From a virus (Duplodnaviria > Caudoviricetes): a stretch of DNA of 54,164 nucleotides. A program made the translations under genes and the position numbers. This document shows, one piece after another, positions 1 through 54,164 of the stretch (position 1 is the stretch's first letter; each line of letters begins with the position of its first letter). The notes beneath the pieces are model-generated. The model had not been told where the DNA came from. It saw only the letters and a program-made list of their open reading frames with translations, and made no database searches. The DNA lies in the IMG/VR virus record IMGVR_UViG_3300022208_000005, positions 1-54,164 of that record; one strand, 5' to 3'.

Positions 1-1287
1 GCTGTATGTTGAACTCCAATTTATAATCTTCTTATACCTCTTGAGCTTCTTTCTCACAGCTTTAAGCTTTAGATGTATATGAGCTTCTGCTTCTGTGAAT
101 TTCTCTCTTCTTATAGGTACCCCATGTTCCTCACTTTCCTCATATACCCTAGAGGCTGGCATATAGATATGATTGAAGATCTTTTCTATTGGGGGGTCTT
201 TTCTCAATTGTTTCTTTAGTACACCATACAGCTTAAAGGTATAATAGATATCATACCCCAAGTAAGTTAGATAATTATCATAGTCTTTCTTAGTCTTTAT
301 ATTTCCTTTCTTAAGGTTTTTATCTATATCCCAATCAATAGCATTACACAGCTTAACAGCATTCTCCTTAAGGCCATTTGGTGTATTCTCATCCAAGGCG
401 TGTGATGCTAACATAGTATCGAAAGTTATTATGGGTTTAACACCAAAATGGTACCCTAAGAATAGGTCATCAAACTTACCATTCTGAGCTATTCTCTCAT
501 GAGTTAATTCTTCAAACTTTTCCACCCATAGCCTTACAAGTTTTTTCTGAGCTATCCTCTTATTACGCAAGGGGCTGTACTTCACATTTAGAGGTATGAT
601 ATATTGTACTCTATCATTACCAAACCCCAATAGGTTCACATAATCTTTAAATCTATTTAAACCAGTTGTCTCTATGTCATAGGTTAATTTTTTGTACCCC
701 TTTAATTTTAAATATCTGAAAGCTGAGTTAAGTTGTTTTAGATTAGATATAATCTTTAAGTTTAACTCTGGTAATTCTCTAGTGCTACCATTAACCATGT
801 CAGCAAAGTTATTAAAGGCCTGTATTACATAAGGGGTTTTACCAACATCTCTGTATATAATCCCAGGAGCATATGAGGCCATATATTTAAAGTTTGGCCC
901 TTCCTTAGCAATACCATTAGTTCCTGTGATAGAATCATTAGAGAAGGCTTTTAAGGCCTGTGCTCCCAATAGTAATATAAACCTGGGTTTAACCTCATTG
1001 ATTTCTTTATCTAGATGTAACTTACATTTTTTAATCTCACTAATCTTTAATTTAGTGCCATAGGGGGTTCTACATTTTATCAGATTAGTATAGTATACTT
1101 TTTCTGGGTCAATGCCAACATCCATAAGATGTGATCTTAGAGCTTTATCCATAGTAGCTTCATGGTTGTTCTCATCAATATCTTTAGCATTGGAGTTTAC
1201 TATCATGATATCTGCTCGCTTATTTCCACTCCCCGGAATACAAGGAGGAGCAGAGTGGACATATAGTCCACACTCCTTGCAAGTCAT
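1..1287 (-). CDS. polA: DNA polymerase family A, N-terminal part (UDG-like Fe-S domain plus 3'-5' exonuclease); continues across the contig join into 54164-52880
   Basis: Not in the ORF track. Hand translation from ATG 1287 gives MTCKECGLY...YYTNLIKCRTP...EIKKC...KPRFILLLGA (family-4 UDG-like fold), then ExoI YDIETTGL, ExoII AQNGKFDD and ExoIII YLGYDIYYT. It is in frame with ORF 52880..54088 through the terminal overlap, giving about 812 aa. Confidence 0.92.
   Translation of the reverse strand, partial: MTCKECGLYVHSAPPCIPGSGNKRADIMIVNSNAKDIDENNHEATMDKALRSHLMDVGIDPEKVYYTNLIKCRTPYGTKLKISEIKKCKLHLDKEINEVKPRFILLLGAQALKAFSNDSITGTNGIAKEGPNFKYMASYAPGIIYRDVGKTPYVIQAFNNFADMVNGSTRELPELNLKIISNLKQLNSAFRYLKLKGYKKLTYDIETTGLNRFKDYVNLLGFGNDRVQYIIPLNVKYSPLRNKRIAQKKLVRLWVEKFEELTHERIAQNGKFDDLFLGYHFGVKPIITFDTMLASHALDENTPNGLKENAVKLCNAIDWDIDKNLKKGNIKTKKDYDNYLTYLGYDIYYTFKLYGVLKKQLRKDPPIEKIFNHIYMPASRVYEESEEHGVPIRREKFTEAEAHIHLKLKAVRKKLKRYKKIINWSSTYS
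8..133. repeat. Terminal overlap, copy 1 (126 bp, identical to 54039-54164)
   Basis: Direct sequence match from gttgaactccaat to catgttcctca at both ends; typical of a circular assembly overlap. Confidence 0.95.
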
Positions 1288-1289
1288 AA

Positions 1290-2036
1290 CTAAAATACTC
1301 CTTGTATATCTTTGTTGTACACATGTAGTGAGAAGATAGTATGTGTGAACATTCCAGGTGTGTAACCAGTTTTATCAGCTACATAATTAAGCAGCTTCAT
1401 GGCAAGATATACATCATTAGGGAAATGGGTAGCATAATCACAGCTTCTCATGATGTAGTGTATATTAATCTTACCTTCCCTTACTTGGAAATTATAACCC
1501 AGTGAGCAGGGAACTCTTGACATGCCACCCATGTTCTGTGGGTCTTTGTTTGGGTCCCATAGAGACAACCAAGTCTGCCTAGAGTCTGGGTCATTCCTAA
1601 GTCTTTTGATTATGCCCCATAGTTGATCTTTCCAGTTAATGCGTTCATTATATGAGTAAGCAAACTGTCCTTCATGTAAGAACTCACTCCATATGCTATC
1701 TCTAAGTAGATAAGCTCTTCCAGGATTAATATACTCCATGTTTTTATGGTATTCTTCTATAGGCCCATTCCTTATATCTAGGCTGTCTGGGATAAATGAT
1801 TGATCTACCCTTTCTTCAAATTCAGCATCGGCCCAAGGTTGTGTTACTCTTGGTACCTTCTTAGGGTCACAATCAAGAATACGATAAGAGTAATCCTGTA
1901 GCTCTTTAGTGAAGTAATCTTCATTACCCTCTATGTTTTTGTCCTGCATTGACTTAGGCTTTACTAGTATACCCATCTCACTAATATCTCTTTTGATTTC
2001 CTCAAACGCCTCTGTTGCTGATACATAAAATCTCAT
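1290..2036 (-). CDS. Thymidylate-synthase-fold enzyme, probably a dCMP hydroxymethylase or methylase
   Basis: Motifs DPDSRQ, RVPCSL (catalytic Cys), MRSCDYATHFPND and SLHVY. Asp occupies the ThyA Asn177 position, as in T4 gp42 (RSNDVVFGFRND). The likely start is ATG 2036, which overlaps the upstream stop as TAATG. Confidence 0.8.
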   Translation of the reverse strand: MRFYVSATEAFEEIKRDISEMGILVKPKSMQDKNIEGNEDYFTKELQDYSYRILDCDPKKVPRVTQPWADAEFEERVDQSFIPDSLDIRNGPIEEYHKNMEYINPGRAYLLRDSIWSEFLHEGQFAYSYNERINWKDQLWGIIKRLRNDPDSRQTWLSLWDPNKDPQNMGGMSRVPCSLGYNFQVREGKINIHYIMRSCDYATHFPNDVYLAMKLLNYVADKTGYTPGMFTHTIFSLHVYNKDIQGVF

Positions 2037-2251
2037 TAGTGTTGTCCTCCCTGGAATAGTGAAGTATGGCACCCACAGATGGGGCACCTAGTTTTGAATT
2101 TAATAATATAATAACACAAGTATGCTACTGATACAACTCCAGCCGTTAATAGTCCTAAAGTGAATATCAACCAATTAAAGCTAGTTTTCCTAGGAGATAC
2201 CCACTGCTTACATTGTTTACAATATCTAGACATAACATCATCCTTTCTCAA
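2036..2251 (-). CDS. Small Zn-ribbon protein with a central hydrophobic segment (LITAF-like)
   Basis: CKQC, then a hydrophobic stretch, then CPICGC; overlaps both neighbouring genes. Confidence 0.6.
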   Translation of the reverse strand: MRKDDVMSRYCKQCKQWVSPRKTSFNWLIFTLGLLTAGVVSVAYLCYYIIKFKTRCPICGCHTSLFQGGQH

Positions 2252-2987
2252 AGTGATCTTTGATTGACAAAGACTCTATTGGTATAGCCGGGAACTTCTC
2301 AATCTTAAAATATAAATGTTGCATTCTCTGTAGTGCTTTGTAGCTGTGAATTTGATCTACTGTTTTGAAGAACCTTTCATAATTACTCATTAGCGACTTG
2401 TGCCAGGGGTGTTTACTTTTGCTTATCCCCTTTCTTGGTATACCAAAGAAGTCGAAGTAACCATTTATAAACATACCCGAACAGTAGATCTGATTAAAGT
2501 AGAATGCTATATCATCAATCTGACAACACTCAGGTAGTTCATTTATGAAGTGGTGTACCAGAACTAAGTCTGCTGCAAACCTTCTTTGAGATTCAGAGGT
2601 CCTCCAGTTCATATTGATCTTAGTCCAGGGGCCCTTCCTTTTCTTTCTGGTGATTACTACATTTAGTAAACAAGAGCCATTGTTTACCTGTTTCTGTTTA
2701 AAGTAGTAAGTCAATGACATACCCGAAGCTTTTGATAATTTAGCCTTGAATTGTTCTAATTGTTCCCAGTCAATGTAGGTTCTAAGTAGATGTGGCCATT
2801 TACCAGACTTATACCCAAACATGCCTAGATCAAGTGAGCATTTATGAGACTCACAAGTTAATAATACATTATCATTGTATCCCTGGATAGATTGGGTATA
2901 GGTTATATACTCATCAGGGTTCTCAAGAAACCCTTGGTTTAATTTCAGGAACAACTCATCTAGGTCTTTGTAGTGCTTAACCAACAT
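2238..2987 (-). CDS. Second, divergent thymidylate-synthase-fold protein
   Basis: NNGSCLLNVVI (Cys in the PC-like position) followed by WRTSESQRRFAAD, which has the same spacing as RSCD...ND in the paralog; similar length (249 aa). Confidence 0.55.
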   Translation of the reverse strand: MLVKHYKDLDELFLKLNQGFLENPDEYITYTQSIQGYNDNVLLTCESHKCSLDLGMFGYKSGKWPHLLRTYIDWEQLEQFKAKLSKASGMSLTYYFKQKQVNNGSCLLNVVITRKKRKGPWTKINMNWRTSESQRRFAADLVLVHHFINELPECCQIDDIAFYFNQIYCSGMFINGYFDFFGIPRKGISKSKHPWHKSLMSNYERFFKTVDQIHSYKALQRMQHLYFKIEKFPAIPIESLSIKDHFEKG

Positions 2988-3637
2988 TAGTACTTGCTGC
3001 CTTGTCTAAAAGCATTAACCTGTGATTTCTTGAGATACACATTGGCTATATCTTCTGCTGGCATATTTGCAGCCTTAAAGAAAGTAAAATACTTAATCCA
3101 TACCTTAGACAGTTGTTCTTCGAAAGCCTTTACATCAGTTAGCATCTGACTTTGTTTCCATGGCTTATTCTTAAGCGTATTACACATCATTCCAAGTTCT
3201 TGGATGAACTCCTGAACATACATCCCATTCCAATAACCCTTTATGCCATTTGTTTGGGATAATAACAGATCCAGATAGTCATAGCCTTCTCTGGGATATA
3301 TGTCTAATATATCATCATGGTCCCAACCACATAGTAGAGTAAGTTCTGTTAAGAAGTGTAGGCCGTCTACAAGCTCTTCTTTGAAGTGTTCACTAATACC
3401 AGTATGTTCTAAAGCGTCAATTGCCTCCCCTAGCTCTTCTGTGATTCTCCAAGCAAAGTCCTTAATCCTAGCTTGTGACTTTTTACAGTTCAGATTAAGG
3501 GGGTTATCCTCCGTTTGACAAAGACCCGATAATGACTCAATGGGGTGGTACTTAACCATGAGTTCCCTCTGTCTGTCAAATATAGCTTGTAGTCTGTCAC
3601 CCGTTATCTCCTCATCTAATGCGTGTGTAATGTTCAT
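2987..3637 (-). CDS. All-alpha NTP pyrophosphatase (dCTPase or dimeric dUTPase-like)
   Basis: EELGEAIDA...EELVDGLHF, KPWKQ and YLKKSQVNAFRQGSKY resemble T4 gp56 and dimeric dUTPase motifs. Confidence 0.8.
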   Translation of the reverse strand: MNITHALDEEITGDRLQAIFDRQRELMVKYHPIESLSGLCQTEDNPLNLNCKKSQARIKDFAWRITEELGEAIDALEHTGISEHFKEELVDGLHFLTELTLLCGWDHDDILDIYPREGYDYLDLLLSQTNGIKGYWNGMYVQEFIQELGMMCNTLKNKPWKQSQMLTDVKAFEEQLSKVWIKYFTFFKAANMPAEDIANVYLKKSQVNAFRQGSKY

Positions 3638-4152
3638 CTTTTGCCCTCCTCATAAGTTTTGATAATGTCTTCCACTAAGGTTTCTAAACTGCTGTTTTTA
3701 TAATTATATATCACTGTGTTCCAACCTTTATAGGTTAGTTCTTGATATACATTATCACATTGCTTTAATAGCTGTACTTTCTTATCTATAACTCCGGGGT
3801 ATTGTTCTCTATCGCCAAAGTTAAAAATAAATTGGTCTGGTATTCTAGTATAGATAATGTAGGGGTTTTGATTTTTCACAGACTCTACTACAAGATCATT
3901 GAAGCTAAATTTCGGTGTATCTCTTAATACATTACCATAGACCATTTCTTCTATGAAAGCAAAACGATCATATAGCAGTATGGTATCTTTAGTATTCTTA
4001 TTAAGTTGACTAAGCATCCACTGCTCTTGTTCAAATTTGCTTAGTGGTCCGGGTGATTTACCAATTACACTCACATCAGGTAATAATGAGGCTAACTCAG
4101 CAACAAGTGTAGTCTTACCAGTGTTATCCATTCCGGTACAGATAATAATCAT
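3634..4152 (-). CDS. dNMP kinase (thymidylate-kinase-like P-loop protein)
   Basis: N-terminal GMDNTGKTT P-loop; DRF...EMVYG motif. Confidence 0.8.
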   Translation of the reverse strand: MIIICTGMDNTGKTTLVAELASLLPDVSVIGKSPGPLSKFEQEQWMLSQLNKNTKDTILLYDRFAFIEEMVYGNVLRDTPKFSFNDLVVESVKNQNPYIIYTRIPDQFIFNFGDREQYPGVIDKKVQLLKQCDNVYQELTYKGWNTVIYNYKNSSLETLVEDIIKTYEEGKR

Positions 4153-4577
4153 TTCTTCTTACCTCCTTTTGATGTAGTACTTCCTTCAACACTTCTTCCC
4201 CATGTATGATTATATTTCTTAAGCCAATAATCTTGATCTGATACCCCACATACTGGGCATTGCTTATGGGTTAATTTTTGGCTTTTGAATATTTGCCAAC
4301 TTTGACAGTATGGACACCATACTTGTCTAGCACTAGACCTGTGTTTTAACTCATCAATGGGACTGGCCTTGTAAACATCTACGAAATGCAATTCATAATG
4401 TATGCCCTCAAATTCTTTCATAAGCCTCTTTGAAAATATCTCCATCTGTTTCTTAGTATCAAACCTTTGAAACCCAGAATGGTATACAATTCCCCCTTTC
4501 CGATTCTTTATAATAAATACAACTAAGTTTCTTCTAAGGTAAAGTTTGTTGTTACTAAAGTCTAATGTGAATACCAT
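4149..4577 (-). CDS. Hypothetical Zn-ribbon protein
   Basis: WCPYC...QCPVCG; GGAGG ribosome site upstream. Confidence 0.6.
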   Translation of the reverse strand: MVFTLDFSNNKLYLRRNLVVFIIKNRKGGIVYHSGFQRFDTKKQMEIFSKRLMKEFEGIHYELHFVDVYKASPIDELKHRSSARQVWCPYCQSWQIFKSQKLTHKQCPVCGVSDQDYWLKKYNHTWGRSVEGSTTSKGGKKK

Positions 4578-4598
4578 AGGATAGACCTCCTTATCATC

Positions 4599-4626
4599 AT
4601 TATACCATATATAAGCTATGTGTCAA
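4599..4626 (-). promoter_or_regulatory. sigmaA-type promoter ahead of the nucleotide-modification/polymerase operon
   Basis: Minus strand TTGACA-16 nt-TATAAT with extended -10 TG. Confidence 0.6.
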
Positions 4627-6526
4627 TCCTATAGCGTCCATTTTTAAATAGTCTCATGTCATCTATTAGACTTGGGTTAAGTCCATGATCTTTAATCTCT
4701 TGTCTGGTTAAACCATTGGGATGTTGTTTCAGTAAAGTTATTATCTGTTCTCTGGCTTTAGTGGGGTCTTCACCAACCTTATTAACCTCAACATGGTAGT
4801 AGGGGTCACCAAATACACCCATCTTTATATCTAACTGAACCTGTGGAAATGTGCCAGCAAGTCTAAATTCTCTATCCATGATAACTTTAGATGGCATTGA
4901 GGATTGGGTATCTATGTCTTCTTCAGTTAGAGGTGTCTCTAAGTCTTCATCAGATCTCTTAAGATACCATGCTGATTCTATCCAGCCATGTAGTATACCA
5001 GAACCCATCATCTTTTGACCACCCCTAGTCTGTGTAGCATTCCCTCCTTTATTGTAGTGATGTATAACCATTACTCCAGTCTTATAATTATTTTTTAGGT
5101 GGAGCAACCACTGCAGTGCGGGATTAAGCTCAGAAGCTTTGTTTAGATCACCATCAAACATAAGGTAGAGGGGGTCAAATACCACAAGTACGGGTTTTAC
5201 TCTCTGCACTAATTCCTCTAATTGTTTCTTGTGGTCAATACTACTCATACTAAAACCCTGTTGGTTTATAAAATGTATAGGTAGGTTGGGTGGAAATTTT
5301 ATTTTCATTATATCTCTTTTCCTACTTACATTGCCAACTAAACCTCTATGAGATATGATCTTCTCTGTTCTGTCCTTCATTATCCAATCAGCATTCTCAT
5401 TCTGGACTACTATCACAGGTCCTGGTTCTAGTACTCTATACTTACCTAAGAATGGTGCTCCTGATGCAACTGACACCACTAAGTCTTGTGTAAAAGTAGA
5501 CTTGAATACCTTAGGTTGACCAGCTACAATACCATGGGACCTTCTACCCCAAAACCCTTCAATGAGCCAACCCGGAAATGACTTCATATTGGACATAACA
5601 TCATCATAAGAGTCTATGGTAAAGTCTCCTAAACTTTCGTCATTAGAGATATCATTATCAAGCTTACCCCCTATGATCTTATCTAACTCTTTCCTTAATC
5701 TTTTGTCTTCATCATTTCTACCTTTATATTTATTAAAGGCCGAGTTCTTAACCAGGAATATTACTTCATCCGGTGACATTCCTATATCTAATAACTTGTT
5801 CTCTATATACCAAATGGTAGAACTTCTATCAAGTGATGATATATCTCTTAAAGCTAGTAAGTCCATAACTTTCTTTGGCATACTATAATTTGCATATAGC
5901 TGCCTCTCTGTGAGACTAATGGTACTAAAGTCCATTTCAACCTTTTGGCTTGGTTTTGATTCCTTTACAGATACAAGCTTTCTTAGGTTCTTAGGTTTAT
6001 ATAGCTTCTTACCTACTTCAGGCATTTCTACTAAGGGTTTATTCTTATACTTATGGTTTGTAGTTCCCGGTATTCTATAGACATGGGTATAGTCGAAACA
6101 ATCATCACAACCTATAAATTCTGCCAGGCCCTTGTTCAGTGGTGTATATTCTGATTCTTCAATATATCTGTCTAGTTCCCATAATCCTTGATACTTACCT
6201 GGTGATGATTCCCAGAGTATCGTAGGTTTTGGGTCTAATGTTCCTACATCCTCAAACTCATCTATATCTTGTGCTAAATATTTTGATGGTAATGAGTTAT
6301 CTATTCTCCTATTAGGTTTACTGTAAGGCATTGGAGACCAATAGAGATCATATAGATTGTGAGGGTAATCCTTAAAAAACCTTTTGAGTCCTTTATCCAA
6401 ATTATTATATGGGATTGATACATCCTTCCACTTAATATTGGGGCCCTTAACGGACAAGATTATGTAGTCACCCTTTTCACATTGCTTGTGGTATATATCT
6501 TGTAGGAACTTTATACTTGGCTTCAT
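4616..6526 (-). CDS. Primase-helicase (RepB-type primase plus RecA-like AAA_25 helicase)
   Basis: QDIDE, WESSPGKYQGLW and RIPGTTNHKY (primase); GQPKVFKS Walker A, VFDP Walker B, VIHHYNK. Confidence 0.85.
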   Translation of the reverse strand: MKPSIKFLQDIYHKQCEKGDYIILSVKGPNIKWKDVSIPYNNLDKGLKRFFKDYPHNLYDLYWSPMPYSKPNRRIDNSLPSKYLAQDIDEFEDVGTLDPKPTILWESSPGKYQGLWELDRYIEESEYTPLNKGLAEFIGCDDCFDYTHVYRIPGTTNHKYKNKPLVEMPEVGKKLYKPKNLRKLVSVKESKPSQKVEMDFSTISLTERQLYANYSMPKKVMDLLALRDISSLDRSSTIWYIENKLLDIGMSPDEVIFLVKNSAFNKYKGRNDEDKRLRKELDKIIGGKLDNDISNDESLGDFTIDSYDDVMSNMKSFPGWLIEGFWGRRSHGIVAGQPKVFKSTFTQDLVVSVASGAPFLGKYRVLEPGPVIVVQNENADWIMKDRTEKIISHRGLVGNVSRKRDIMKIKFPPNLPIHFINQQGFSMSSIDHKKQLEELVQRVKPVLVVFDPLYLMFDGDLNKASELNPALQWLLHLKNNYKTGVMVIHHYNKGGNATQTRGGQKMMGSGILHGWIESAWYLKRSDEDLETPLTEEDIDTQSSMPSKVIMDREFRLAGTFPQVQLDIKMGVFGDPYYHVEVNKVGEDPTKAREQIITLLKQHPNGLTRQEIKDHGLNPSLIDDMRLFKNGRYRIDT

Positions 6527-6541
6527 AGTCCTACCCCTTTA

Positions 6542-6712
6542 TTAGTCTTCTACAAATTTGAACTCATAACCTTTACAGCTTTTCCTTTTACCCTGTAAAA
6601 CTTTTCTTATGTTCTGAGCACTTATACCAAGTACTTTAGAACAGTTGCTGATAGATTGGTATACAGTACCATCATTCAGGCATACTATAGCTTTAGGTTT
6701 ATTAAAGCTCAC
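6542..6712 (-). CDS. 56-aa NUMOD1-like helix-turn-helix protein
   Basis: Below the ORF-track cutoff; GTG start with GGAGG; MSFNKPKAIVCLNDGTVYQSISNCSKVLGISAQNIRKVLQGKRKSCKGYEFKFVED. Confidence 0.6.
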   Translation of the reverse strand: MSFNKPKAIVCLNDGTVYQSISNCSKVLGISAQNIRKVLQGKRKSCKGYEFKFVED

Positions 6713-6783
6713 GACTGAGTCCTCCTAACTTAAAAGAAAGGAGTGTAACGATTACACCCCATCCTGGATTTTATCATTTATGA

Positions 6784-7362
6784 TTATTCTTCGTCATCAG
6801 CCTCAAGCAGGGCGATCAACTTTTCTTTGGAATCTTTCTTTCCAGCCTTCAATCCTCTTTCCTTACATTCAGCTGCAAGTTCTTTCTTTGTCATGTCTTC
6901 ATAATCTGAAGCATCATCTTCTTCTTCCTCGTCATCAGAATCACCATCTGATTCTTCTAACAATTCAATGATCTCTTCTTTGCTCATCTTCTTAAGCTCT
7001 TTCTTTGTCACATCAGTTTCTTCTGCAGCGATGTTGATGAGTTCTTTCTTAGACATTGAATCATAATCTGAACCTTCTTCTTCGTCATCGTCTTCAGACT
7101 CTTCAGCATCTGGACCATCTTCATCCATTGCCTCTAGTTCAGCATCATAAGCAGACTTCACAGCATCAAGAGCAGTCTTAGCAGCTTCGATAGCTTCCTC
7201 TACTGATACATCACCATCTTCTGGGGTTCTTTCAATCAATTCATCGATAGCTTTCTCAGCTTTCTTAGAAGCTTTGTCATCCCCACCGAATCCTTCTTTT
7301 GCAAAACCCAGTAACTCTACATTTGTTGCTTCCTCTAACCACTTTGCTTTAGCTTTTGCCAT
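6784..7362 (-). CDS. Highly acidic protein with two SAP/Rho-N-like helical modules
   Basis: YDSMSKKELINIA...MSKEEIIELL and YEDMTKKELAAECKERGL...KEKLIALLE, separated by D/E tracts; GAGGAGG upstream of ATG 7362. Confidence 0.75.
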   Translation of the reverse strand: MAKAKAKWLEEATNVELLGFAKEGFGGDDKASKKAEKAIDELIERTPEDGDVSVEEAIEAAKTALDAVKSAYDAELEAMDEDGPDAEESEDDDEEEGSDYDSMSKKELINIAAEETDVTKKELKKMSKEEIIELLEESDGDSDDEEEEDDASDYEDMTKKELAAECKERGLKAGKKDSKEKLIALLEADDEE

Positions 7363-7425
7363 TTTCATTTCCTCCTCAGGATAGTTTAATATGTTTTTAA
7401 TCAACATTGTTTTGAGTACATTCTT

Positions 7426-7454
7426 ATATTACCATACCTAATGTCTAATGTCAA
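7426..7454 (-). promoter_or_regulatory. sigmaA-type promoter
   Basis: TTGACA-17 nt-TAATAT with extended -10 TG. Confidence 0.6.
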
Positions 7455-7459
7455 CGAAC

Positions 7460-8080
7460 TTAGTATAAAAATTCAGAATAATCTGTATATTGATTATATA
7501 TAAAGGCCAGACCCTTCCTAGAGCTAATATAATCACACATGTGGACAAACATTTCATCTGGTTTCTGAGGGATTGGGAACTCTATCTCTTCACCTTTCTT
7601 ATTATTCCATTGCCCCATGTGACAAGCTATTAGTCTACATACTTCTTTATATATAGTAGGGTACTCTTTCTTGAGTGGCTTTAGGATAGCTGCAGCCTTT
7701 ATAGGGTGGTCCCAATCTGGCTTACCAATATCATGTAATATTAAAGCAGCTTGTACCAGATCATGATCTAACTCTTTAACTACTATCTTCATTTCTGAAG
7801 CTATGTAGCATGCAGCCTTAACATGTCTTACTAAGCCACCAACTCCAGAACTAGGTTGTGGATGAAATTTACCTGTAGCCGAAGCAGGTAATATAAAGAA
7901 GGACTCATCTACACATTCCATCAATGCCCTTTTAACAAATAAAGCCACATCACCTTCTTTTATTCTTTGTATCTCTGGTTCCAGACTTTTTAACCCCATT
8001 CTTCTTACTAGGCTTAGTTCCTGTACTACCTCTGCCTTCTTTGACTTCTTTGACTTCCTTACTCTTTTTACCAACCTCAT
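7460..8080 (-). CDS. HD-domain phosphohydrolase or nuclease
   Basis: KFHP...GGLVRH, LILHDIGK, IACHMG, VHMCDY. Confidence 0.8.
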   Translation of the reverse strand: MRLVKRVRKSKKSKKAEVVQELSLVRRMGLKSLEPEIQRIKEGDVALFVKRALMECVDESFFILPASATGKFHPQPSSGVGGLVRHVKAACYIASEMKIVVKELDHDLVQAALILHDIGKPDWDHPIKAAAILKPLKKEYPTIYKEVCRLIACHMGQWNNKKGEEIEFPIPQKPDEMFVHMCDYISSRKGLAFIYNQYTDYSEFLY

Positions 8081-8282
8081 TACCCCCTATTTTATGTCCC
8101 CAACATTTCTCACAAGAGAATCCTTTCTTTAACTTTCCTGTGGGTGTTCTGCATTCCATTTCTGTTTTCGTATCCTGGAAGAACATATGGGGACAGAAAG
8201 TCCTTATTATGTTAGCCTCCACACATCCTAAAATAGGCTGTTTGTGCCATGTTTTTAATAGCTCCTTAAAATGATCTGCCAT
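7950..8282 (-). CDS. Hypothetical Cys-containing protein
   Basis: ORF on the operon strand; overlaps the HD gene by about 130 bp. Confidence 0.4.
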   Translation of the reverse strand: MADHFKELLKTWHKQPILGCVEANIIRTFCPHMFFQDTKTEMECRTPTGKLKKGFSCEKCWGHKIGGNEVGKKSKEVKEVKEGRGSTGTKPSKKNGVKKSGTRDTKNKRR

Positions 8283-8284
8283 AA

Positions 8285-8662
8285 TTATTTGAAGTGTAAC
8301 TTAACTACACTCCTTTTCCTCCTCTCATAAGATATTAGTTGCATGGCTTTATTATTTATCCAAGGTAGTGTGAGTGGTAGATCAAAGCCGGTAGAACCAT
8401 CAAACTCTAAAAGGTAATTTGACTCTGGCATACTCATAGCTATCTTTGGGTACTTCCTTACAAGTTTTATAAGCTCTTTAGACCAATCATCCCATTGGTG
8501 GTCATTTATCAGAGATGTGTGGTGTCTATAGTATATGCAACTATGGACCAGTATTTGTAACCACCTTCTCTTCATCAACAGCCTTATATCAGTCTCACCC
8601 TTACCAAGAGTATTAAGCTTAATGGTCTTGCTGGGTTTTAGTTTCTTCTTTTTCTTGGTCAT
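8285..8662 (-). CDS. Stand-alone domain resembling NAD-dependent DNA ligase subdomain Ia
   Basis: HSCIYY...LINDHQWDDWSKELIKLVRKYP resembles LigA H..YY....ISDAEYD.L..EL..LE..HP. Confidence 0.6.
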   Translation of the reverse strand: MTKKKKKLKPSKTIKLNTLGKGETDIRLLMKRRWLQILVHSCIYYRHHTSLINDHQWDDWSKELIKLVRKYPKIAMSMPESNYLLEFDGSTGFDLPLTLPWINNKAMQLISYERRKRSVVKLHFK

Positions 8663-8933
8663 ATGCTTTCCTCATTCTATTTATAAAGTCAACCCTACCC
8701 TCTGTGATCTTACTCCTTAGTGCTTTTAACTCTATACAGCTTTTCTCAATCCTACCTAATTGTATACCTATCATCTGCTTCTCAAATGTACTAAGCTGTG
8801 GGTATCTACTCTTTAGTATACTAAATGCTATAGCCATTGAGCTAGCTATCTCATGGTCCTTAACTTCCTGAGGATAGCTTTTAGCTATCCCCAAATATCT
8901 GGTGTATAATTTTGATTGTTCATATAAAGCCAT
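8619..8933 (-). CDS. Hypothetical protein
   Basis: ORF in operon; likely start MALYEQ. Confidence 0.5.
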   Translation of the reverse strand: MALYEQSKLYTRYLGIAKSYPQEVKDHEIASSMAIAFSILKSRYPQLSTFEKQMIGIQLGRIEKSCIELKALRSKITEGRVDFINRMRKAYDQEKEETKTQQDH

Positions 8934-8934
8934 A

Positions 8935-9579
8935 TTATTCAATCCCCCTATTGAATGATGAGCCCAGATCTTTACCTGCATAGAAAGCCGATGTGTTTTT
9001 AACAGCATGATTCTTAACTTTAGTTTGGACTATGTCTGTATCATTAGTAAAGACTTCAGATACCTTCTGTGGTACATGTAACACCAATGCGAATTGTTCA
9101 TGGATACTATCAAAATTCCTAACCTGTTCCTTGAACCCTTCATAGAATCCTTTACTTACATCATTCCTAACACCTTTAGGGCATAATCCCTGTGATTTGA
9201 TTATTTTGTTTTGTCTTCTTCTTTCCTTCTCCATTACTTTTATAACACTTGTTATAATAGCTTCTGTTACTTCAACATCACAGCTAAAGCCCCAAATACT
9301 TACATAGTCAGTTCTGTTAATAGTTCTTAATGCAATTTTACATCTCAAGCTTTGTGCAACTTCTTGGAATATAATACCCCACACATGGTTCTTAACTATT
9401 ATATCAGTCCTTCTTGTGATGACTTCTTCTGGGTTAGACTTCTGTAATTCAGCTGAGTCTATGTTATATTTAGCCATCATTTCTCTTGCTCTCATCATTG
9501 CATTTTGTGCTTCTGCTGGAGTTCCTGCTCTTTCTGCCAAGTTCAATACCTTTTGGATTCTCTCTTTAATGTTGTTCAT
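8935..9579 (-). CDS. DUF2786-family protein
   Basis: KERIQKVLNLAE...PAEAQNAMMRAREMMAKYNID N-terminal motif. Confidence 0.75.
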   Translation of the reverse strand: MNNIKERIQKVLNLAERAGTPAEAQNAMMRAREMMAKYNIDSAELQKSNPEEVITRRTDIIVKNHVWGIIFQEVAQSLRCKIALRTINRTDYVSIWGFSCDVEVTEAIITSVIKVMEKERRRQNKIIKSQGLCPKGVRNDVSKGFYEGFKEQVRNFDSIHEQFALVLHVPQKVSEVFTNDTDIVQTKVKNHAVKNTSAFYAGKDLGSSFNRGIE

Positions 9580-9624
9580 GTTAACATCTCCTTCTCAGTT
9601 AGGGTAAGATCATTTATTAATTAA

Positions 9625-9653
9625 ATTATACCAGAACTAGAGAGTAGAGTCAA
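9625..9653 (-). promoter_or_regulatory. sigmaA-type early promoter
   Basis: TTGACT-17 nt-TATAAT with extended -10 TG. Confidence 0.7.
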
Positions 9654-9668
9654 TAGAACTTAGAGAGT

Positions 9669-10037
9669 TTAATACTCTAATTCGTAATGTATCTCATAAA
9701 TGAATATACCACTTATAGCTTGTAATGGGGTTACTACTATATTTCTAATAGTATAATTCTCTATTAGTTCTATAATTTCACTATTCAATCTGGCAGCTAG
9801 ATTATTAATACTATTAGCTGTGACTATAGCAACCTGTGGAATCCAAGCAGGAGCATGTAGTTCTTCCTGTAATTCTTCTGCATAGTCTTGTAGTTGTACA
9901 GTAGTTCTAAAACTTATATTAGCCCCACACCCGTTGCATAAAATCTTTCCCATTATGAAATTCCCTTCATTAAAGTCTCTAGCTGTTACCCTTATGGATT
10001 CATCACATTTTGGGCACTTTATAAATATATTACTCAT
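9669..10037 (-). CDS. Hypothetical Zn-ribbon protein
   Basis: CPKC...CNGC. Confidence 0.55.
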   Translation of the reverse strand: MSNIFIKCPKCDESIRVTARDFNEGNFIMGKILCNGCGANISFRTTVQLQDYAEELQEELHAPAWIPQVAIVTANSINNLAARLNSEIIELIENYTIRNIVVTPLQAISGIFIYEIHYELEY

Positions 10038-10202
10038 CTACTATCTCTCCTTTTTGTATTAACATGTGACACATGAGACCATAATAGTCTTTGTTCTATA
10101 GGCCTATCTAGGAAATCTACCTTAGTGAATAGACTCTTTAACCATTTAAACATTAGTAACTCCTCCTTTATAATAAATAATACCCTAATGTAGCCTGAAA
10201 GT

Positions 10203-10463
10203 CTATTGCTGTAGTTCTGATATTAATAGAGCTTGTGCCTGATTCTCCATTTTAAGTTCCTCTACAAGTTGGTATAGTTTGTTGATCTCATTCTGTTGAG
10301 AATGGTTCACAGTAGACTGAGCATATAACTTACCCTCCAATTCATCAATGCCATATGCTCTATTTCCATAGGCTATATCTAACTTAACTCCCACCACCGT
10401 AATTATACTGATACCAAATACTACTATCATACTTCTTAGCACTACCATTAAGCTTTTATTCAT
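10203..10463 (-). CDS. Membrane-anchored coiled-coil protein
   Basis: N-terminal hydrophobic helix followed by a heptad-like region; GGAGGG ribosome site. Confidence 0.55.
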   Translation of the reverse strand: MNKSLMVVLRSMIVVFGISIITVVGVKLDIAYGNRAYGIDELEGKLYAQSTVNHSQQNEINKLYQLVEELKMENQAQALLISELQQ

Positions 10464-10474
10464 GTTATCCCTCC

Positions 10475-10783
10475 CTATAGTGTTTTACTCTTTTCCTTAC
10501 TATCTTTGATTCTTAATATCCTATCCCAGTTAAGGCCAAATCTTTCAACTACTCTCTCAATGTACAACAGTACATGTGCCATCTCCTCTTCCATATTGTT
10601 TCTTCTTACACTACCCATTATACCCTTACAGGCTTCAACTCCTAACTCATGGCATTCTTCTGATAATTTAGTAAGAAGCCCCTTCTTAGAGTATTTCAAG
10701 GGATCTCTGGGTTTACTTGTTACTATCTCAATTCTACCCATGATCTGGTCCCTCCTTCCATATAAGTCTATTATCAATCTCAC
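10475..10783 (-). CDS. MazG-like nucleotide pyrophosphohydrolase
   Basis: KLSEECHEL...EEEMAHVLL...FGL...I..K; the true start may be about 10741. Confidence 0.55.
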   Translation of the reverse strand: MRLIIDLYGRRDQIMGRIEIVTSKPRDPLKYSKKGLLTKLSEECHELGVEACKGIMGSVRRNNMEEEMAHVLLYIERVVERFGLNWDRILRIKDSKEKSKTL

Positions 10784-11087
10784 TACTTGGATTTACATAT
10801 AGCTGTATGTTATCGTGGTCTGTTTGTACATAAGGAGCATATGAGGCTTCATCCCTATGTATAACATCTCTCCACTTATCCTCACATGAGAAATACCTCC
10901 ATTGGTTCTTAACCCTTATTTGTTCATTAAACCTTTGTCTGTGATAAGCATTAAGCCTATCATATACTAGGTAGTCCATTCCTAATGGCCCATTCGGTAC
11001 ATGTGATATTCTAAGTTTTTTCTTTTTAGCATAAGCTATAGCTTCCTCTTCCTCATAACTCTTGTACCACTTCTCAATTCGTTTCAT
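10734..11087 (-). CDS. Hypothetical protein
   Basis: ORF with its own ribosome site and promoter. Confidence 0.55.
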   Translation of the reverse strand: MKRIEKWYKSYEEEEAIAYAKKKKLRISHVPNGPLGMDYLVYDRLNAYHRQRFNEQIRVKNQWRYFSCEDKWRDVIHRDEASYAPYVQTDHDNIQLYVNPSSEIDNRLIWKEGPDHG

Positions 11088-11118
11088 TTAAGCCCCCTAG
11101 TATTATTTGATTGTTTAC

Positions 11119-11147
11119 ATTATATAAGAGATATCAATACATCTCAA
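11119..11147 (-). promoter_or_regulatory. sigmaA-type early promoter
   Basis: TTGAGA-17 nt-TATAAT. Confidence 0.65.
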
Positions 11148-11158
11148 TAGCATACTCT

Positions 11159-11180
11159 AAAAAAGACCCCGAAGGGTCTT
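11159..11180 (-). terminator. Intrinsic terminator after the TerD gene
   Basis: aagaccc-cgaa-gggtctt hairpin with an adjacent A-tract (U-tract on the minus strand). Confidence 0.75.
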
Positions 11181-11188
11181 GGTTAGTT

Positions 11189-11734
11189 TTATAATCCTAG
11201 GTTAGTACAAATCTCGGTAAGGCCATTCTCAAAGCCATCACCCAAGGCAGCAAACTTCCATTCTCCATTATGTCTGTACATCTCACCGATGATAACACCA
11301 GTCTCAATACTGTAATCCTCAGATAGATCATATCTAAGCATCTCCTCATTGGTTACCTTGTTCACAACTCGGATGAAGGCATTTTGTACTTGTCCGAAGT
11401 TCTGTCTTCTGGACACAGCATCATAAATATTCACAATAAATTTAAGCTTGTGAACATCCTCTTGTATCTCAGGTAGATTGATGAAGATTTGTTCGTCATC
11501 CCCATCTCCTTCACCTGTGAGGTTATCACCAGAGTGTTTTACCCCAGGGGCAGATTGTTTACCAAAATATACAAGAGTAAGGCCCTTGTCATTTTCATCC
11601 ACTAGAGCAACCGATGCGTCTAGATCAATGGATACACCATTTCCAACATCCCAACCCAAGCCTATTGTTACCTCTGTCATACCTGGTGCTGCTTTTGTTA
11701 AATCTACCTTTTGTCCTTTTACTAAGTTTACCAT
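11189..11734 (-). CDS. terD: TerD-family stress/tellurium-resistance protein
   Basis: LVKGQKVDL, GLGWD, DLDAS, HSGDNLTGEGDGDDEQI, NFGQVQNAFIR, GEMYRHNGEWKF. Confidence 0.92.
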   Translation of the reverse strand: MVNLVKGQKVDLTKAAPGMTEVTIGLGWDVGNGVSIDLDASVALVDENDKGLTLVYFGKQSAPGVKHSGDNLTGEGDGDDEQIFINLPEIQEDVHKLKFIVNIYDAVSRRQNFGQVQNAFIRVVNKVTNEEMLRYDLSEDYSIETGVIIGEMYRHNGEWKFAALGDGFENGLTEICTNLGL

Positions 11735-11802
11735 CTACAATTCCTCCTTAAGTATATTAGTTACATTATTAAATTATCATAGTTCTTTCTGGATGTCAAA
11801 GG

Positions 11803-12027
11803 TTATTTCTTTAATATGATCTTAGGGAACACCAGACATTCATTATTCTTAAGCCTCCTTAACTTTCCTTGATCTAGTAGTTCTTGAATCACAGGTACAT
11901 TCCAGTAAGATGATACTCCCCCTTTACTAGTTAGGGTTATTACTTTGTTATAATACTCTGTGATCTCATGTTCAGAGGTTCCAGTCTCTAGGTCTAATTC
12001 TATTACATCTCCAATAGATAATATCAT
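11803..12027 (-). CDS. Hypothetical protein
   Basis: ORF with ribosome site. Confidence 0.5.
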   Translation of the reverse strand: MILSIGDVIELDLETGTSEHEITEYYNKVITLTSKGGVSSYWNVPVIQELLDQGKLRRLKNNECLVFPKIILKK

Positions 12028-12048
12028 TACATCTCACTCCCTCTTTCT

Positions 12049-12624
12049 TTAGCCTTCCTCAATGCCAAAATTAGCTAGTATCCTATCATATATGTTCTTC
12101 TTTGTTCCACCAGACTCCAAAGCCATAACCTTACAGATACTAAGTAATAATTCCTTATCACATGATTTCAGGTGATGGGTATTACCCTCTATAATATCTA
12201 ATAAGCTATCCTCAATATAACACTTTTCAAGATAACACTTTTCAAGTATTCCACTCTTATTTATTGTCTTATTAAGCCAGTGAACAAATTCATCAAACTC
12301 CATTTCCTCAACCTCTTTTAGGTCATCCTCATCTAACTCCATAAGCTTGTAGCCCATTCTCTTAAGGACTAGTTGGTTCATTTCCTCAATTGAATCACAT
12401 TTCTCATCATCCCCATCTCTGAAGTACCCATAGAACTTATCAATAAACTCCTGCTCTTGTTTCAACTTCTGTGCCTCTCTATATTCCTTAGCTTCTTCTT
12501 GATCTGCAACTGCTCTTAATATATCAGATTTATTGTGGGGATTAATCCACTTGGGTAGTTCTTCTAGTAAGATTGTAACCTTCAATAGGTTATTAACTCT
12601 CTCTATATCATACTCTCTAATCAT
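12049..12624 (-). CDS. Hypothetical protein with C-terminal SAP-like domain
   Basis: LKSCDKELLLSICKVMALESGGTKKNIYDRIL. Confidence 0.6.
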   Translation of the reverse strand: MIREYDIERVNNLLKVTILLEELPKWINPHNKSDILRAVADQEEAKEYREAQKLKQEQEFIDKFYGYFRDGDDEKCDSIEEMNQLVLKRMGYKLMELDEDDLKEVEEMEFDEFVHWLNKTINKSGILEKCYLEKCYIEDSLLDIIEGNTHHLKSCDKELLLSICKVMALESGGTKKNIYDRILANFGIEEG

Positions 12625-12636
12625 TTTATAGTCCTC

Positions 12637-13014
12637 CTATCTACTAAACGTGTGATTACCAACTTGTAATACTTCTCTATTAGTCATGCTGTACACAAAC
12701 TCTTTATCTGTGGATATTGCCTTGTTGTAGAAGTACAGTAGTTCATCATAACCTTCTAGATCATATGCTTCCTTTACTGCTTGCATGTCCTCTTCTGTAT
12801 ACTCTCCCCTCTTAAAGCATCCTCTACTTATTGCATTGAACTGGCTGCCATTACCCTTGTAGATAACTTCTGGTATTGTATTACCAAACCAACTATCCCC
12901 CTCTACTCTATTCAATATTACCTTAGCTACCAGTACTTTCCCCATGTAAGGTTGATTCTCTGCTTCGGCATGTACAATCCTAGCCAACAGCCTTAGTTCT
13001 TCTCTCCGTTGAGT
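12637..13014 (-). CDS. SleB/CwlJ-like cell wall hydrolase domain, in frame with the upstream ORF after a TGA
   Basis: EELRLLARIVHAEAENQPYMGKVLVAKVILNRV...QFNA...LYFYN...VGNHTF. Confidence 0.8.
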   Translation of the reverse strand, partial: TQRREELRLLARIVHAEAENQPYMGKVLVAKVILNRVEGDSWFGNTIPEVIYKGNGSQFNAISRGCFKRGEYTEEDMQAVKEAYDLEGYDELLYFYNKAISTDKEFVYSMTNREVLQVGNHTFSR

Positions 13015-13275
13015 TCATTCTTCAAGTTCTACCTGCATGACTCCAATTTCTTCATGTAGAGCACTAAGATCATCACTCATCACATCCTCTAAGTTACATA
13101 ACTTATCCTCTATGATCTCATTCTGCATGGTCATCTTCTCAGCTGTAATCATAATGAACTCCTGGTTCTTCTGCATCAATCTGTAAGCACACATAGCGAA
13201 TATGCTAAAGGCTATTGACATTATTACCATAGATATCATTAAACCTCTTATCTGTCTTTGTTCTCTACTCATCAT
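13015..13275 (-). CDS. Transmembrane plus coiled-coil protein; probable N-terminal half of the SleB-like hydrolase
   Basis: Hydrophobic helix; ends at TGA 13017-13015 in the same frame as the hydrolase. Confidence 0.6.
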   Translation of the reverse strand: MMSREQRQIRGLMISMVIMSIAFSIFAMCAYRLMQKNQEFIMITAEKMTMQNEIIEDKLCNLEDVMSDDLSALHEEIGVMQVELEE

Positions 13276-13522
13276 AACCTCCTGTTATGTCCTTCATTAT
13301 ATGCTGTAAATCACCATAAGATTCATCAAAGAGAGCTTGTATTAATTCCTCATGGTATTCTGACCATTCTTCTCCCATATGTTCTTCTACCAATTCGTCA
13401 AGCCCTGGTCCAGTACATTTTCTGATACCCTCTTGATGTACCCATTCCTCTGTGAATACCTCACCTTCAATTTCTAGTGTTCTTACATCAGTTGTCTCTG
13501 TGATCTCCCAATTAAACTTCAT
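13265..13522 (-). CDS. Hypothetical acidic protein
   Basis: ORF in a tightly packed operon. Confidence 0.55.
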   Translation of the reverse strand: MKFNWEITETTDVRTLEIEGEVFTEEWVHQEGIRKCTGPGLDELVEEHMGEEWSEYHEELIQALFDESYGDLQHIMKDITGGYDE

Positions 13523-13525
13523 CTA

Positions 13526-13762
13526 CTACTCCTCCTTCAATCTTTCATTTAGTAGGGTTATAAACTTAGCTTGTCTCTTAGGACCAAAACCAAACTCATC
13601 ATGTAGTACCTTCATAGCCTCTACTAAGATTGTATCAGCATAGCTCCCTGCAAACACATGCAGGAACTCATTAAGCTTATTAGCACTCATCTTCTTGATC
13701 TCTTTATGTCTGGCCTTAAGTACATCTCTTTCCTTACTCATCACAATCCTCCTCATCCTCAT
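13526..13762 (-). CDS. Hypothetical phage protein
   Basis: LHDEFGFGPKR motif, familiar from small Firmicutes phage proteins. Confidence 0.55.
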   Translation of the reverse strand: MRMRRIVMSKERDVLKARHKEIKKMSANKLNEFLHVFAGSYADTILVEAMKVLHDEFGFGPKRQAKFITLLNERLKEE

Positions 13763-14084
13763 TCTCTTCTTCCCAACTTATATATTGAATAAATCCTAAC
13801 CCCAGGTCTATATTTTGGAATCCAACTACATATCCCAGATTCTCTAGGTAATGACTTAAGCTAGAACCAACCTTTTTAGTCATCCTAGGTAGATGTCTAC
13901 CATTTATACTATAATCACCTGTATTAGCTGCATCTCTAATGGTGTTAAATACAATAGCAAGTAGTTGTTCATTCTCAAGCTCAAACTTTCTATTCATAGT
14001 ATCCTTAGATATCTTAGATATTTCTCTAGCCTCATCAACTGTAATAGATAACTTAATAATGCTCTTTTCTAAGTCTGCCATCAT
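13734..14084 (-). CDS. Hypothetical protein
   Basis: ORF with AGGAG ribosome site. Confidence 0.5.
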   Translation of the reverse strand: MMADLEKSIIKLSITVDEAREISKISKDTMNRKFELENEQLLAIVFNTIRDAANTGDYSINGRHLPRMTKKVGSSLSHYLENLGYVVGFQNIDLGLGFIQYISWEEENEDEEDCDE

Positions 14085-14093
14085 AATTCTCCT

Positions 14094-14267
14094 TTACTTG
14101 AATATACTTCCATCTACATAGTCTACACAGTTTCTTAGCTTTATTACCAGCTGTTGTACTTCCTCAAACTCATCATAAGTTAGTGGGTTATTGATTACAT
14201 GTTCGTCTTCTTCAAAATCATTCTCACACATCTTAATAAATGTTTCTAGTCTACCAATGATCTTCAT
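14094..14267 (-). CDS. 57-aa hypothetical protein
   Basis: Hand-translated MKIIGRLETFIKMCENDFEED...; overlaps the upstream stop as ATGA. Confidence 0.45.
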   Translation of the reverse strand: MKIIGRLETFIKMCENDFEEDEHVINNPLTYDEFEEVQQLVIKLRNCVDYVDGSIFK

Positions 14268-14680
14268 AAGCTTACTACCTCCTCAATTAACTTCCATTCC
14301 TCATCCGATACTATACCACAATCATACTTCTCTTGTAGATTGTAATAACACTGCCTTAGGTATCTATCATTATGCCATAGATCATAAATGTATACTAACA
14401 TAGACATATGCCATTTTGGGAAGTAAGGACTATACCAATTCATTACAGAGTTATACTTGATCTCACTTGGCTGGTATCCTCTTCTTATCATTTCCTCATA
14501 TACCAATTGGGTATAGGCCTTAAAGTGTAACAATGAGTAGTCTAGTACTTTATTCACTAATCTGTGGTTGGGTGTGCCATTCTTATCAATTGCTCCTTTG
14601 ATTGCCAGTAATTCTCTCCATTGTGCAACTAGTTGTTTCTGTGGTAGTACTGGTATTAAGTCCTTGTGCCATAGTCTCAT
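14264..14680 (-). CDS. Pyrimidine-dimer DNA glycosylase / endonuclease V family
   Basis: MRLWHKDLIPVLPQKQLVAQWREL...VYEEMIRRGY. Confidence 0.8.
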   Translation of the reverse strand: MRLWHKDLIPVLPQKQLVAQWRELLAIKGAIDKNGTPNHRLVNKVLDYSLLHFKAYTQLVYEEMIRRGYQPSEIKYNSVMNWYSPYFPKWHMSMLVYIYDLWHNDRYLRQCYYNLQEKYDCGIVSDEEWKLIEEVVSL

Positions 14681-14707
14681 ATCATTACCTCCTCAATTAT
14701 TAGTTCT

Positions 14708-14736
14708 ATTGTACCACAGACTCAGGCACATCTCAA
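14708..14736 (-). promoter_or_regulatory. sigmaA-type early promoter
   Basis: TTGAGA-17 nt-TACAAT with extended -10 TG. Confidence 0.7.
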
Positions 14737-14756
14737 CGAAAAAAGAAAGAAGCCAA

Positions 14757-15089
14757 CTATTGTTGGCCTTCTAATTTTGGGCATCTTATACAGTTTCTAT
14801 AGGAGCAGTTTATACATTCCTGCATAGGAGGATCTATATCGTCATAGGTAAATAGAAATATAGCCCACTGTATTAGATCATATTCTTCCCTAAAGTCTTC
14901 ATTTGTTGTGGTTTGATATAATTTATCATAGACCTTAAAGCCTTCAATAAACTCTTCCAGTTCAACACATTTTAATCCAGAATCCATACCAATATAAAAC
15001 TTAGATTCTATAAGATCATGGGGGCCTAAACCAATTTCAATTCTTAACTGTTCTACACCATTTACGAATAATTGAATCTTATCTAACAT
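14757..15089 (-). CDS. Hypothetical protein with C-terminal Cys cluster
   Basis: CINCSYRNCIRC; single-gene cassette. Confidence 0.55.
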   Translation of the reverse strand: MLDKIQLFVNGVEQLRIEIGLGPHDLIESKFYIGMDSGLKCVELEEFIEGFKVYDKLYQTTTNEDFREEYDLIQWAIFLFTYDDIDPPMQECINCSYRNCIRCPKLEGQQ

Positions 15090-15131
15090 ATTAATCTCTC
15101 CTCCTCAGTAGTGGTTGTTGTTTATATACTA

Positions 15132-15160
15132 ATTATACCAGACTCTGATAGATATCTCAA
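15132..15160 (-). promoter_or_regulatory. sigmaA-type early promoter
   Basis: TTGAGA-17 nt-TATAAT with extended -10 TG. Confidence 0.72.
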
Positions 15161-15178
15161 CGAAAAAGAAAAGAGACT

Positions 15179-15571
15179 TTACTCAGTCTCTAATTCTCCT
15201 TTTGCTATGAGTACCTGTTTCTGTGTTTCTTCAAAAGGTAGGTTCTCCTGTTCAATTACAAAGGCTTTCATCTCTTCGAAAGATTTTATAATATCATTCA
15301 TGTAGTAAGTATAGTCCCAAAGGCTAACTCTTTTTATATACCTATTATAGTTTTTAGACTGAACAGCTTTAGAGGTAATATCAGATAGCATCCTAGCCCC
15401 ATACCATTTGTAGAAATCATGGATGTAGTATCTTGCACCTGTGGTTATTCTGTCCTGTTCCATTAGTACATCTATTCTTTGGTCAAAATCTTTAAACTCA
15501 TCTGTATTAGTAAAATCGAAGTAGTAAGTTCTTATTATCTGCATCTTAGTCATGTTAGTACCACCTTTCAA
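15179..15571 (-). CDS. Hypothetical protein
   Basis: Single-gene cassette; the true start is probably MTKMQ. Confidence 0.55.
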   Translation of the reverse strand: MKGGTNMTKMQIIRTYYFDFTNTDEFKDFDQRIDVLMEQDRITTGARYYIHDFYKWYGARMLSDITSKAVQSKNYNRYIKRVSLWDYTYYMNDIIKSFEEMKAFVIEQENLPFEETQKQVLIAKGELETE

Positions 15572-15602
15572 GTTCTAGTAGAGTAATTGTTTTATTAATT
15601 CT

Positions 15603-15631
15603 ATTATACCAGAACTCCCGAACTATCTCAA
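15603..15631 (-). promoter_or_regulatory. sigmaA-type early promoter
   Basis: TTGAGA-17 nt-TATAAT with extended -10 TG. Confidence 0.72.
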
Positions 15632-15670
15632 TAGTCTACGCTAAGAAAAAGGCCCCTAAAGGCCTAAATT

Positions 15671-16105
15671 TTAAATAAGACAATAATGGTAGATAGCTCC
15701 TTCTGGTAGCTGGCTTGTTAATTTCCATTCACCATTATCTAGATAACAATTCTCAGGTATTCTTTGATTATACCCACCTTGTAGTCCTAATATAGTACCC
15801 CCAATAGTCACAATCTTAAAGCAGTTAGAGATTCTATCCTGATACCACTTAGCATATGTCTCAGTACCATCCTCAAATTGTACACCTGATATAGAGTAGA
15901 ATTGTGGAGACCCACTCATACATAACATCTTAAAAGCATTCTGTCTGTGGATATACACTTTACTACTTACACCATAATCTTCAAAGTATACATCAAATAT
16001 TACATTCTTAACATGACTTCCACAGATTGGGAACCATTTAGAGCATTTAATTGGTAGTTCTTGTTCCTTCCAGCTTTTAGTATTATCAAATTTCATCATT
16101 TTCAA
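15671..16105 (-). CDS. Hypothetical protein
   Basis: Single-gene cassette with a promoter at 16142-16170 (TTGTAG-17 nt-TACAAT). Confidence 0.55.
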   Translation of the reverse strand: MKMMKFDNTKSWKEQELPIKCSKWFPICGSHVKNVIFDVYFEDYGVSSKVYIHRQNAFKMLCMSGSPQFYSISGVQFEDGTETYAKWYQDRISNCFKIVTIGGTILGLQGGYNQRIPENCYLDNGEWKLTSQLPEGAIYHYCLI

Positions 16106-16352
16106 TTCCCCCTTAGAATGGGTAAGTGATTTATTACTTCTATTGTATCACAGGTTCTAGAGGACTACAATAGAAACTTCTGTTACATGGTAAGTTATTC
16201 ATTTATAAGGTGTATAAAACGTAGTGTTTTAAGGCCGTTTTTAGGCTCGTACGCAATAGTTTAGTCATAAGTTACATATTTTCTCAGGTGTAACTGTCAG
16301 AGGCCTTAAAAAGGAAGAGTTTTAGTGAGAAAGTAGATAAATCGTACGTCTA

Positions 16353-16695
16353 AGTAAACGATATGTGAGTATAAGGATAATTCCTAGTAAACGATAGCTG
16401 CGTTGTACTAAAAGTATGGTGGCTAGTACTCATCTATCGATTACTGGTAAAACGATCGTAGAGAGCGCATATTAAGCGCTGACGCGGCTAGTTTGCTGCC
16501 AGAGCTAAAAGAAAAAGTCGTTGTATCACAAGTTTGATCTTCTTACACTCATCTATCGTTTACTACGAAATTGATTCCTTACACTCATGTATCGTTTACT
16601 GGTGATTTTACAGTACTCATGTATCGTTTACTGGCATCCATACTTTTTTGTTGTTTCACAAGTATGGCTTTAGTACAACTCATCTATTGCGTACT
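16353..16695. repeat. Cluster of ~18-bp direct and inverted repeats (ACTCATSTATCGTTTACT); candidate origin or regulatory region
   Basis: Direct copies at 16428, 16547, 16583, 16615 and 16678 (degenerate); inverted copies at 16353-16370 and 16386-16397 (partial). Confidence 0.8.
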
Positions 16696-16972
16696 AGCAC
16701 TTTTACAGTACTCCGTGCTTTTGAGTCTAGGTGAAATCAAGGTTTTTAATTCTCAAAGCATTGCAAACACTCATTCGTAGGCCCTGCTGTGAGTATACTG
16801 TTGAAAACCATCGAAGATGGAGTTTTCTAACTAAGTATACTACACTACACATACTGCGTATTGCTTCGCAACTTGTATGCTCGCTCACTGCAATGCGGTG
16901 CCATTCGAAAGCATGAAAGTGTTAAGGGTTCTCTCTATTCTCCCCAACCCTATTAATAGTATTAACTGGACT

Positions 16973-17001
16973 TTGACCTACTTCTACAATTGTGATATAA
17001 T
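16973..17001 (+). promoter_or_regulatory. sigmaA-type promoter of the plus-strand arm
   Basis: TTGACC-17 nt-TATAAT with extended -10 TG. Confidence 0.7.
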
Positions 17002-17013
17002 AGACTGAAAGGA

Positions 17014-18024
17014 GTGATTCAAATGGTTACAGGCAAAGACTTACACCATCTAGAAGCTAAGTACATAGCCAGAACTACACTGGACCCAGAAGTATACCAT
17101 GCTCTGTTTCCAAAATACCAACGACCTCTGGTTCTTAAACTTGTGAATGGTGTTCTAAAGTACGCGAGCAGTAAGGATAAGAAAGCTATAAGCAAGTGGC
17201 TGATAAGTGATATTGAGTTTCCTTATAATGAGACGATGGCGAAAGAGATAGTATCAGACTATTATAATGAGATCAACTATACTGGGAGGAGCTATCAGAT
17301 CACAGAAGAATACTATCGAAGTATTAGAGAAGATCTCTATAAAATATGGCATAATAAGGCCTTTTGGCAGAACTTCCTAGGACTTATCAAGCAAATAGGC
17401 TTAACTATTAACCTAGGTGCCTTCTATCGCCTTTTACGGCTATATAAATACATACACAAGGAGGCAAAAATCAAGCAAGTATACACTAAAGGTGAGAAGT
17501 ATATAAAAGTAGGCATTAATCGTAGTGGAGATGATGTATATCTGTTTAATATTCATAAACTCCATGAGCTCTTAACAGAGATAGGTATCTATACTTCAGA
17601 GAAAGAAGAACCTGTGAAGTTAGAACTATTGAGCATTGAGCAATTACTATCTAAGTTCCTTAATTATAATGCTGACAGTAGTGGTAAAGATAGATTGGTT
17701 AGATCTTTCTACACAATTCTAAAGAATTGGGATATAATGGATAGAGACTCAGATAGACCCATGTTATCTGTATGGGCTCTAGAGGAGAAGTTTGGTGATA
17801 ATGTAAAAGGTAAGAGTAGGAAGAAACCACTATTCTCTTATAAGTTAATCAACTACTTACTAGAAGAAGCATGTTGGGATGATTCAGATCTATATTATCT
17901 ACTTGATCTTGTGATAGGTAAGTCTAATAGTAAGGAGGCTGCTCAGGAATTACTTAGTAAGTTTGGAAGTAAAGAGATGAGGGTGAAGGTCAACAACTAC
18001 CTAGTAGAGAAAGGATTGATGTAG
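17014..18024 (+). CDS. Hypothetical 336-aa protein
   Basis: Long ORF with promoter and ribosome site; no motif recognised. Confidence 0.7.
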   Translation: MIQMVTGKDLHHLEAKYIARTTLDPEVYHALFPKYQRPLVLKLVNGVLKYASSKDKKAISKWLISDIEFPYNETMAKEIVSDYYNEINYTGRSYQITEEYYRSIREDLYKIWHNKAFWQNFLGLIKQIGLTINLGAFYRLLRLYKYIHKEAKIKQVYTKGEKYIKVGINRSGDDVYLFNIHKLHELLTEIGIYTSEKEEPVKLELLSIEQLLSKFLNYNADSSGKDRLVRSFYTILKNWDIMDRDSDRPMLSVWALEEKFGDNVKGKSRKKPLFSYKLINYLLEEACWDDSDLYYLLDLVIGKSNSKEAAQELLSKFGSKEMRVKVNNYLVEKGLM

Positions 18025-18099
18025 AGTGAACTTAGTATTACTATTAGTACTGTTCTATATATTAGTTATTAGTGATGATTAAGAAGGAGATGGTTAAGG

Positions 18100-18327
18100 A
18101 TGATGAAGGCTATGGTAATACCGTTTAAGTTAGATTCAGAAGGAAGTAGGTATCTACAATCACTATGTAAGAAGTGGCCACCAATGGAACCTATTACCCT
18201 AGATTTAACTTTTAATAATGGGGAGTTCAATTTTAAGCAAGAGTTTTGTATCACCAAGATAGAGACCTTTAGAAATGTAAGAGGGATTAATGAGAAGCTA
18301 GAGGTAACATTTATACCATATAGGTAA
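18100..18327 (+). CDS. Hypothetical protein
   Basis: ORF with ribosome site. Confidence 0.5.
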   Translation: MMKAMVIPFKLDSEGSRYLQSLCKKWPPMEPITLDLTFNNGEFNFKQEFCITKIETFRNVRGINEKLEVTFIPYR

Positions 18328-18341
18328 AGGAGTGAAACCAT

Positions 18342-18707
18342 ATGAAAGAACAAGGTAAGCCTTATGTACCAGCAAGACCTATATTTAAAGAAGGAGCAAA
18401 GAAGAAGTTAAATATCAAACCAGATCTTATGAGTAGACTGACAGAAGCTATCTCCAAACCACCACCTACCCAGGATATTATAGCATGGGGGAACCTACAG
18501 AGGCTATCTGAATTAAAGCATATATTCCCGGAGTTCTCTATAGTATTTGATATGAGTCCAACAGCTAAGTCTGCCTTCTATTCTTATTCCCAAAGAATGA
18601 ATTTCGAACAGGTATTAGCTATGGTTATTGTAGAACAATATAAAGAGAATAGAGAACTAAGAGCAAAACTAAAGGAAGCTATAGAGAATGTTGGGGGCTT
18701 GGTATAA
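18342..18707 (+). CDS. Hypothetical protein
   Basis: ORF with AGGAGTG ribosome site. Confidence 0.55.
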   Translation: MKEQGKPYVPARPIFKEGAKKKLNIKPDLMSRLTEAISKPPPTQDIIAWGNLQRLSELKHIFPEFSIVFDMSPTAKSAFYSYSQRMNFEQVLAMVIVEQYKENRELRAKLKEAIENVGGLV

Positions 18708-18914
18708 ATGATATTCTGGAATAAGCATCCCATATTGCTTTGGGTAATTTGTTGTGTGTTGTTACCCCTTGTTAGTTCATTAGCCGGTTTTGTAGCACTT
18801 AAGGATATAGAGCTTAAGCATATAGTGATATCATTATATTGTATAGACTATTGGTTCAGGGCATATAAAGATATTAAGTTGACAACTACTAAGGATACTG
18901 ATAATATAAACTAA
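18708..18914 (+). CDS. Small membrane protein
   Basis: Hydrophobic N-terminal half. Confidence 0.5.
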   Translation: MIFWNKHPILLWVICCVLLPLVSSLAGFVALKDIELKHIVISLYCIDYWFRAYKDIKLTTTKDTDNIN

Positions 18915-18928
18915 AGGAGTGTGATAAC

Positions 18929-19111
18929 ATGATTGGAATAGCTTTATGTATTACTATATCTTTAACAGTAGGTTTCATATTTGGACATGCTGCTGCTTCA
19001 AAAGTAATAGAGGATAGAATATTTAATTATCTCACAAACAATGACTACCCGAGATATCTATCAAGAGTAAATTCTAGAAGGATTGTAAGGGGAAGAGAGG
19101 ATGGTCTGTAA
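18929..19111 (+). CDS. Small membrane protein
   Basis: N-terminal transmembrane helix; ribosome site. Confidence 0.5.
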   Translation: MIGIALCITISLTVGFIFGHAAASKVIEDRIFNYLTNNDYPRYLSRVNSRRIVRGREDGL

Positions 19112-19476
19112 TGAGAGATATAACTCCTAATGGATTTATATTAACTGGCGAATGTAACATGTGTGGTATGTGTTGTATAGAAGCTTGGAGATTTAATGCC
19201 ATGGTAGATAAAGGTGTAGACTCTGGGGGGAGACCTACCCTTGAAGTATTAGAATATGCTCAGGAACCTATAGATGCTAAGGTAGAGCTAAGCAATGAAT
19301 GTATTGAAGGAGACAATCCTGGTTGTATAGGATACGTAGATGGATTATGTATACAACATGGACCGGATAAAAGATTTATATGCTCAGGATACCCACATCT
19401 ACCAGAACAAGATGTTATATTCCCAAAGTGTGGCTATACCCTTAGACATACCTTTGACATGAATTGGAAAGACTAA
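19111..19476 (+). CDS. CxxCxxCC cysteine-cluster protein (YkgJ-like, putative Fe-S or Zn)
   Basis: CNMCGMCC...CIGY..GLC..H...RFICSGYP. Confidence 0.6.
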   Translation: MRDITPNGFILTGECNMCGMCCIEAWRFNAMVDKGVDSGGRPTLEVLEYAQEPIDAKVELSNECIEGDNPGCIGYVDGLCIQHGPDKRFICSGYPHLPEQDVIFPKCGYTLRHTFDMNWKD

Positions 19477-19568
19477 TATAATAAAAATAAAAGGAGACAA
19501 TAAAATGAAGGTATGTAAAAAATGTAATGGTACAGGCAAAAGGCTGAAGTAGTAGGAGGTGATCTATA

Positions 19569-19766
19569 ATGGTTATGACTCAAAGAAATAACATACCAAG
19601 AAAGAAACTACAGGGACATTGTCACAACTGTAGACATTGGTATAGATTGACACCAAAGAACAATAAAGGGTACTGTGAAGAGATTGAGAAGATGGTAGAG
19701 GCTAATGATAATATGATAACCACAGCTAACTTCTACTGCCCATTACATTCCTATAAGGAGGACTAG
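19569..19766 (+). CDS. Small Cys-rich protein
   Basis: CHNCRHW...GYC...FYC. Confidence 0.5.
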   Translation: MVMTQRNNIPRKKLQGHCHNCRHWYRLTPKNNKGYCEEIEKMVEANDNMITTANFYCPLHSYKED

Positions 19767-19769
19767 ATC

Positions 19770-20081
19770 ATGTGTACAGATAGACCATACAATAACTCTA
19801 TGGAGTGTAGCCCTAAAAGTTGGTTTGCCTATACTACAACAGTAAGACTCAATGACTACTTAAACCACTCAGAAAAGATCATAGAAGATAGTAAGTTAGA
19901 ACTATTCATACAAATATTTAAAGAGATCAATCTTAATCACTACAAGGTGACAATAGTAGAGGTTGAATGTACTCTTCTGTTTAACCCCTGTTCCCATATG
20001 GTCCGCATTAAACAAGAAGCCACATTAATGATAGAGTCTAAGTTAGATAAACTAACCATAACTGTAAGGGTATTAAAATAA
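19770..20081 (+). CDS. Hypothetical protein
   Basis: ORF with ribosome site. Confidence 0.45.
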   Translation: MCTDRPYNNSMECSPKSWFAYTTTVRLNDYLNHSEKIIEDSKLELFIQIFKEINLNHYKVTIVEVECTLLFNPCSHMVRIKQEATLMIESKLDKLTITVRVLK

Positions 20082-20284
20082 TGATCTCAGTGAAGGCTCC
20101 ATGCTTTAAGGCATGTCCTAATAAGGGAACAGTACACGAGAGGTGTGATGAGTATAAGCAATGGTCTAAAGAATATAGGAATATAATGGACAACAAGAAG
20201 AGTGATGCTGAACTCTTCAACTGTGAACAATCTGAGATGGGATACTATAAACACCTTAAGAGATATGGGAGGTTATTGAAATAA
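20081..20284 (+). CDS. Small Cys/His protein
   Basis: PCFKAC...HERCDEY. Confidence 0.5.
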   Translation: MISVKAPCFKACPNKGTVHERCDEYKQWSKEYRNIMDNKKSDAELFNCEQSEMGYYKHLKRYGRLLK

Positions 20285-20422
20285 GCCCTTAAGTTGGGTC
20301 CAAGGTTTTTCTACTTGGGCTCTTTTTTCTTTGGTAAAAGACCTGACAGAGTCTGGGTTTCTATGGTATAATTACTTAACAAATCAAATACAACTACTTA
20401 CCCACTACAGGAGGAATACAAA

Positions 20423-20605
20423 ATGAAAACTATGACACTTGAGGCTTATCAGGCTATTGAAAACAACACTAATCCACTAAACACTGACAAACTTAATTTT
20501 CTATACAAAACAGCAAGATACCACATATTCGAAAAAGTTACCTCAGGTCTTAATGGTAGAAAGGTATACACTAATGTAAAGGTATTATCATCATCCCTCA
20601 AATAA
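20423..20605 (+). CDS. Hypothetical protein (single-gene cassette)
   Basis: Promoter at 20343-20372, AGGAGG site, terminator downstream. Confidence 0.55.
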   Translation: MKTMTLEAYQAIENNTNPLNTDKLNFLYKTARYHIFEKVTSGLNGRKVYTNVKVLSSSLK

Positions 20606-20630
20606 GAAGCTTAATTGCTTCTTTTTTTTT
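20604..20630 (+). terminator. Intrinsic terminator
   Basis: aagaagc-ttaatt-gcttctt followed by a T-run. Confidence 0.7.
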
Positions 20631-20819
20631 CGGGAGTATAGTAGTTGTATGCCAGTTTATGTAGTGATATAATATCAATATAAGGAGGAGATAAAGCATG
20701 TTAAATATGAAAGAGCTTAGAGAGTATATCAGGCTATTCTTAATGTGTATCATAGACTGTGGTTTCAATCTTAAAGAATCCCACAATATAGCAATGTTAT
20801 TCTATAAGGAGGTTCCACC

Positions 20820-21236
20820 ATGGAGAGACCAAGTAGAGATCAAGTGAATATGGAGATAGCCTTCACAATGTCAGGTAGATCTACATGTATGAGAAAGCAA
20901 GTAGGTGTAGTGATTGTCAAAGACAATAGGATTATAGCAACAGGGTATAATGGGGTAGCATCAGGAAGACCACACTGTACAGAATGCGAGGGTCCTGGAT
21001 GCAGCAATTCAATGCACGCAGAGGCTGGTGTAATATCATTCTGTGCTAAGCATGGTATTGCTCTTAAAGATTCTACCATGTATGTAACCATGAACCCATG
21101 CGAAGCATGTGCTAATCTTATTATTAACTCAGGAATCAAGGAAGTGGTATTCCTAGAACAATATAGATACTCAATAGGAATACAATTATTAGAATCAAGT
21201 GGTATAAAAGTTAGGAGGCCAGAACAATGCAAATAG
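20820..21236 (+). CDS. dCMP deaminase
   Basis: RSTC.RKQVG.VIV...IIATGYNG, HAE, PCEAC. Confidence 0.9.
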   Translation: MERPSRDQVNMEIAFTMSGRSTCMRKQVGVVIVKDNRIIATGYNGVASGRPHCTECEGPGCSNSMHAEAGVISFCAKHGIALKDSTMYVTMNPCEACANLIINSGIKEVVFLEQYRYSIGIQLLESSGIKVRRPEQCK

Positions 21237-21766
21237 TACCAGAGTGTTGTAACAAATGTCTTAGAATCACAATCACTAACCTTGGAGTACTTACCCATAG
21301 CTGTGAGGCATTTAAGGAACTACAAGAGAACTGCACCAATGCTCAATATAGTAAGAGAGACAGGTTGAAGGAACTAAGAGACCTTGAACTTTACTATAGA
21401 AACAAAGGACAGAATGGCAATAAGACCTATGTTACCATTAAGAAACAAATAAAAGAATTAAAGTCACAGGTTAGCAAAGAGGATGCAGATCATATAAAGG
21501 AAGCTCTACTTGAGGATAAGCGAAGAGGAGAACCAGGTGGAGGAGAGAAACAAAAGGGTAATACTACAGGCATTAAGCAACGCATGAAGGACAACAGGCC
21601 ACAGGACAACAAACTTACAAGAGAACAAAGAGAGGCCTATCAAGAGGCTGTGAATGAGTTTGAAGAGAAACATGGTAAGCTACCACAACATAAATCAATT
21701 GGCTATGGTATTAACAGATCTAACATTGATAGTTATACGGGTGATGAGATCAAGGAGGAGAAATAA
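21227..21766 (+). CDS. Hypothetical basic protein with N-terminal Cys motif
   Basis: ORF overlapping the deaminase stop. Confidence 0.55.
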   Translation: MQIVPECCNKCLRITITNLGVLTHSCEAFKELQENCTNAQYSKRDRLKELRDLELYYRNKGQNGNKTYVTIKKQIKELKSQVSKEDADHIKEALLEDKRRGEPGGGEKQKGNTTGIKQRMKDNRPQDNKLTREQREAYQEAVNEFEEKHGKLPQHKSIGYGINRSNIDSYTGDEIKEEK

Positions 21767-21768
21767 AA

Positions 21769-22044
21769 ATGGCTAAGTATGAAGTAACTCAGAGAGTATA
21801 TGCCTTTCAATGGCTAGGGGATGATGAAACTAAGGACAAACCACTCTGGTTCACTAAAGCAGTTGATGATGGTATTATAGATATAATAAGTAATCAGAAC
21901 TTAATTATATCTGAACCCTCTTCAAGAGGTAATCAATGGGTTAATGTAAATGACTACATTGTATTAGGTGTGACAGGACACATCTTCTCTGTAGAAGAAC
22001 CCCAATTTGAATGTACCTACCACTTAGTGGAGGAGGAGAAATGA
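21769..22044 (+). CDS. Hypothetical phage protein
   Basis: AFQW.G...P.WF...DYI...FE.TY pattern. Confidence 0.55.
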   Translation: MAKYEVTQRVYAFQWLGDDETKDKPLWFTKAVDDGIIDIISNQNLIISEPSSRGNQWVNVNDYIVLGVTGHIFSVEEPQFECTYHLVEEEK

Positions 22045-22355
22045 ATATCATAGCTATGGTGGATAATGAAGAGTATCATGTTATAGGACTAAGCCAGACT
22101 GGGTTATTATTCAGAGACCAACAGGGTTACCATGTACATAATGACCTACACTGTGTACAAGACCTTATTATTGAAGGACAGCCAGACAATGATGATGAGC
22201 AGGAACTAATAGAACTTACTCATTACATGTTTATAGATCATTATGATAATATGTTACAAAAGCCAGTATTTGATTCAGTTAATTTACATCATACAAACCA
22301 GATATTGAGGAAATTAAACCTTTTTCAATTGACTCCATGTACAAACCCCCAATGA
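22011..22355 (+). CDS. Hypothetical protein (true start probably 22041)
   Basis: GGAGGAG before ATG of MNIIAM. Confidence 0.5.
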   Translation: MYLPLSGGGEMNIIAMVDNEEYHVIGLSQTGLLFRDQQGYHVHNDLHCVQDLIIEGQPDNDDEQELIELTHYMFIDHYDNMLQKPVFDSVNLHHTNQILRKLNLFQLTPCTNPQ

Positions 22356-22533
22356 TTTGGTACAATAAACCTATCAAATAGTAGATAAAACCCCATAAAA
22401 TGTCCTCCAAAGCCTTGGTAATACTGGATTATATCCTATATGCCAAGGTGTTTTTATTGGTCAAAATAGACATCTTTATGTAAATTATTTACAATCTGGT
22501 ACATAAAAATCTAAAAATAGGAGGTGATAACAA

Positions 22534-23346
22534 ATGAAATCAGACCTTATTAAAGCAAAAGCCAGAGTTAAGAAACGGTACATTAAAGATAAAGGCATTG
22601 TATCAGTTAAGATTCTAGCTCGTGTAGGTAAAGTTGAGCAGAAACAAGTGAGAGCTTGGATAAAAGATGAGAACTGGAAAGATTTAGTAGTTGAAGAGCC
22701 TGGTGATGTAGTCACCCTATCAGATAAGACTAAGAATGCCATCCATAAGGCCGAAGATGATTTTAACCTGACAGAAGAAGAAAGATTATTTTGTTATCAC
22801 TACCTCAAAACTCATAATGCTACAACAGCTGCCGCAAGAGCAGGGTACCCATCAACAAGATGTTACCAACGTGGCTATGATATGTTGAATCATAACGAAG
22901 AAGTCAAGGCCTTCCTTAGGTATATCAGAGGCTTAAGAGATGAGGAGCTCATGATTGACGCTATTGATATTCTCAATCAATACATGAGAATAGCATTTAT
23001 GGACATCACAGATTTTGTGGCGTTCAAGAATGGAACAGTAGCGGCTAAGTCATCAATTGAGGTAGATGGGCAACTCATCTCTGAGATCTCTGAAGGTCCT
23101 AATGGCATAAAGATCAAATTCCATAATAAGCTAGATGCTCTTAAAAGGTTAGAGGAATACATTGACATGCCAAAGAATTGGAAGAAAGGCATAGAAGAGA
23201 AGAAGCTTGAGCTAATGGAAAGAAGACTTGAGCTACAAAGAGACTTTAATGATAAAGTTGAAAAGCTTAGTCCTTTAGATGGTCTTACTAAGGAAGAGCT
23301 GTTTGCTATATTAGCTCAGACTGAGGACTTAGAAGATGAAGAATAA
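22534..23346 (+). CDS. terS: Terminase small subunit
   Basis: N-terminal HTH; LTEEERLFC..Y....NATTAAARAGY; IKIKFHNKLDAL; lies before the large subunit. Confidence 0.85.
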   Translation: MKSDLIKAKARVKKRYIKDKGIVSVKILARVGKVEQKQVRAWIKDENWKDLVVEEPGDVVTLSDKTKNAIHKAEDDFNLTEEERLFCYHYLKTHNATTAAARAGYPSTRCYQRGYDMLNHNEEVKAFLRYIRGLRDEELMIDAIDILNQYMRIAFMDITDFVAFKNGTVAAKSSIEVDGQLISEISEGPNGIKIKFHNKLDALKRLEEYIDMPKNWKKGIEEKKLELMERRLELQRDFNDKVEKLSPLDGLTKEELFAILAQTEDLEDEE

Positions 23347-24742
23347 TCTAAGGTATAGACTCAGAAGAGCAGCAATGGCAAAACTTGCTAAGATAGATTT
23401 CTGGCAGTTTTGTTTATTTGTAGATAAGAAGTTCTTCAAGAAAAGGGAAAATGTATTAAAGCCCATAGCTAAAGAGTTACAGGATATGATAGACTCTGAT
23501 CTAGAGATTATCTTCCTATCATTACCACCTAGAACTGGTAAGAGTTATATAGTTACTCTGTTTGCTGCATGGGTGTTAGGCTTATACCCTGAAGAAAGTA
23601 TCATGAGAAACACCTATGCTTCTACTCTAGCTGAGAAGTTCAGCAATGACATTAAGAAGATCATAAAGAGTGAAGGTTACCAAGAAGTATTTGGCTACAT
23701 TAAATTCACAAGAGATAAGGTTAACAACTGGGAACTTGAGAAGAGTAGACATGGTGTATCTTACTTCTGTGCTGGTGTAGGTGGTGCTATAACTGGTTTT
23801 GGTGCTAGTAAGTTTGCTATACTAGATGACTCTATTAAGAATGCTGAAGAAGCATTATCTGAAGGAGTACTAGAGAAGAAGTGGGATTGGTACACATCTA
23901 CCCATATGTCTCGTATGGAAAAGGGTTGTAAGGAGATACATATTGCTACTCGTTGGTCTAAGAGAGATATTATAGGTAGATTACTTGAAGATGAGGAGAA
24001 CTTATCTCAAAGAAAATACAAAGTTATAAATGTACCAGCTTTAGTAGATGATGGTCATGGTAATGAGATATCTTTCTGTGAAGAAGTAAAGAGCACAAGA
24101 GAGTACTTATATCTTAAGAGTATTACTGATGAGCTTATATGGGAAGCAGAATTTATGCAGAATCCTGTCGAAGCTAAAGGCCGTTTATACATTAGAGAAG
24201 ATATGAAGTGGTTTGAAATGAAGAACATAGAGAAGACCATCCCTGATGCTGTGATATCAGTTGGTGATATAGCAGATGAAGGTAGTGACTCTCTATGTGT
24301 ACCTATAGGGTATGTATTTGGTGATGAGGTATATATAGTAGATGTTGTATTTACTAGAGAAGCGATAGAGTTATCATCACCAGAGGTAGTAGGTAAACTT
24401 ATTGAGCATAAGGTAGATAGTATTCAGTTCGAGTCTAACAATGGTGGTAAGGGTTATGCTCTTGAAATAAAAAGACAACTTAAAGCCGAAGGTGCTAGAA
24501 CTACTGTTACATGGAAGCCAACTGTTCAGAATAAACATACTCGTATCATAATGAATAGTGGCCAGATTAAAGAAAGATTTAGATTTAGAAAAGATGTAAG
24601 GGTTGGAAGTGAGTATGATCGTTACATTAAAGAAATACTGAAGTATAATAAGAATGGTAAAGCTAAGCATGATGATGCATTGGATGGAACCACTATGTTG
24701 AATGAATTTATACAACAGGATTCAGAAATTCAAGTATGGTAG
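23336..24742 (+). CDS. terL: Terminase large subunit
   Basis: LPPRTGKS, ILDD, TRW...D, FESNNGG, HDDALD. Confidence 0.93.
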   Translation: MKNNLRYRLRRAAMAKLAKIDFWQFCLFVDKKFFKKRENVLKPIAKELQDMIDSDLEIIFLSLPPRTGKSYIVTLFAAWVLGLYPEESIMRNTYASTLAEKFSNDIKKIIKSEGYQEVFGYIKFTRDKVNNWELEKSRHGVSYFCAGVGGAITGFGASKFAILDDSIKNAEEALSEGVLEKKWDWYTSTHMSRMEKGCKEIHIATRWSKRDIIGRLLEDEENLSQRKYKVINVPALVDDGHGNEISFCEEVKSTREYLYLKSITDELIWEAEFMQNPVEAKGRLYIREDMKWFEMKNIEKTIPDAVISVGDIADEGSDSLCVPIGYVFGDEVYIVDVVFTREAIELSSPEVVGKLIEHKVDSIQFESNNGGKGYALEIKRQLKAEGARTTVTWKPTVQNKHTRIIMNSGQIKERFRFRKDVRVGSEYDRYIKEILKYNKNGKAKHDDALDGTTMLNEFIQQDSEIQVW

Positions 24743-24758
24743 GAGGTGAAGATGAGGA

Positions 24759-26048
24759 ATGAATGTTTTAGATTGGATTCTGGGTAAGAATGACACTAAG
24801 GAAGTAAAGGAAAGCAAGATATTTGCCACTATCACTAACACACGTAGTGCTATCTTAACAGAACAGAATTATGAGGCCTACTCTAGGGAAGGGTACTTAC
24901 TTAACCCATACGTGTTTGCTTGTATTGACAAGATAGCAAAGGCAGTAAACAGTATAGAGTGGGAGTTATATGTAGTAGACAAGGATGGTGATGAGCAAGA
25001 AGTAAGAGTCCATCCAATACTTGACTTATTACAAAACCCAAACCCCTATCAATCTTTTAATGATCTAATTGAGAGTTATGTGTGTTACTTTGCCTTAGAT
25101 GGTAATACCTTCACAGAGAAGGTTAAGGATGGCACCAAAAAGACCAAAGAGCTATACTCACTCAGACCTGACAAAGTAGATATTATCTTTAATACAAATG
25201 CTAGTACTAGGTCTGTAAGTCCTGTATCAGGCTATGAGTACAAGATGGGTTCTATAGTTCCATTCCTATTTGAAGATATTATACATGCTAAGAACTTTAA
25301 CCCCCTAGATATGAATGGTAGTTTGGGTAAAGGGCAACCACTCATGTCAGCTGTTGCTTCTTCAGGAGACCAAAACAATGCTTCTAGAAGACACAATATC
25401 AGCTTATTACAGAACTCAGCAACACCTTCTGGAATATTAGAGGTTAACAAAGAATCTGCAGGTTGGATGGATGAGGATAAAGTAGAAGCTTTGAAGTCTA
25501 GATTTAGAGATAAGTACCAAGGTGTAGACAAAGCTGGTGAACCTATAGTAGTCCAATATGTGAGTTGGAAGCAAATGGGTATGAGTAACAAAGACCTTGA
25601 CTGGGAGAAAGGCATACAACAGTCAGCCAGAGAGATCTGTGAAGGTTTAGGAGTACCGAGTATTCTAGTGGGAGACCCAGCATCTAAGACCTTTAACAAC
25701 TATAAGGAAGCTAAGAAGGGTTTATACATTGATACAGCTATACCCTTAGCAATGAAGATAGTTAGATCATTTAATCAGGGGTTAGTTAGACCTGAGTATG
25801 GTAAACAATTCAAACTAAAACTAAACTTAGACTCCATTGATGTTATTAGAGAAGAAAGAATGTCACTATGGGACCATGTTTCTAAGGCTACTTTCTTAAC
25901 TGAGAATGAAAAGAGAGAGACAGTTGGTTTTGGTACAAAAGAGGGCCTTGATATTTATAGGATACCCTCTAACCTAATTGATATACCAGAAAATGGCATT
26001 ATTGATATTGATGCTATAGCAGAAGAGATTAAAAAAAAACGTTTCTAG
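24759..26048 (+). CDS. Portal protein, HK97 family
   Basis: VFACIDKIA, LLQNPNPYQS, LDGN.F, LRPDKV, LGVP..LVG, LTENEKR. Confidence 0.92.
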   Translation: MNVLDWILGKNDTKEVKESKIFATITNTRSAILTEQNYEAYSREGYLLNPYVFACIDKIAKAVNSIEWELYVVDKDGDEQEVRVHPILDLLQNPNPYQSFNDLIESYVCYFALDGNTFTEKVKDGTKKTKELYSLRPDKVDIIFNTNASTRSVSPVSGYEYKMGSIVPFLFEDIIHAKNFNPLDMNGSLGKGQPLMSAVASSGDQNNASRRHNISLLQNSATPSGILEVNKESAGWMDEDKVEALKSRFRDKYQGVDKAGEPIVVQYVSWKQMGMSNKDLDWEKGIQQSAREICEGLGVPSILVGDPASKTFNNYKEAKKGLYIDTAIPLAMKIVRSFNQGLVRPEYGKQFKLKLNLDSIDVIREERMSLWDHVSKATFLTENEKRETVGFGTKEGLDIYRIPSNLIDIPENGIIDIDAIAEEIKKKRF

Positions 26049-26821
26049 TTGAGACTAAAGCTAGCAAACGGGAGAAAGCAGAAGTAGCCTTTAATAGGTT
26101 ACTTAATATTCTAGAGAGAAATGCTTATAAGAGGCTTAACCCATACTTTAATAAACAGGCTAGAAGGTTGATTAAGAATCTACTTAGTGTAGACTTAACA
26201 CTTGATGCTAGTGATATCCTGAATAAATTAACAGATTGGGATAAGGATAAGTTGGAGTTAGCTGGCATTGTGGCAATAAATCTAGAAGCTGCCTATGGCT
26301 CGGGTGTTAAGTTTGTACAAGGAACTAATACCAATGCCCTACTTGTGAACATCAAGACTATAAACCATAACTCTAGAAACTATATAGAGACACAGACTGC
26401 CTCGGAGATTAGGGACATAACAGAAACTACACAGAAGCAGATAAGGAATGACATTGTGAGTGGTTTACAAGCGGGTGAGACTAGGAGACAGATGGCAGAA
26501 AGAATAAAAACCACAATGGGTATCACAAGTACTTCAAGGGCAGAGATGATTGCTGAGACAGAATCACATAATGCCTTAAGTGCTGGTAGTTTTGAGACAG
26601 CAGTAAGTGCTGAACTTGGTTCTAAGACTTGGAATACCGTTGGAGATGAAGCAGTTAGGGGTAACAAACCTAAAGACAGAGCTAACCATGTAATGTTAAA
26701 TGGTAATACTGTTCCAATTAATGATTTCTTCGACAATGGATTATTATTCCCAGGTGATAGTGCTAATGGTAGTGCTGCTGATGTAATTAGATGTAGGTGT
26801 TTCTTAACCTATGATAATTAG
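26033..26821 (+). CDS. Minor head protein (MuF / SPP1 gp7-like); frame open from 26033
   Basis: RAEMIAETE, KTW.T.GD..VR...H...NG...P...F...LLFPGD...IRCRC. Confidence 0.8.
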   Translation, partial: KKTFLVETKASKREKAEVAFNRLLNILERNAYKRLNPYFNKQARRLIKNLLSVDLTLDASDILNKLTDWDKDKLELAGIVAINLEAAYGSGVKFVQGTNTNALLVNIKTINHNSRNYIETQTASEIRDITETTQKQIRNDIVSGLQAGETRRQMAERIKTTMGITSTSRAEMIAETESHNALSAGSFETAVSAELGSKTWNTVGDEAVRGNKPKDRANHVMLNGNTVPINDFFDNGLLFPGDSANGSAADVIRCRCFLTYDN

Positions 26822-26832
26822 GAGGTGATATA

Positions 26833-28179
26833 GTGTCTAAGGAGCAACAGAACAAGATGGGGGCTGATTCGGGTAAAACCTTTGATAGTCAGGGTAACCT
26901 AATCTATACCGGGGATGGCTATGACAATATTGGCGGAGAATATATAAAGTCTGAGGGACTTAAAGACCTAGCTAATCAGAATGCCAGTATAAGTGTATTT
27001 GGTGATATAGTAACTGCTAAGAGGGTAGCTACAATTGCCTCACAGTTTGTATATGGTATAAATGAACCAGAATCTAAGTCTACAGTAGTAGGTAGTGGTA
27101 CAGCAGCTATAGAGAATGGTAACATGCTTGTGGTAAGGACTGGTACAACTCCAGGAAGTGTAATGAGTATAGAGACTATTGACCCCCTACAATATATACC
27201 GGGATATGAGGCTCAGATCTGGTTTACTCCTGTATATACAAAACCCAACAGTCTTACTGGTTACTGTAGAGCCGGTCTATTCGATGATGATGATGGCTTC
27301 TACATTGGGTTTGCTCCTGATATGGTGGTATGTAGAAGAAGAGCTGGAGTAGAATACCCAGTACCTCGTGCTGAGTGGAATGTGGATAAGTTAGATGGTG
27401 AAGGACCCAGTGGAGTACTATTTGATGATTCTAACCCAATGGGTAATATATTTAGAATTAGATATGGCTTCTTAGGGTTTGCGGGTATAATATTTGAGAT
27501 ACTAAATGAGAACTCTACTATATTCCCATTCCACATAATTAAGTACCCTAATACTTCTAAGTTAACTCATATAGCTAATACTTACCTGCCAGGTAGGATT
27601 GAAGTTGCTAATGGTGATGTAGCTGAGGATATATCTCTAGGCCTGGGGTCGTTTAATATGACTGTGGTGAATGGTGATAATGAGAAAGCTACTAATAGAA
27701 ATTTTAGTTTAGGAGTAACAGGTGAAACTCTTACGGGAGCATATAGTAGAAGACCACTAATTGCCTTTAGAAACAAGACCACATTCCAGGGGCCTTTAAT
27801 GCCATCGGCAAAGATTAATAGGATTGGAGCTATACTACAATACCTAAACCTACAGTTAAGTGGCCAGAATAAGGGGGTATTGGTTGAATTAATATCCATA
27901 GACTCAACTAGTGAAGTTGGGGGTGCACCCTTTATTGACAAGGCAACTACTTCTGTATTACAATACTCTACAAGTAATTTATTGGATTATGGCACCTATG
28001 TGGGAGGAGAGGTATTATTCACCTTTGGCTTAAGACCATCGTTAGATAAGTTTGATGAGTTTCTAGAATCACTTAATATGAACCTAAGGCCAAGTAAAGA
28101 TGTTGTATTTGCTCTAACCTCAACCACAACACTAGCAATAGAGTATATATTTACCAATGCCTGGAGAGAGAAGTATTAA
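26833..28179 (+). CDS. Beta-rich protein of unknown function in the head module
   Basis: 448 aa; GLFDDDDGFY, WNVDKLDGEGPSG; strong ribosome site. Confidence 0.65.
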   Translation: MSKEQQNKMGADSGKTFDSQGNLIYTGDGYDNIGGEYIKSEGLKDLANQNASISVFGDIVTAKRVATIASQFVYGINEPESKSTVVGSGTAAIENGNMLVVRTGTTPGSVMSIETIDPLQYIPGYEAQIWFTPVYTKPNSLTGYCRAGLFDDDDGFYIGFAPDMVVCRRRAGVEYPVPRAEWNVDKLDGEGPSGVLFDDSNPMGNIFRIRYGFLGFAGIIFEILNENSTIFPFHIIKYPNTSKLTHIANTYLPGRIEVANGDVAEDISLGLGSFNMTVVNGDNEKATNRNFSLGVTGETLTGAYSRRPLIAFRNKTTFQGPLMPSAKINRIGAILQYLNLQLSGQNKGVLVELISIDSTSEVGGAPFIDKATTSVLQYSTSNLLDYGTYVGGEVLFTFGLRPSLDKFDEFLESLNMNLRPSKDVVFALTSTTTLAIEYIFTNAWREKY

Positions 28180-28195
28180 AAAGGAGGTGAGATGA

Positions 28196-29203
28196 TTGCA
28201 AATAAAACACATGACCGTTCCATTTGATCTTAAGGAGTTTGATGAAGAGAAAGGTATATTCAGAGGCTATGGTTCAGTATTTAATAATGTAGATGCTGGT
28301 AAAGATAGAATGTTACCAGGAGCATTTACCAAGACACTGATTACTAACTTTAACCGAATTAAGATTCTTGTAATGCACAAGTCTGAGTGGTTGCCAATTG
28401 GCATACCTGTGACAGTAAGAGAAGATGCTAAGGGCTTATTTGTAGAGGGTAAGATATCAGATACCTCTATGGGTAAAGATGTTAAGATCTTGATTAAGGA
28501 TGGTGTATTCACAGAGTTAAGTATTGGATATGTGGCACTAGACTTCGATTACGATGGTCAAGGAGTAAGAAACCTAAAGGAAGTACAACTCTATGAGGTA
28601 AGCCCAGTTATATGGGCTATGAATGACCAAGCTAATATAACTGATTTTAAAAATCATGATCTAGGAGGTGAAGAACCAATGAAGTTTGATATTGGAATTA
28701 AAGCTTTATCATTTGATGAGGTTATGTCGTTAGATCAGTTAGATGATATGAAATGGAAGCTTCAATCGGCACTAAGAGAGGCTACCTACAGCATACTTTC
28801 TGATGACAATATGAATGGCATACAGAAGGTTGCTGCTATCGACACAACGCTTAACCAGTTCCACTTAGCAATGATGGAGGTATATAAGAGAATCATTGAT
28901 ATTATGGACAACCAACAGAAGTCCTACTTGAATGATGATCTACTCTTGAAGGCTAAGACCTTAATATGTGGACTTAAGGCTAGTGAGTTATCAGCTGAAA
29001 CCCAAGCTATCCTAGATGATATGGCAGAACCTTTAACAGGTCTTGTATCTGAGCCGGAACAAGGTGAGGAAGAAGAATCTGATGAGGATAAAGAAAAATT
29101 AACAGAAGAGCAAGAAGCGGAATTAATCAATGAATTGAAGTCCCTATCAATAGGGATAAAGAACCCATCAGGGTCAGAAGGAGGAAACAAAGATGAGTGT
29201 TAA
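28196..29203 (+). CDS. HK97-family prohead protease with C-terminal scaffold-like extension
   Basis: FRGYGSVFNNVD, H...PIG, GL.VEG, LSIGY, LYEVS.V..AMN. Confidence 0.9.
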   Translation: MQIKHMTVPFDLKEFDEEKGIFRGYGSVFNNVDAGKDRMLPGAFTKTLITNFNRIKILVMHKSEWLPIGIPVTVREDAKGLFVEGKISDTSMGKDVKILIKDGVFTELSIGYVALDFDYDGQGVRNLKEVQLYEVSPVIWAMNDQANITDFKNHDLGGEEPMKFDIGIKALSFDEVMSLDQLDDMKWKLQSALREATYSILSDDNMNGIQKVAAIDTTLNQFHLAMMEVYKRIIDIMDNQQKSYLNDDLLLKAKTLICGLKASELSAETQAILDDMAEPLTGLVSEPEQGEEEESDEDKEKLTEEQEAELINELKSLSIGIKNPSGSEGGNKDEC

Positions 29204-30329
29204 GTTATTCGAGGAAATGCAGAAACTTACAAATGAATTGAAAGGCCTGGTGGATGGTCAGGATGGTCAATTCAAAGATTTTTCTGGTGAGACTAAAGGT
29301 AGTATTGATGCTATCAACACTAGAATCTCTGAGATTGAGGTAGCAATGAACCGAAAGTCTGTTGGTGTGGAGACTGGTGCTGCTCAGATGACAGAAGAAG
29401 AGATTCAAGAGAAGAAGAATTTCCAGACATTCCTAACTACGGGTGAAGTCAAAGCTATGGCTACTGACAGTGACCCAGACGGTGGTTACCTGGTACCTAA
29501 GGCATTTAACAACCGAGTTATCGCTAGACTAAGAGACATGTCACCCATTAGACAAATTGCTGGAAGCCAGGTTATTACACTTGGTAGTAGTTTCCCATTC
29601 CCTATCGAGACTGTGGATGACATGGGTTCCGGTTGGGTAGGAGAACGTGAGTCACGTCCTAACACAGCTACAGGTAAGATTGATATCATTGATATTCCAC
29701 TACACGAGATGTATGGTCAACCACCAGTTACTCGTCGTATGATTGAAGATAGTGGTATTGATATTGAGTCTTGGTTGGTTAACAAGTTGGGTGATCGCTT
29801 TAGTAGACTTGAAGGTGCTGCATTCGTAAATGGTGATGGCCATAAGAAGCCTATTGGTTTACTTGTGTCTGAAAGAGTGGCTGAGTATGAGGGTACTCTT
29901 GGTAGTACTACTCAGTTTGATGATCTTATCATGATGATGGCAAACATTCGCCAAGGTTTACAGGCTAATGCTGGTTGGTTGATGAACAGATTCTCTCTAG
30001 CATTCCTTAGAACTTTGAAAGATCAGGAAGGTTCATACTTATGGCAACCATCAGTACAGCCAGGTGTTCCTGCTACGATCTTAGGAAAGGGCTATACCAT
30101 TGCTGATGACATGCCAAACGCTATTGATGGAACTGGTACTTTGATTACAGGTAATACTCCAATCATGTATGGTGACTTTAGAGAAGGCTACATGGTTGTA
30201 GATAAAGGTAGCATCACAATGCTAAGAGATGAGTTCACTCAGAAGCCTTTCATCCTGTTCTACAGTACTAAACGCACAGGCGGAGATGTTGTAAACGATC
30301 AAGCTCTTACAAAGCTTAAGTTAGTATAG
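29193..30329 (+). CDS. Major capsid protein, HK97 family
   Basis: DGGYLVP, WVGE, AFVNGDG..KP.G, YLWQP, ILG, GDF..GY. Confidence 0.95.
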   Translation: MSVKLFEEMQKLTNELKGLVDGQDGQFKDFSGETKGSIDAINTRISEIEVAMNRKSVGVETGAAQMTEEEIQEKKNFQTFLTTGEVKAMATDSDPDGGYLVPKAFNNRVIARLRDMSPIRQIAGSQVITLGSSFPFPIETVDDMGSGWVGERESRPNTATGKIDIIDIPLHEMYGQPPVTRRMIEDSGIDIESWLVNKLGDRFSRLEGAAFVNGDGHKKPIGLLVSERVAEYEGTLGSTTQFDDLIMMMANIRQGLQANAGWLMNRFSLAFLRTLKDQEGSYLWQPSVQPGVPATILGKGYTIADDMPNAIDGTGTLITGNTPIMYGDFREGYMVVDKGSITMLRDEFTQKPFILFYSTKRTGGDVVNDQALTKLKLV

Positions 30330-30340
30330 GGGGTATAGAT

Positions 30341-30784
30341 ATGAGTGTAAAAGATCTTCACAATAACATAGAGCAAAAAGTCCTATTAGCACAGACTGAG
30401 ATCACCAGCAATACTGACACATTATCAGCCATCATTGATACTACTGCTTACATGGGACATGAGTTCATTGTAATTGCCAGTGAGATCTCAGATGGTGTCT
30501 ATGATATTGCTATCAATGAAGGCGATGTTGTAGATGATGTAGCTGCTCCTACAACTATTACTGATGCAGCCGAAGCTGCCTCAGATGACTTACTAGTAAC
30601 GGCTGCAAACCTACAATTGGTAGTGGCTGATAGTGGTAAGTCAGTAAGAGTTGGTTACATCGGTACAAAGAGATGGCTACAGGTTAAGCTTACATCTACA
30701 GCTGTTACTGGTGGAGCCTTCTTCAATGTATTATCAGTTCAGGGTATTGCTAAATTTGCTAGAACTCCGGATGCAAAGGCATAG
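30341..30784 (+). CDS. Putative head decoration protein
   Basis: Follows the capsid gene ahead of a shared terminator; beta-rich; VGYIGTKRWL. Confidence 0.55.
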   Translation: MSVKDLHNNIEQKVLLAQTEITSNTDTLSAIIDTTAYMGHEFIVIASEISDGVYDIAINEGDVVDDVAAPTTITDAAEAASDDLLVTAANLQLVVADSGKSVRVGYIGTKRWLQVKLTSTAVTGGAFFNVLSVQGIAKFARTPDAKA

Positions 30785-30802
30785 TCTTCTGACTATGCTT
30801 TT
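30779..30802 (+). terminator. Intrinsic terminator after the capsid operon
   Basis: gcatagtc-ttct-gactatgc followed by tttt. Confidence 0.7.
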
Positions 30803-30826
30803 CTTCTAAGATGATAGGAGGATATA

Positions 30827-31120
30827 ATGAAAGACTATAAAGTAATTAGATCAGGCCCTATCTCTCTTGATGGTAGAACTCCACAATATGTTACTGTTGG
30901 CCAAGATATAAGTCTTGATGCTAAGAATGGCATGTTCTTTACTAGAGCTGGTGTGGTTAAACTTGCTACAGAAGAGAATAAGAAGCCTGTTTTTGTAGAA
31001 CAAAAGTCAGAAAAGGTTGAGATTGAGAATAAAGCTCAGAAGGTAGACCAAGAAGACAAAGATGTTAGTATACAAACTAACAATCACAGGAAACCAAACC
31101 GAAATAAGAGACCAAAATAA
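30827..31120 (+). CDS. Hypothetical head-region protein
   Basis: ORF with AGGAGG. Confidence 0.55.
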   Translation: MKDYKVIRSGPISLDGRTPQYVTVGQDISLDAKNGMFFTRAGVVKLATEENKKPVFVEQKSEKVEIENKAQKVDQEDKDVSIQTNNHRKPNRNKRPK

Positions 31121-31140
31121 GGAAGGTAAGGTGATTACTA

Positions 31141-31773
31141 ATGCCTTGTGATTTACAAGACAATGCTTTGACAACACCCAATAGGGTAAAATTAGAGCTT
31201 GGGATTGATGAGTCTGATACTTCCAAGGATACTATGATATGTGAACTTATAAATGCCTACTCTGATAGCATTGAGACTCTAACTGGTAGATCTTTTAAGT
31301 TACAGAATTATAGTGAGAAATATCCAGGCACTGGTAATCAGCTACTATTCCCAAAGAATTACCCCATTACTGATATAAGTTCAATAATGGTGGGTGATTA
31401 TGTTTTAGAATCCACAGAGTATGAAGTTAAGGGTAGATTATTGGATAGAGTATTTAAAAACAATGGTTGGCCCAAGAGTAACTATACTACTGGTATGTCT
31501 AGGTATCCTGTATTCACTGATAACAATATATCTATTGATTACAGTGCTGGTTATGTATTACCCAATGATGCTAACCCCCCAGATAGGCCTAGAACACTAC
31601 CCTATGACTTAGAGAAGGTGATCTTAAATCTCATTAGTATGGACCAGGCTCAAGAAGGTACTTCTAAAGGATTAAAGAGCTTTTCCATATCTGATGTAAA
31701 ATGGGACTTCCTAAATGAGGTAAGACCTCAGGATGCCATGACTCTTAAAAAATATGGGAGCTCATGGATATAA
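31141..31773 (+). CDS. Head-tail adaptor (gp6/gp15-like)
   Basis: VKLELGI...D..I..LIN..S..IE..TGR; Y.AGY...LP.DL. Confidence 0.75.
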   Translation: MPCDLQDNALTTPNRVKLELGIDESDTSKDTMICELINAYSDSIETLTGRSFKLQNYSEKYPGTGNQLLFPKNYPITDISSIMVGDYVLESTEYEVKGRLLDRVFKNNGWPKSNYTTGMSRYPVFTDNNISIDYSAGYVLPNDANPPDRPRTLPYDLEKVILNLISMDQAQEGTSKGLKSFSISDVKWDFLNEVRPQDAMTLKKYGSSWI

Positions 31774-32300
31774 TGGCTAGGAATACCATTACCATAAGGG
31801 ATAATAACCAACACACTGAGTGGTTAAAAAAGCAGCTTAAGATACTAAGTAAGAGTGTAATCAATATTGGGATACTTGGTAGTGAAGATGCTAAGATAAT
31901 TATGATAGCTTCTGTGAATGAGTTTGGTGCTGAGATAAATGTAACTGATAAGATGCGTGGTTTTCTTGCATCACAGGGTCTTTATCTTAAGAGGAGTACA
32001 ACCGAGATAAAGATACCAGAAAGGTCATTCATTAGAAGAACAGCTGATGAGAAGCAAAGGATGATAGTTACTTTCATACAGAAACAATATGACAAGTTGT
32101 TCAGAGGGGAAATCAATGCTAACCAACTTCTAGATGCTATAGGAGTATATTGTGAAGGTATAACTAAGAAGACCCTAGTAGATCTAACTGAACCTGCTAA
32201 CCATCCTTTTACTCTTGCCAGGAAAAGTCCTAAAACCAATCCACTTGTTAATACTGGAACATTAGTTGGAAGAATAAGTTTTGAGGTGAAGAAGAGATGA
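31764..32300 (+). CDS. Neck / head-tail protein
   Basis: IA.VNEFG, IPERSFIR, PLVNTG. Confidence 0.7.
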   Translation: MDIMARNTITIRDNNQHTEWLKKQLKILSKSVINIGILGSEDAKIIMIASVNEFGAEINVTDKMRGFLASQGLYLKRSTTEIKIPERSFIRRTADEKQRMIVTFIQKQYDKLFRGEINANQLLDAIGVYCEGITKKTLVDLTEPANHPFTLARKSPKTNPLVNTGTLVGRISFEVKKR

Positions 32301-32668
32301 ACTTTCCAATACCAAAATTACCAAATGGTATACCCCAAGTATCTCTACAACTTTTAGTAGATGATGGTGGTTATGATGAGGAGACTGGTGGTTGGGTTGA
32401 TAGTCTCCAAGAACCAATAGACTTTAAAGGAGCTGTATTGCCCATACAAGATAAGTTAGCCTATTCTGGTGGTACTTACTCAAGAGAAGATAGAAAAGTC
32501 TATACAGATGATTCTAGGCTTGATGGAGTAGTAATTACTGAGAACATGCTAGTGCTTAACACTGTAGATGGTAGTATATATACCATTGATGCTAAAAACC
32601 CATATGGAGACATAAGCTCTAGATTCAAAAGACTGTTCTTAAAAAGGAGGGAGGATACTAATAGATGA
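32297..32668 (+). CDS. Head-closure-type protein
   Basis: GGYDEETGGWV motif; position in the neck cluster. Confidence 0.55.
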   Translation: MNFPIPKLPNGIPQVSLQLLVDDGGYDEETGGWVDSLQEPIDFKGAVLPIQDKLAYSGGTYSREDRKVYTDDSRLDGVVITENMLVLNTVDGSIYTIDAKNPYGDISSRFKRLFLKRREDTNR

Positions 32669-33150
32669 TTAATTTCCAAGCTATAAGAAATGAGATCATA
32701 GGCTCACTTAGTTCCTTCCTTGAAATACCAGTAATAGATGGCAACACAGTGAATAAGAAACCCAACTACCCATATGGCTCATATGTAGTAACTACATTGA
32801 GTAGTAAAGAATTTGAGAACCCAAGGGAAATTGATTTTACTAACACTGTGAATACCAGAAAAGAAGATTTGACAATGACCATCTCTTTCAATTTCTATGG
32901 CCTATCTTTAGATGATGCTAACCTTAAAGCTTTTAAGGCTCTGGAGTACTTTGAATTTTATGAGACTCTTAGTGAGAGTGATAGTAAGATAGTAGTAGTT
33001 AATACTACTGATGTACAGAACAGGGATGTCCTATTAGTAGATCAAAGAGAGAGAAGAGCTGGATTTGATGTTATTTTTAGAGTAGAGAGTGTACTCACTA
33101 AGGCTATTACTAACATCGATGATTTTGAGTATACACTAACTACTAAATAA
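32665..33150 (+). CDS. Tail terminator / neck protein
   Basis: KPNYPY, ISFNFY, RAGFDVIFR; lies before the sheath gene. Confidence 0.6.
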   Translation: MINFQAIRNEIIGSLSSFLEIPVIDGNTVNKKPNYPYGSYVVTTLSSKEFENPREIDFTNTVNTRKEDLTMTISFNFYGLSLDDANLKAFKALEYFEFYETLSESDSKIVVVNTTDVQNRDVLLVDQRERRAGFDVIFRVESVLTKAITNIDDFEYTLTTK

Positions 33151-33166
33151 AGGAGGTATTACTTCT

Positions 33167-34177
33167 ATGGTAAGAGATGTTAATGTTACCGTTAACCGTT
33201 TTACCCAAGCAATAACTCAAGCTGGCTTTGGTTTACCATTAATCCTATCAACAACTGGTGGGGTTAAGGCCTATGCTGAGTACACAGACATAGCAGATGT
33301 AGCACTTGACTATATCTCTACTACTAATGCCTACAAGATGGCAGCTGCCTTATTTGCTCAAGGACTGGCAAAGATAGCTATAGTTGGTATAGCTTTCACT
33401 CAAGGAGTAGACCCAGCTAGTGATCTTACTGATGCTCTTAACCTGTTAAGGCAGACAAACGATGATTGGTATTTCCTACTCTGTGAAGAGCAAGGAGATG
33501 CAGAAATCACCGAGTTAGCAACTAACTTTATAAACTCTGTACAGAAGATCTACTTTGCTGATACTGAAACTATTGGTCTAGCTGCTACTCTCACAAGTGA
33601 TAGAGCTGTTATTATGTACAAAGGCGATATCAGTGACTGGCCTTCCGCAGCTTGGGTTGGTTTAGGTGCTAAATATGACCCAGGTACAATCACTTGGAAG
33701 TTCAAGACCCTAAATGGTGTGGCAAAGGTAGACTTAACTGAAACTCAGATAAGTACTCTACACACTGATGGTGGTAATACTTACATCTCAGCTTTGGGTA
33801 TTAATTACACTAGTGAGGGGCAAGTAAGCAATAATGAGTTTATTGACATTATCAGATCTGCAGACTTTTTAGATGCTCGTATTACTGAGTCTGTATTTGG
33901 TTTACTTGTTAGAACTAAGAAAGTTCCTTACACACAAGAAGGTATCAACCAGGTAGCTGCTGCCATGAACAGTGTACTACTCTCAGCTGTGAATCTTGGA
34001 ATTATTGCTACTAATCCAGCGGGTAAAGGTGAGTACACACTTACTATACCAGATATAAACAGCATATCTGATAATGATAAGGCCAATCGTATTCTTACTG
34101 GCATATCAGCAGATGTGGTATTGGCTGGAGCTATCCATAGTGTTAACCTCACAGTTAACCTAGTATTATCACTATAG
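33167..34177 (+). CDS. Tail sheath protein (DUF3383-like)
   Basis: GFGLPLI, PGTITWKFKTLNGV, FIDIIR..D, KVPYT..GI, LAGAIH.V. Confidence 0.85.
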   Translation: MVRDVNVTVNRFTQAITQAGFGLPLILSTTGGVKAYAEYTDIADVALDYISTTNAYKMAAALFAQGLAKIAIVGIAFTQGVDPASDLTDALNLLRQTNDDWYFLLCEEQGDAEITELATNFINSVQKIYFADTETIGLAATLTSDRAVIMYKGDISDWPSAAWVGLGAKYDPGTITWKFKTLNGVAKVDLTETQISTLHTDGGNTYISALGINYTSEGQVSNNEFIDIIRSADFLDARITESVFGLLVRTKKVPYTQEGINQVAAAMNSVLLSAVNLGIIATNPAGKGEYTLTIPDINSISDNDKANRILTGISADVVLAGAIHSVNLTVNLVLSL

Positions 34178-34190
34178 GAGGTGAGAATTA

Positions 34191-34604
34191 ATGCCAGCTT
34201 ATGATTTTAAAAAAGTAACTCTAGCCATTGAAAACTTGGCAATTGGTAATGTAATAATCACCGGATTTGGCGAAGGTGATGATGTAATAAATGTAGTTCG
34301 TAATGACGATGGTATTTCTATGGCAACTGGTGCTAAAGGATTTGTTACCACTAGTAAGATAGCAAACCCAACTGGTACCATTAGTGTTACACTCCAAGCT
34401 CAATCTCCTAGTAACTCAGTATTTAACTCGCTAGCAAACACTAAAGAAAGCGTATCTGTGAGTATTATAGAAAACAATTCACAGAAGCTTCAAGCTGGTG
34501 GAGCTGTTGCTTATGTAGTTAAAGAGGCTGACAATGGCCGGGGTAAGAATGCTGGGGAAAGATCTTGGGATATCATGGTAGAAGAACTAAACATATCTGA
34601 GTAG
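34191..34604 (+). CDS. Tail tube protein (DUF3277-like)
   Basis: YDFKKV...ITGF, GTISVTLQAQSPSN; follows the sheath gene. Confidence 0.8.
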   Translation: MPAYDFKKVTLAIENLAIGNVIITGFGEGDDVINVVRNDDGISMATGAKGFVTTSKIANPTGTISVTLQAQSPSNSVFNSLANTKESVSVSIIENNSQKLQAGGAVAYVVKEADNGRGKNAGERSWDIMVEELNISE

Positions 34605-34627
34605 TAAACCTGAGGAGGTAGTAGTGA

Positions 34628-34906
34628 ATGAAACAACAAAAAATTAAGATAGGTGATAAGGTCATAGTATTACAAGACCTAGATAACAGACATAAACTTG
34701 AGTTCCAATCTACCATGGTGGATGCTGGTATGAATCTAAAACTAGCAGAATCAGTAGACTATATTCTCAAGTATGTGGTAGTACAACCCCAAGGAATGAA
34801 GATGGATGACTTCTCATGGCCTGAGTTACAGGCACTTAATACACATGCTAAGGTGTTCTTAGGGTTGGGGGAGGACTCACAAGTAACTGTGGAAATACTA
34901 GATTAG
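34628..34906 (+). CDS. Tail assembly chaperone
   Basis: Lies between tube and tape-measure genes; a -1 frame extension runs to TAG 35047-35049. Confidence 0.7.
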   Translation: MKQQKIKIGDKVIVLQDLDNRHKLEFQSTMVDAGMNLKLAESVDYILKYVVVQPQGMKMDDFSWPELQALNTHAKVFLGLGEDSQVTVEILD

Positions 34907-35060
34907 AGGCACTACTACCCTTCTATAGACCAATACTAGAGGGCTATGTCACTATAGACTATAAAGACTATCTTGATATGCCCCTAGAACAGGTCTATGA
35001 ACTAAACAAGGTAGCTGAGTATTATCACAATCTCAGTAAGAAAGGTTAGGGGGTGTATAA

Positions 35061-37328
35061 ATGTCCACTAGGTCAGTTACCTATTCTGTAAGTCCTACCA
35101 ATGTAGATCTCACGGGAATAACTAAGATGGACTCCGGTATTAAGGGAGTTGGTAAAACTGCATTAGGGGTATCTAAAGATGTAGTAAAGGGTCTTGGTGA
35201 TATTTCTAAAAAGGCAGTTCTTGTGGGTATTGCTCTATCAGGTGTAGCCCTCAAGGTATTTGGTGATTTTGAACAGAGTATGGCAGAAGTAAGAGCCACG
35301 ATGGGGAATCTTACTGATGAACAATTTAAAGTACTTACCGAAGAGGCCAAGAGGTTAGGAGCTACAACATCATTCTCAGCTAAGCAAGCTGCTGATGCCC
35401 TAAACTTCTTGGCTCTTGCTGGTTTTAATGTAGAAAAATCAGTAGCTGCCTTGCCACATATTTTGAGCTTAGCAGCTGCTGGTAGTATGGACCTAGCTTT
35501 AGCATCTGACTTGGTAACTGATAGTATGAGTGCTCTTGGTCTAGAATCTAAAGATCTAGAGGGTTTTGTAAATCAGTTAGTAAAAACAAGCCAAAGGTCT
35601 AATACAAATGTACAGCAACTTGGAGAGGGTATACTATCAGTTGGTGGATTGGCAAAAGATGTTGGCTTAGAAGTATCAGAACTAAACACTTTCCTTGGTA
35701 TACTAGCAAATAATGGTATCAAAGGAGCAGAAGGTGGGGTAAAACTTAGAAATGCTCTATTATCTCTTAGTGTTCCAACCGATAATGCCGCTAAGATCAT
35801 AAAAGACTTGGGTGTTAATGTTGTTAATGCTACTACTGGTGAATTTGAGAACATGGGTAAAGTGTTCATGGAATTTAGTCAGGCTCTAGATGGTATGGGT
35901 GGGGCTGAGAAAACCAAGATACTAAGTGAGATATTCAATAAGCAAGACTTAAAAGCTATTAATGCTTTATTAAAAGATGTTACTACTAACTTCGATATCC
36001 TTAACAAGGAAATCATAGACTCTGTTGGAGCAGCAGCATCTGCCGCTAATATCAAATTAGATACCCTACAGGGCTCATTCAAGTTATTACAGAGTGCTGG
36101 TTCTAGTTTAGCCATAACATTTGGTGAGGCTATATCTCCGGCTATAAGAGACTTAGCAGGGTTCACAACTGAGATGTTGCCAAAAGTAGAGGAATTGCTT
36201 AAGGTCATTTCTATAGGTCTTCGTATGTCAGCTTATATTGGAGATCAGGTTTTACTTGCTTTTGGGATTAAGAAGTTTAGTTTTGGTGAGGCTATAAGCA
36301 ATGGGCTGGATGGAGCTATATCCGGGCTTACTAATTTTGTAACTTTTGTATCAGATAATAAGGAAAGGATTGTATCTGATATAGTAGCTTTCAAGGATAG
36401 CTTTGTCTCCTTTGGTCTTGGTGTTAAGGAGTATTTTCAACCCGCTCTTGATGCATTATCTCCACTATTTGGTATTATCAGTAAGGAAATGGGACCACTA
36501 GGTGAACTATTCTCTGATATATTTGAGAGCATGGCAACTGATGTGCTACCTGTATTTATTGATATTATTAATCAAATAACCCAGGAAGTTCTTCCCGCAA
36601 TGATTACTTCATTTGTGAAGATAGCTTCTGTAGCTTTACCCGTAATAGTAAAAGGTTTCCAGTTTGTGTGGGGTGAGTTAGAACCCATTATACAATCTAT
36701 AATGCAGTTGGTTGGTGGGTTATTCCCCTGGTTTAAGAATACTTTCTTATTCATCAATGATATTATAACTAAGTTTTCTGTGAACCTTTACTCCATATTT
36801 AGTGGCATTATTGATTTTATTGGTGGAGCTTTCTCAGCAGATTGGGGATTAGTATGGCAGGGCATAGTTCAAATATTTAATGGTATCATGGGTAGCTTGA
36901 GTACAGTACTATTAGCACCACTGAATGCTGTTATAGCTTTATTGAATAGTACTATAGATAATGTCAATAGAATAAATATAAAGATACCAGACTTTGTTCC
37001 AGGTATTGGTGGTAAGAACTTCAATGCTAATATACCCAAGATACCATTCTTAGCGGATGGGGGTATAGTAGATAAACCAACCTTAGCTATGATTGGTGAG
37101 GGTAGAGAGAATGAAGTGGTTGCACCGCTTAGTAAATTTAATCAAATGATTAATGACAGGGCTTCCAACAAAAGTGGTGGTTCTAAGTTTGAATTTAATT
37201 TTCACATCTCAGTTGAGGGAGCTACTGGCAGTAATAGTGAACAGATAGCCCAATCACTAAAACAGCCAATAAGGAGAGAAGTAGAGAAAGTTTTCAGATC
37301 ACTTATTGGTGAGATGGGTCTTAGTTAA
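35061..37328 (+). CDS. Tape measure protein (TP901-type core)
   Basis: FEQSMAEVRAT...AKRLGATTSFSA.QAA; C-terminal LADGGIV..PTLAMIGE. Confidence 0.92.
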   Translation: MSTRSVTYSVSPTNVDLTGITKMDSGIKGVGKTALGVSKDVVKGLGDISKKAVLVGIALSGVALKVFGDFEQSMAEVRATMGNLTDEQFKVLTEEAKRLGATTSFSAKQAADALNFLALAGFNVEKSVAALPHILSLAAAGSMDLALASDLVTDSMSALGLESKDLEGFVNQLVKTSQRSNTNVQQLGEGILSVGGLAKDVGLEVSELNTFLGILANNGIKGAEGGVKLRNALLSLSVPTDNAAKIIKDLGVNVVNATTGEFENMGKVFMEFSQALDGMGGAEKTKILSEIFNKQDLKAINALLKDVTTNFDILNKEIIDSVGAAASAANIKLDTLQGSFKLLQSAGSSLAITFGEAISPAIRDLAGFTTEMLPKVEELLKVISIGLRMSAYIGDQVLLAFGIKKFSFGEAISNGLDGAISGLTNFVTFVSDNKERIVSDIVAFKDSFVSFGLGVKEYFQPALDALSPLFGIISKEMGPLGELFSDIFESMATDVLPVFIDIINQITQEVLPAMITSFVKIASVALPVIVKGFQFVWGELEPIIQSIMQLVGGLFPWFKNTFLFINDIITKFSVNLYSIFSGIIDFIGGAFSADWGLVWQGIVQIFNGIMGSLSTVLLAPLNAVIALLNSTIDNVNRINIKIPDFVPGIGGKNFNANIPKIPFLADGGIVDKPTLAMIGEGRENEVVAPLSKFNQMINDRASNKSGGSKFEFNFHISVEGATGSNSEQIAQSLKQPIRREVEKVFRSLIGEMGLS

Positions 37329-37342
37329 GGGGGAGGGTTAGG

Positions 37343-37903
37343 TTGAAGGAGAGAGCAAAATTAACAGATGGTATAACTACTGTAGAGTTCGATGTGTTAC
37401 TAAGTGAAGATGTTAGTAGAAGCTCTGTGATAACTGATAAGACAGTAGAGTCTGGTGCTAATGTTAGCGATCACATACAGACTAACCCCCTTTATGTCTC
37501 TATAACTGGTATAATGACCAAACAGGCCTTTACCAGTTATCAGAGGTTAGTTGCTTTCCATGATAGTAAAAGTCTTCTAAACTATGTTGGTAGAAATGGG
37601 GTAAGTTCAGTAGCAATAGAGACACTTGATACCAAACACCCCCGTACTAACATTGGTGGGTTTGACTTTAGTATGGTACTTAAACTTATAAGTACCACCC
37701 AAACTCAGCAAGTAGAGATTGTACCAGCAGCTAATAACAAATTAGGTTTTAGTAATAGAACTGCAGCCACCAAGAATGAAGGTACCCAACAACAGGAATC
37801 TTCTGACTTAGATAGCACTACTGAAGGAGCTCTGGTGGAAGAAGTAAAGGAATTATCACAGTTAGATAAGATAGATCAATTTTTGAAGGAGAGGGGGTAC
37901 TAA
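37343..37903 (+). CDS. Baseplate / tube-initiator (Dit-like) protein
   Basis: ITDKTVESGANVSDHI. Confidence 0.7.
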   Translation: MKERAKLTDGITTVEFDVLLSEDVSRSSVITDKTVESGANVSDHIQTNPLYVSITGIMTKQAFTSYQRLVAFHDSKSLLNYVGRNGVSSVAIETLDTKHPRTNIGGFDFSMVLKLISTTQTQQVEIVPAANNKLGFSNRTAATKNEGTQQQESSDLDSTTEGALVEEVKELSQLDKIDQFLKERGY

Positions 37904-37905
37904 CA

Positions 37906-38244
37906 GTGGCAATAAATAAGATAGATATCAAAACTGATAAGGTACCCTACCTTTTCAATATTAAACTTACTAATTTTGGTAAAGTGAAGACCTATATAAT
38001 TAAGGTTGCTTATAATGATGTTAATGACTTCTTTACCTTAGATATATCAGATGATGTGGGTATAATAATACGTGGTGTTAAGTTAGTATATGGTAACCCC
38101 GTATTTAGTAGAATAGTTAACACCCGATTACCAGATGAAGTACTTATACCACTAGACCCAAACAATATTGAAGATACCATAACTCTTGAAAATCTTAATA
38201 CCACAGTATTCTTATACTCAATAACACCAGGTACTTTTCTATGA
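37906..38244 (+). CDS. Small baseplate protein
   Basis: YN..NDFFTLDI...GVKLVYG; gene position. Confidence 0.6.
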   Translation: MAINKIDIKTDKVPYLFNIKLTNFGKVKTYIIKVAYNDVNDFFTLDISDDVGIIIRGVKLVYGNPVFSRIVNTRLPDEVLIPLDPNNIEDTITLENLNTTVFLYSITPGTFL

Positions 38245-39053
38245 GTCAGAACTTTAATAGGGTTATAGAGGTGATAGTGGGTAATAAGAAAATTTCTTCT
38301 GTGGGTATTAATAACACTAGAGGTACTTATATTGAGTTTGATGTACAAAAGACTGAGAAATCTAACTTGAACCGGGCCGAGGTACTGGTATATAATCTTG
38401 GCGTTACCACTAGGGAAGACATAGTAAAGGGTCAATCTTTAATATTAAATGCTGGCTATGAGAATGATATTGGTGCCATATTTATAGGTTCAATCCAAAG
38501 TACTTTTACTGAGAAAAGAGGTAGTGATTTCATAACTACCTTAGTTGCTTTGGATGGTAATTTTACCATAGGGCAGACTGTAAATAAGTCTTATGCCCCT
38601 GGTATCACATCAAAACAGTTAATATCTGACCTAGTAAAGCAGACTGGGTTAGAAGCTAATAGTATAGTACTAGTTAAGAATCTAGTTTATAGTAATGGTA
38701 GAACAATTTATGGTAAGCTTAAGGATGAATTAATTAAGGTAGTTAATGAGACTGGTAGTAGATTTAACATTAAGAATAACATTATAAACATAAATGTACC
38801 CGGATTTGGTAAAAGTATTGTCTACCTTTTAAGCTCATCAACTGGCCTACTTAGTACACCAAAGAAGTTAGATGATAGTTCAGAATCAAATAAGTTATAC
38901 ACATTCAAGGCCTTACTAAACCATAACCTAGATGTGGATAATATAATACAAGTACAGTCCCAAAGCATTAATGGTAATTTCAGAATATCAGGTATAACAC
39001 ACCTTGGTAGTTTAGATGGTGAGTTCATATCAGAAGTGGAGGTGAGTATATGA
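38241..39053 (+). CDS. Baseplate hub protein
   Basis: A.V.VYNL, L.AGY, IF.G, TGL..TP. Confidence 0.7.
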   Translation: MSQNFNRVIEVIVGNKKISSVGINNTRGTYIEFDVQKTEKSNLNRAEVLVYNLGVTTREDIVKGQSLILNAGYENDIGAIFIGSIQSTFTEKRGSDFITTLVALDGNFTIGQTVNKSYAPGITSKQLISDLVKQTGLEANSIVLVKNLVYSNGRTIYGKLKDELIKVVNETGSRFNIKNNIININVPGFGKSIVYLLSSSTGLLSTPKKLDDSSESNKLYTFKALLNHNLDVDNIIQVQSQSINGNFRISGITHLGSLDGEFISEVEVSI

Positions 39054-39667
39054 GTGAAGGAGCTAGATTATTCCAAGAGTTACAAGCTAAGTTTAGTGCA
39101 GAACTACATACTTTGGTATTAGCTACTGTACTTAGCTATGACTCAACTCTCTTAAAGGCTAGTGTACAACCACTAGCATCTAAGAATGGCATCTCCTACC
39201 CAGTAATAAATAATATACCACTAAGTTATATAGGTAGTGGTGATTGGATAATACATGCCCCATTGAAAATCGGAGACATAGTATGTGTATCATTAGCTGA
39301 GCATGATATAGATAATATATTGGGAGGTAGGGCTGAGACAAATGTAAATACGGATAGGTGCCATACTTTAGATGATGCTGTAATAGTAGGTGTGGTTTCA
39401 CCCTTTACTGAACCCCAATCAATGAGTAGCGATGATCTATACATTGGTACCAAAGATGGTCTTGTTAGCATAACCCTGAAGCCAGGTGGTATAATAGAAA
39501 TAGAGGCTGGAACTATAAAGCTAGGAGCAGGAGCAACTGAAGCAGTAGCTTTAGGTGATAGTCTTAAATCATGGCTAGATAACCATAAACATACTGGTAG
39601 GGATGGTGACCCACAACTCTCGTCAACCGTTAGTCCAAACCCATCTACAAAGGTGGTGGTAGAATGA
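39050..39667 (+). CDS. Baseplate central spike (gp138/GpV-like)
   Basis: ASVQP, PLK.GD.V, R.H.L.DA; C-terminal HKH metal-binding tip. Confidence 0.75.
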   Translation: MSEGARLFQELQAKFSAELHTLVLATVLSYDSTLLKASVQPLASKNGISYPVINNIPLSYIGSGDWIIHAPLKIGDIVCVSLAEHDIDNILGGRAETNVNTDRCHTLDDAVIVGVVSPFTEPQSMSSDDLYIGTKDGLVSITLKPGGIIEIEAGTIKLGAGATEAVALGDSLKSWLDNHKHTGRDGDPQLSSTVSPNPSTKVVVE

Positions 39668-40044
39668 GCCTAAAGGATTTTAAATTAGCCAATACCCTAG
39701 AGGGTGAGGATATTACCTTTAGCCCCCAGAATGATTGGGAATTAGTTAGTGAAGAGGATGAGTTAGCCCAATCATTAAGTAACCTACTGAGGATAGCTAC
39801 TTTTGAATGGTTCCTTAATACTAAATTAGGAACTCAGTGGTTTAGTGTTTTGGGCAAGTCAGTAGATAGAGAGACTATAGAGTTAGTTATTGTGGAGGCT
39901 ATCACTCAGGATATTAGGGTACAATCTGTAGAGAACATAAATATTGGTACAATTGATAGCGAACGTACTATGGCTATAACTGTTGAGGTTATAGCTAAAC
40001 TAAGTGGGGTTAGTAAAACAATATCAGTAGAGGTGGTGGTATAA
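39664..40044 (+). CDS. Baseplate wedge protein (GP46/gp25-like)
   Basis: LAQSL...L....EWFLN..LG..W; D.RV..V. Confidence 0.7.
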   Translation: MSLKDFKLANTLEGEDITFSPQNDWELVSEEDELAQSLSNLLRIATFEWFLNTKLGTQWFSVLGKSVDRETIELVIVEAITQDIRVQSVENINIGTIDSERTMAITVEVIAKLSGVSKTISVEVVV

Positions 40045-41189
40045 TGTCATTTGGTATAGATGTTAGTGGTTTTAACCGTAAGACTTTTAATGATCTAATA
40101 GTAGAAGCAGAGAATAGAGCTAAGTCCTTGTATGGTCCTGACATACAGCTTAGTGAAAACTCCTTCTTTGGTCTATTACTACAGCTGTATATCTTCTTTC
40201 AGGATGAATCTTGGCAACTGGCTGAACAAGTATATAACGGGGCCTATGTAGACACGGCCACAGGTGTTCAATTGGATGCAGCTGTTAAATATGCTCAGAT
40301 CACAAGAAACCAAGCTACAAAAGCTGTGGGTGTTGAGACCTTCAATGGGGTAGATGGTACTTTCATACCAGTTGGAACTCTAATAGCTTCGGGAGATATA
40401 CAATTTGAGACCTTGGCCGACATTACTATTGTGGGTGGAACCACTGATGTTAGTATTAGAGCTATTGATCTTGGTTCTGGGGGTAATGTAACTTCTAATA
40501 CCATAATAACCCTAGTTAATCCAATAGCTGGGGTTACTTCTATAACTAATGCCAATCCAACCATAGATGGCCAAGATGAGGAGACAGACCCTCAGCTTCG
40601 TAGCAGATATTATCAAACTTTACAGATATCTGGTAAATCTACTGTAGATGCCATAAGGTCAGATATATTAAGTGTGTCTGGTGTAAGAGCTGTTACACTA
40701 ATAGAGAATGATACCGATGCTATAGTTGGTAGTATACCACCCCACCACTTTGAGTCCATAATAGATGGTGGTTCAGACACGGCTGTAGCAGAGGCTATCC
40801 TGAGTTCTAAGGCATTTGGTATAGGAACTTATGGGACAATTAGTGTTATAGTACAAGACTCTGCTGGTGTATATAGAACCATAAACTTCAGTAGGCCTGT
40901 AATAGTAGACATATGGGTTAATGTAGATATAACCAAAGATTTAAACTACCCTGTTGATGGAGATACACAGATTCAAACACTTATAGTAGACTTTATAAAT
41001 GCTTTAATTATAGGGTCTAGTGTAATAGTGTCTAAGCTATCATCCGAGACCTTTAAGGTTGCTGGGGTTATAGACTCACATGTTGAGGTTAGTATTGATG
41101 GTATAATCTTTAATACCAATAATATTATCATAGGCTCTGGTGAAAAGGCCCAAACCAATAGTATCAAGGTGGTGGTAGTAAGTGTCTAA
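40044..41189 (+). CDS. Baseplate J-like protein
   Basis: TATG.QLD, G.DEETD.QLR.R, V.GV..V..IEN. Confidence 0.88.
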   Translation: MSFGIDVSGFNRKTFNDLIVEAENRAKSLYGPDIQLSENSFFGLLLQLYIFFQDESWQLAEQVYNGAYVDTATGVQLDAAVKYAQITRNQATKAVGVETFNGVDGTFIPVGTLIASGDIQFETLADITIVGGTTDVSIRAIDLGSGGNVTSNTIITLVNPIAGVTSITNANPTIDGQDEETDPQLRSRYYQTLQISGKSTVDAIRSDILSVSGVRAVTLIENDTDAIVGSIPPHHFESIIDGGSDTAVAEAILSSKAFGIGTYGTISVIVQDSAGVYRTINFSRPVIVDIWVNVDITKDLNYPVDGDTQIQTLIVDFINALIIGSSVIVSKLSSETFKVAGVIDSHVEVSIDGIIFNTNNIIIGSGEKAQTNSIKVVVVSV

Positions 41190-41760
41190 CATAACTGAAG
41201 CTAAGGATAGATTACCATCATTTCTAAACCTAGAGGATACTAGTAATATTAGTAAGATGATAGAACTAATGTTTACAGAGCTGGACAATTTAGAATTACT
41301 ATATCAAGAGATTGTGGATAATTTTGATATAGACAAGGCTACACTTAATGGGTTAGACAAAATAGGGGCTAATCTGAATTTAGTTAGGAATGGCTTAACT
41401 GATACTGACTATAGAAATGCCCTTAAAGGTCAACAAGCTATAAACCAAGCTGATGGAACATTAGGAAAGATTATAGAAATACTACAAATACAATTAGGGA
41501 TTTTAGACCCAACAGACATAGAACTAACTGAGTTAGGTAATGCTAACATATTTGTGGAGGTTCCAATTGATGTAGCATTATTATCAACATTTGACTACTA
41601 TAAGTCATTGGTAGATAAAATAACTTCAGCCGGTATAGGCTCACAAGTTTCTGTGAAGGGTACATTTAGACTAGGAACTATTGATGGTGAGGTAGACCCC
41701 AACAAGGGTCTTGGCAATAACTTAGAGACAACTGGTGGAAAGTTAGGGGGTATAATATGA
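41182..41760 (+). CDS. Baseplate wedge protein (DUF2612/P2-I-like)
   Basis: DIDKA....LDKIG....L.R....D.DYR. Confidence 0.7.
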   Translation: MSNITEAKDRLPSFLNLEDTSNISKMIELMFTELDNLELLYQEIVDNFDIDKATLNGLDKIGANLNLVRNGLTDTDYRNALKGQQAINQADGTLGKIIEILQIQLGILDPTDIELTELGNANIFVEVPIDVALLSTFDYYKSLVDKITSAGIGSQVSVKGTFRLGTIDGEVDPNKGLGNNLETTGGKLGGII

Positions 41761-43466
41761 GCTTGAATGATTTAGTATTAGATAAACTAAGGTGGGATGC
41801 TCCAGGCATAGAACCTACTTCAGGTAGGAAAGATATAGGTAGGGCACCGGATGATGTAGTACCAGTAGAAGAATACAACTGGTACAGAAATCAGATGGAA
41901 TTGTTTACTACCGCAATGCTTAATGCCATGCGTGATTCATTCAGTATGGACTTACCAGCCTACTACGGGAATACAAAACTTGCTGATGATTTCCAAGATG
42001 CTAGTTTGTGGTCAAACATTGCAGGAACACAAAGCACAGACACTGTTAATGTAGTTTTAGGCAATCAAGCATTGAGAATTACGGAAAATGATGGGGTTGG
42101 AGGTTTGTTATACTCTAATAAAAATAACGCACCGTTAGACTTTACAATCTTAACAAATAGTGAAACAGCTACAGACAATGACATAATTGTAATAGACATA
42201 TTTGTATCAAATGTGGCAGCTGTAAATCTTTTGGGGTCTGGGGTTAGAGTAATATTTGACAAAAGCGTTAATAACGCAGGAACTGATTATAAATTTCATA
42301 TATTTGACAATCTAGTAACAGGAAAAAATAGGGTGTATTTAGCTAAAACAGCATGGACTACAGTAGGAAGTATAAATTGGAACGAAATAGGTTCTATGCA
42401 ATTCGGATGGGAGTCTAATGCCGGATTTTCTGGCGAATATGTCACAGCTCAACTAATCCAACTAGTAAAGAAAGACCCTGTACTTGACATTCCGAATCCG
42501 TTACAGCGATTTGGTGTTGTAGATTTTAATATCACGGATGGTGATTGGTTTGTAGGTATAGAGTTTGGGGAGCTTGTACTTGCCAATTTGCAAAATGTAG
42601 GGTCAGAAGCCTCTTTAATTGGGACCGAGGGGTTTAGGGATTTTACTATATACTCAAAAGTTACATCTAGGGTGGATGAAAATGCTATGAGGACAGCGCC
42701 TTCATGGGTTGTGGATGGGGCTAACTACATCCGGACATTAATAGATGGCGATACCTTGTATCTAATTACATCTGTCAGTGGTGTAGCCACAAGTATCACT
42801 GTTCCTTTAACTACGTCACTGGGAGATAGTTTTGATTTTAAGCTTGTAAAGTCTGGTACGATAGTAAGTTTGACCACTGTGAAAAATGGGGATATTAACA
42901 ACCCCATAACCTTATTGGGTTCGTTTACTAATGACTCTATAGGGTATCTTGGAGTGACAACAACCACCTATGGCCAAGGGAAAGTAGAAGCTCTATCAAT
43001 CACCGAAATAACCCACGCGCACCACGCTGACATTGCTGAGGTTGCTAAGAGTTTGGTGGAACAAGCTAGAGTGGAAGTTAAAAAAACAGCAACGCAGTCG
43101 ATACCACATAATACGCCTACCGTTTTGGTTTGGGTTGATAATGACAACGATAATCGTGCACATTTTAATCCTGATTTTCCTACCAGATTATATGCTAGAG
43201 AAACCGGTCTCTATCTTCTGGAGTCTCCTGTTGAGTGGATATCAAATCCCACAGGCAGGAGGTACAGTGTATTCGATAAAAATGGAGTTATAGTTTTACC
43301 ACCATCAAATCATCAAGCTGTTTCTACCGGAAATACAGGATATTCACACTCCAGAACCTTATCTTTATCCGCTGGTGATTATGTAGAGGTTACTGTTTTT
43401 CAAGATTCAGGGGTTGCAATCAACGTTGCCGATGTGTGCTTTTTTGCCATGACAAAGATAGGGTAG
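41757..43466 (+). CDS. Tail fibre / receptor-binding protein
   Basis: Follows the baseplate genes; beta-rich 569 aa with a C-terminal jelly-roll-like segment (TGLYLL...LSAGDYVEV). Confidence 0.75.
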   Translation: MSLNDLVLDKLRWDAPGIEPTSGRKDIGRAPDDVVPVEEYNWYRNQMELFTTAMLNAMRDSFSMDLPAYYGNTKLADDFQDASLWSNIAGTQSTDTVNVVLGNQALRITENDGVGGLLYSNKNNAPLDFTILTNSETATDNDIIVIDIFVSNVAAVNLLGSGVRVIFDKSVNNAGTDYKFHIFDNLVTGKNRVYLAKTAWTTVGSINWNEIGSMQFGWESNAGFSGEYVTAQLIQLVKKDPVLDIPNPLQRFGVVDFNITDGDWFVGIEFGELVLANLQNVGSEASLIGTEGFRDFTIYSKVTSRVDENAMRTAPSWVVDGANYIRTLIDGDTLYLITSVSGVATSITVPLTTSLGDSFDFKLVKSGTIVSLTTVKNGDINNPITLLGSFTNDSIGYLGVTTTTYGQGKVEALSITEITHAHHADIAEVAKSLVEQARVEVKKTATQSIPHNTPTVLVWVDNDNDNRAHFNPDFPTRLYARETGLYLLESPVEWISNPTGRRYSVFDKNGVIVLPPSNHQAVSTGNTGYSHSRTLSLSAGDYVEVTVFQDSGVAINVADVCFFAMTKIG

Positions 43467-43476
43467 GGGGTGTATC

Positions 43477-43887
43477 ATGTTAAAACTTAATTACACGAAT
43501 GTTTGCGTAAATAAATTCCATCAAGAACTGATTAATGCGGATATTGCACCAAATGCTGTAACGACACTACAAGATTGCTCGTGCGAGCTTCAATTTCACA
43601 ATGTATTTGAGTATCAAATCACAGATGAAGAAGGAAATGTAACAGGCCAATACTACAAAGAAAGAATAACCGTCATAATCGATGAAGGGCTCGAAACCGA
43701 ACACACGGAAGAACAGTATATTGATTTTGATTATGATTCTCTGATTGAGAAAATTAAATGTGTTCTAGATTGCCATGATCCAACTCCACTACCAGTACCA
43801 CTAACAATCGAAGAACGTATAGCGCAGATGGATGCGGATATACAGATTAATTATGAGCTGAACTTAGAAGCTCTGGGGGTATGCTAA
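43477..43887 (+). CDS. Putative fibre assembly / XkdW-like protein
   Basis: Gene position; P.P.TIEERIAQ coiled-coil end. Confidence 0.5.
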   Translation: MLKLNYTNVCVNKFHQELINADIAPNAVTTLQDCSCELQFHNVFEYQITDEEGNVTGQYYKERITVIIDEGLETEHTEEQYIDFDYDSLIEKIKCVLDCHDPTPLPVPLTIEERIAQMDADIQINYELNLEALGVC

Positions 43888-44063
43888 TGAGTAAAGATAG
43901 ATTGATACGTTTTATAGTCAAGTTAAATATCGCTAGACTTACAACCTTAAGAGACACAGGACTAGGAATGCTTATAGATAGAGGAGACATATTGGAAGAG
44001 GATAAGGCAGAACTAGTAACCCTCATAGATGAAAGGATTATAATATTGGGGGGTAATGTATGA
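43881..44063 (+). CDS. Small protein after the fibre chaperone (XkdX-like position)
   Basis: Position and size. Confidence 0.4.
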   Translation: MLMSKDRLIRFIVKLNIARLTTLRDTGLGMLIDRGDILEEDKAELVTLIDERIIILGGNV

Positions 44064-44611
44064 TATTAAAAGAGAAATTATTAGGTGGGCTTATTGCCCT
44101 CCTGATACTATTAAGTTTAACTTTCCTATACTTAACAAGAGCCTTCAATGAATTGTCACTAGCTGTGATAATTATGAGTATGGGTGGTACATTTTTGGGA
44201 TTTAAGGAGATCAAGGTAATAAGGAATATAAATTTACTGGATGGTGATAGCGTGAATGAGGGTGAAAAAAATATATATAATACTAGCCTGGTCACTACAT
44301 TAACTTTATCAATGTTAATACTTATTCTAGTACTACTATTGGTATCAATTACCAACCCGCTAGAGCTATCTATAAGTCAAAATGTTAATATCCATAATTC
44401 TACACCAGTAGTAGAGACTATACTAATAGATCTTAATGATTCAACACTAGAGGAGTTAATGTCATTACCAAGTATAGGTGAGGTAACAGCTAAGAAAATT
44501 ATTAATAGTAGGCCCTTTAGTAATATAAGTGAGCTTTTAAACCTAATGGGTGAAACTAAGTATAATAATGTTAAGGGTTTAGTAACCATTGATAAGGTTG
44601 GTGATAGCTAA
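44060..44611 (+). CDS. Membrane protein with C-terminal ComEA-like helix-hairpin-helix domain
   Basis: Three hydrophobic segments, then IDLN.STLEELMSLPSIGEVTAKKIINSRPF. Confidence 0.75.
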   Translation: MILKEKLLGGLIALLILLSLTFLYLTRAFNELSLAVIIMSMGGTFLGFKEIKVIRNINLLDGDSVNEGEKNIYNTSLVTTLTLSMLILILVLLLVSITNPLELSISQNVNIHNSTPVVETILIDLNDSTLEELMSLPSIGEVTAKKIINSRPFSNISELLNLMGETKYNNVKGLVTIDKVGDS

Positions 44612-45162
44612 TGTATATATTAGGGGCCTTTAATAGCATTAACTTTAAGGATAAAATTATAGTGGTATTAGTTACATGGTTAAATTATCTACTATTTCCT
44701 ACAGATGTATTTAAGGTAGCAGCATCTTCATGGGTAATAGCTGTTATATTAGATATAGTTACCAAATATTATGCCCTTTCTATGTCTTGTAGGGATAGAC
44801 CAGTACATAGGCCAAGTAACATATTATTACTATTAATCTACAAGCTATCTAGAAACTTTTATTGTGCTTTATGGCATAGAGATATAAACTCACAAACCCT
44901 GTGGAATCAAACCTCTAAGAAGTTTTTTGAGTTTCTAGTACTTATGGTGTTATCAGGGGCAGCTTATAGGTTTCCTTATGTAAGTAAAGCTACTGAGCCC
45001 ATAGCATTGGGTGTATTCTTTTTGGCATTTATGAGAGAAGTACATAGTATCTTCGAGAACTTAAGAGATGCTGGACATGACATGTCAATGATAACACTAT
45101 TTATTGATAAGAAGAAGCAGCAGATCATAGATGAGTTGATAGGAGGAGAAGAAGATGAATAA
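44611..45162 (+). CDS. Holin (phage holin 4 / toxin-secretion type)
   Basis: ILDIVTK...INS.......KK...REVHSIFENLRDAG. Confidence 0.65.
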   Translation: MYILGAFNSINFKDKIIVVLVTWLNYLLFPTDVFKVAASSWVIAVILDIVTKYYALSMSCRDRPVHRPSNILLLLIYKLSRNFYCALWHRDINSQTLWNQTSKKFFEFLVLMVLSGAAYRFPYVSKATEPIALGVFFLAFMREVHSIFENLRDAGHDMSMITLFIDKKKQQIIDELIGGEEDE

Positions 45163-46360
45163 TATAGATATATCAAAGTACCTATTACCATTATCTGAGA
45201 TACCAGAAACTGAGATATTAGAGAGTGGTGGTTTCACAGACAAGTTACCATGGTTTCAGGGGGGTTTAGGGTCTTGTGGTGCTATGGCTACAGCAAGAGC
45301 TCTAAGCAGAGTCTTTGGTTTCCCAGTCTCAACCTTGTGGATATTCATATTGGCTAAATTAGCTGAAGACTCATTCCATACAGAAGGGCTGACCTTCAAT
45401 TCTTTAGTTTATGTTTCATGTGAGTTTGGTGTTATACCAGAGTGGATGCTAACTTATAGAGATGACATAGATTGGTCTAATAAGCAGGCACTTAAAAACA
45501 TGCTGACTCCAGAGATGTATGAGTTTGCTGCTAACCATAGAGTAAGAGGTGCTATAAAACTAAGTAGCTCTCTAGAAATACGCAAAGCTCTATCCGCTAA
45601 ACATCCAGTTATATGGGGAGCTACTATTAGCAAAGATTTTAGAAATGATGAAGATGGCCATGTACTTCTTAGCGGTATCTCAGCTGGAGGCCATGCAATG
45701 AATTTGCCCAATTTCGATACCAATTGGGTTTATAAGTTTGATGAGTATTCTCAACCTGATGTAGGTTTTCAGCACATAGACCAAACATGGGACATAGAAA
45801 ACAGGGTATGGGGTGATGACTCAAAAGGTCATATATCTTTTAGAGCCCTAGACTCAGAAATAACCATCATACCAGGTCAACCTGGATTTAAACTATGGAA
45901 TGAGTGTTACGCTTTTGTGCCATTCAAGAGAGACTATGGTAATATGATAATACCACAGCGGGTGGTAAAGCTATTCATTGGGAGAACTGATTATGAGGTA
46001 GATGGTATATCCATGATTTCTGATGTAGCTCCATATATCAAAGATGGTCGTACTATGATTCCCCTAAGAGTAGTTAGTGAGGGTCTGGACTTTGATGTTG
46101 AGTGGTTGGAAAGTACTAGGGATATTGTTATTGGTGATACCTTTGGTAAGATCAAGCTACGTGTTGGCTCTACAAATATATATATGAAATCCATAGTACA
46201 GAAGCTTGATTGGGTAAAATCAGAGATGGTTATGGATGTCCCTGTTGAGATTATTAGCGGTAGGAGTTTTGTGCCAGCAAGATTCATATCTAATAAGATG
46301 AGTTGTGAGGTAGAATGGGATGCCCTAGGGAGAAGTGTAACCATCAAATATTATCAGTAG
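45155..46360 (+). CDS. Papain-like (C1) cysteine peptidase fused to a copper-amine-oxidase-N (stalk) domain
   Basis: QGGLGSC, GGHAM; C-terminal DVAPYIKDGRTMIPLRVVSEGL...V.W and GRSFVPARFIS. Confidence 0.8.
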   Translation: MNNIDISKYLLPLSEIPETEILESGGFTDKLPWFQGGLGSCGAMATARALSRVFGFPVSTLWIFILAKLAEDSFHTEGLTFNSLVYVSCEFGVIPEWMLTYRDDIDWSNKQALKNMLTPEMYEFAANHRVRGAIKLSSSLEIRKALSAKHPVIWGATISKDFRNDEDGHVLLSGISAGGHAMNLPNFDTNWVYKFDEYSQPDVGFQHIDQTWDIENRVWGDDSKGHISFRALDSEITIIPGQPGFKLWNECYAFVPFKRDYGNMIIPQRVVKLFIGRTDYEVDGISMISDVAPYIKDGRTMIPLRVVSEGLDFDVEWLESTRDIVIGDTFGKIKLRVGSTNIYMKSIVQKLDWVKSEMVMDVPVEIISGRSFVPARFISNKMSCEVEWDALGRSVTIKYYQ

Positions 46361-46374
46361 GAGGTAAGAATACT

Positions 46375-47004
46375 ATGTCATATGAGAATGTAGAAGTATT
46401 TATAGTACACTGTAGTGATACTGTAGATAGCTTAATATTAGAAGATCAAGATGCTATTGCTAAATATCATTATTATAATAAGGGTTGGTTGCAGGGAGGA
46501 CCCGATACTGGTGGATACAATGTATATGTTGAATATGTAAATAATAAACCTGAGATCATATGGGGAAGGCCTCTCTGGATGGATGGTGCCCACACAGAAG
46601 GTATGAATCATAAATCTATAGGATTCTGTATGGTTGGTAAGTTTGATAAGGTAGCTCCTCCTCAAGCCTTATTAGCTAAACTTGCAGAGGCTATAAAACT
46701 GGTAGCTGTAGAGATAGGGGGTATGAGACCACTAGAGCCTCATTCTAAATACAACAAGAGTAAGACATGCCCGGGTTTAAAATTTCCTATGGATAAACTT
46801 AGAGATATGGTTACCAAGCCACAGTTCAATGGTACTTTTAGGGACGATGATGGCTTGTGGTCTGAGGAGGATATAGAAAAGGCAGTTAAGTATGGCTTGT
46901 TGACAGGTTATGGCGATGATAACTTTAAACCTGAGAACTTTGTAAAACGTGGTGAGTTAGCAAGTGCGCTTGTTAGACTCTATGAGAAAATGGGGGGTAG
47001 TTAA
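46375..47004 (+). CDS. Endolysin: N-acetylmuramoyl-L-alanine amidase plus SLH domain
   Basis: IVHCS, GAHT.GMN..SIG, H....KTCPG; SLH-like W....I......GLLTGYGDDNFKPE..V.R.E; ATG 46375 with GGAGG. Confidence 0.9.
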   Translation: MSYENVEVFIVHCSDTVDSLILEDQDAIAKYHYYNKGWLQGGPDTGGYNVYVEYVNNKPEIIWGRPLWMDGAHTEGMNHKSIGFCMVGKFDKVAPPQALLAKLAEAIKLVAVEIGGMRPLEPHSKYNKSKTCPGLKFPMDKLRDMVTKPQFNGTFRDDDGLWSEEDIEKAVKYGLLTGYGDDNFKPENFVKRGELASALVRLYEKMGGS

Positions 47005-47005
47005 T

Positions 47006-47197
47006 ATGAACAATATGTTAAAGAGGTTGAAAAGTCCATCCACTATTATTGGCATTACTTCTGCAGTTATTATTGTAGCTCAGAATTTAGGACACAAAGT
47101 ACCTGTTGAGAACGTAGAAAATATTGTAAATGCACTATGTACCATTGGTATCTTATTGGGTATAATGAACAACCCCGATACCAAGGGATTACTATAA
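47006..47197 (+). CDS. Small holin (two transmembrane segments)
   Basis: RLKS...; LGIMNNPDTKG C-terminus. Confidence 0.7.
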   Translation: MNNMLKRLKSPSTIIGITSAVIIVAQNLGHKVPVENVENIVNALCTIGILLGIMNNPDTKGLL

Positions 47198-47204
47198 AGG
47201 AAAG

Positions 47205-47230
47205 AAAGGGCCTACTTGAGTAGGTCCTTT
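47205..47230. terminator. Hairpin at the convergence of the two transcription arms (likely bidirectional terminator)
   Basis: aaagggcctact-tg-agtaggtccttt. Confidence 0.65.
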
Positions 47231-47778
47231 ATCTTTTGGATTAGTTTGGTATCAGTCTTATCCCAAGCCCATTGTTTAGAGGGTTTGTCAATTTTGGCAT
47301 TTCTTAGTATTCTTCTGGCCTTCTTACCTGACATGTTACCCATCAATTCCTTAAGTGTGATTAAGTTATCAGTAGTAGCAGGTTCATTTGAGATGTGTTT
47401 GTCCTTGGCTGGCTTTGATTTATTAGTAGTTTTAACTGGGAGCATTTCATCTACAGCCTTAAGTTTTCCAAACTCAATTTCTTTATTTAAGTAATCATAT
47501 TCTTCACCAAAGCTAATGCCCTCCTCAATCATTTCTTTCATTGAAGCCTTAAGTTGTTTTAGGGTCATTCCTTTATAGTGCTCTATGAATCTTTCTTGAT
47601 TTGTCCTTTTTGGAGTTAGTGTTTCTTCAACATCTGGTGTGAGGGATGGTTGAAGTTTCTCAATTTCAGTTATTAGGTCAGATTTTTTAAGGTTCCACCA
47701 ATTAGATACCTTCATTTCCTTCGCAATTGATTTGAGTTCAGAAGCCTTCATTTCAGAATAATTAGTCATGTTTGACAT
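47212..47778 (-). CDS. DNA-binding protein: N-terminal Rho-N-like module plus C-terminal HTH-like domain
   Basis: YSEMKASELKSIAKEMKVSNWWNLKKSDLI; LITLKEL...KKARRILR. Confidence 0.65.
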   Translation of the reverse strand: MSNMTNYSEMKASELKSIAKEMKVSNWWNLKKSDLITEIEKLQPSLTPDVEETLTPKRTNQERFIEHYKGMTLKQLKASMKEMIEEGISFGEEYDYLNKEIEFGKLKAVDEMLPVKTTNKSKPAKDKHISNEPATTDNLITLKELMGNMSGKKARRILRNAKIDKPSKQWAWDKTDTKLIQKIKDLLK

Positions 47779-47813
47779 CTCCTTTTTTCTGGTGTAGTTG
47801 ATTTGTTAATTAT

Positions 47814-47842
47814 ATTATACCAGAGAACCAGATACATCTCAA
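47814..47842 (-). promoter_or_regulatory. sigmaA-type promoter
   Basis: TTGAGA-17 nt-TATAAT with extended -10 TG. Confidence 0.72.
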
Positions 47843-47857
47843 TAGAAACCCTAGGGA

Positions 47858-48154
47858 TTATTTTAGGAGTTTCTTTATTTCCTCAGCTTGAACTTTAGAC
47901 CACATGTATGGCTTATTGATATCAGCTTTTCTAAGCCTTCCTCTAGCCTTACCAGCACTAACCTTCAACTCTTTGCATAGATCATCTAATGATATCAATT
48001 TATTTTGTGTCTTCTTCTTAACCTTGGGTACTCTTTTCTTTCTAGGTTCAACTACCTTAACCTTGTCCTCCTTACCCTTTATTGATTTTCTAGCTTTTCT
48101 TATTATGTTGTCTGCTCTCCTATTTGCTACTTTCTCTTCCTTTAATGTTGTCAT
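47858..48154 (-). CDS. Basic HTH-like protein, paralogous to the C-terminus of 47212-47778
   Basis: LISLDDLCKELKVSAGKARGRLRKADINKP. Confidence 0.6.
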   Translation of the reverse strand: MTTLKEEKVANRRADNIIRKARKSIKGKEDKVKVVEPRKKRVPKVKKKTQNKLISLDDLCKELKVSAGKARGRLRKADINKPYMWSKVQAEEIKKLLK

Positions 48155-48155
48155 A

Positions 48156-49742
48156 TCATCTCAACCTTTCAGCTCTTTTAGCTTTTGATCTTATGGTTTC
48201 CAGTATATGAAAATCAATACTATTCTCTATCTCACACATTACATGTATAACTTGGCAACGTTTCTTTTGACCATTCCTCAATATTCTTGCTACAGCCTGT
48301 TTAAATTCCTCATAGCTAGCAGTCTGTGAATAAAACATAACCTTGGAAGCTCTTTGTAGGTTAAGACCCACACTTCCAGCTGATATCTGTAGTATTAACA
48401 CATCTATCTTACCAGCTTGGAAATCAAGATTAATTTTATCCTTATTCTTAGTTTTACCATGATAAGTTCTAATTTTTAATGACTTCTTATTCTTCTTGAT
48501 CTTAGCTAATTCCTTTTGTAGGCCCTCAATTTCTGGTAGATACTTACAGAATATAATGATGGGTTCATGATAATCTTTTACAAAGTCAACTACAGTATTT
48601 ATACCAGCCTTACTCACTTGTCTTATAGTACCATCCTCAGCCTTTACAAAGCCACCGGTTATTTGTTGTAACCTTAAAGCTTTTGTGATAGCTAACTCAG
48701 CAGAGGCTACATTCTCTAATAGGTCTGCAGCTTTGAATAGTAGTTGTCTATATGAATCTCTCTTATTTATCCTTATATCATTTGCTTTTAATAACTTCTT
48801 CAATTCATTCCTACTGAGCTCTTGTGATACTTCATCTAATATAGCTACCATTTCTTTGTCCATATCTCTATATAGCTTTGCTGCTTTTGGTTCTAACTCA
48901 TAGGTAATATATAGATCATCTAATTGCTTAGGTAGGTCTATACAGTCCTCAAGCTTAACTAGGTAGGATGTATCCTTCACAACCTTTTCTAGTAAGTCCT
49001 CATCTACATATCCCATTATCTCCGGATATCCTTTGTAGTTTCTTATAATCATGTGTTCTTCTCTAAAGTCTTTGAATTTAGTACCAAATGGTGATTCACT
49101 GCCATAGATGATATTATATGGCATAAATATATCTTCCCAACCATTAGACATGGGTGTACCTGTCATACCTATCCTATACTCACATCCTCTAGTAAGTTGT
49201 AGTACCTTTTTAGATATGGCAGCATCTGGGTTTTTGAGTTTGTGTATCTCATCCACAACTAGTACTTGGGGCTTAAACTTCCTTATCTCTTTAAACATTA
49301 CCCGGGATTTCTCATAATTCACAAGTAGTATCTGTAGTCTTGGAGTGCTTATACTATCTATGATATCTGATTTCTTCCCCTTATGACCTTGAGCTTTTAA
49401 TTCCTTCAATGTTAGATTGTTTAGATCTTCTTTTAGGAAATCAATGTAGGCTTCATGTCTTTGAGCTTTTGATCTTTGATCTAAGGATTCAATAATATAC
49501 TCTTTACGTTTCAGGTTCTGGAACCTATTTATCTCTCTCATCCAATTATAGATAAGATTCTTAGGGACTACAATCATAACACGAGTAATTCCCTGTTCTT
49601 TATATAACTTCTCTGCCAACCTTACTATTGTTGGGGTCTTACCAGTTCCCATGTCCATGAATAAGGGAAAGTGCTTATGTTTTAATACCAAATTTATAGC
49701 TTTCTCTTGATGTTTATATAACTTATACCTTTTCTTCTTCAT
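48156..49742 (-). CDS. SNF2-family (SF2) helicase
   Basis: MDMGTGKT, VDEIHKLKN, MTGTP, GLNLQ, Q...R..R.GQ. Confidence 0.9.
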   Translation of the reverse strand: MKKKRYKLYKHQEKAINLVLKHKHFPLFMDMGTGKTPTIVRLAEKLYKEQGITRVMIVVPKNLIYNWMREINRFQNLKRKEYIIESLDQRSKAQRHEAYIDFLKEDLNNLTLKELKAQGHKGKKSDIIDSISTPRLQILLVNYEKSRVMFKEIRKFKPQVLVVDEIHKLKNPDAAISKKVLQLTRGCEYRIGMTGTPMSNGWEDIFMPYNIIYGSESPFGTKFKDFREEHMIIRNYKGYPEIMGYVDEDLLEKVVKDTSYLVKLEDCIDLPKQLDDLYITYELEPKAAKLYRDMDKEMVAILDEVSQELSRNELKKLLKANDIRINKRDSYRQLLFKAADLLENVASAELAITKALRLQQITGGFVKAEDGTIRQVSKAGINTVVDFVKDYHEPIIIFCKYLPEIEGLQKELAKIKKNKKSLKIRTYHGKTKNKDKINLDFQAGKIDVLILQISAGSVGLNLQRASKVMFYSQTASYEEFKQAVARILRNGQKKRCQVIHVMCEIENSIDFHILETIRSKAKRAERLR

Positions 49743-50032
49743 AGCAATTTACCTAATTGCTCCATGCTGTGTTTTACATTAGTGGACATAAATGCTATAC
49801 CCCCTGCTCTATTTATTTTCATTATAACCTGTTCCTGTTTTAGTGTCAAGGTATCCTCCTTCCCAGGGACTTTTACTTCTATACCAATAAACCTACCATG
49901 TATACATCCTACTAAATCAGGTAGGCCTACTGCTTGGAATATACTCCCATGTGTTTTGAATACATATGATTTCTTTCTGTAGTGTTTCTGTATTGCTTTC
50001 CTTATATTATCTACAACTGTGTTTTCTCTCAT
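49739..50032 (-). CDS. VRR-NUC domain nuclease (Holliday-junction-resolvase-like)
   Basis: GLPDL...GRFIGIEVK...Q......AGG. Confidence 0.85.
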   Translation of the reverse strand: MRENTVVDNIRKAIQKHYRKKSYVFKTHGSIFQAVGLPDLVGCIHGRFIGIEVKVPGKEDTLTLKQEQVIMKINRAGGIAFMSTNVKHSMEQLGKLL

Positions 50033-50070
50033 ATAAAAAAAGAAGAGGAGCCTAAGCCCCTCTATTCCCC

Positions 50071-50232
50071 CTAGTCTCTTAATTTAAAAGGTACACCAAT
50101 CTCCCCAGTTTTAAACTCAGCACCAGATTGAGTTATAATTACTGTATCATGAGGGCAACCCCATTTGTTGATAAACTCTTCCATAGGTTTACATGCGGCT
50201 TTAAAATCATTTGCTCTTTCTTGATTGACCAT
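50071..50232 (-). CDS. 53-aa hypothetical protein
   Basis: Hand-translated MVNQERANDFKAACKPMEEFINKWGCPHDTVIITQSGAEF...; ribosome site present. Confidence 0.5.
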   Translation of the reverse strand: MVNQERANDFKAACKPMEEFINKWGCPHDTVIITQSGAEFKTGEIGVPFKLRD

Positions 50233-50244
50233 ATTTATTACCCC

Positions 50245-51030
50245 CTATTCCTCATCATCTTCTTCTAACAGTTCAATTAATGCTGGTTTCTTATCCTTCT
50301 TCTTGTTGAATTTAATACCCCGTTCTTTACACTCAGCTTGTAGATCTTTTAGATCCCAGTCTTCATAGTCATCGTCATCATCTGAGTCATCATCGCCATC
50401 ATCAGAATCCTCTAATAAGTCTAATTCTTCAAGAGCTTCTGTGATATCTTCTTCATCTTCACCCATAATCTTTTTAATCAGGGCAGACTCCTTATCCTTA
50501 GACTTATATTTAATGTCTAATTCATCACAGACCTCCTTTAGGTCGTCTATGTCTAGTCCTTTTAGGACCTCCTCAACATCTACATCATCATCATCAGAGT
50601 CATCATCTTCTGAGTCATCTTCAGGGTTGATAAATTCTACAATGCGGGATTTTTTCTTCCCCTCATAGGTCTCATGTGCTACTTCCACATTACATTCTAA
50701 ACCTATGAGGTCATTGATATCCAACTCAAATTCATCTGTTGGTATATCAAACCCTAGGGCTTCAAGTAAGGCCTTAATACTGAATAATGCCTGTGGTTGA
50801 AGTGAACATGTGTGGAAGAGTTTACTACCCTTATTCTTTCCTTCAGCTATCTCAAAAGTAAAATCGATTTTAGGTTTATCATTTTTAGATTCACCAGCTT
50901 CAGCCTCTGTTAATGTTACTTGATAAACACCCTCTGGTATAACCTTAAATCCTGAACTTACTTCTGATAAATTACCTACCTTTACGGTGTTGCCCTTCTT
51001 ACTACCTCTTCTTGATGATTTCTTAGCCAT
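50245..51030 (-). CDS. Single-stranded DNA-binding protein (DUF669-like) with acidic tail and two SAP/Rho-N-like modules
   Basis: IPEGVY.V....AE...SK, F.I..G...G, DLIG....V.V..E.Y.GK. Confidence 0.8.
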   Translation of the reverse strand: MAKKSSRRGSKKGNTVKVGNLSEVSSGFKVIPEGVYQVTLTEAEAGESKNDKPKIDFTFEIAEGKNKGSKLFHTCSLQPQALFSIKALLEALGFDIPTDEFELDINDLIGLECNVEVAHETYEGKKKSRIVEFINPEDDSEDDDSDDDDVDVEEVLKGLDIDDLKEVCDELDIKYKSKDKESALIKKIMGEDEEDITEALEELDLLEDSDDGDDDSDDDDDYEDWDLKDLQAECKERGIKFNKKKDKKPALIELLEEDDEE

Positions 51031-51032
51031 TG

Positions 51033-51911
51033 TTATTTCCTCCTCTTTTTCTTCTTAGTATTTTTAACTTTGGGTTCTGACCAATCACCTTTCATGATGG
51101 TCTGTATATCATCCCAAATGTCTTTACCATCATTTCTGGATAGATCATTTACCAGATACATTGGACAGGGTGAACCTTTAGGTCTGGTGAATTTAGTAAT
51201 ATAATAGGGGTTAGGTCCTATCCTAAGCCTATACTCAATCTCCCTCTTTACTTTGAGGTCACTAGTTTTCTCAATGGTTTCATAGAGATAAGTATGCCCT
51301 ATTATTCTTGAGGCAGAACCTAGGAATGTAGCAACAGATGGCATTAAGCCAGGACCAACCTCTGGCATTAGTTGTTCATCTCCTTCACCATCACCACCCT
51401 CCATTCTAGTTTGTGCAATAAAGCAAACAGTAACTCCATGGTCAGCTAAGTCCTTATACATTTGTATAATTTCTTTTAAGTTACCAGATGAAAAGCCATA
51501 GAGTTGTTGTGACATCTTATTCTTATTATTCTCTTCCATAGTTTCTTGATGTGAGATCTCTTGTGCTATTGTAAGATGATCTAACACCACAGAACCTGTA
51601 GAATAGATATCAAGATTGTCCATAATATATTCATGAACATCATAGATATCATCTAAACTAGTAACCCTTAATACTTTTATGTCTCCCTTCTTAACACCAA
51701 TACCCTTAGCTGATTCTGTCCCCTTGTCTTTAATATCAAGGAATAGTTGTGGCTTAGGTAATGTAGATGCTACAGTAGTTTTACCAGTTCCACCTCTACC
51801 ATAAAGTGTGATTATCTTTGGGGCATCTAAATCGTAAAGATCAACCATCCTTTCTTCTATTGCGTGCTTTTTCTTTTCTTGTGCTTTTGGTTTCTTCTTT
51901 ACCTTTGCCAT
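51033..51911 (-). CDS. AAA_24 / Sak4-like ATPase (single-strand annealing recombinase)
   Basis: LYGRGGTGKTT, VVLDHLT; lies between the exonuclease and SSB genes. Confidence 0.8.
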   Translation of the reverse strand: MAKVKKKPKAQEKKKHAIEERMVDLYDLDAPKIITLYGRGGTGKTTVASTLPKPQLFLDIKDKGTESAKGIGVKKGDIKVLRVTSLDDIYDVHEYIMDNLDIYSTGSVVLDHLTIAQEISHQETMEENNKNKMSQQLYGFSSGNLKEIIQMYKDLADHGVTVCFIAQTRMEGGDGEGDEQLMPEVGPGLMPSVATFLGSASRIIGHTYLYETIEKTSDLKVKREIEYRLRIGPNPYYITKFTRPKGSPCPMYLVNDLSRNDGKDIWDDIQTIMKGDWSEPKVKNTKKKKRRK

Positions 51912-52848
51912 TATTTTCCCTCCTTTCATATAGTTTCTTTATCACAAAGTCAACATCTAAGCCCCTTAAATCAGCTTGACATATTGGCTTATATGAACAC
52001 CAAGAACAATCTTTACTGAAATTTCTTATTTTGTTTTTGTGCCCTTCCTTATGGATTAACTTAGCTAGGTCTATAGTTTCTCCCATGTATTGCTTAACTG
52101 TATTCTTAGGTATCCTTACCTGGTGTCTTAGGAAGAAGCTATCATATTCAAAGCTATTGATATAGTCTTCATGATCTTTAGGGTCAAGGCCTAATTCAAT
52201 TATTCCTTTCCTAACCGTTAATGGGGTAGATGCAAGTTTTGCTTTTGATAATACACCTTTGGTAGTTAGTGTAGGTTTGGATGGGGGCTTACCTGCAATA
52301 ATGTTCCATAATATTCCAGGGGGTTCATAACCCAATTGATTCATGGCCCAGATATACCTAAAACCCTGGGGATTAAATATCATGAAATCCAGGTCGGGCC
52401 ATCTAGCAAATACCTTAGTCTCAAGGGGCCATACAATACTTTTAGAATCTTCTACTATACCATCAATATAACCTTCCATATCAATATCTTTAGTTAGTGG
52501 TAACATGAAGTGTAGTTCAGTTTCTAGATATGTTAGATCATCATCATTACCATAATACTCAAAATAGTTATCACAGATTATTTCTACAATCTCGGGTACA
52601 TCTCCTATTTCTTGTATCTCTGAGGGTATGTGTTTCTCATTGAACTCCTTCCTAAAAGTGGCTACTGATTTTTTCCAAGACTTCCCTTTATGGAAAGTGT
52701 CTATAGCATCATGTACACCAGAACCTCTTTGTAATGGCATGGCTTTTAGTTTCTTAACCAAACCACCATAGTACTTCACATGATGCGCATAGGGACATCT
52801 AAGATATAGAGTTAATCTGGAGTTTGAAACTTTGAACTTATCACTCAT
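51841..52848 (-). CDS. PD-(D/E)XK exonuclease (Cas4/RecB-like)
   Basis: S.S....Y..CP, GSGVH, E..F, GYIDG...ETK, C.WC.Y...C. Confidence 0.85.
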   Translation of the reverse strand: MSDKFKVSNSRLTLYLRCPYAHHVKYYGGLVKKLKAMPLQRGSGVHDAIDTFHKGKSWKKSVATFRKEFNEKHIPSEIQEIGDVPEIVEIICDNYFEYYGNDDDLTYLETELHFMLPLTKDIDMEGYIDGIVEDSKSIVWPLETKVFARWPDLDFMIFNPQGFRYIWAMNQLGYEPPGILWNIIAGKPPSKPTLTTKGVLSKAKLASTPLTVRKGIIELGLDPKDHEDYINSFEYDSFFLRHQVRIPKNTVKQYMGETIDLAKLIHKEGHKNKIRNFSKDCSWCSYKPICQADLRGLDVDFVIKKLYERRENNGKGKEETKSTRKEKARNRRKDG

Positions 52849-52870
52849 ATAATATATCTCCTTTCAATAG

Positions 52871-52899
52871 ATTATACCATTAGTATTTCCCCAAGTCAA
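52871..52899 (-). promoter_or_regulatory. sigmaA-type promoter of the recombination operon
   Basis: TTGACT-17 nt-TATAAT with extended -10 TG. Confidence 0.6.
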
Positions 52900-54164
52900 T
52901 AGGCTTAATGCCAGCCTGTTTAAAGTAATCTTCCCAACCTATTGTATCTCCCCAGGCATCACCAATCTCTATATCTACTACAATTGGAATATCAGTTTTA
53001 AAATTGAATACCTCAACCAGAGCTTTTGGGTTTTCCATTATAGCTTTTACCTTAGGCACAAATTCTGATAGGTAATCTTCTTGGACCAACCATAATACCG
53101 CATCATGTACTGTGCCAATACTTACACATTTATCCCTATTAAGTTTCAATTTCTTGTGGTAGTATTTAGCGTACCCCATAGACTCTATCAGTCCTAGTAA
53201 AGTTAAATCACTACCAAAGCCTTGTACTGGGGAGTTTATGCTTTGTCTTTCTGCCTCAGCTCTCTTTCCCTGATCTGATGAGTTTATATCTGGTAATCTC
53301 CTTAATCTACCAATTAATGATCTAACCTGACCCTGTGCTTTTACTATCCTCCTTTGCCTTATATGCCAATCAGCAAGATCACCATAGGTATCAAAGAATC
53401 TAGCTCTGTATTGTTTAGCCTCAGCCTCTGTGAGTTTAATTCCATAGGTGTCCCTAGCATAATCTTTAAACTTCTTCCAACCCATACCATATAGGAACCC
53501 AAAATTAACAGCTTTAGCTTTCTTTCTTTTCTCCTTTTTAACTGCTGGGTCTTTCTCATCATTAATATCTTCTCCGGATACAATATTGTAAGTGGCATCA
53601 TGTATATCCCCACCCTCTACATATATCCTCCTCATTTCTCTTTCCCCACTCATCATGGTAGCTATCCTTAACTCAGCTTGTGAATAGTCAGCCTCCACAA
53701 ATTTCCAACCTGGCCTTACATTGCCTATTAGGGTCCTTATAGCTTTATCTCTAGGTACCTGTTGAAGGTTTGGGTCAGTACATGAAGTTCTACCTGTTAC
53801 AGTGCCATTAAGCTTGAATTTTGGGTATATCTTACCATCGAACATTCTATCTATCCAACCTTCAATAAAATGAGTAAGCTGGATTTTAATTCCACGATAA
53901 TCTAAGATTAGTTGTGCTATGGGGTGTAAATCTCTTAGTCTCATTAATGCTGATTCTGCTGTAGATGGGTTACCAGTATCAGTCTCCTCCATGACCGGTA
54001 ACTTTAACTCCTCAAATAATAATTTTCCAACCTGTTGGGTTGAACTCCAATTTATAATCTTCTTATACCTCTTGAGCTTCTTTCTCACAGCTTTAAGCTT
54101 TAGATGTATATGAGCTTCTGCTTCTGTGAATTTCTCTCTTCTTATAGGTACCCCATGTTCCTCA
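52880..54164 (-). CDS. polA: DNA polymerase family A, polymerase domain (continuation of 1287 to 1)
   Basis: TVTGRTS..PNLQQ, motif A DYSQAELR, motif B RKKAKAVNFGFLYG, INSPVQG, motif C VHDA. Confidence 0.95.
   Translation of the reverse strand, partial: EEHGVPIRREKFTEAEAHIHLKLKAVRKKLKRYKKIINWSSTQQVGKLLFEELKLPVMEETDTGNPSTAESALMRLRDLHPIAQLILDYRGIKIQLTHFIEGWIDRMFDGKIYPKFKLNGTVTGRTSCTDPNLQQVPRDKAIRTLIGNVRPGWKFVEADYSQAELRIATMMSGEREMRRIYVEGGDIHDATYNIVSGEDINDEKDPAVKKEKRKKAKAVNFGFLYGMGWKKFKDYARDTYGIKLTEAEAKQYRARFFDTYGDLADWHIRQRRIVKAQGQVRSLIGRLRRLPDINSSDQGKRAEAERQSINSPVQGFGSDLTLLGLIESMGYAKYYHKKLKLNRDKCVSIGTVHDAVLWLVQEDYLSEFVPKVKAIMENPKALVEVFNFKTDIPIVVDIEIGDAWGDTIGWEDYFKQAGIKPIDLGKY
54039..54164. repeat. 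Terminal overlap, copy 2 (identical to 8-133)
   Basis: Direct sequence match. Confidence 0.95.

What the first reader, a model, noticed from the sequence alone, without database searches (positions are those of the whole stretch)
1..4626. Candidate cytosine-replacement pathway coupled to the DNA polymerase
Seen: one promoter (4599-4626) precedes overlapping genes for a Zn-ribbon protein, dNMP kinase, dCTPase/dUTPase-like enzyme, TS-fold paralog B, a small membrane Zn protein, TS-fold paralog A and PolA. Paralog A reads RSCDYATHFPND and SLHVY. Known: E. coli ThyA has Asn177 at this position (RSCDVFLGLPFN) and uses dUMP. T4 dCMP hydroxymethylase has Asp (RSNDVVFGFRND, SLHVY), and T4 combines it with a kinase (gp1) and dCTPase (gp56) to replace C. 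Inference: this phage modifies dCMP at C5 (5hmC, 5mC as in Xp12, or another adduct), phosphorylates it, destroys dCTP and replicates with the modified base. No glycosyltransferase is recognisable, so the end product may differ from T4's.
Basis: partly seen in the sequence, partly recalled or inferred. Interest (0 to 1): 0.88.

Follow-up and report, generated by a model that had tools for sequence, protein, structure and literature searches.

The report
Phage cytosine-modification cassette, paired TS-fold enzymes
This complete 54-kb phage carries, just before its DNA polymerase gene, a conserved gene set that probably swaps ordinary cytosine for a chemically altered cytosine, using two thymidylate-synthase-shaped enzymes whose products nobody has measured and which also occur in cultured phages such as Muddy.

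Summary
A perfect sigma-70 promoter (4626-4599, minus strand) precedes tightly packed genes: Zn-ribbon protein, Tmk-like kinase, gp56-family NTP pyrophosphatase (PF08761), TS-fold protein B, a small non-conserved ORF, TS homologue A and a UDG-PolA.

A keeps Cys146, Arg166, Asp169, Tyr94 and Trp80 (E. coli numbering). It has Asp at 177, the dCMP signature.

- A fits none of the five characterised classes I aligned. It has Arg at 143, His at 173 and only 8 residues after Tyr209, so the product is unknown; my first guess is a 5hmC-like base.
- B is a TS-superfamily member only by predicted fold and profile-profile alignment, which aligns a Cys, an Arg and an Asp with Cys146, Arg166 and position 177.
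- Kinase-pyrophosphatase-B-A recurs in 13 of 13 related loci, including ten cultured C. perfringens phage records, and in mycobacteriophages FF47 and Muddy.
- No glycosyltransferase (two Pfam families tested), DHFR or C5-methyltransferase was found.

This scan has noted the same module in at least 10 other genomes. My paper searches found no report of its chemistry.

The parts
4599..4626 (-). Sigma-70-type promoter TTGACA-16(TG)-TATAAT, followed by AAGGAGG and the ATG of the first gene
   Evidence: Only 12/12 consensus match in 1-7500; sequence read
4149..4577 (-). 142-aa protein with CxxC...CxxC Zn-ribbon; function unknown; accessory to the module
   Evidence: Translation; phrog_28450 of unknown function, 2.9e-23; found in only 2 of 13 related loci
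3634..4152 (-). P-loop, thymidylate-kinase-like nucleotide kinase; inferred to phosphorylate the modified dNMP
   Evidence: phrog_761 'thymidylate kinase' 8.6e-15; no Pfam or NCBIfam hit over cut-off; 33% identity over 90 aa to RB69 gp45, E 2e-5; present in 13 of 13 loci
2987..3637 (-). All-alpha NTP pyrophosphatase of the dUTPase_2 family, the same Pfam family as T4 gp56 dCTPase/dUTPase; substrate not known
   Evidence: PF08761 4.9e-10; phrog_12184 7.5e-39; T4 gp56 also hits PF08761 at 25.4 bits; weak direct similarity to gp56, E 0.004; present in 13 of 13 loci
2238..2987 (-). Protein B: divergent thymidylate-synthase-fold protein of an unannotated family. Cys106, Arg129, Glu132 and Asp140 align with ThyA Cys146, Arg166, Asp169 and Asn177
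   Evidence: AF2 model pLDDT 92.2; Foldseek best hits AfhB 9iqu (E 1e-6), MilA and T4 dCH; hhalign of broad B profile vs TS alignment 89.3%, E 2.1e-6; 333 representative clusters; Cys106, Arg129 and Asp140 at least 90% conserved in 57 diverse members; 0 of 57 hit PF00303
2036..2251 (-). Small ORF (71 aa from TTG, or 65 aa from ATG 2233) with CxxC, one hydrophobic helix and CxxC; possibly not a functional part
   Evidence: Translation; no Pfam or PHROG hit; no homologue in 13 related loci; other relatives have 11-54 nt, an unrelated ORF or a second B copy at this position
1290..2036 (-). Protein A: thymidylate-synthase homologue (248 aa) with dCMP-type Asp208 (=177), catalytic Cys177 (=146), Arg174 (=143), Ser178 (=147), His204 (=173), Asp200 (=169) retained, and 8 residues after Tyr240 (=209)
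   Evidence: PF00303 2.1e-20; PDB alignments; residue table; invariant residues in 29 of 29 family members aligned; AF2 pLDDT 81.9, best folds MilA and AfhB
1..1287 (-). N-terminal 429 aa of PolA: UDG-like domain plus 3'-5' exonuclease; the gene continues across the assembly junction
   Evidence: PF03167 3.6e-12 and PF01612 6.3e-14; joined 812-aa reading frame
52880..54164 (-). C-terminal polymerase part of the same PolA gene (the last 133 nt repeat the first 133 nt of the window)
20820..21236 (+). dCMP-deaminase-family protein (138 aa), orthologue of the deaminase that sits next to the A homologue in FF47; relocated here to the other strand
   Evidence: PF00383 1.6e-25 and 4.8e-24; 45% identity to FF47_44A, E 8e-37; T4 Cd 1vq2 at 5.4e-21; a deaminase gene in 5 of 5 related genomes tested
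7460..8080 (-). HD-domain phosphohydrolase (206 aa); possible additional nucleotide-pool enzyme; link to the module is uncertain
   Evidence: PF01966 5.6e-11; homologues in CPD4 (52%) and L008 (39%) upstream of the primase gene

Best explanation
I read this as a pre-replicative cytosine-modification cassette, transcribed with the replication genes from the promoter at 4626-4599.

Inferred pathway:
1. The gp56-family pyrophosphatase returns dCTP (and probably dUTP) to the monophosphate.
2. Protein A attacks C6 of dCMP with Cys177 and transfers a one-carbon unit from methylene-tetrahydrofolate to C5. It has no C-terminal lid and has polar Arg and His beside C5, so the intermediate is most likely resolved without hydride transfer. 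That would give 5-hydroxymethyl-dCMP or a related C5-CH2-X adduct.
3. The Tmk-like kinase and host NDP kinase raise the product to the triphosphate.
4. The UDG-PolA incorporates it.
5. The dCMP-family deaminase (20820-21236) feeds the thymidylate branch.

Protein B is a second, catalytically equipped TS-fold enzyme for a cytosine nucleotide. It either performs a further step on A's product or works with A as a partner.

Shown: gene content, order and conservation; active-site residues; folds. Inferred: every substrate, the product, and the extent of replacement in virion DNA.
For: - A is a TS-family member with Cys146, Arg166, Ser167, Asp169, Tyr94, Trp80, His207 and Tyr209 in place and Asp at 177.
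- Asp177 is the experimentally established dCMP switch. It is the top residue separating modified-cytosine contigs from unmodified contigs in MetaGPA (passages read, PMC8670742; section 24 of PMC13326640).
- The pyrophosphatase shares Pfam family PF08761 with T4 gp56.
- Kinase-pyrophosphatase-B-A is conserved in order in 13 of 13 related loci, and again in FF47 and Muddy beside a deaminase-size gene and PolA.
- A deaminase gene is present in 5 of 5 related genomes tested.
- PF00303 matches only A in a six-frame search of the genome, so there is no dUMP-type TS.
- Against a methyl product: A has 8 residues after Tyr209, against 55 in ThyA and 61 in the 5mC enzyme of PaMx74, and no DHFR was found.
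- Against a hydroxyl product: Asp169 is retained, whereas 5hodCMP synthases have Asn, and Trp80 is kept where RB69 gp48 has Val.
- B: confident TS-like model; hhalign aligns Cys106, Arg129, Glu132 and Asp140 with Cys146, Arg166, Asp169 and Asn177; Cys106, Arg129 and Asp140 are conserved in at least 90% of 57 diverse members.
Against: - No chemistry is measured for any member.
- Position 143 is Arg, not the Asp/Glu reported for hydroxymethylases, so the 5hmC call is weak.
- A short C-terminus does not by itself exclude methyl transfer. A's best NCBIfam match is the short methanogen-type TS model TIGR03283, although far below its cut-off.
- PaMx74's 5mC enzyme has Asn, not a hydrophobic residue, at 143 in my alignment, so the published 143 rule is not safe.
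- The pyrophosphatase family also contains true dUTPases, and its dCTP activity is unknown.
- GAATTC is absent (0 seen, 10.7 expected) and GATC and TGCA are depleted. That would be unnecessary if every C were strongly protected.
- The tree placing A apart from known classes has long branches and no strongly supported deep nodes.
- N-terminal residue assignments (positions 21 and 58) depend on the alignment used.
Confidence: 0.6

Rival explanations
1. Xp12/PaMx74-type 5-methylcytosine pathway. A methylates dCMP, the kinase route gives 5-methyl-dCTP for full C-to-5mC replacement, and the deaminase converts part of the methylated pool to thymidine nucleotides.
For: - Asp177 TS plus a dCMP-family deaminase, a PRA-PH-type pyrophosphatase and PolA is the neighbourhood reported for modified-cytosine metavirome contigs.
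- 5 of 7 such TS homologues tested there made 5mdCMP (passages read in bioRxiv 10.1101/2024.12.05.627091).
- The window has a deaminase and no dUMP-type TS.
- The window deaminase is 31% identical to PaMx74 Cd.
Against: - A has 8 residues after Tyr209, whereas PaMx74's enzyme keeps 61, like ThyA's 55.
- PaMx74 groups with ThyA and A does not, though support is weak.
- No DHFR is present to recycle dihydrofolate, whereas PaMx74 encodes frd.
- Arg143 and His173 place polar groups at C5.
Confidence: 0.17
2. Nucleotide-supply module only. A, the deaminase, the kinase and the pyrophosphatase boost or re-route dTTP and dCTP synthesis (for example dCMP to 5-methyl-dCMP to dTMP), and virion DNA stays canonical.
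For: - The cassette lies among replication genes.
- No downstream transferase (GT_1, GT_2) or DNA methylase is present.
- Some restriction-site avoidance persists: GAATTC 0 seen against 10.7 expected.
- Relatives are annotated simply as thymidylate synthase, dUTPase and thymidylate kinase.
Against: - Asp177 enzymes are strongly enriched in contigs with experimentally enriched modified cytosine.
- This reading gives no role to a second conserved cytosine-type TS-fold enzyme.
- All NCBIfam thymidylate-synthase equivalog models score far below cut-off, for example 73.9 against 174.55 bits.
Confidence: 0.1
3. Thymine replacement rather than cytosine replacement. A makes 5-hydroxymethyl-dCMP, the deaminase converts it to 5-hydroxymethyl-dUMP, the pyrophosphatase removes dTTP and dUTP, and DNA carries 5hmU as in SPO1.
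For: - Seven metavirome deaminases in cis with Asp177 TS genes produced 5hmdU from a 5hmdC pool in vivo.
- The PolA has the same N-terminal UDG-like domain architecture as SPO1 gp31 (PF03167).
- A shares the R127Q change with SPO1 gp29.
Against: - It is an indirect route compared with a dUMP hydroxymethylase.
- The authors of that preprint interpret those deaminases as acting on methylated nucleotides to make T.
- B also has the cytosine-type Asp.
Confidence: 0.07
4. A (or B) is a flavin-dependent 5-hydroxy-dCMP synthase like RB69 gp48 or HY126 AfhB.
For: - AfhB (9iqc, 9iqu) is the best PDB sequence match of the A-family profile: 1.1e-17, against 8.9e-15 for the best TS.
- AfhB is also the best fold match of B (E 1e-6).
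- A's C-terminus is as short as that of RB69 gp48: 8 against 12 residues after the Tyr209 column.
Against: - The diagnostic D169N is absent: Asp in A, Glu in B.
- Position 143 is Arg in A and Asn in B, not Glu.
- A keeps Trp80 where RB69 gp48 has Val.
- The reaction needs O2, while cultured relatives infect the anaerobe C. perfringens and the only run holding this DNA is a sediment metagenome.
- No glycosyltransferase was found to use the hydroxyl.
Confidence: 0.04

Closest known systems
Phage T4 hydroxymethylcytosine pathway (gp56 dCTPase/dUTPase, gp42 dCMP hydroxymethylase, gp1 dNMP kinase, Cd deaminase, alpha/beta-glucosyltransferases)
   Same: - TS homologue with Asp at 177 and a shortened C-terminus.
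- A 'GMS-x' stretch before the catalytic Cys resembles T4's.
- Lys at position 21 in my alignment.
- The pyrophosphatase is in the same Pfam family as gp56.
- A nucleotide kinase and a dCMP-family deaminase are present.
   Different: - Position 143 is Arg, not Asp; position 173 is His, not Gly; R127 is Gln.
- The kinase is Tmk-like and was not compared with gp1.
- No glycosyltransferase and no Td.
- An extra TS-fold protein B.
- Family-A polymerase in a 54-kb phage.
Xp12/PaMx74-type 5-methylcytosine module, and the MetaGPA neighbourhood 'Asp177 TS + dCMP-family deaminase + PRA-PH pyrophosphatase + PolA'
   Same: Asp177 TS, deaminase, all-alpha pyrophosphatase and PolA in one phage. The module is associated with modified cytosine in metaviromes.
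   Different: - PaMx74's TS is full length (61 residues after Tyr209) and is accompanied by DHFR. A is truncated and no DHFR was found.
- The deaminase is not in cis here.
- Protein B is not mentioned in the passages I read.
5-hydroxy-dCMP synthases (RB69 gp48, DLP3 gp80, HY126 AfhB; PDB 9iqc/9iqu)
   Same: - Best PDB sequence match of the A profile and best fold match of B.
- Asp177 and a very short C-terminus.
- An adjacent Tmk-like kinase; RB69 gp45 is weakly similar to the window's kinase.
   Different: - Diagnostic D169N absent; 143 is not Glu; Trp80 retained.
- No sugar-activation or glycosyltransferase genes.
- Cultured relatives infect an anaerobe, and the known reaction needs O2.
The same cassette in cultured phages: C. 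perfringens phages CPD4, CP3, CPAS-15, Clo-PEP-1, P21, A2, C2, D1, E1 and H1, and mycobacteriophages FF47 and Muddy
   Same: - Kinase-pyrophosphatase-B-A order, next to PolA, exonuclease and Sak4-like genes.
- A 64% and B 60% identical to the CPD4-group proteins.
- Muddy gp46 is 35% identical to A. Muddy gp47 matches the B profile at 95% hhalign probability.
   Different: - In these records the genes are annotated only as thymidylate synthase, dUTPase, thymidylate kinase or hypothetical. In CPAS-15, B is called a 'colanic acid biosynthesis glycosyltransferase'.
- My paper searches found no DNA-modification data for them.
- In FF47 the deaminase is in cis; the syntenic Muddy gp45 was not tested.

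Membership tests
Thymidylate synthase superfamily (PF00303), protein A | Significant match to the family profile | tested here: met
   PF00303 E 2.1e-20, 73.4 bits against a 24.3-bit cut-off. Only profile positions 78-217 of 266 are covered.
Thymidylate synthase superfamily (PF00303), protein A | Catalytic Cys146 and nucleotide-binding Arg166, Ser167, Asp169, Tyr94, His207, Tyr209 | tested here: met
   All present in the window protein and in the other 6 A-family rows of the residue table. Cys146, Arg166, Ser167, Asp169, His207 and Tyr209 equivalents are invariant in 29 of 29 aligned members.
Canonical ThyA (dUMP to dTMP) | Asn at position 177 (dUMP specificity) | tested here: not met
   Asp208 in A, invariant in 29 of 29 family members aligned.
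Canonical ThyA (dUMP to dTMP) | C-terminal segment that closes the active site, and a score over curated equivalog cut-offs | tested here: not met
   8 residues after Tyr209, against 55 in E. coli. The best NCBIfam TS model scores 73.9 bits against a cut-off of 174.55.
T4 gp42-type dCMP hydroxymethylase | Asp at 177 | tested here: met
T4 gp42-type dCMP hydroxymethylase | Acidic residue at position 143 (reported to correlate with hydroxymethyl products) | tested here: not met
   Arg174 in A, invariant in 29 of 29. T4 and SPO1 have Asp.
T4 gp42-type dCMP hydroxymethylase | Makes 5hmdCMP from dCMP and methylene-THF | not testable with these tools
   Needs an enzyme assay or LC-MS.
5hodCMP synthase (RB69 gp48 / AfhB) | Asn at position 169 (D169N diagnostic) | tested here: not met
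   Asp200 is retained in A. B has Glu132 at the aligned column.
Xp12/PaMx74 5mdCMP synthase | Full-length ThyA-like C-terminus with Asp177, and a deaminase in cis | tested here: not met
   Asp177 is met, but the C-terminus is absent and the deaminase lies about 19 kb away on the other strand.
T4-style dC-replacement pathway | dCTP-destroying pyrophosphatase | tested here: inconclusive
   Same Pfam family as gp56 (PF08761), but only weak direct similarity (E 0.004). The family also includes dUTPases.
T4-style dC-replacement pathway | Kinase for the modified dNMP | tested here: inconclusive
   P-loop protein, phrog_761 'thymidylate kinase' 8.6e-15. No Pfam or NCBIfam hit over cut-off. It was not compared with T4 gp1.
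T4-style dC-replacement pathway | DNA glycosyltransferase acting on the modified base | tested here: not met
   No PF00534 or PF00535 match in a six-frame search of the genome. Other glycosyltransferase families were not searched.
Thymidylate synthase superfamily, protein B | TS fold | tested here: met
   Model pLDDT 92.2. Foldseek: AfhB E 1e-6 (TM 0.51/0.58), MilA, T4 dCH and TS; 16 matches at E <= 0.001. Atlas structural neighbours include PF00303 clusters.
Thymidylate synthase superfamily, protein B | Sequence-profile membership (PF00303) | tested here: not met
   0 of 57 diverse members hit PF00303. No PDB sequence hit with a single sequence or the profile. hhalign of A2 against A1 gives 0.4%.
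Thymidylate synthase superfamily, protein B | Catalytic Cys and nucleotide-binding Arg at homologous positions | tested here: met
   hhalign of A4 against A3: 89.3%, E 2.1e-6. It aligns Cys106/Cys146, Arg129/Arg166, Glu132/Asp169 and Asp140/Asn177. Cys106, Arg129 and Asp140 are at least 90% conserved in 57 members.

The most novel reading that the evidence does not exclude
A and B together make a cytosine derivative that has not been described. A generates the C5-methylene or hydroxymethyl intermediate on dCMP. B is a second Michael-addition enzyme of an unannotated TS-fold family, and A carries Arg143 and His173 next to C5. One of them re-activates or intercepts the intermediate so that a nucleophile other than water or hydride is installed at the mononucleotide level. 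The resulting base would be present in the DNA of C. perfringens phages and of the therapeutic mycobacteriophage Muddy.
Probability: 0.25. Interest if true: 0.85.

Novelty: new variant of a known kind. Interest (0 to 1): 0.64.

Why it matters
Pre-replicative pyrimidine replacement is known from a handful of phage lineages. In each, the TS homologue decides the chemistry.

Here the TS homologue has an active-site signature (Arg143, Ser147, His173, Asp177, no C-terminal lid) that matches none of the five characterised product classes I aligned. It is always accompanied by a second TS-fold enzyme from a family with 333 representative clusters and no annotation.

The cassette occurs in cultured phages, including candidate biocontrol phages of C. 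perfringens and the therapy phage Muddy. A non-canonical base there would bear on three things: restriction and CRISPR evasion, sequencing and quality control of therapeutic phage stocks, and how such DNA is sensed. Because carriers are in culture, one LC-MS run could settle the question.

Tried and rejected
- **Nucleotide similarity.** Megablast of 1-6526 against phage records found nothing.
- **Direct A-B similarity.** BLASTP of A against B (best E 15) and hhalign of the narrow A and B alignments (0.4%) gave no signal. Homology appeared only with the broad B profile.
- **B against PDB sequences.** Neither the single sequence nor the profile gave a hit.
- **A-B heterodimer.** Complex prediction with alignments A2 and A1 returned 'no answer' (score 0.00). 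This is neither for nor against binding.
- **Sequencing runs.** Only one DNA holder was listed, a sediment metagenome that may be the source of this DNA and is kept as contigs. No RNA holder was listed. Read laying was therefore not used, and no read-level evidence on modification or expression exists.
- **Composition.** CpG observed/expected is 0.21 and GAATTC is absent. I judged these uninformative about C modification, because low-GC Firmicutes and their phages are CpG-poor (recalled, not tested) and the avoidance signals are mixed.
- **Tree.** In a tree of 14 TS-family rows, the A family plus FF47_44 group at 94/92. All deep nodes are weak and the branches are long. I use it only to say that A is not nested in a characterised class at this sampling.
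- **Pyrophosphatase and kinase against PDB sequences.** Nothing useful.
- **Papers.**
  - Searches for '9IQC', CPD4 (16), Muddy + thymidylate synthase + modification (44), Muddy + hydroxymethylcytosine (83), C. perfringens phage + thymidylate synthase + restriction (84) and a six-term 5hmC/Clostridium search found no report on the DNA chemistry of these phages.
  - 'dCMP hydroxylase' returned one unrelated preprint, seen only as a listing.
  - PMC13203459 and PMC6884629 were checked by passages only and hold nothing relevant.
Supplementary Fig. 1E of bioRxiv 10.1101/2024.12.05.627091 and the supplements of PMC13326640 and PMC8670742 may already contain tested enzymes of family A; I could not see them.
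- **Selections I made.** A1 holds 28 of the 38 B homologues; I left out shorter and near-duplicate rows. A2 holds 29 of the 120 listed A homologues. A4 holds 57 of the 150 listed representatives, full-length ones taken at intervals down the ranking.

Full report
**What the window is.** The genome held for this window is one contig of 54,164 bases, identical to the window. Its first and last 133 bases repeat each other, and 127 of them are exact, which is the mark of a circular assembly. Joining the ends gives one 812-aa PolA with a UDG-like domain, a 3'-5' exonuclease and a polymerase domain. The finding therefore sits at the downstream end of the leftward replication module of a complete phage genome. 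G+C is about 36-37%.

**The observation.**
- On the minus strand lie a primase-helicase (4616-6526), a 142-aa Zn-ribbon protein, a 172-aa P-loop kinase, a 216-aa all-alpha pyrophosphatase, the 249-aa protein B, a 71-aa CxxC-TM-CxxC ORF, the TS homologue A and PolA.
- The junctions are +38, -4, -4, -1, -14, -1 and +2 nt.
- The promoter TTGACA-16-TATAAT with a TG extension at 4626-4599 is the only perfect match among 35 promoter-like sites in the first 7.5 kb (27.5 +/- 5.6 expected). AAGGAGG and the ATG of the Zn-ribbon gene follow it.
- A's true start is most likely ATG 2036. It has a GGGAGG 8 nt upstream, the gene call in the protein collection has 248 aa, and all homologues begin MR.Y.

**Family assignments.**

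| Protein | Result |
|---|---|
| A | PF00303, E 2.1e-20, profile positions 78-217 only; phrog_160 |
| Pyrophosphatase | PF08761 dUTPase_2, 4.9e-10; phrog_12184 |
| T4 gp56 (true dCTPase/dUTPase) | Also PF08761, 25.4 bits against a 22.9-bit cut-off, so the 'gp56-like' label holds at family level; direct similarity is weak (E 0.004) |
| Kinase | phrog_761 'thymidylate kinase', 8.6e-15; 33% identical over 90 residues to RB69 gp45, the Tmk-like kinase in the RB69 5-hydroxycytosine cluster |
| B | No Pfam, NCBIfam or PDB sequence match; only phrog_34294, unknown function |

**Protein A in detail.** I fetched five enzymes whose products are known and aligned them with A-family members: E. coli ThyA (dTMP), PaMx74 TS (5mC), T4 gp42 (5hmC), RB69 gp48 (5hoC) and SPO1 gp29 (5hmU).

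In E. coli numbering, A keeps Trp80, Tyr94, Arg126, Cys146, Arg166, Ser167, Asp169, His207 and Tyr209. It has Asp at 177.

The published rules come from sections 24 and 28 of PMC13326640 and from passages of PMC8670742:
- N177D means dCMP.
- At position 143, a hydrophobic residue goes with methyl products and Asp/Glu with hydroxymethyl products.
- D169N marks the flavin- and O2-dependent 5-hydroxy-dCMP synthases.
- Positions 177 and 147 best separate modified from unmodified metavirome contigs.

A has Asp177 and Ser147, both as in modified contigs, and retains Asp169, so it is not the 5hoC type. But it carries Arg at 143 and His at 173, two residues within 6 Å of C5 in ThyA by the paper's list. 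None of the five reference enzymes shows these residues at those positions. It also has Gln at 127, as SPO1 gp29 does.

Arg143, Ser147, His173 and Asp177 are invariant in 29 of 29 aligned family members. Arg143, His173 and Asp177 recur in FF47 and Muddy, which have Thr at 147.

A ends 8 residues after Tyr209. The corresponding numbers are 55 in ThyA, 61 in PaMx74, 28 in T4 and 12 in RB69.

Other comparisons of A:
- The A-family profile's best PDB match is HY126 AfhB, 1.1e-17, ahead of the best TS at 8.9e-15.
- A's model (pLDDT 81.9) superposes best on MilA and AfhB, with TS close behind.
- All NCBIfam TS equivalogs score far below their cut-offs.
- In a small tree, the A family plus FF47_44 group at 94/92, apart from the five references, but the deep nodes are unresolved.

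My reading is that A is a folate-type, cytosine-specific enzyme whose product is not predictable from current rules. Non-reductive chemistry (a hydroxymethyl group or another CH2-X) is the most likely.

There are caveats. The best NCBIfam model is the short methanogen-type TS. PaMx74 has Asn at 143 in my alignment. So neither the tail argument nor the 143 rule is safe.

**Protein B.**
- 38 close homologues were found. A model built on 28 of them is confident (pLDDT 92.2, pTM 0.90).
- Foldseek against the PDB returns AfhB (E 1e-6, TM 0.51/0.58), then MilA, T4 dCMP hydroxymethylase and thymidylate synthases.
- A full HMMER scan of 1.84 billion representatives found 333 clusters at E <= 0.001 and 108 at <= 1e-10.
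- In 57 diverse members, Lys63 is invariant and Tyr59, Leu67, Tyr71, Cys106, Arg129 and Asp140 are at least 90% conserved. None of the 57 hits PF00303.
- The broad B profile against the TS alignment gives 89.3% probability and E 2.1e-6 over 153 columns. It aligns Cys106 with Cys146, Arg129 with Arg166, Thr130 with Ser167, Glu132 with Asp169, Asp140 with Asn177, Asn103 with Leu143 and Trp64 with Trp80.

B therefore looks like an active Michael-addition enzyme for a cytosine nucleotide, not a decayed copy. In the aligned stretch it shows no counterpart of the DSRR arginine pair that a TS dimer donates to the partner's site, but that part of the alignment has low confidence. Whether B pairs with A is open; the complex prediction gave no verdict (reported under Tried and rejected).

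**Conservation.**
- tblastn finds A and B together in ten C. perfringens phage records: CPD4, CP3, CPAS-15, Clo-PEP-1, P21, A2, C2, D1, E1 and H1. A is 64% and B 60% identical.
- Distant B members also hit three uncultured phage records. These are the next-best A hits, with the A and B places within 3 kb of each other.
- In 12 IMG/VR loci plus CPD4, the order kinase-pyrophosphatase-B-A is kept in 13 of 13.
- PolA follows directly only in 2 of these 13, and in the window.
- The Zn-ribbon gene is present in 2 of 13 and the 71-aa ORF in 0 of 13.
- One relative (L011) has two tandem B copies.
- FF47 and Muddy have helicase, Tmk-like kinase, PF08761 pyrophosphatase (tested for FF47_46; Muddy gp48 is only annotated as dUTPase), a 297-aa hypothetical protein, TS, a 180-aa gene (a PF00383 deaminase in FF47; Muddy gp45 untested) and PolA.
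- The 297-aa proteins match the B profile at 95.2% and 95.3% probability. The TS genes match A: hhalign E 5e-23 for FF47, and BLASTP 35% identity with E 6e-24 for Muddy.

- A dCMP-deaminase-family gene lies at 20820-21236 on the plus strand (PF00383, 1.6e-25).
- It is 45% identical to the in-cis FF47 deaminase, and a deaminase gene is present in 5 of 5 related genomes tested.
- PF00303 matches only A in the six-frame search.
- No trimeric dUTPase, GT_1, GT_2, DHFR or C5 DNA methylase was found.
- An HD-domain protein (7460-8080) may be a further nucleotide hydrolase.

**Comparison with known systems.** The module works like the T4 and Xp12 schemes: deplete the canonical triphosphate, modify the monophosphate with a TS homologue, re-phosphorylate and polymerise. 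It also matches the metavirome neighbourhood linked to modified cytosine. It is not a member of the T4, Xp12/PaMx74, RB69 or SPO1 enzyme classes by their defining residues, and it adds an uncharacterised second TS-fold enzyme. My paper searches found no study of its chemistry. Supplements that might list tested family members were closed.

**Earlier notes of this scan.** The same paired cassette has been reported in at least 10 other genomes. I took from them the Muddy and MetaGPA/PaMx74 leads and checked both myself.

**Verdict.**
- Best explanation, confidence 0.6: a C5-modified cytosine is made before replication and incorporated into DNA.
- The product is unknown. My rough split is a 5hmC-like base first, then a new adduct, then 5mC.
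- This is a new variant of a known kind. It is directly testable in cultured phages.

Noticed in passing
window 1-133 and 54032-54164: The two ends of the window repeat each other (133 nt, 127 exact; the mismatches are in the first 7 bases). The contig is therefore a circular assembly, PolA is split across the ends, and the record's 'linear' class is an artefact.
   Followed up: yes
whole window: CpG is extremely depleted (observed/expected 0.21). GAATTC is absent (0 seen, 10.7 expected). GATC (0.66) and TGCA (0.64) are also low. Whether this reflects host mimicry or restriction pressure is not settled.
   Followed up: partly
window 780-1287; L021 42241-43440; L001 9344-11785: The N-terminal UDG-like domain of PolA (PF03167) is shared with SPO1 gp31 (1.5e-22) and CPD4 PolA. 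Pfam does not detect it in the FF47 or PaMx74 polymerases. In the window protein the stretch after ADIMIV reads NSNAKD; the family-4 UDG motif usually expected there is recalled, not tested.
   Followed up: partly
L011 6744-7499: One related IMG/VR phage carries a second, tandem copy of the B gene (251 aa) between B and A. That gives three TS-fold genes in a row.
   Followed up: partly
MN417334.1 (CPAS-15) 13253-13999: The B homologue of Clostridium phage CPAS-15 is annotated 'colanic acid biosynthesis glycosyltransferase'. Nothing in fold or sequence supports that name.
   Followed up: partly
window 11189-11734, 8285-8662, 14264-14680: The early region also encodes a TerD-domain protein (PF02342, 4.1e-67), a stand-alone DNA-ligase-like N-terminal NAD-binding domain (PF22745, 8.2e-24) and a T4 endonuclease V-like pyrimidine-dimer glycosylase (PF03013, 5.4e-21).
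   Followed up: no
window 6784-7407, 47212-47778, 50245-51030: Three proteins, including the SSB-like one, share short C- or N-terminal modules that hit the same PHROGs (phrog_2250, phrog_3281). In 6784-7407 the module also hits a SAP domain below the Pfam cut-off. This looks like a reused DNA-binding or tethering motif.
   Followed up: no
window 1290-2036, residues 82-103 of protein A: A has a variable, low-confidence insertion (pLDDT below 50) between the conserved N-terminal part and the NPG motif. Its length differs widely among family members.
   Followed up: no
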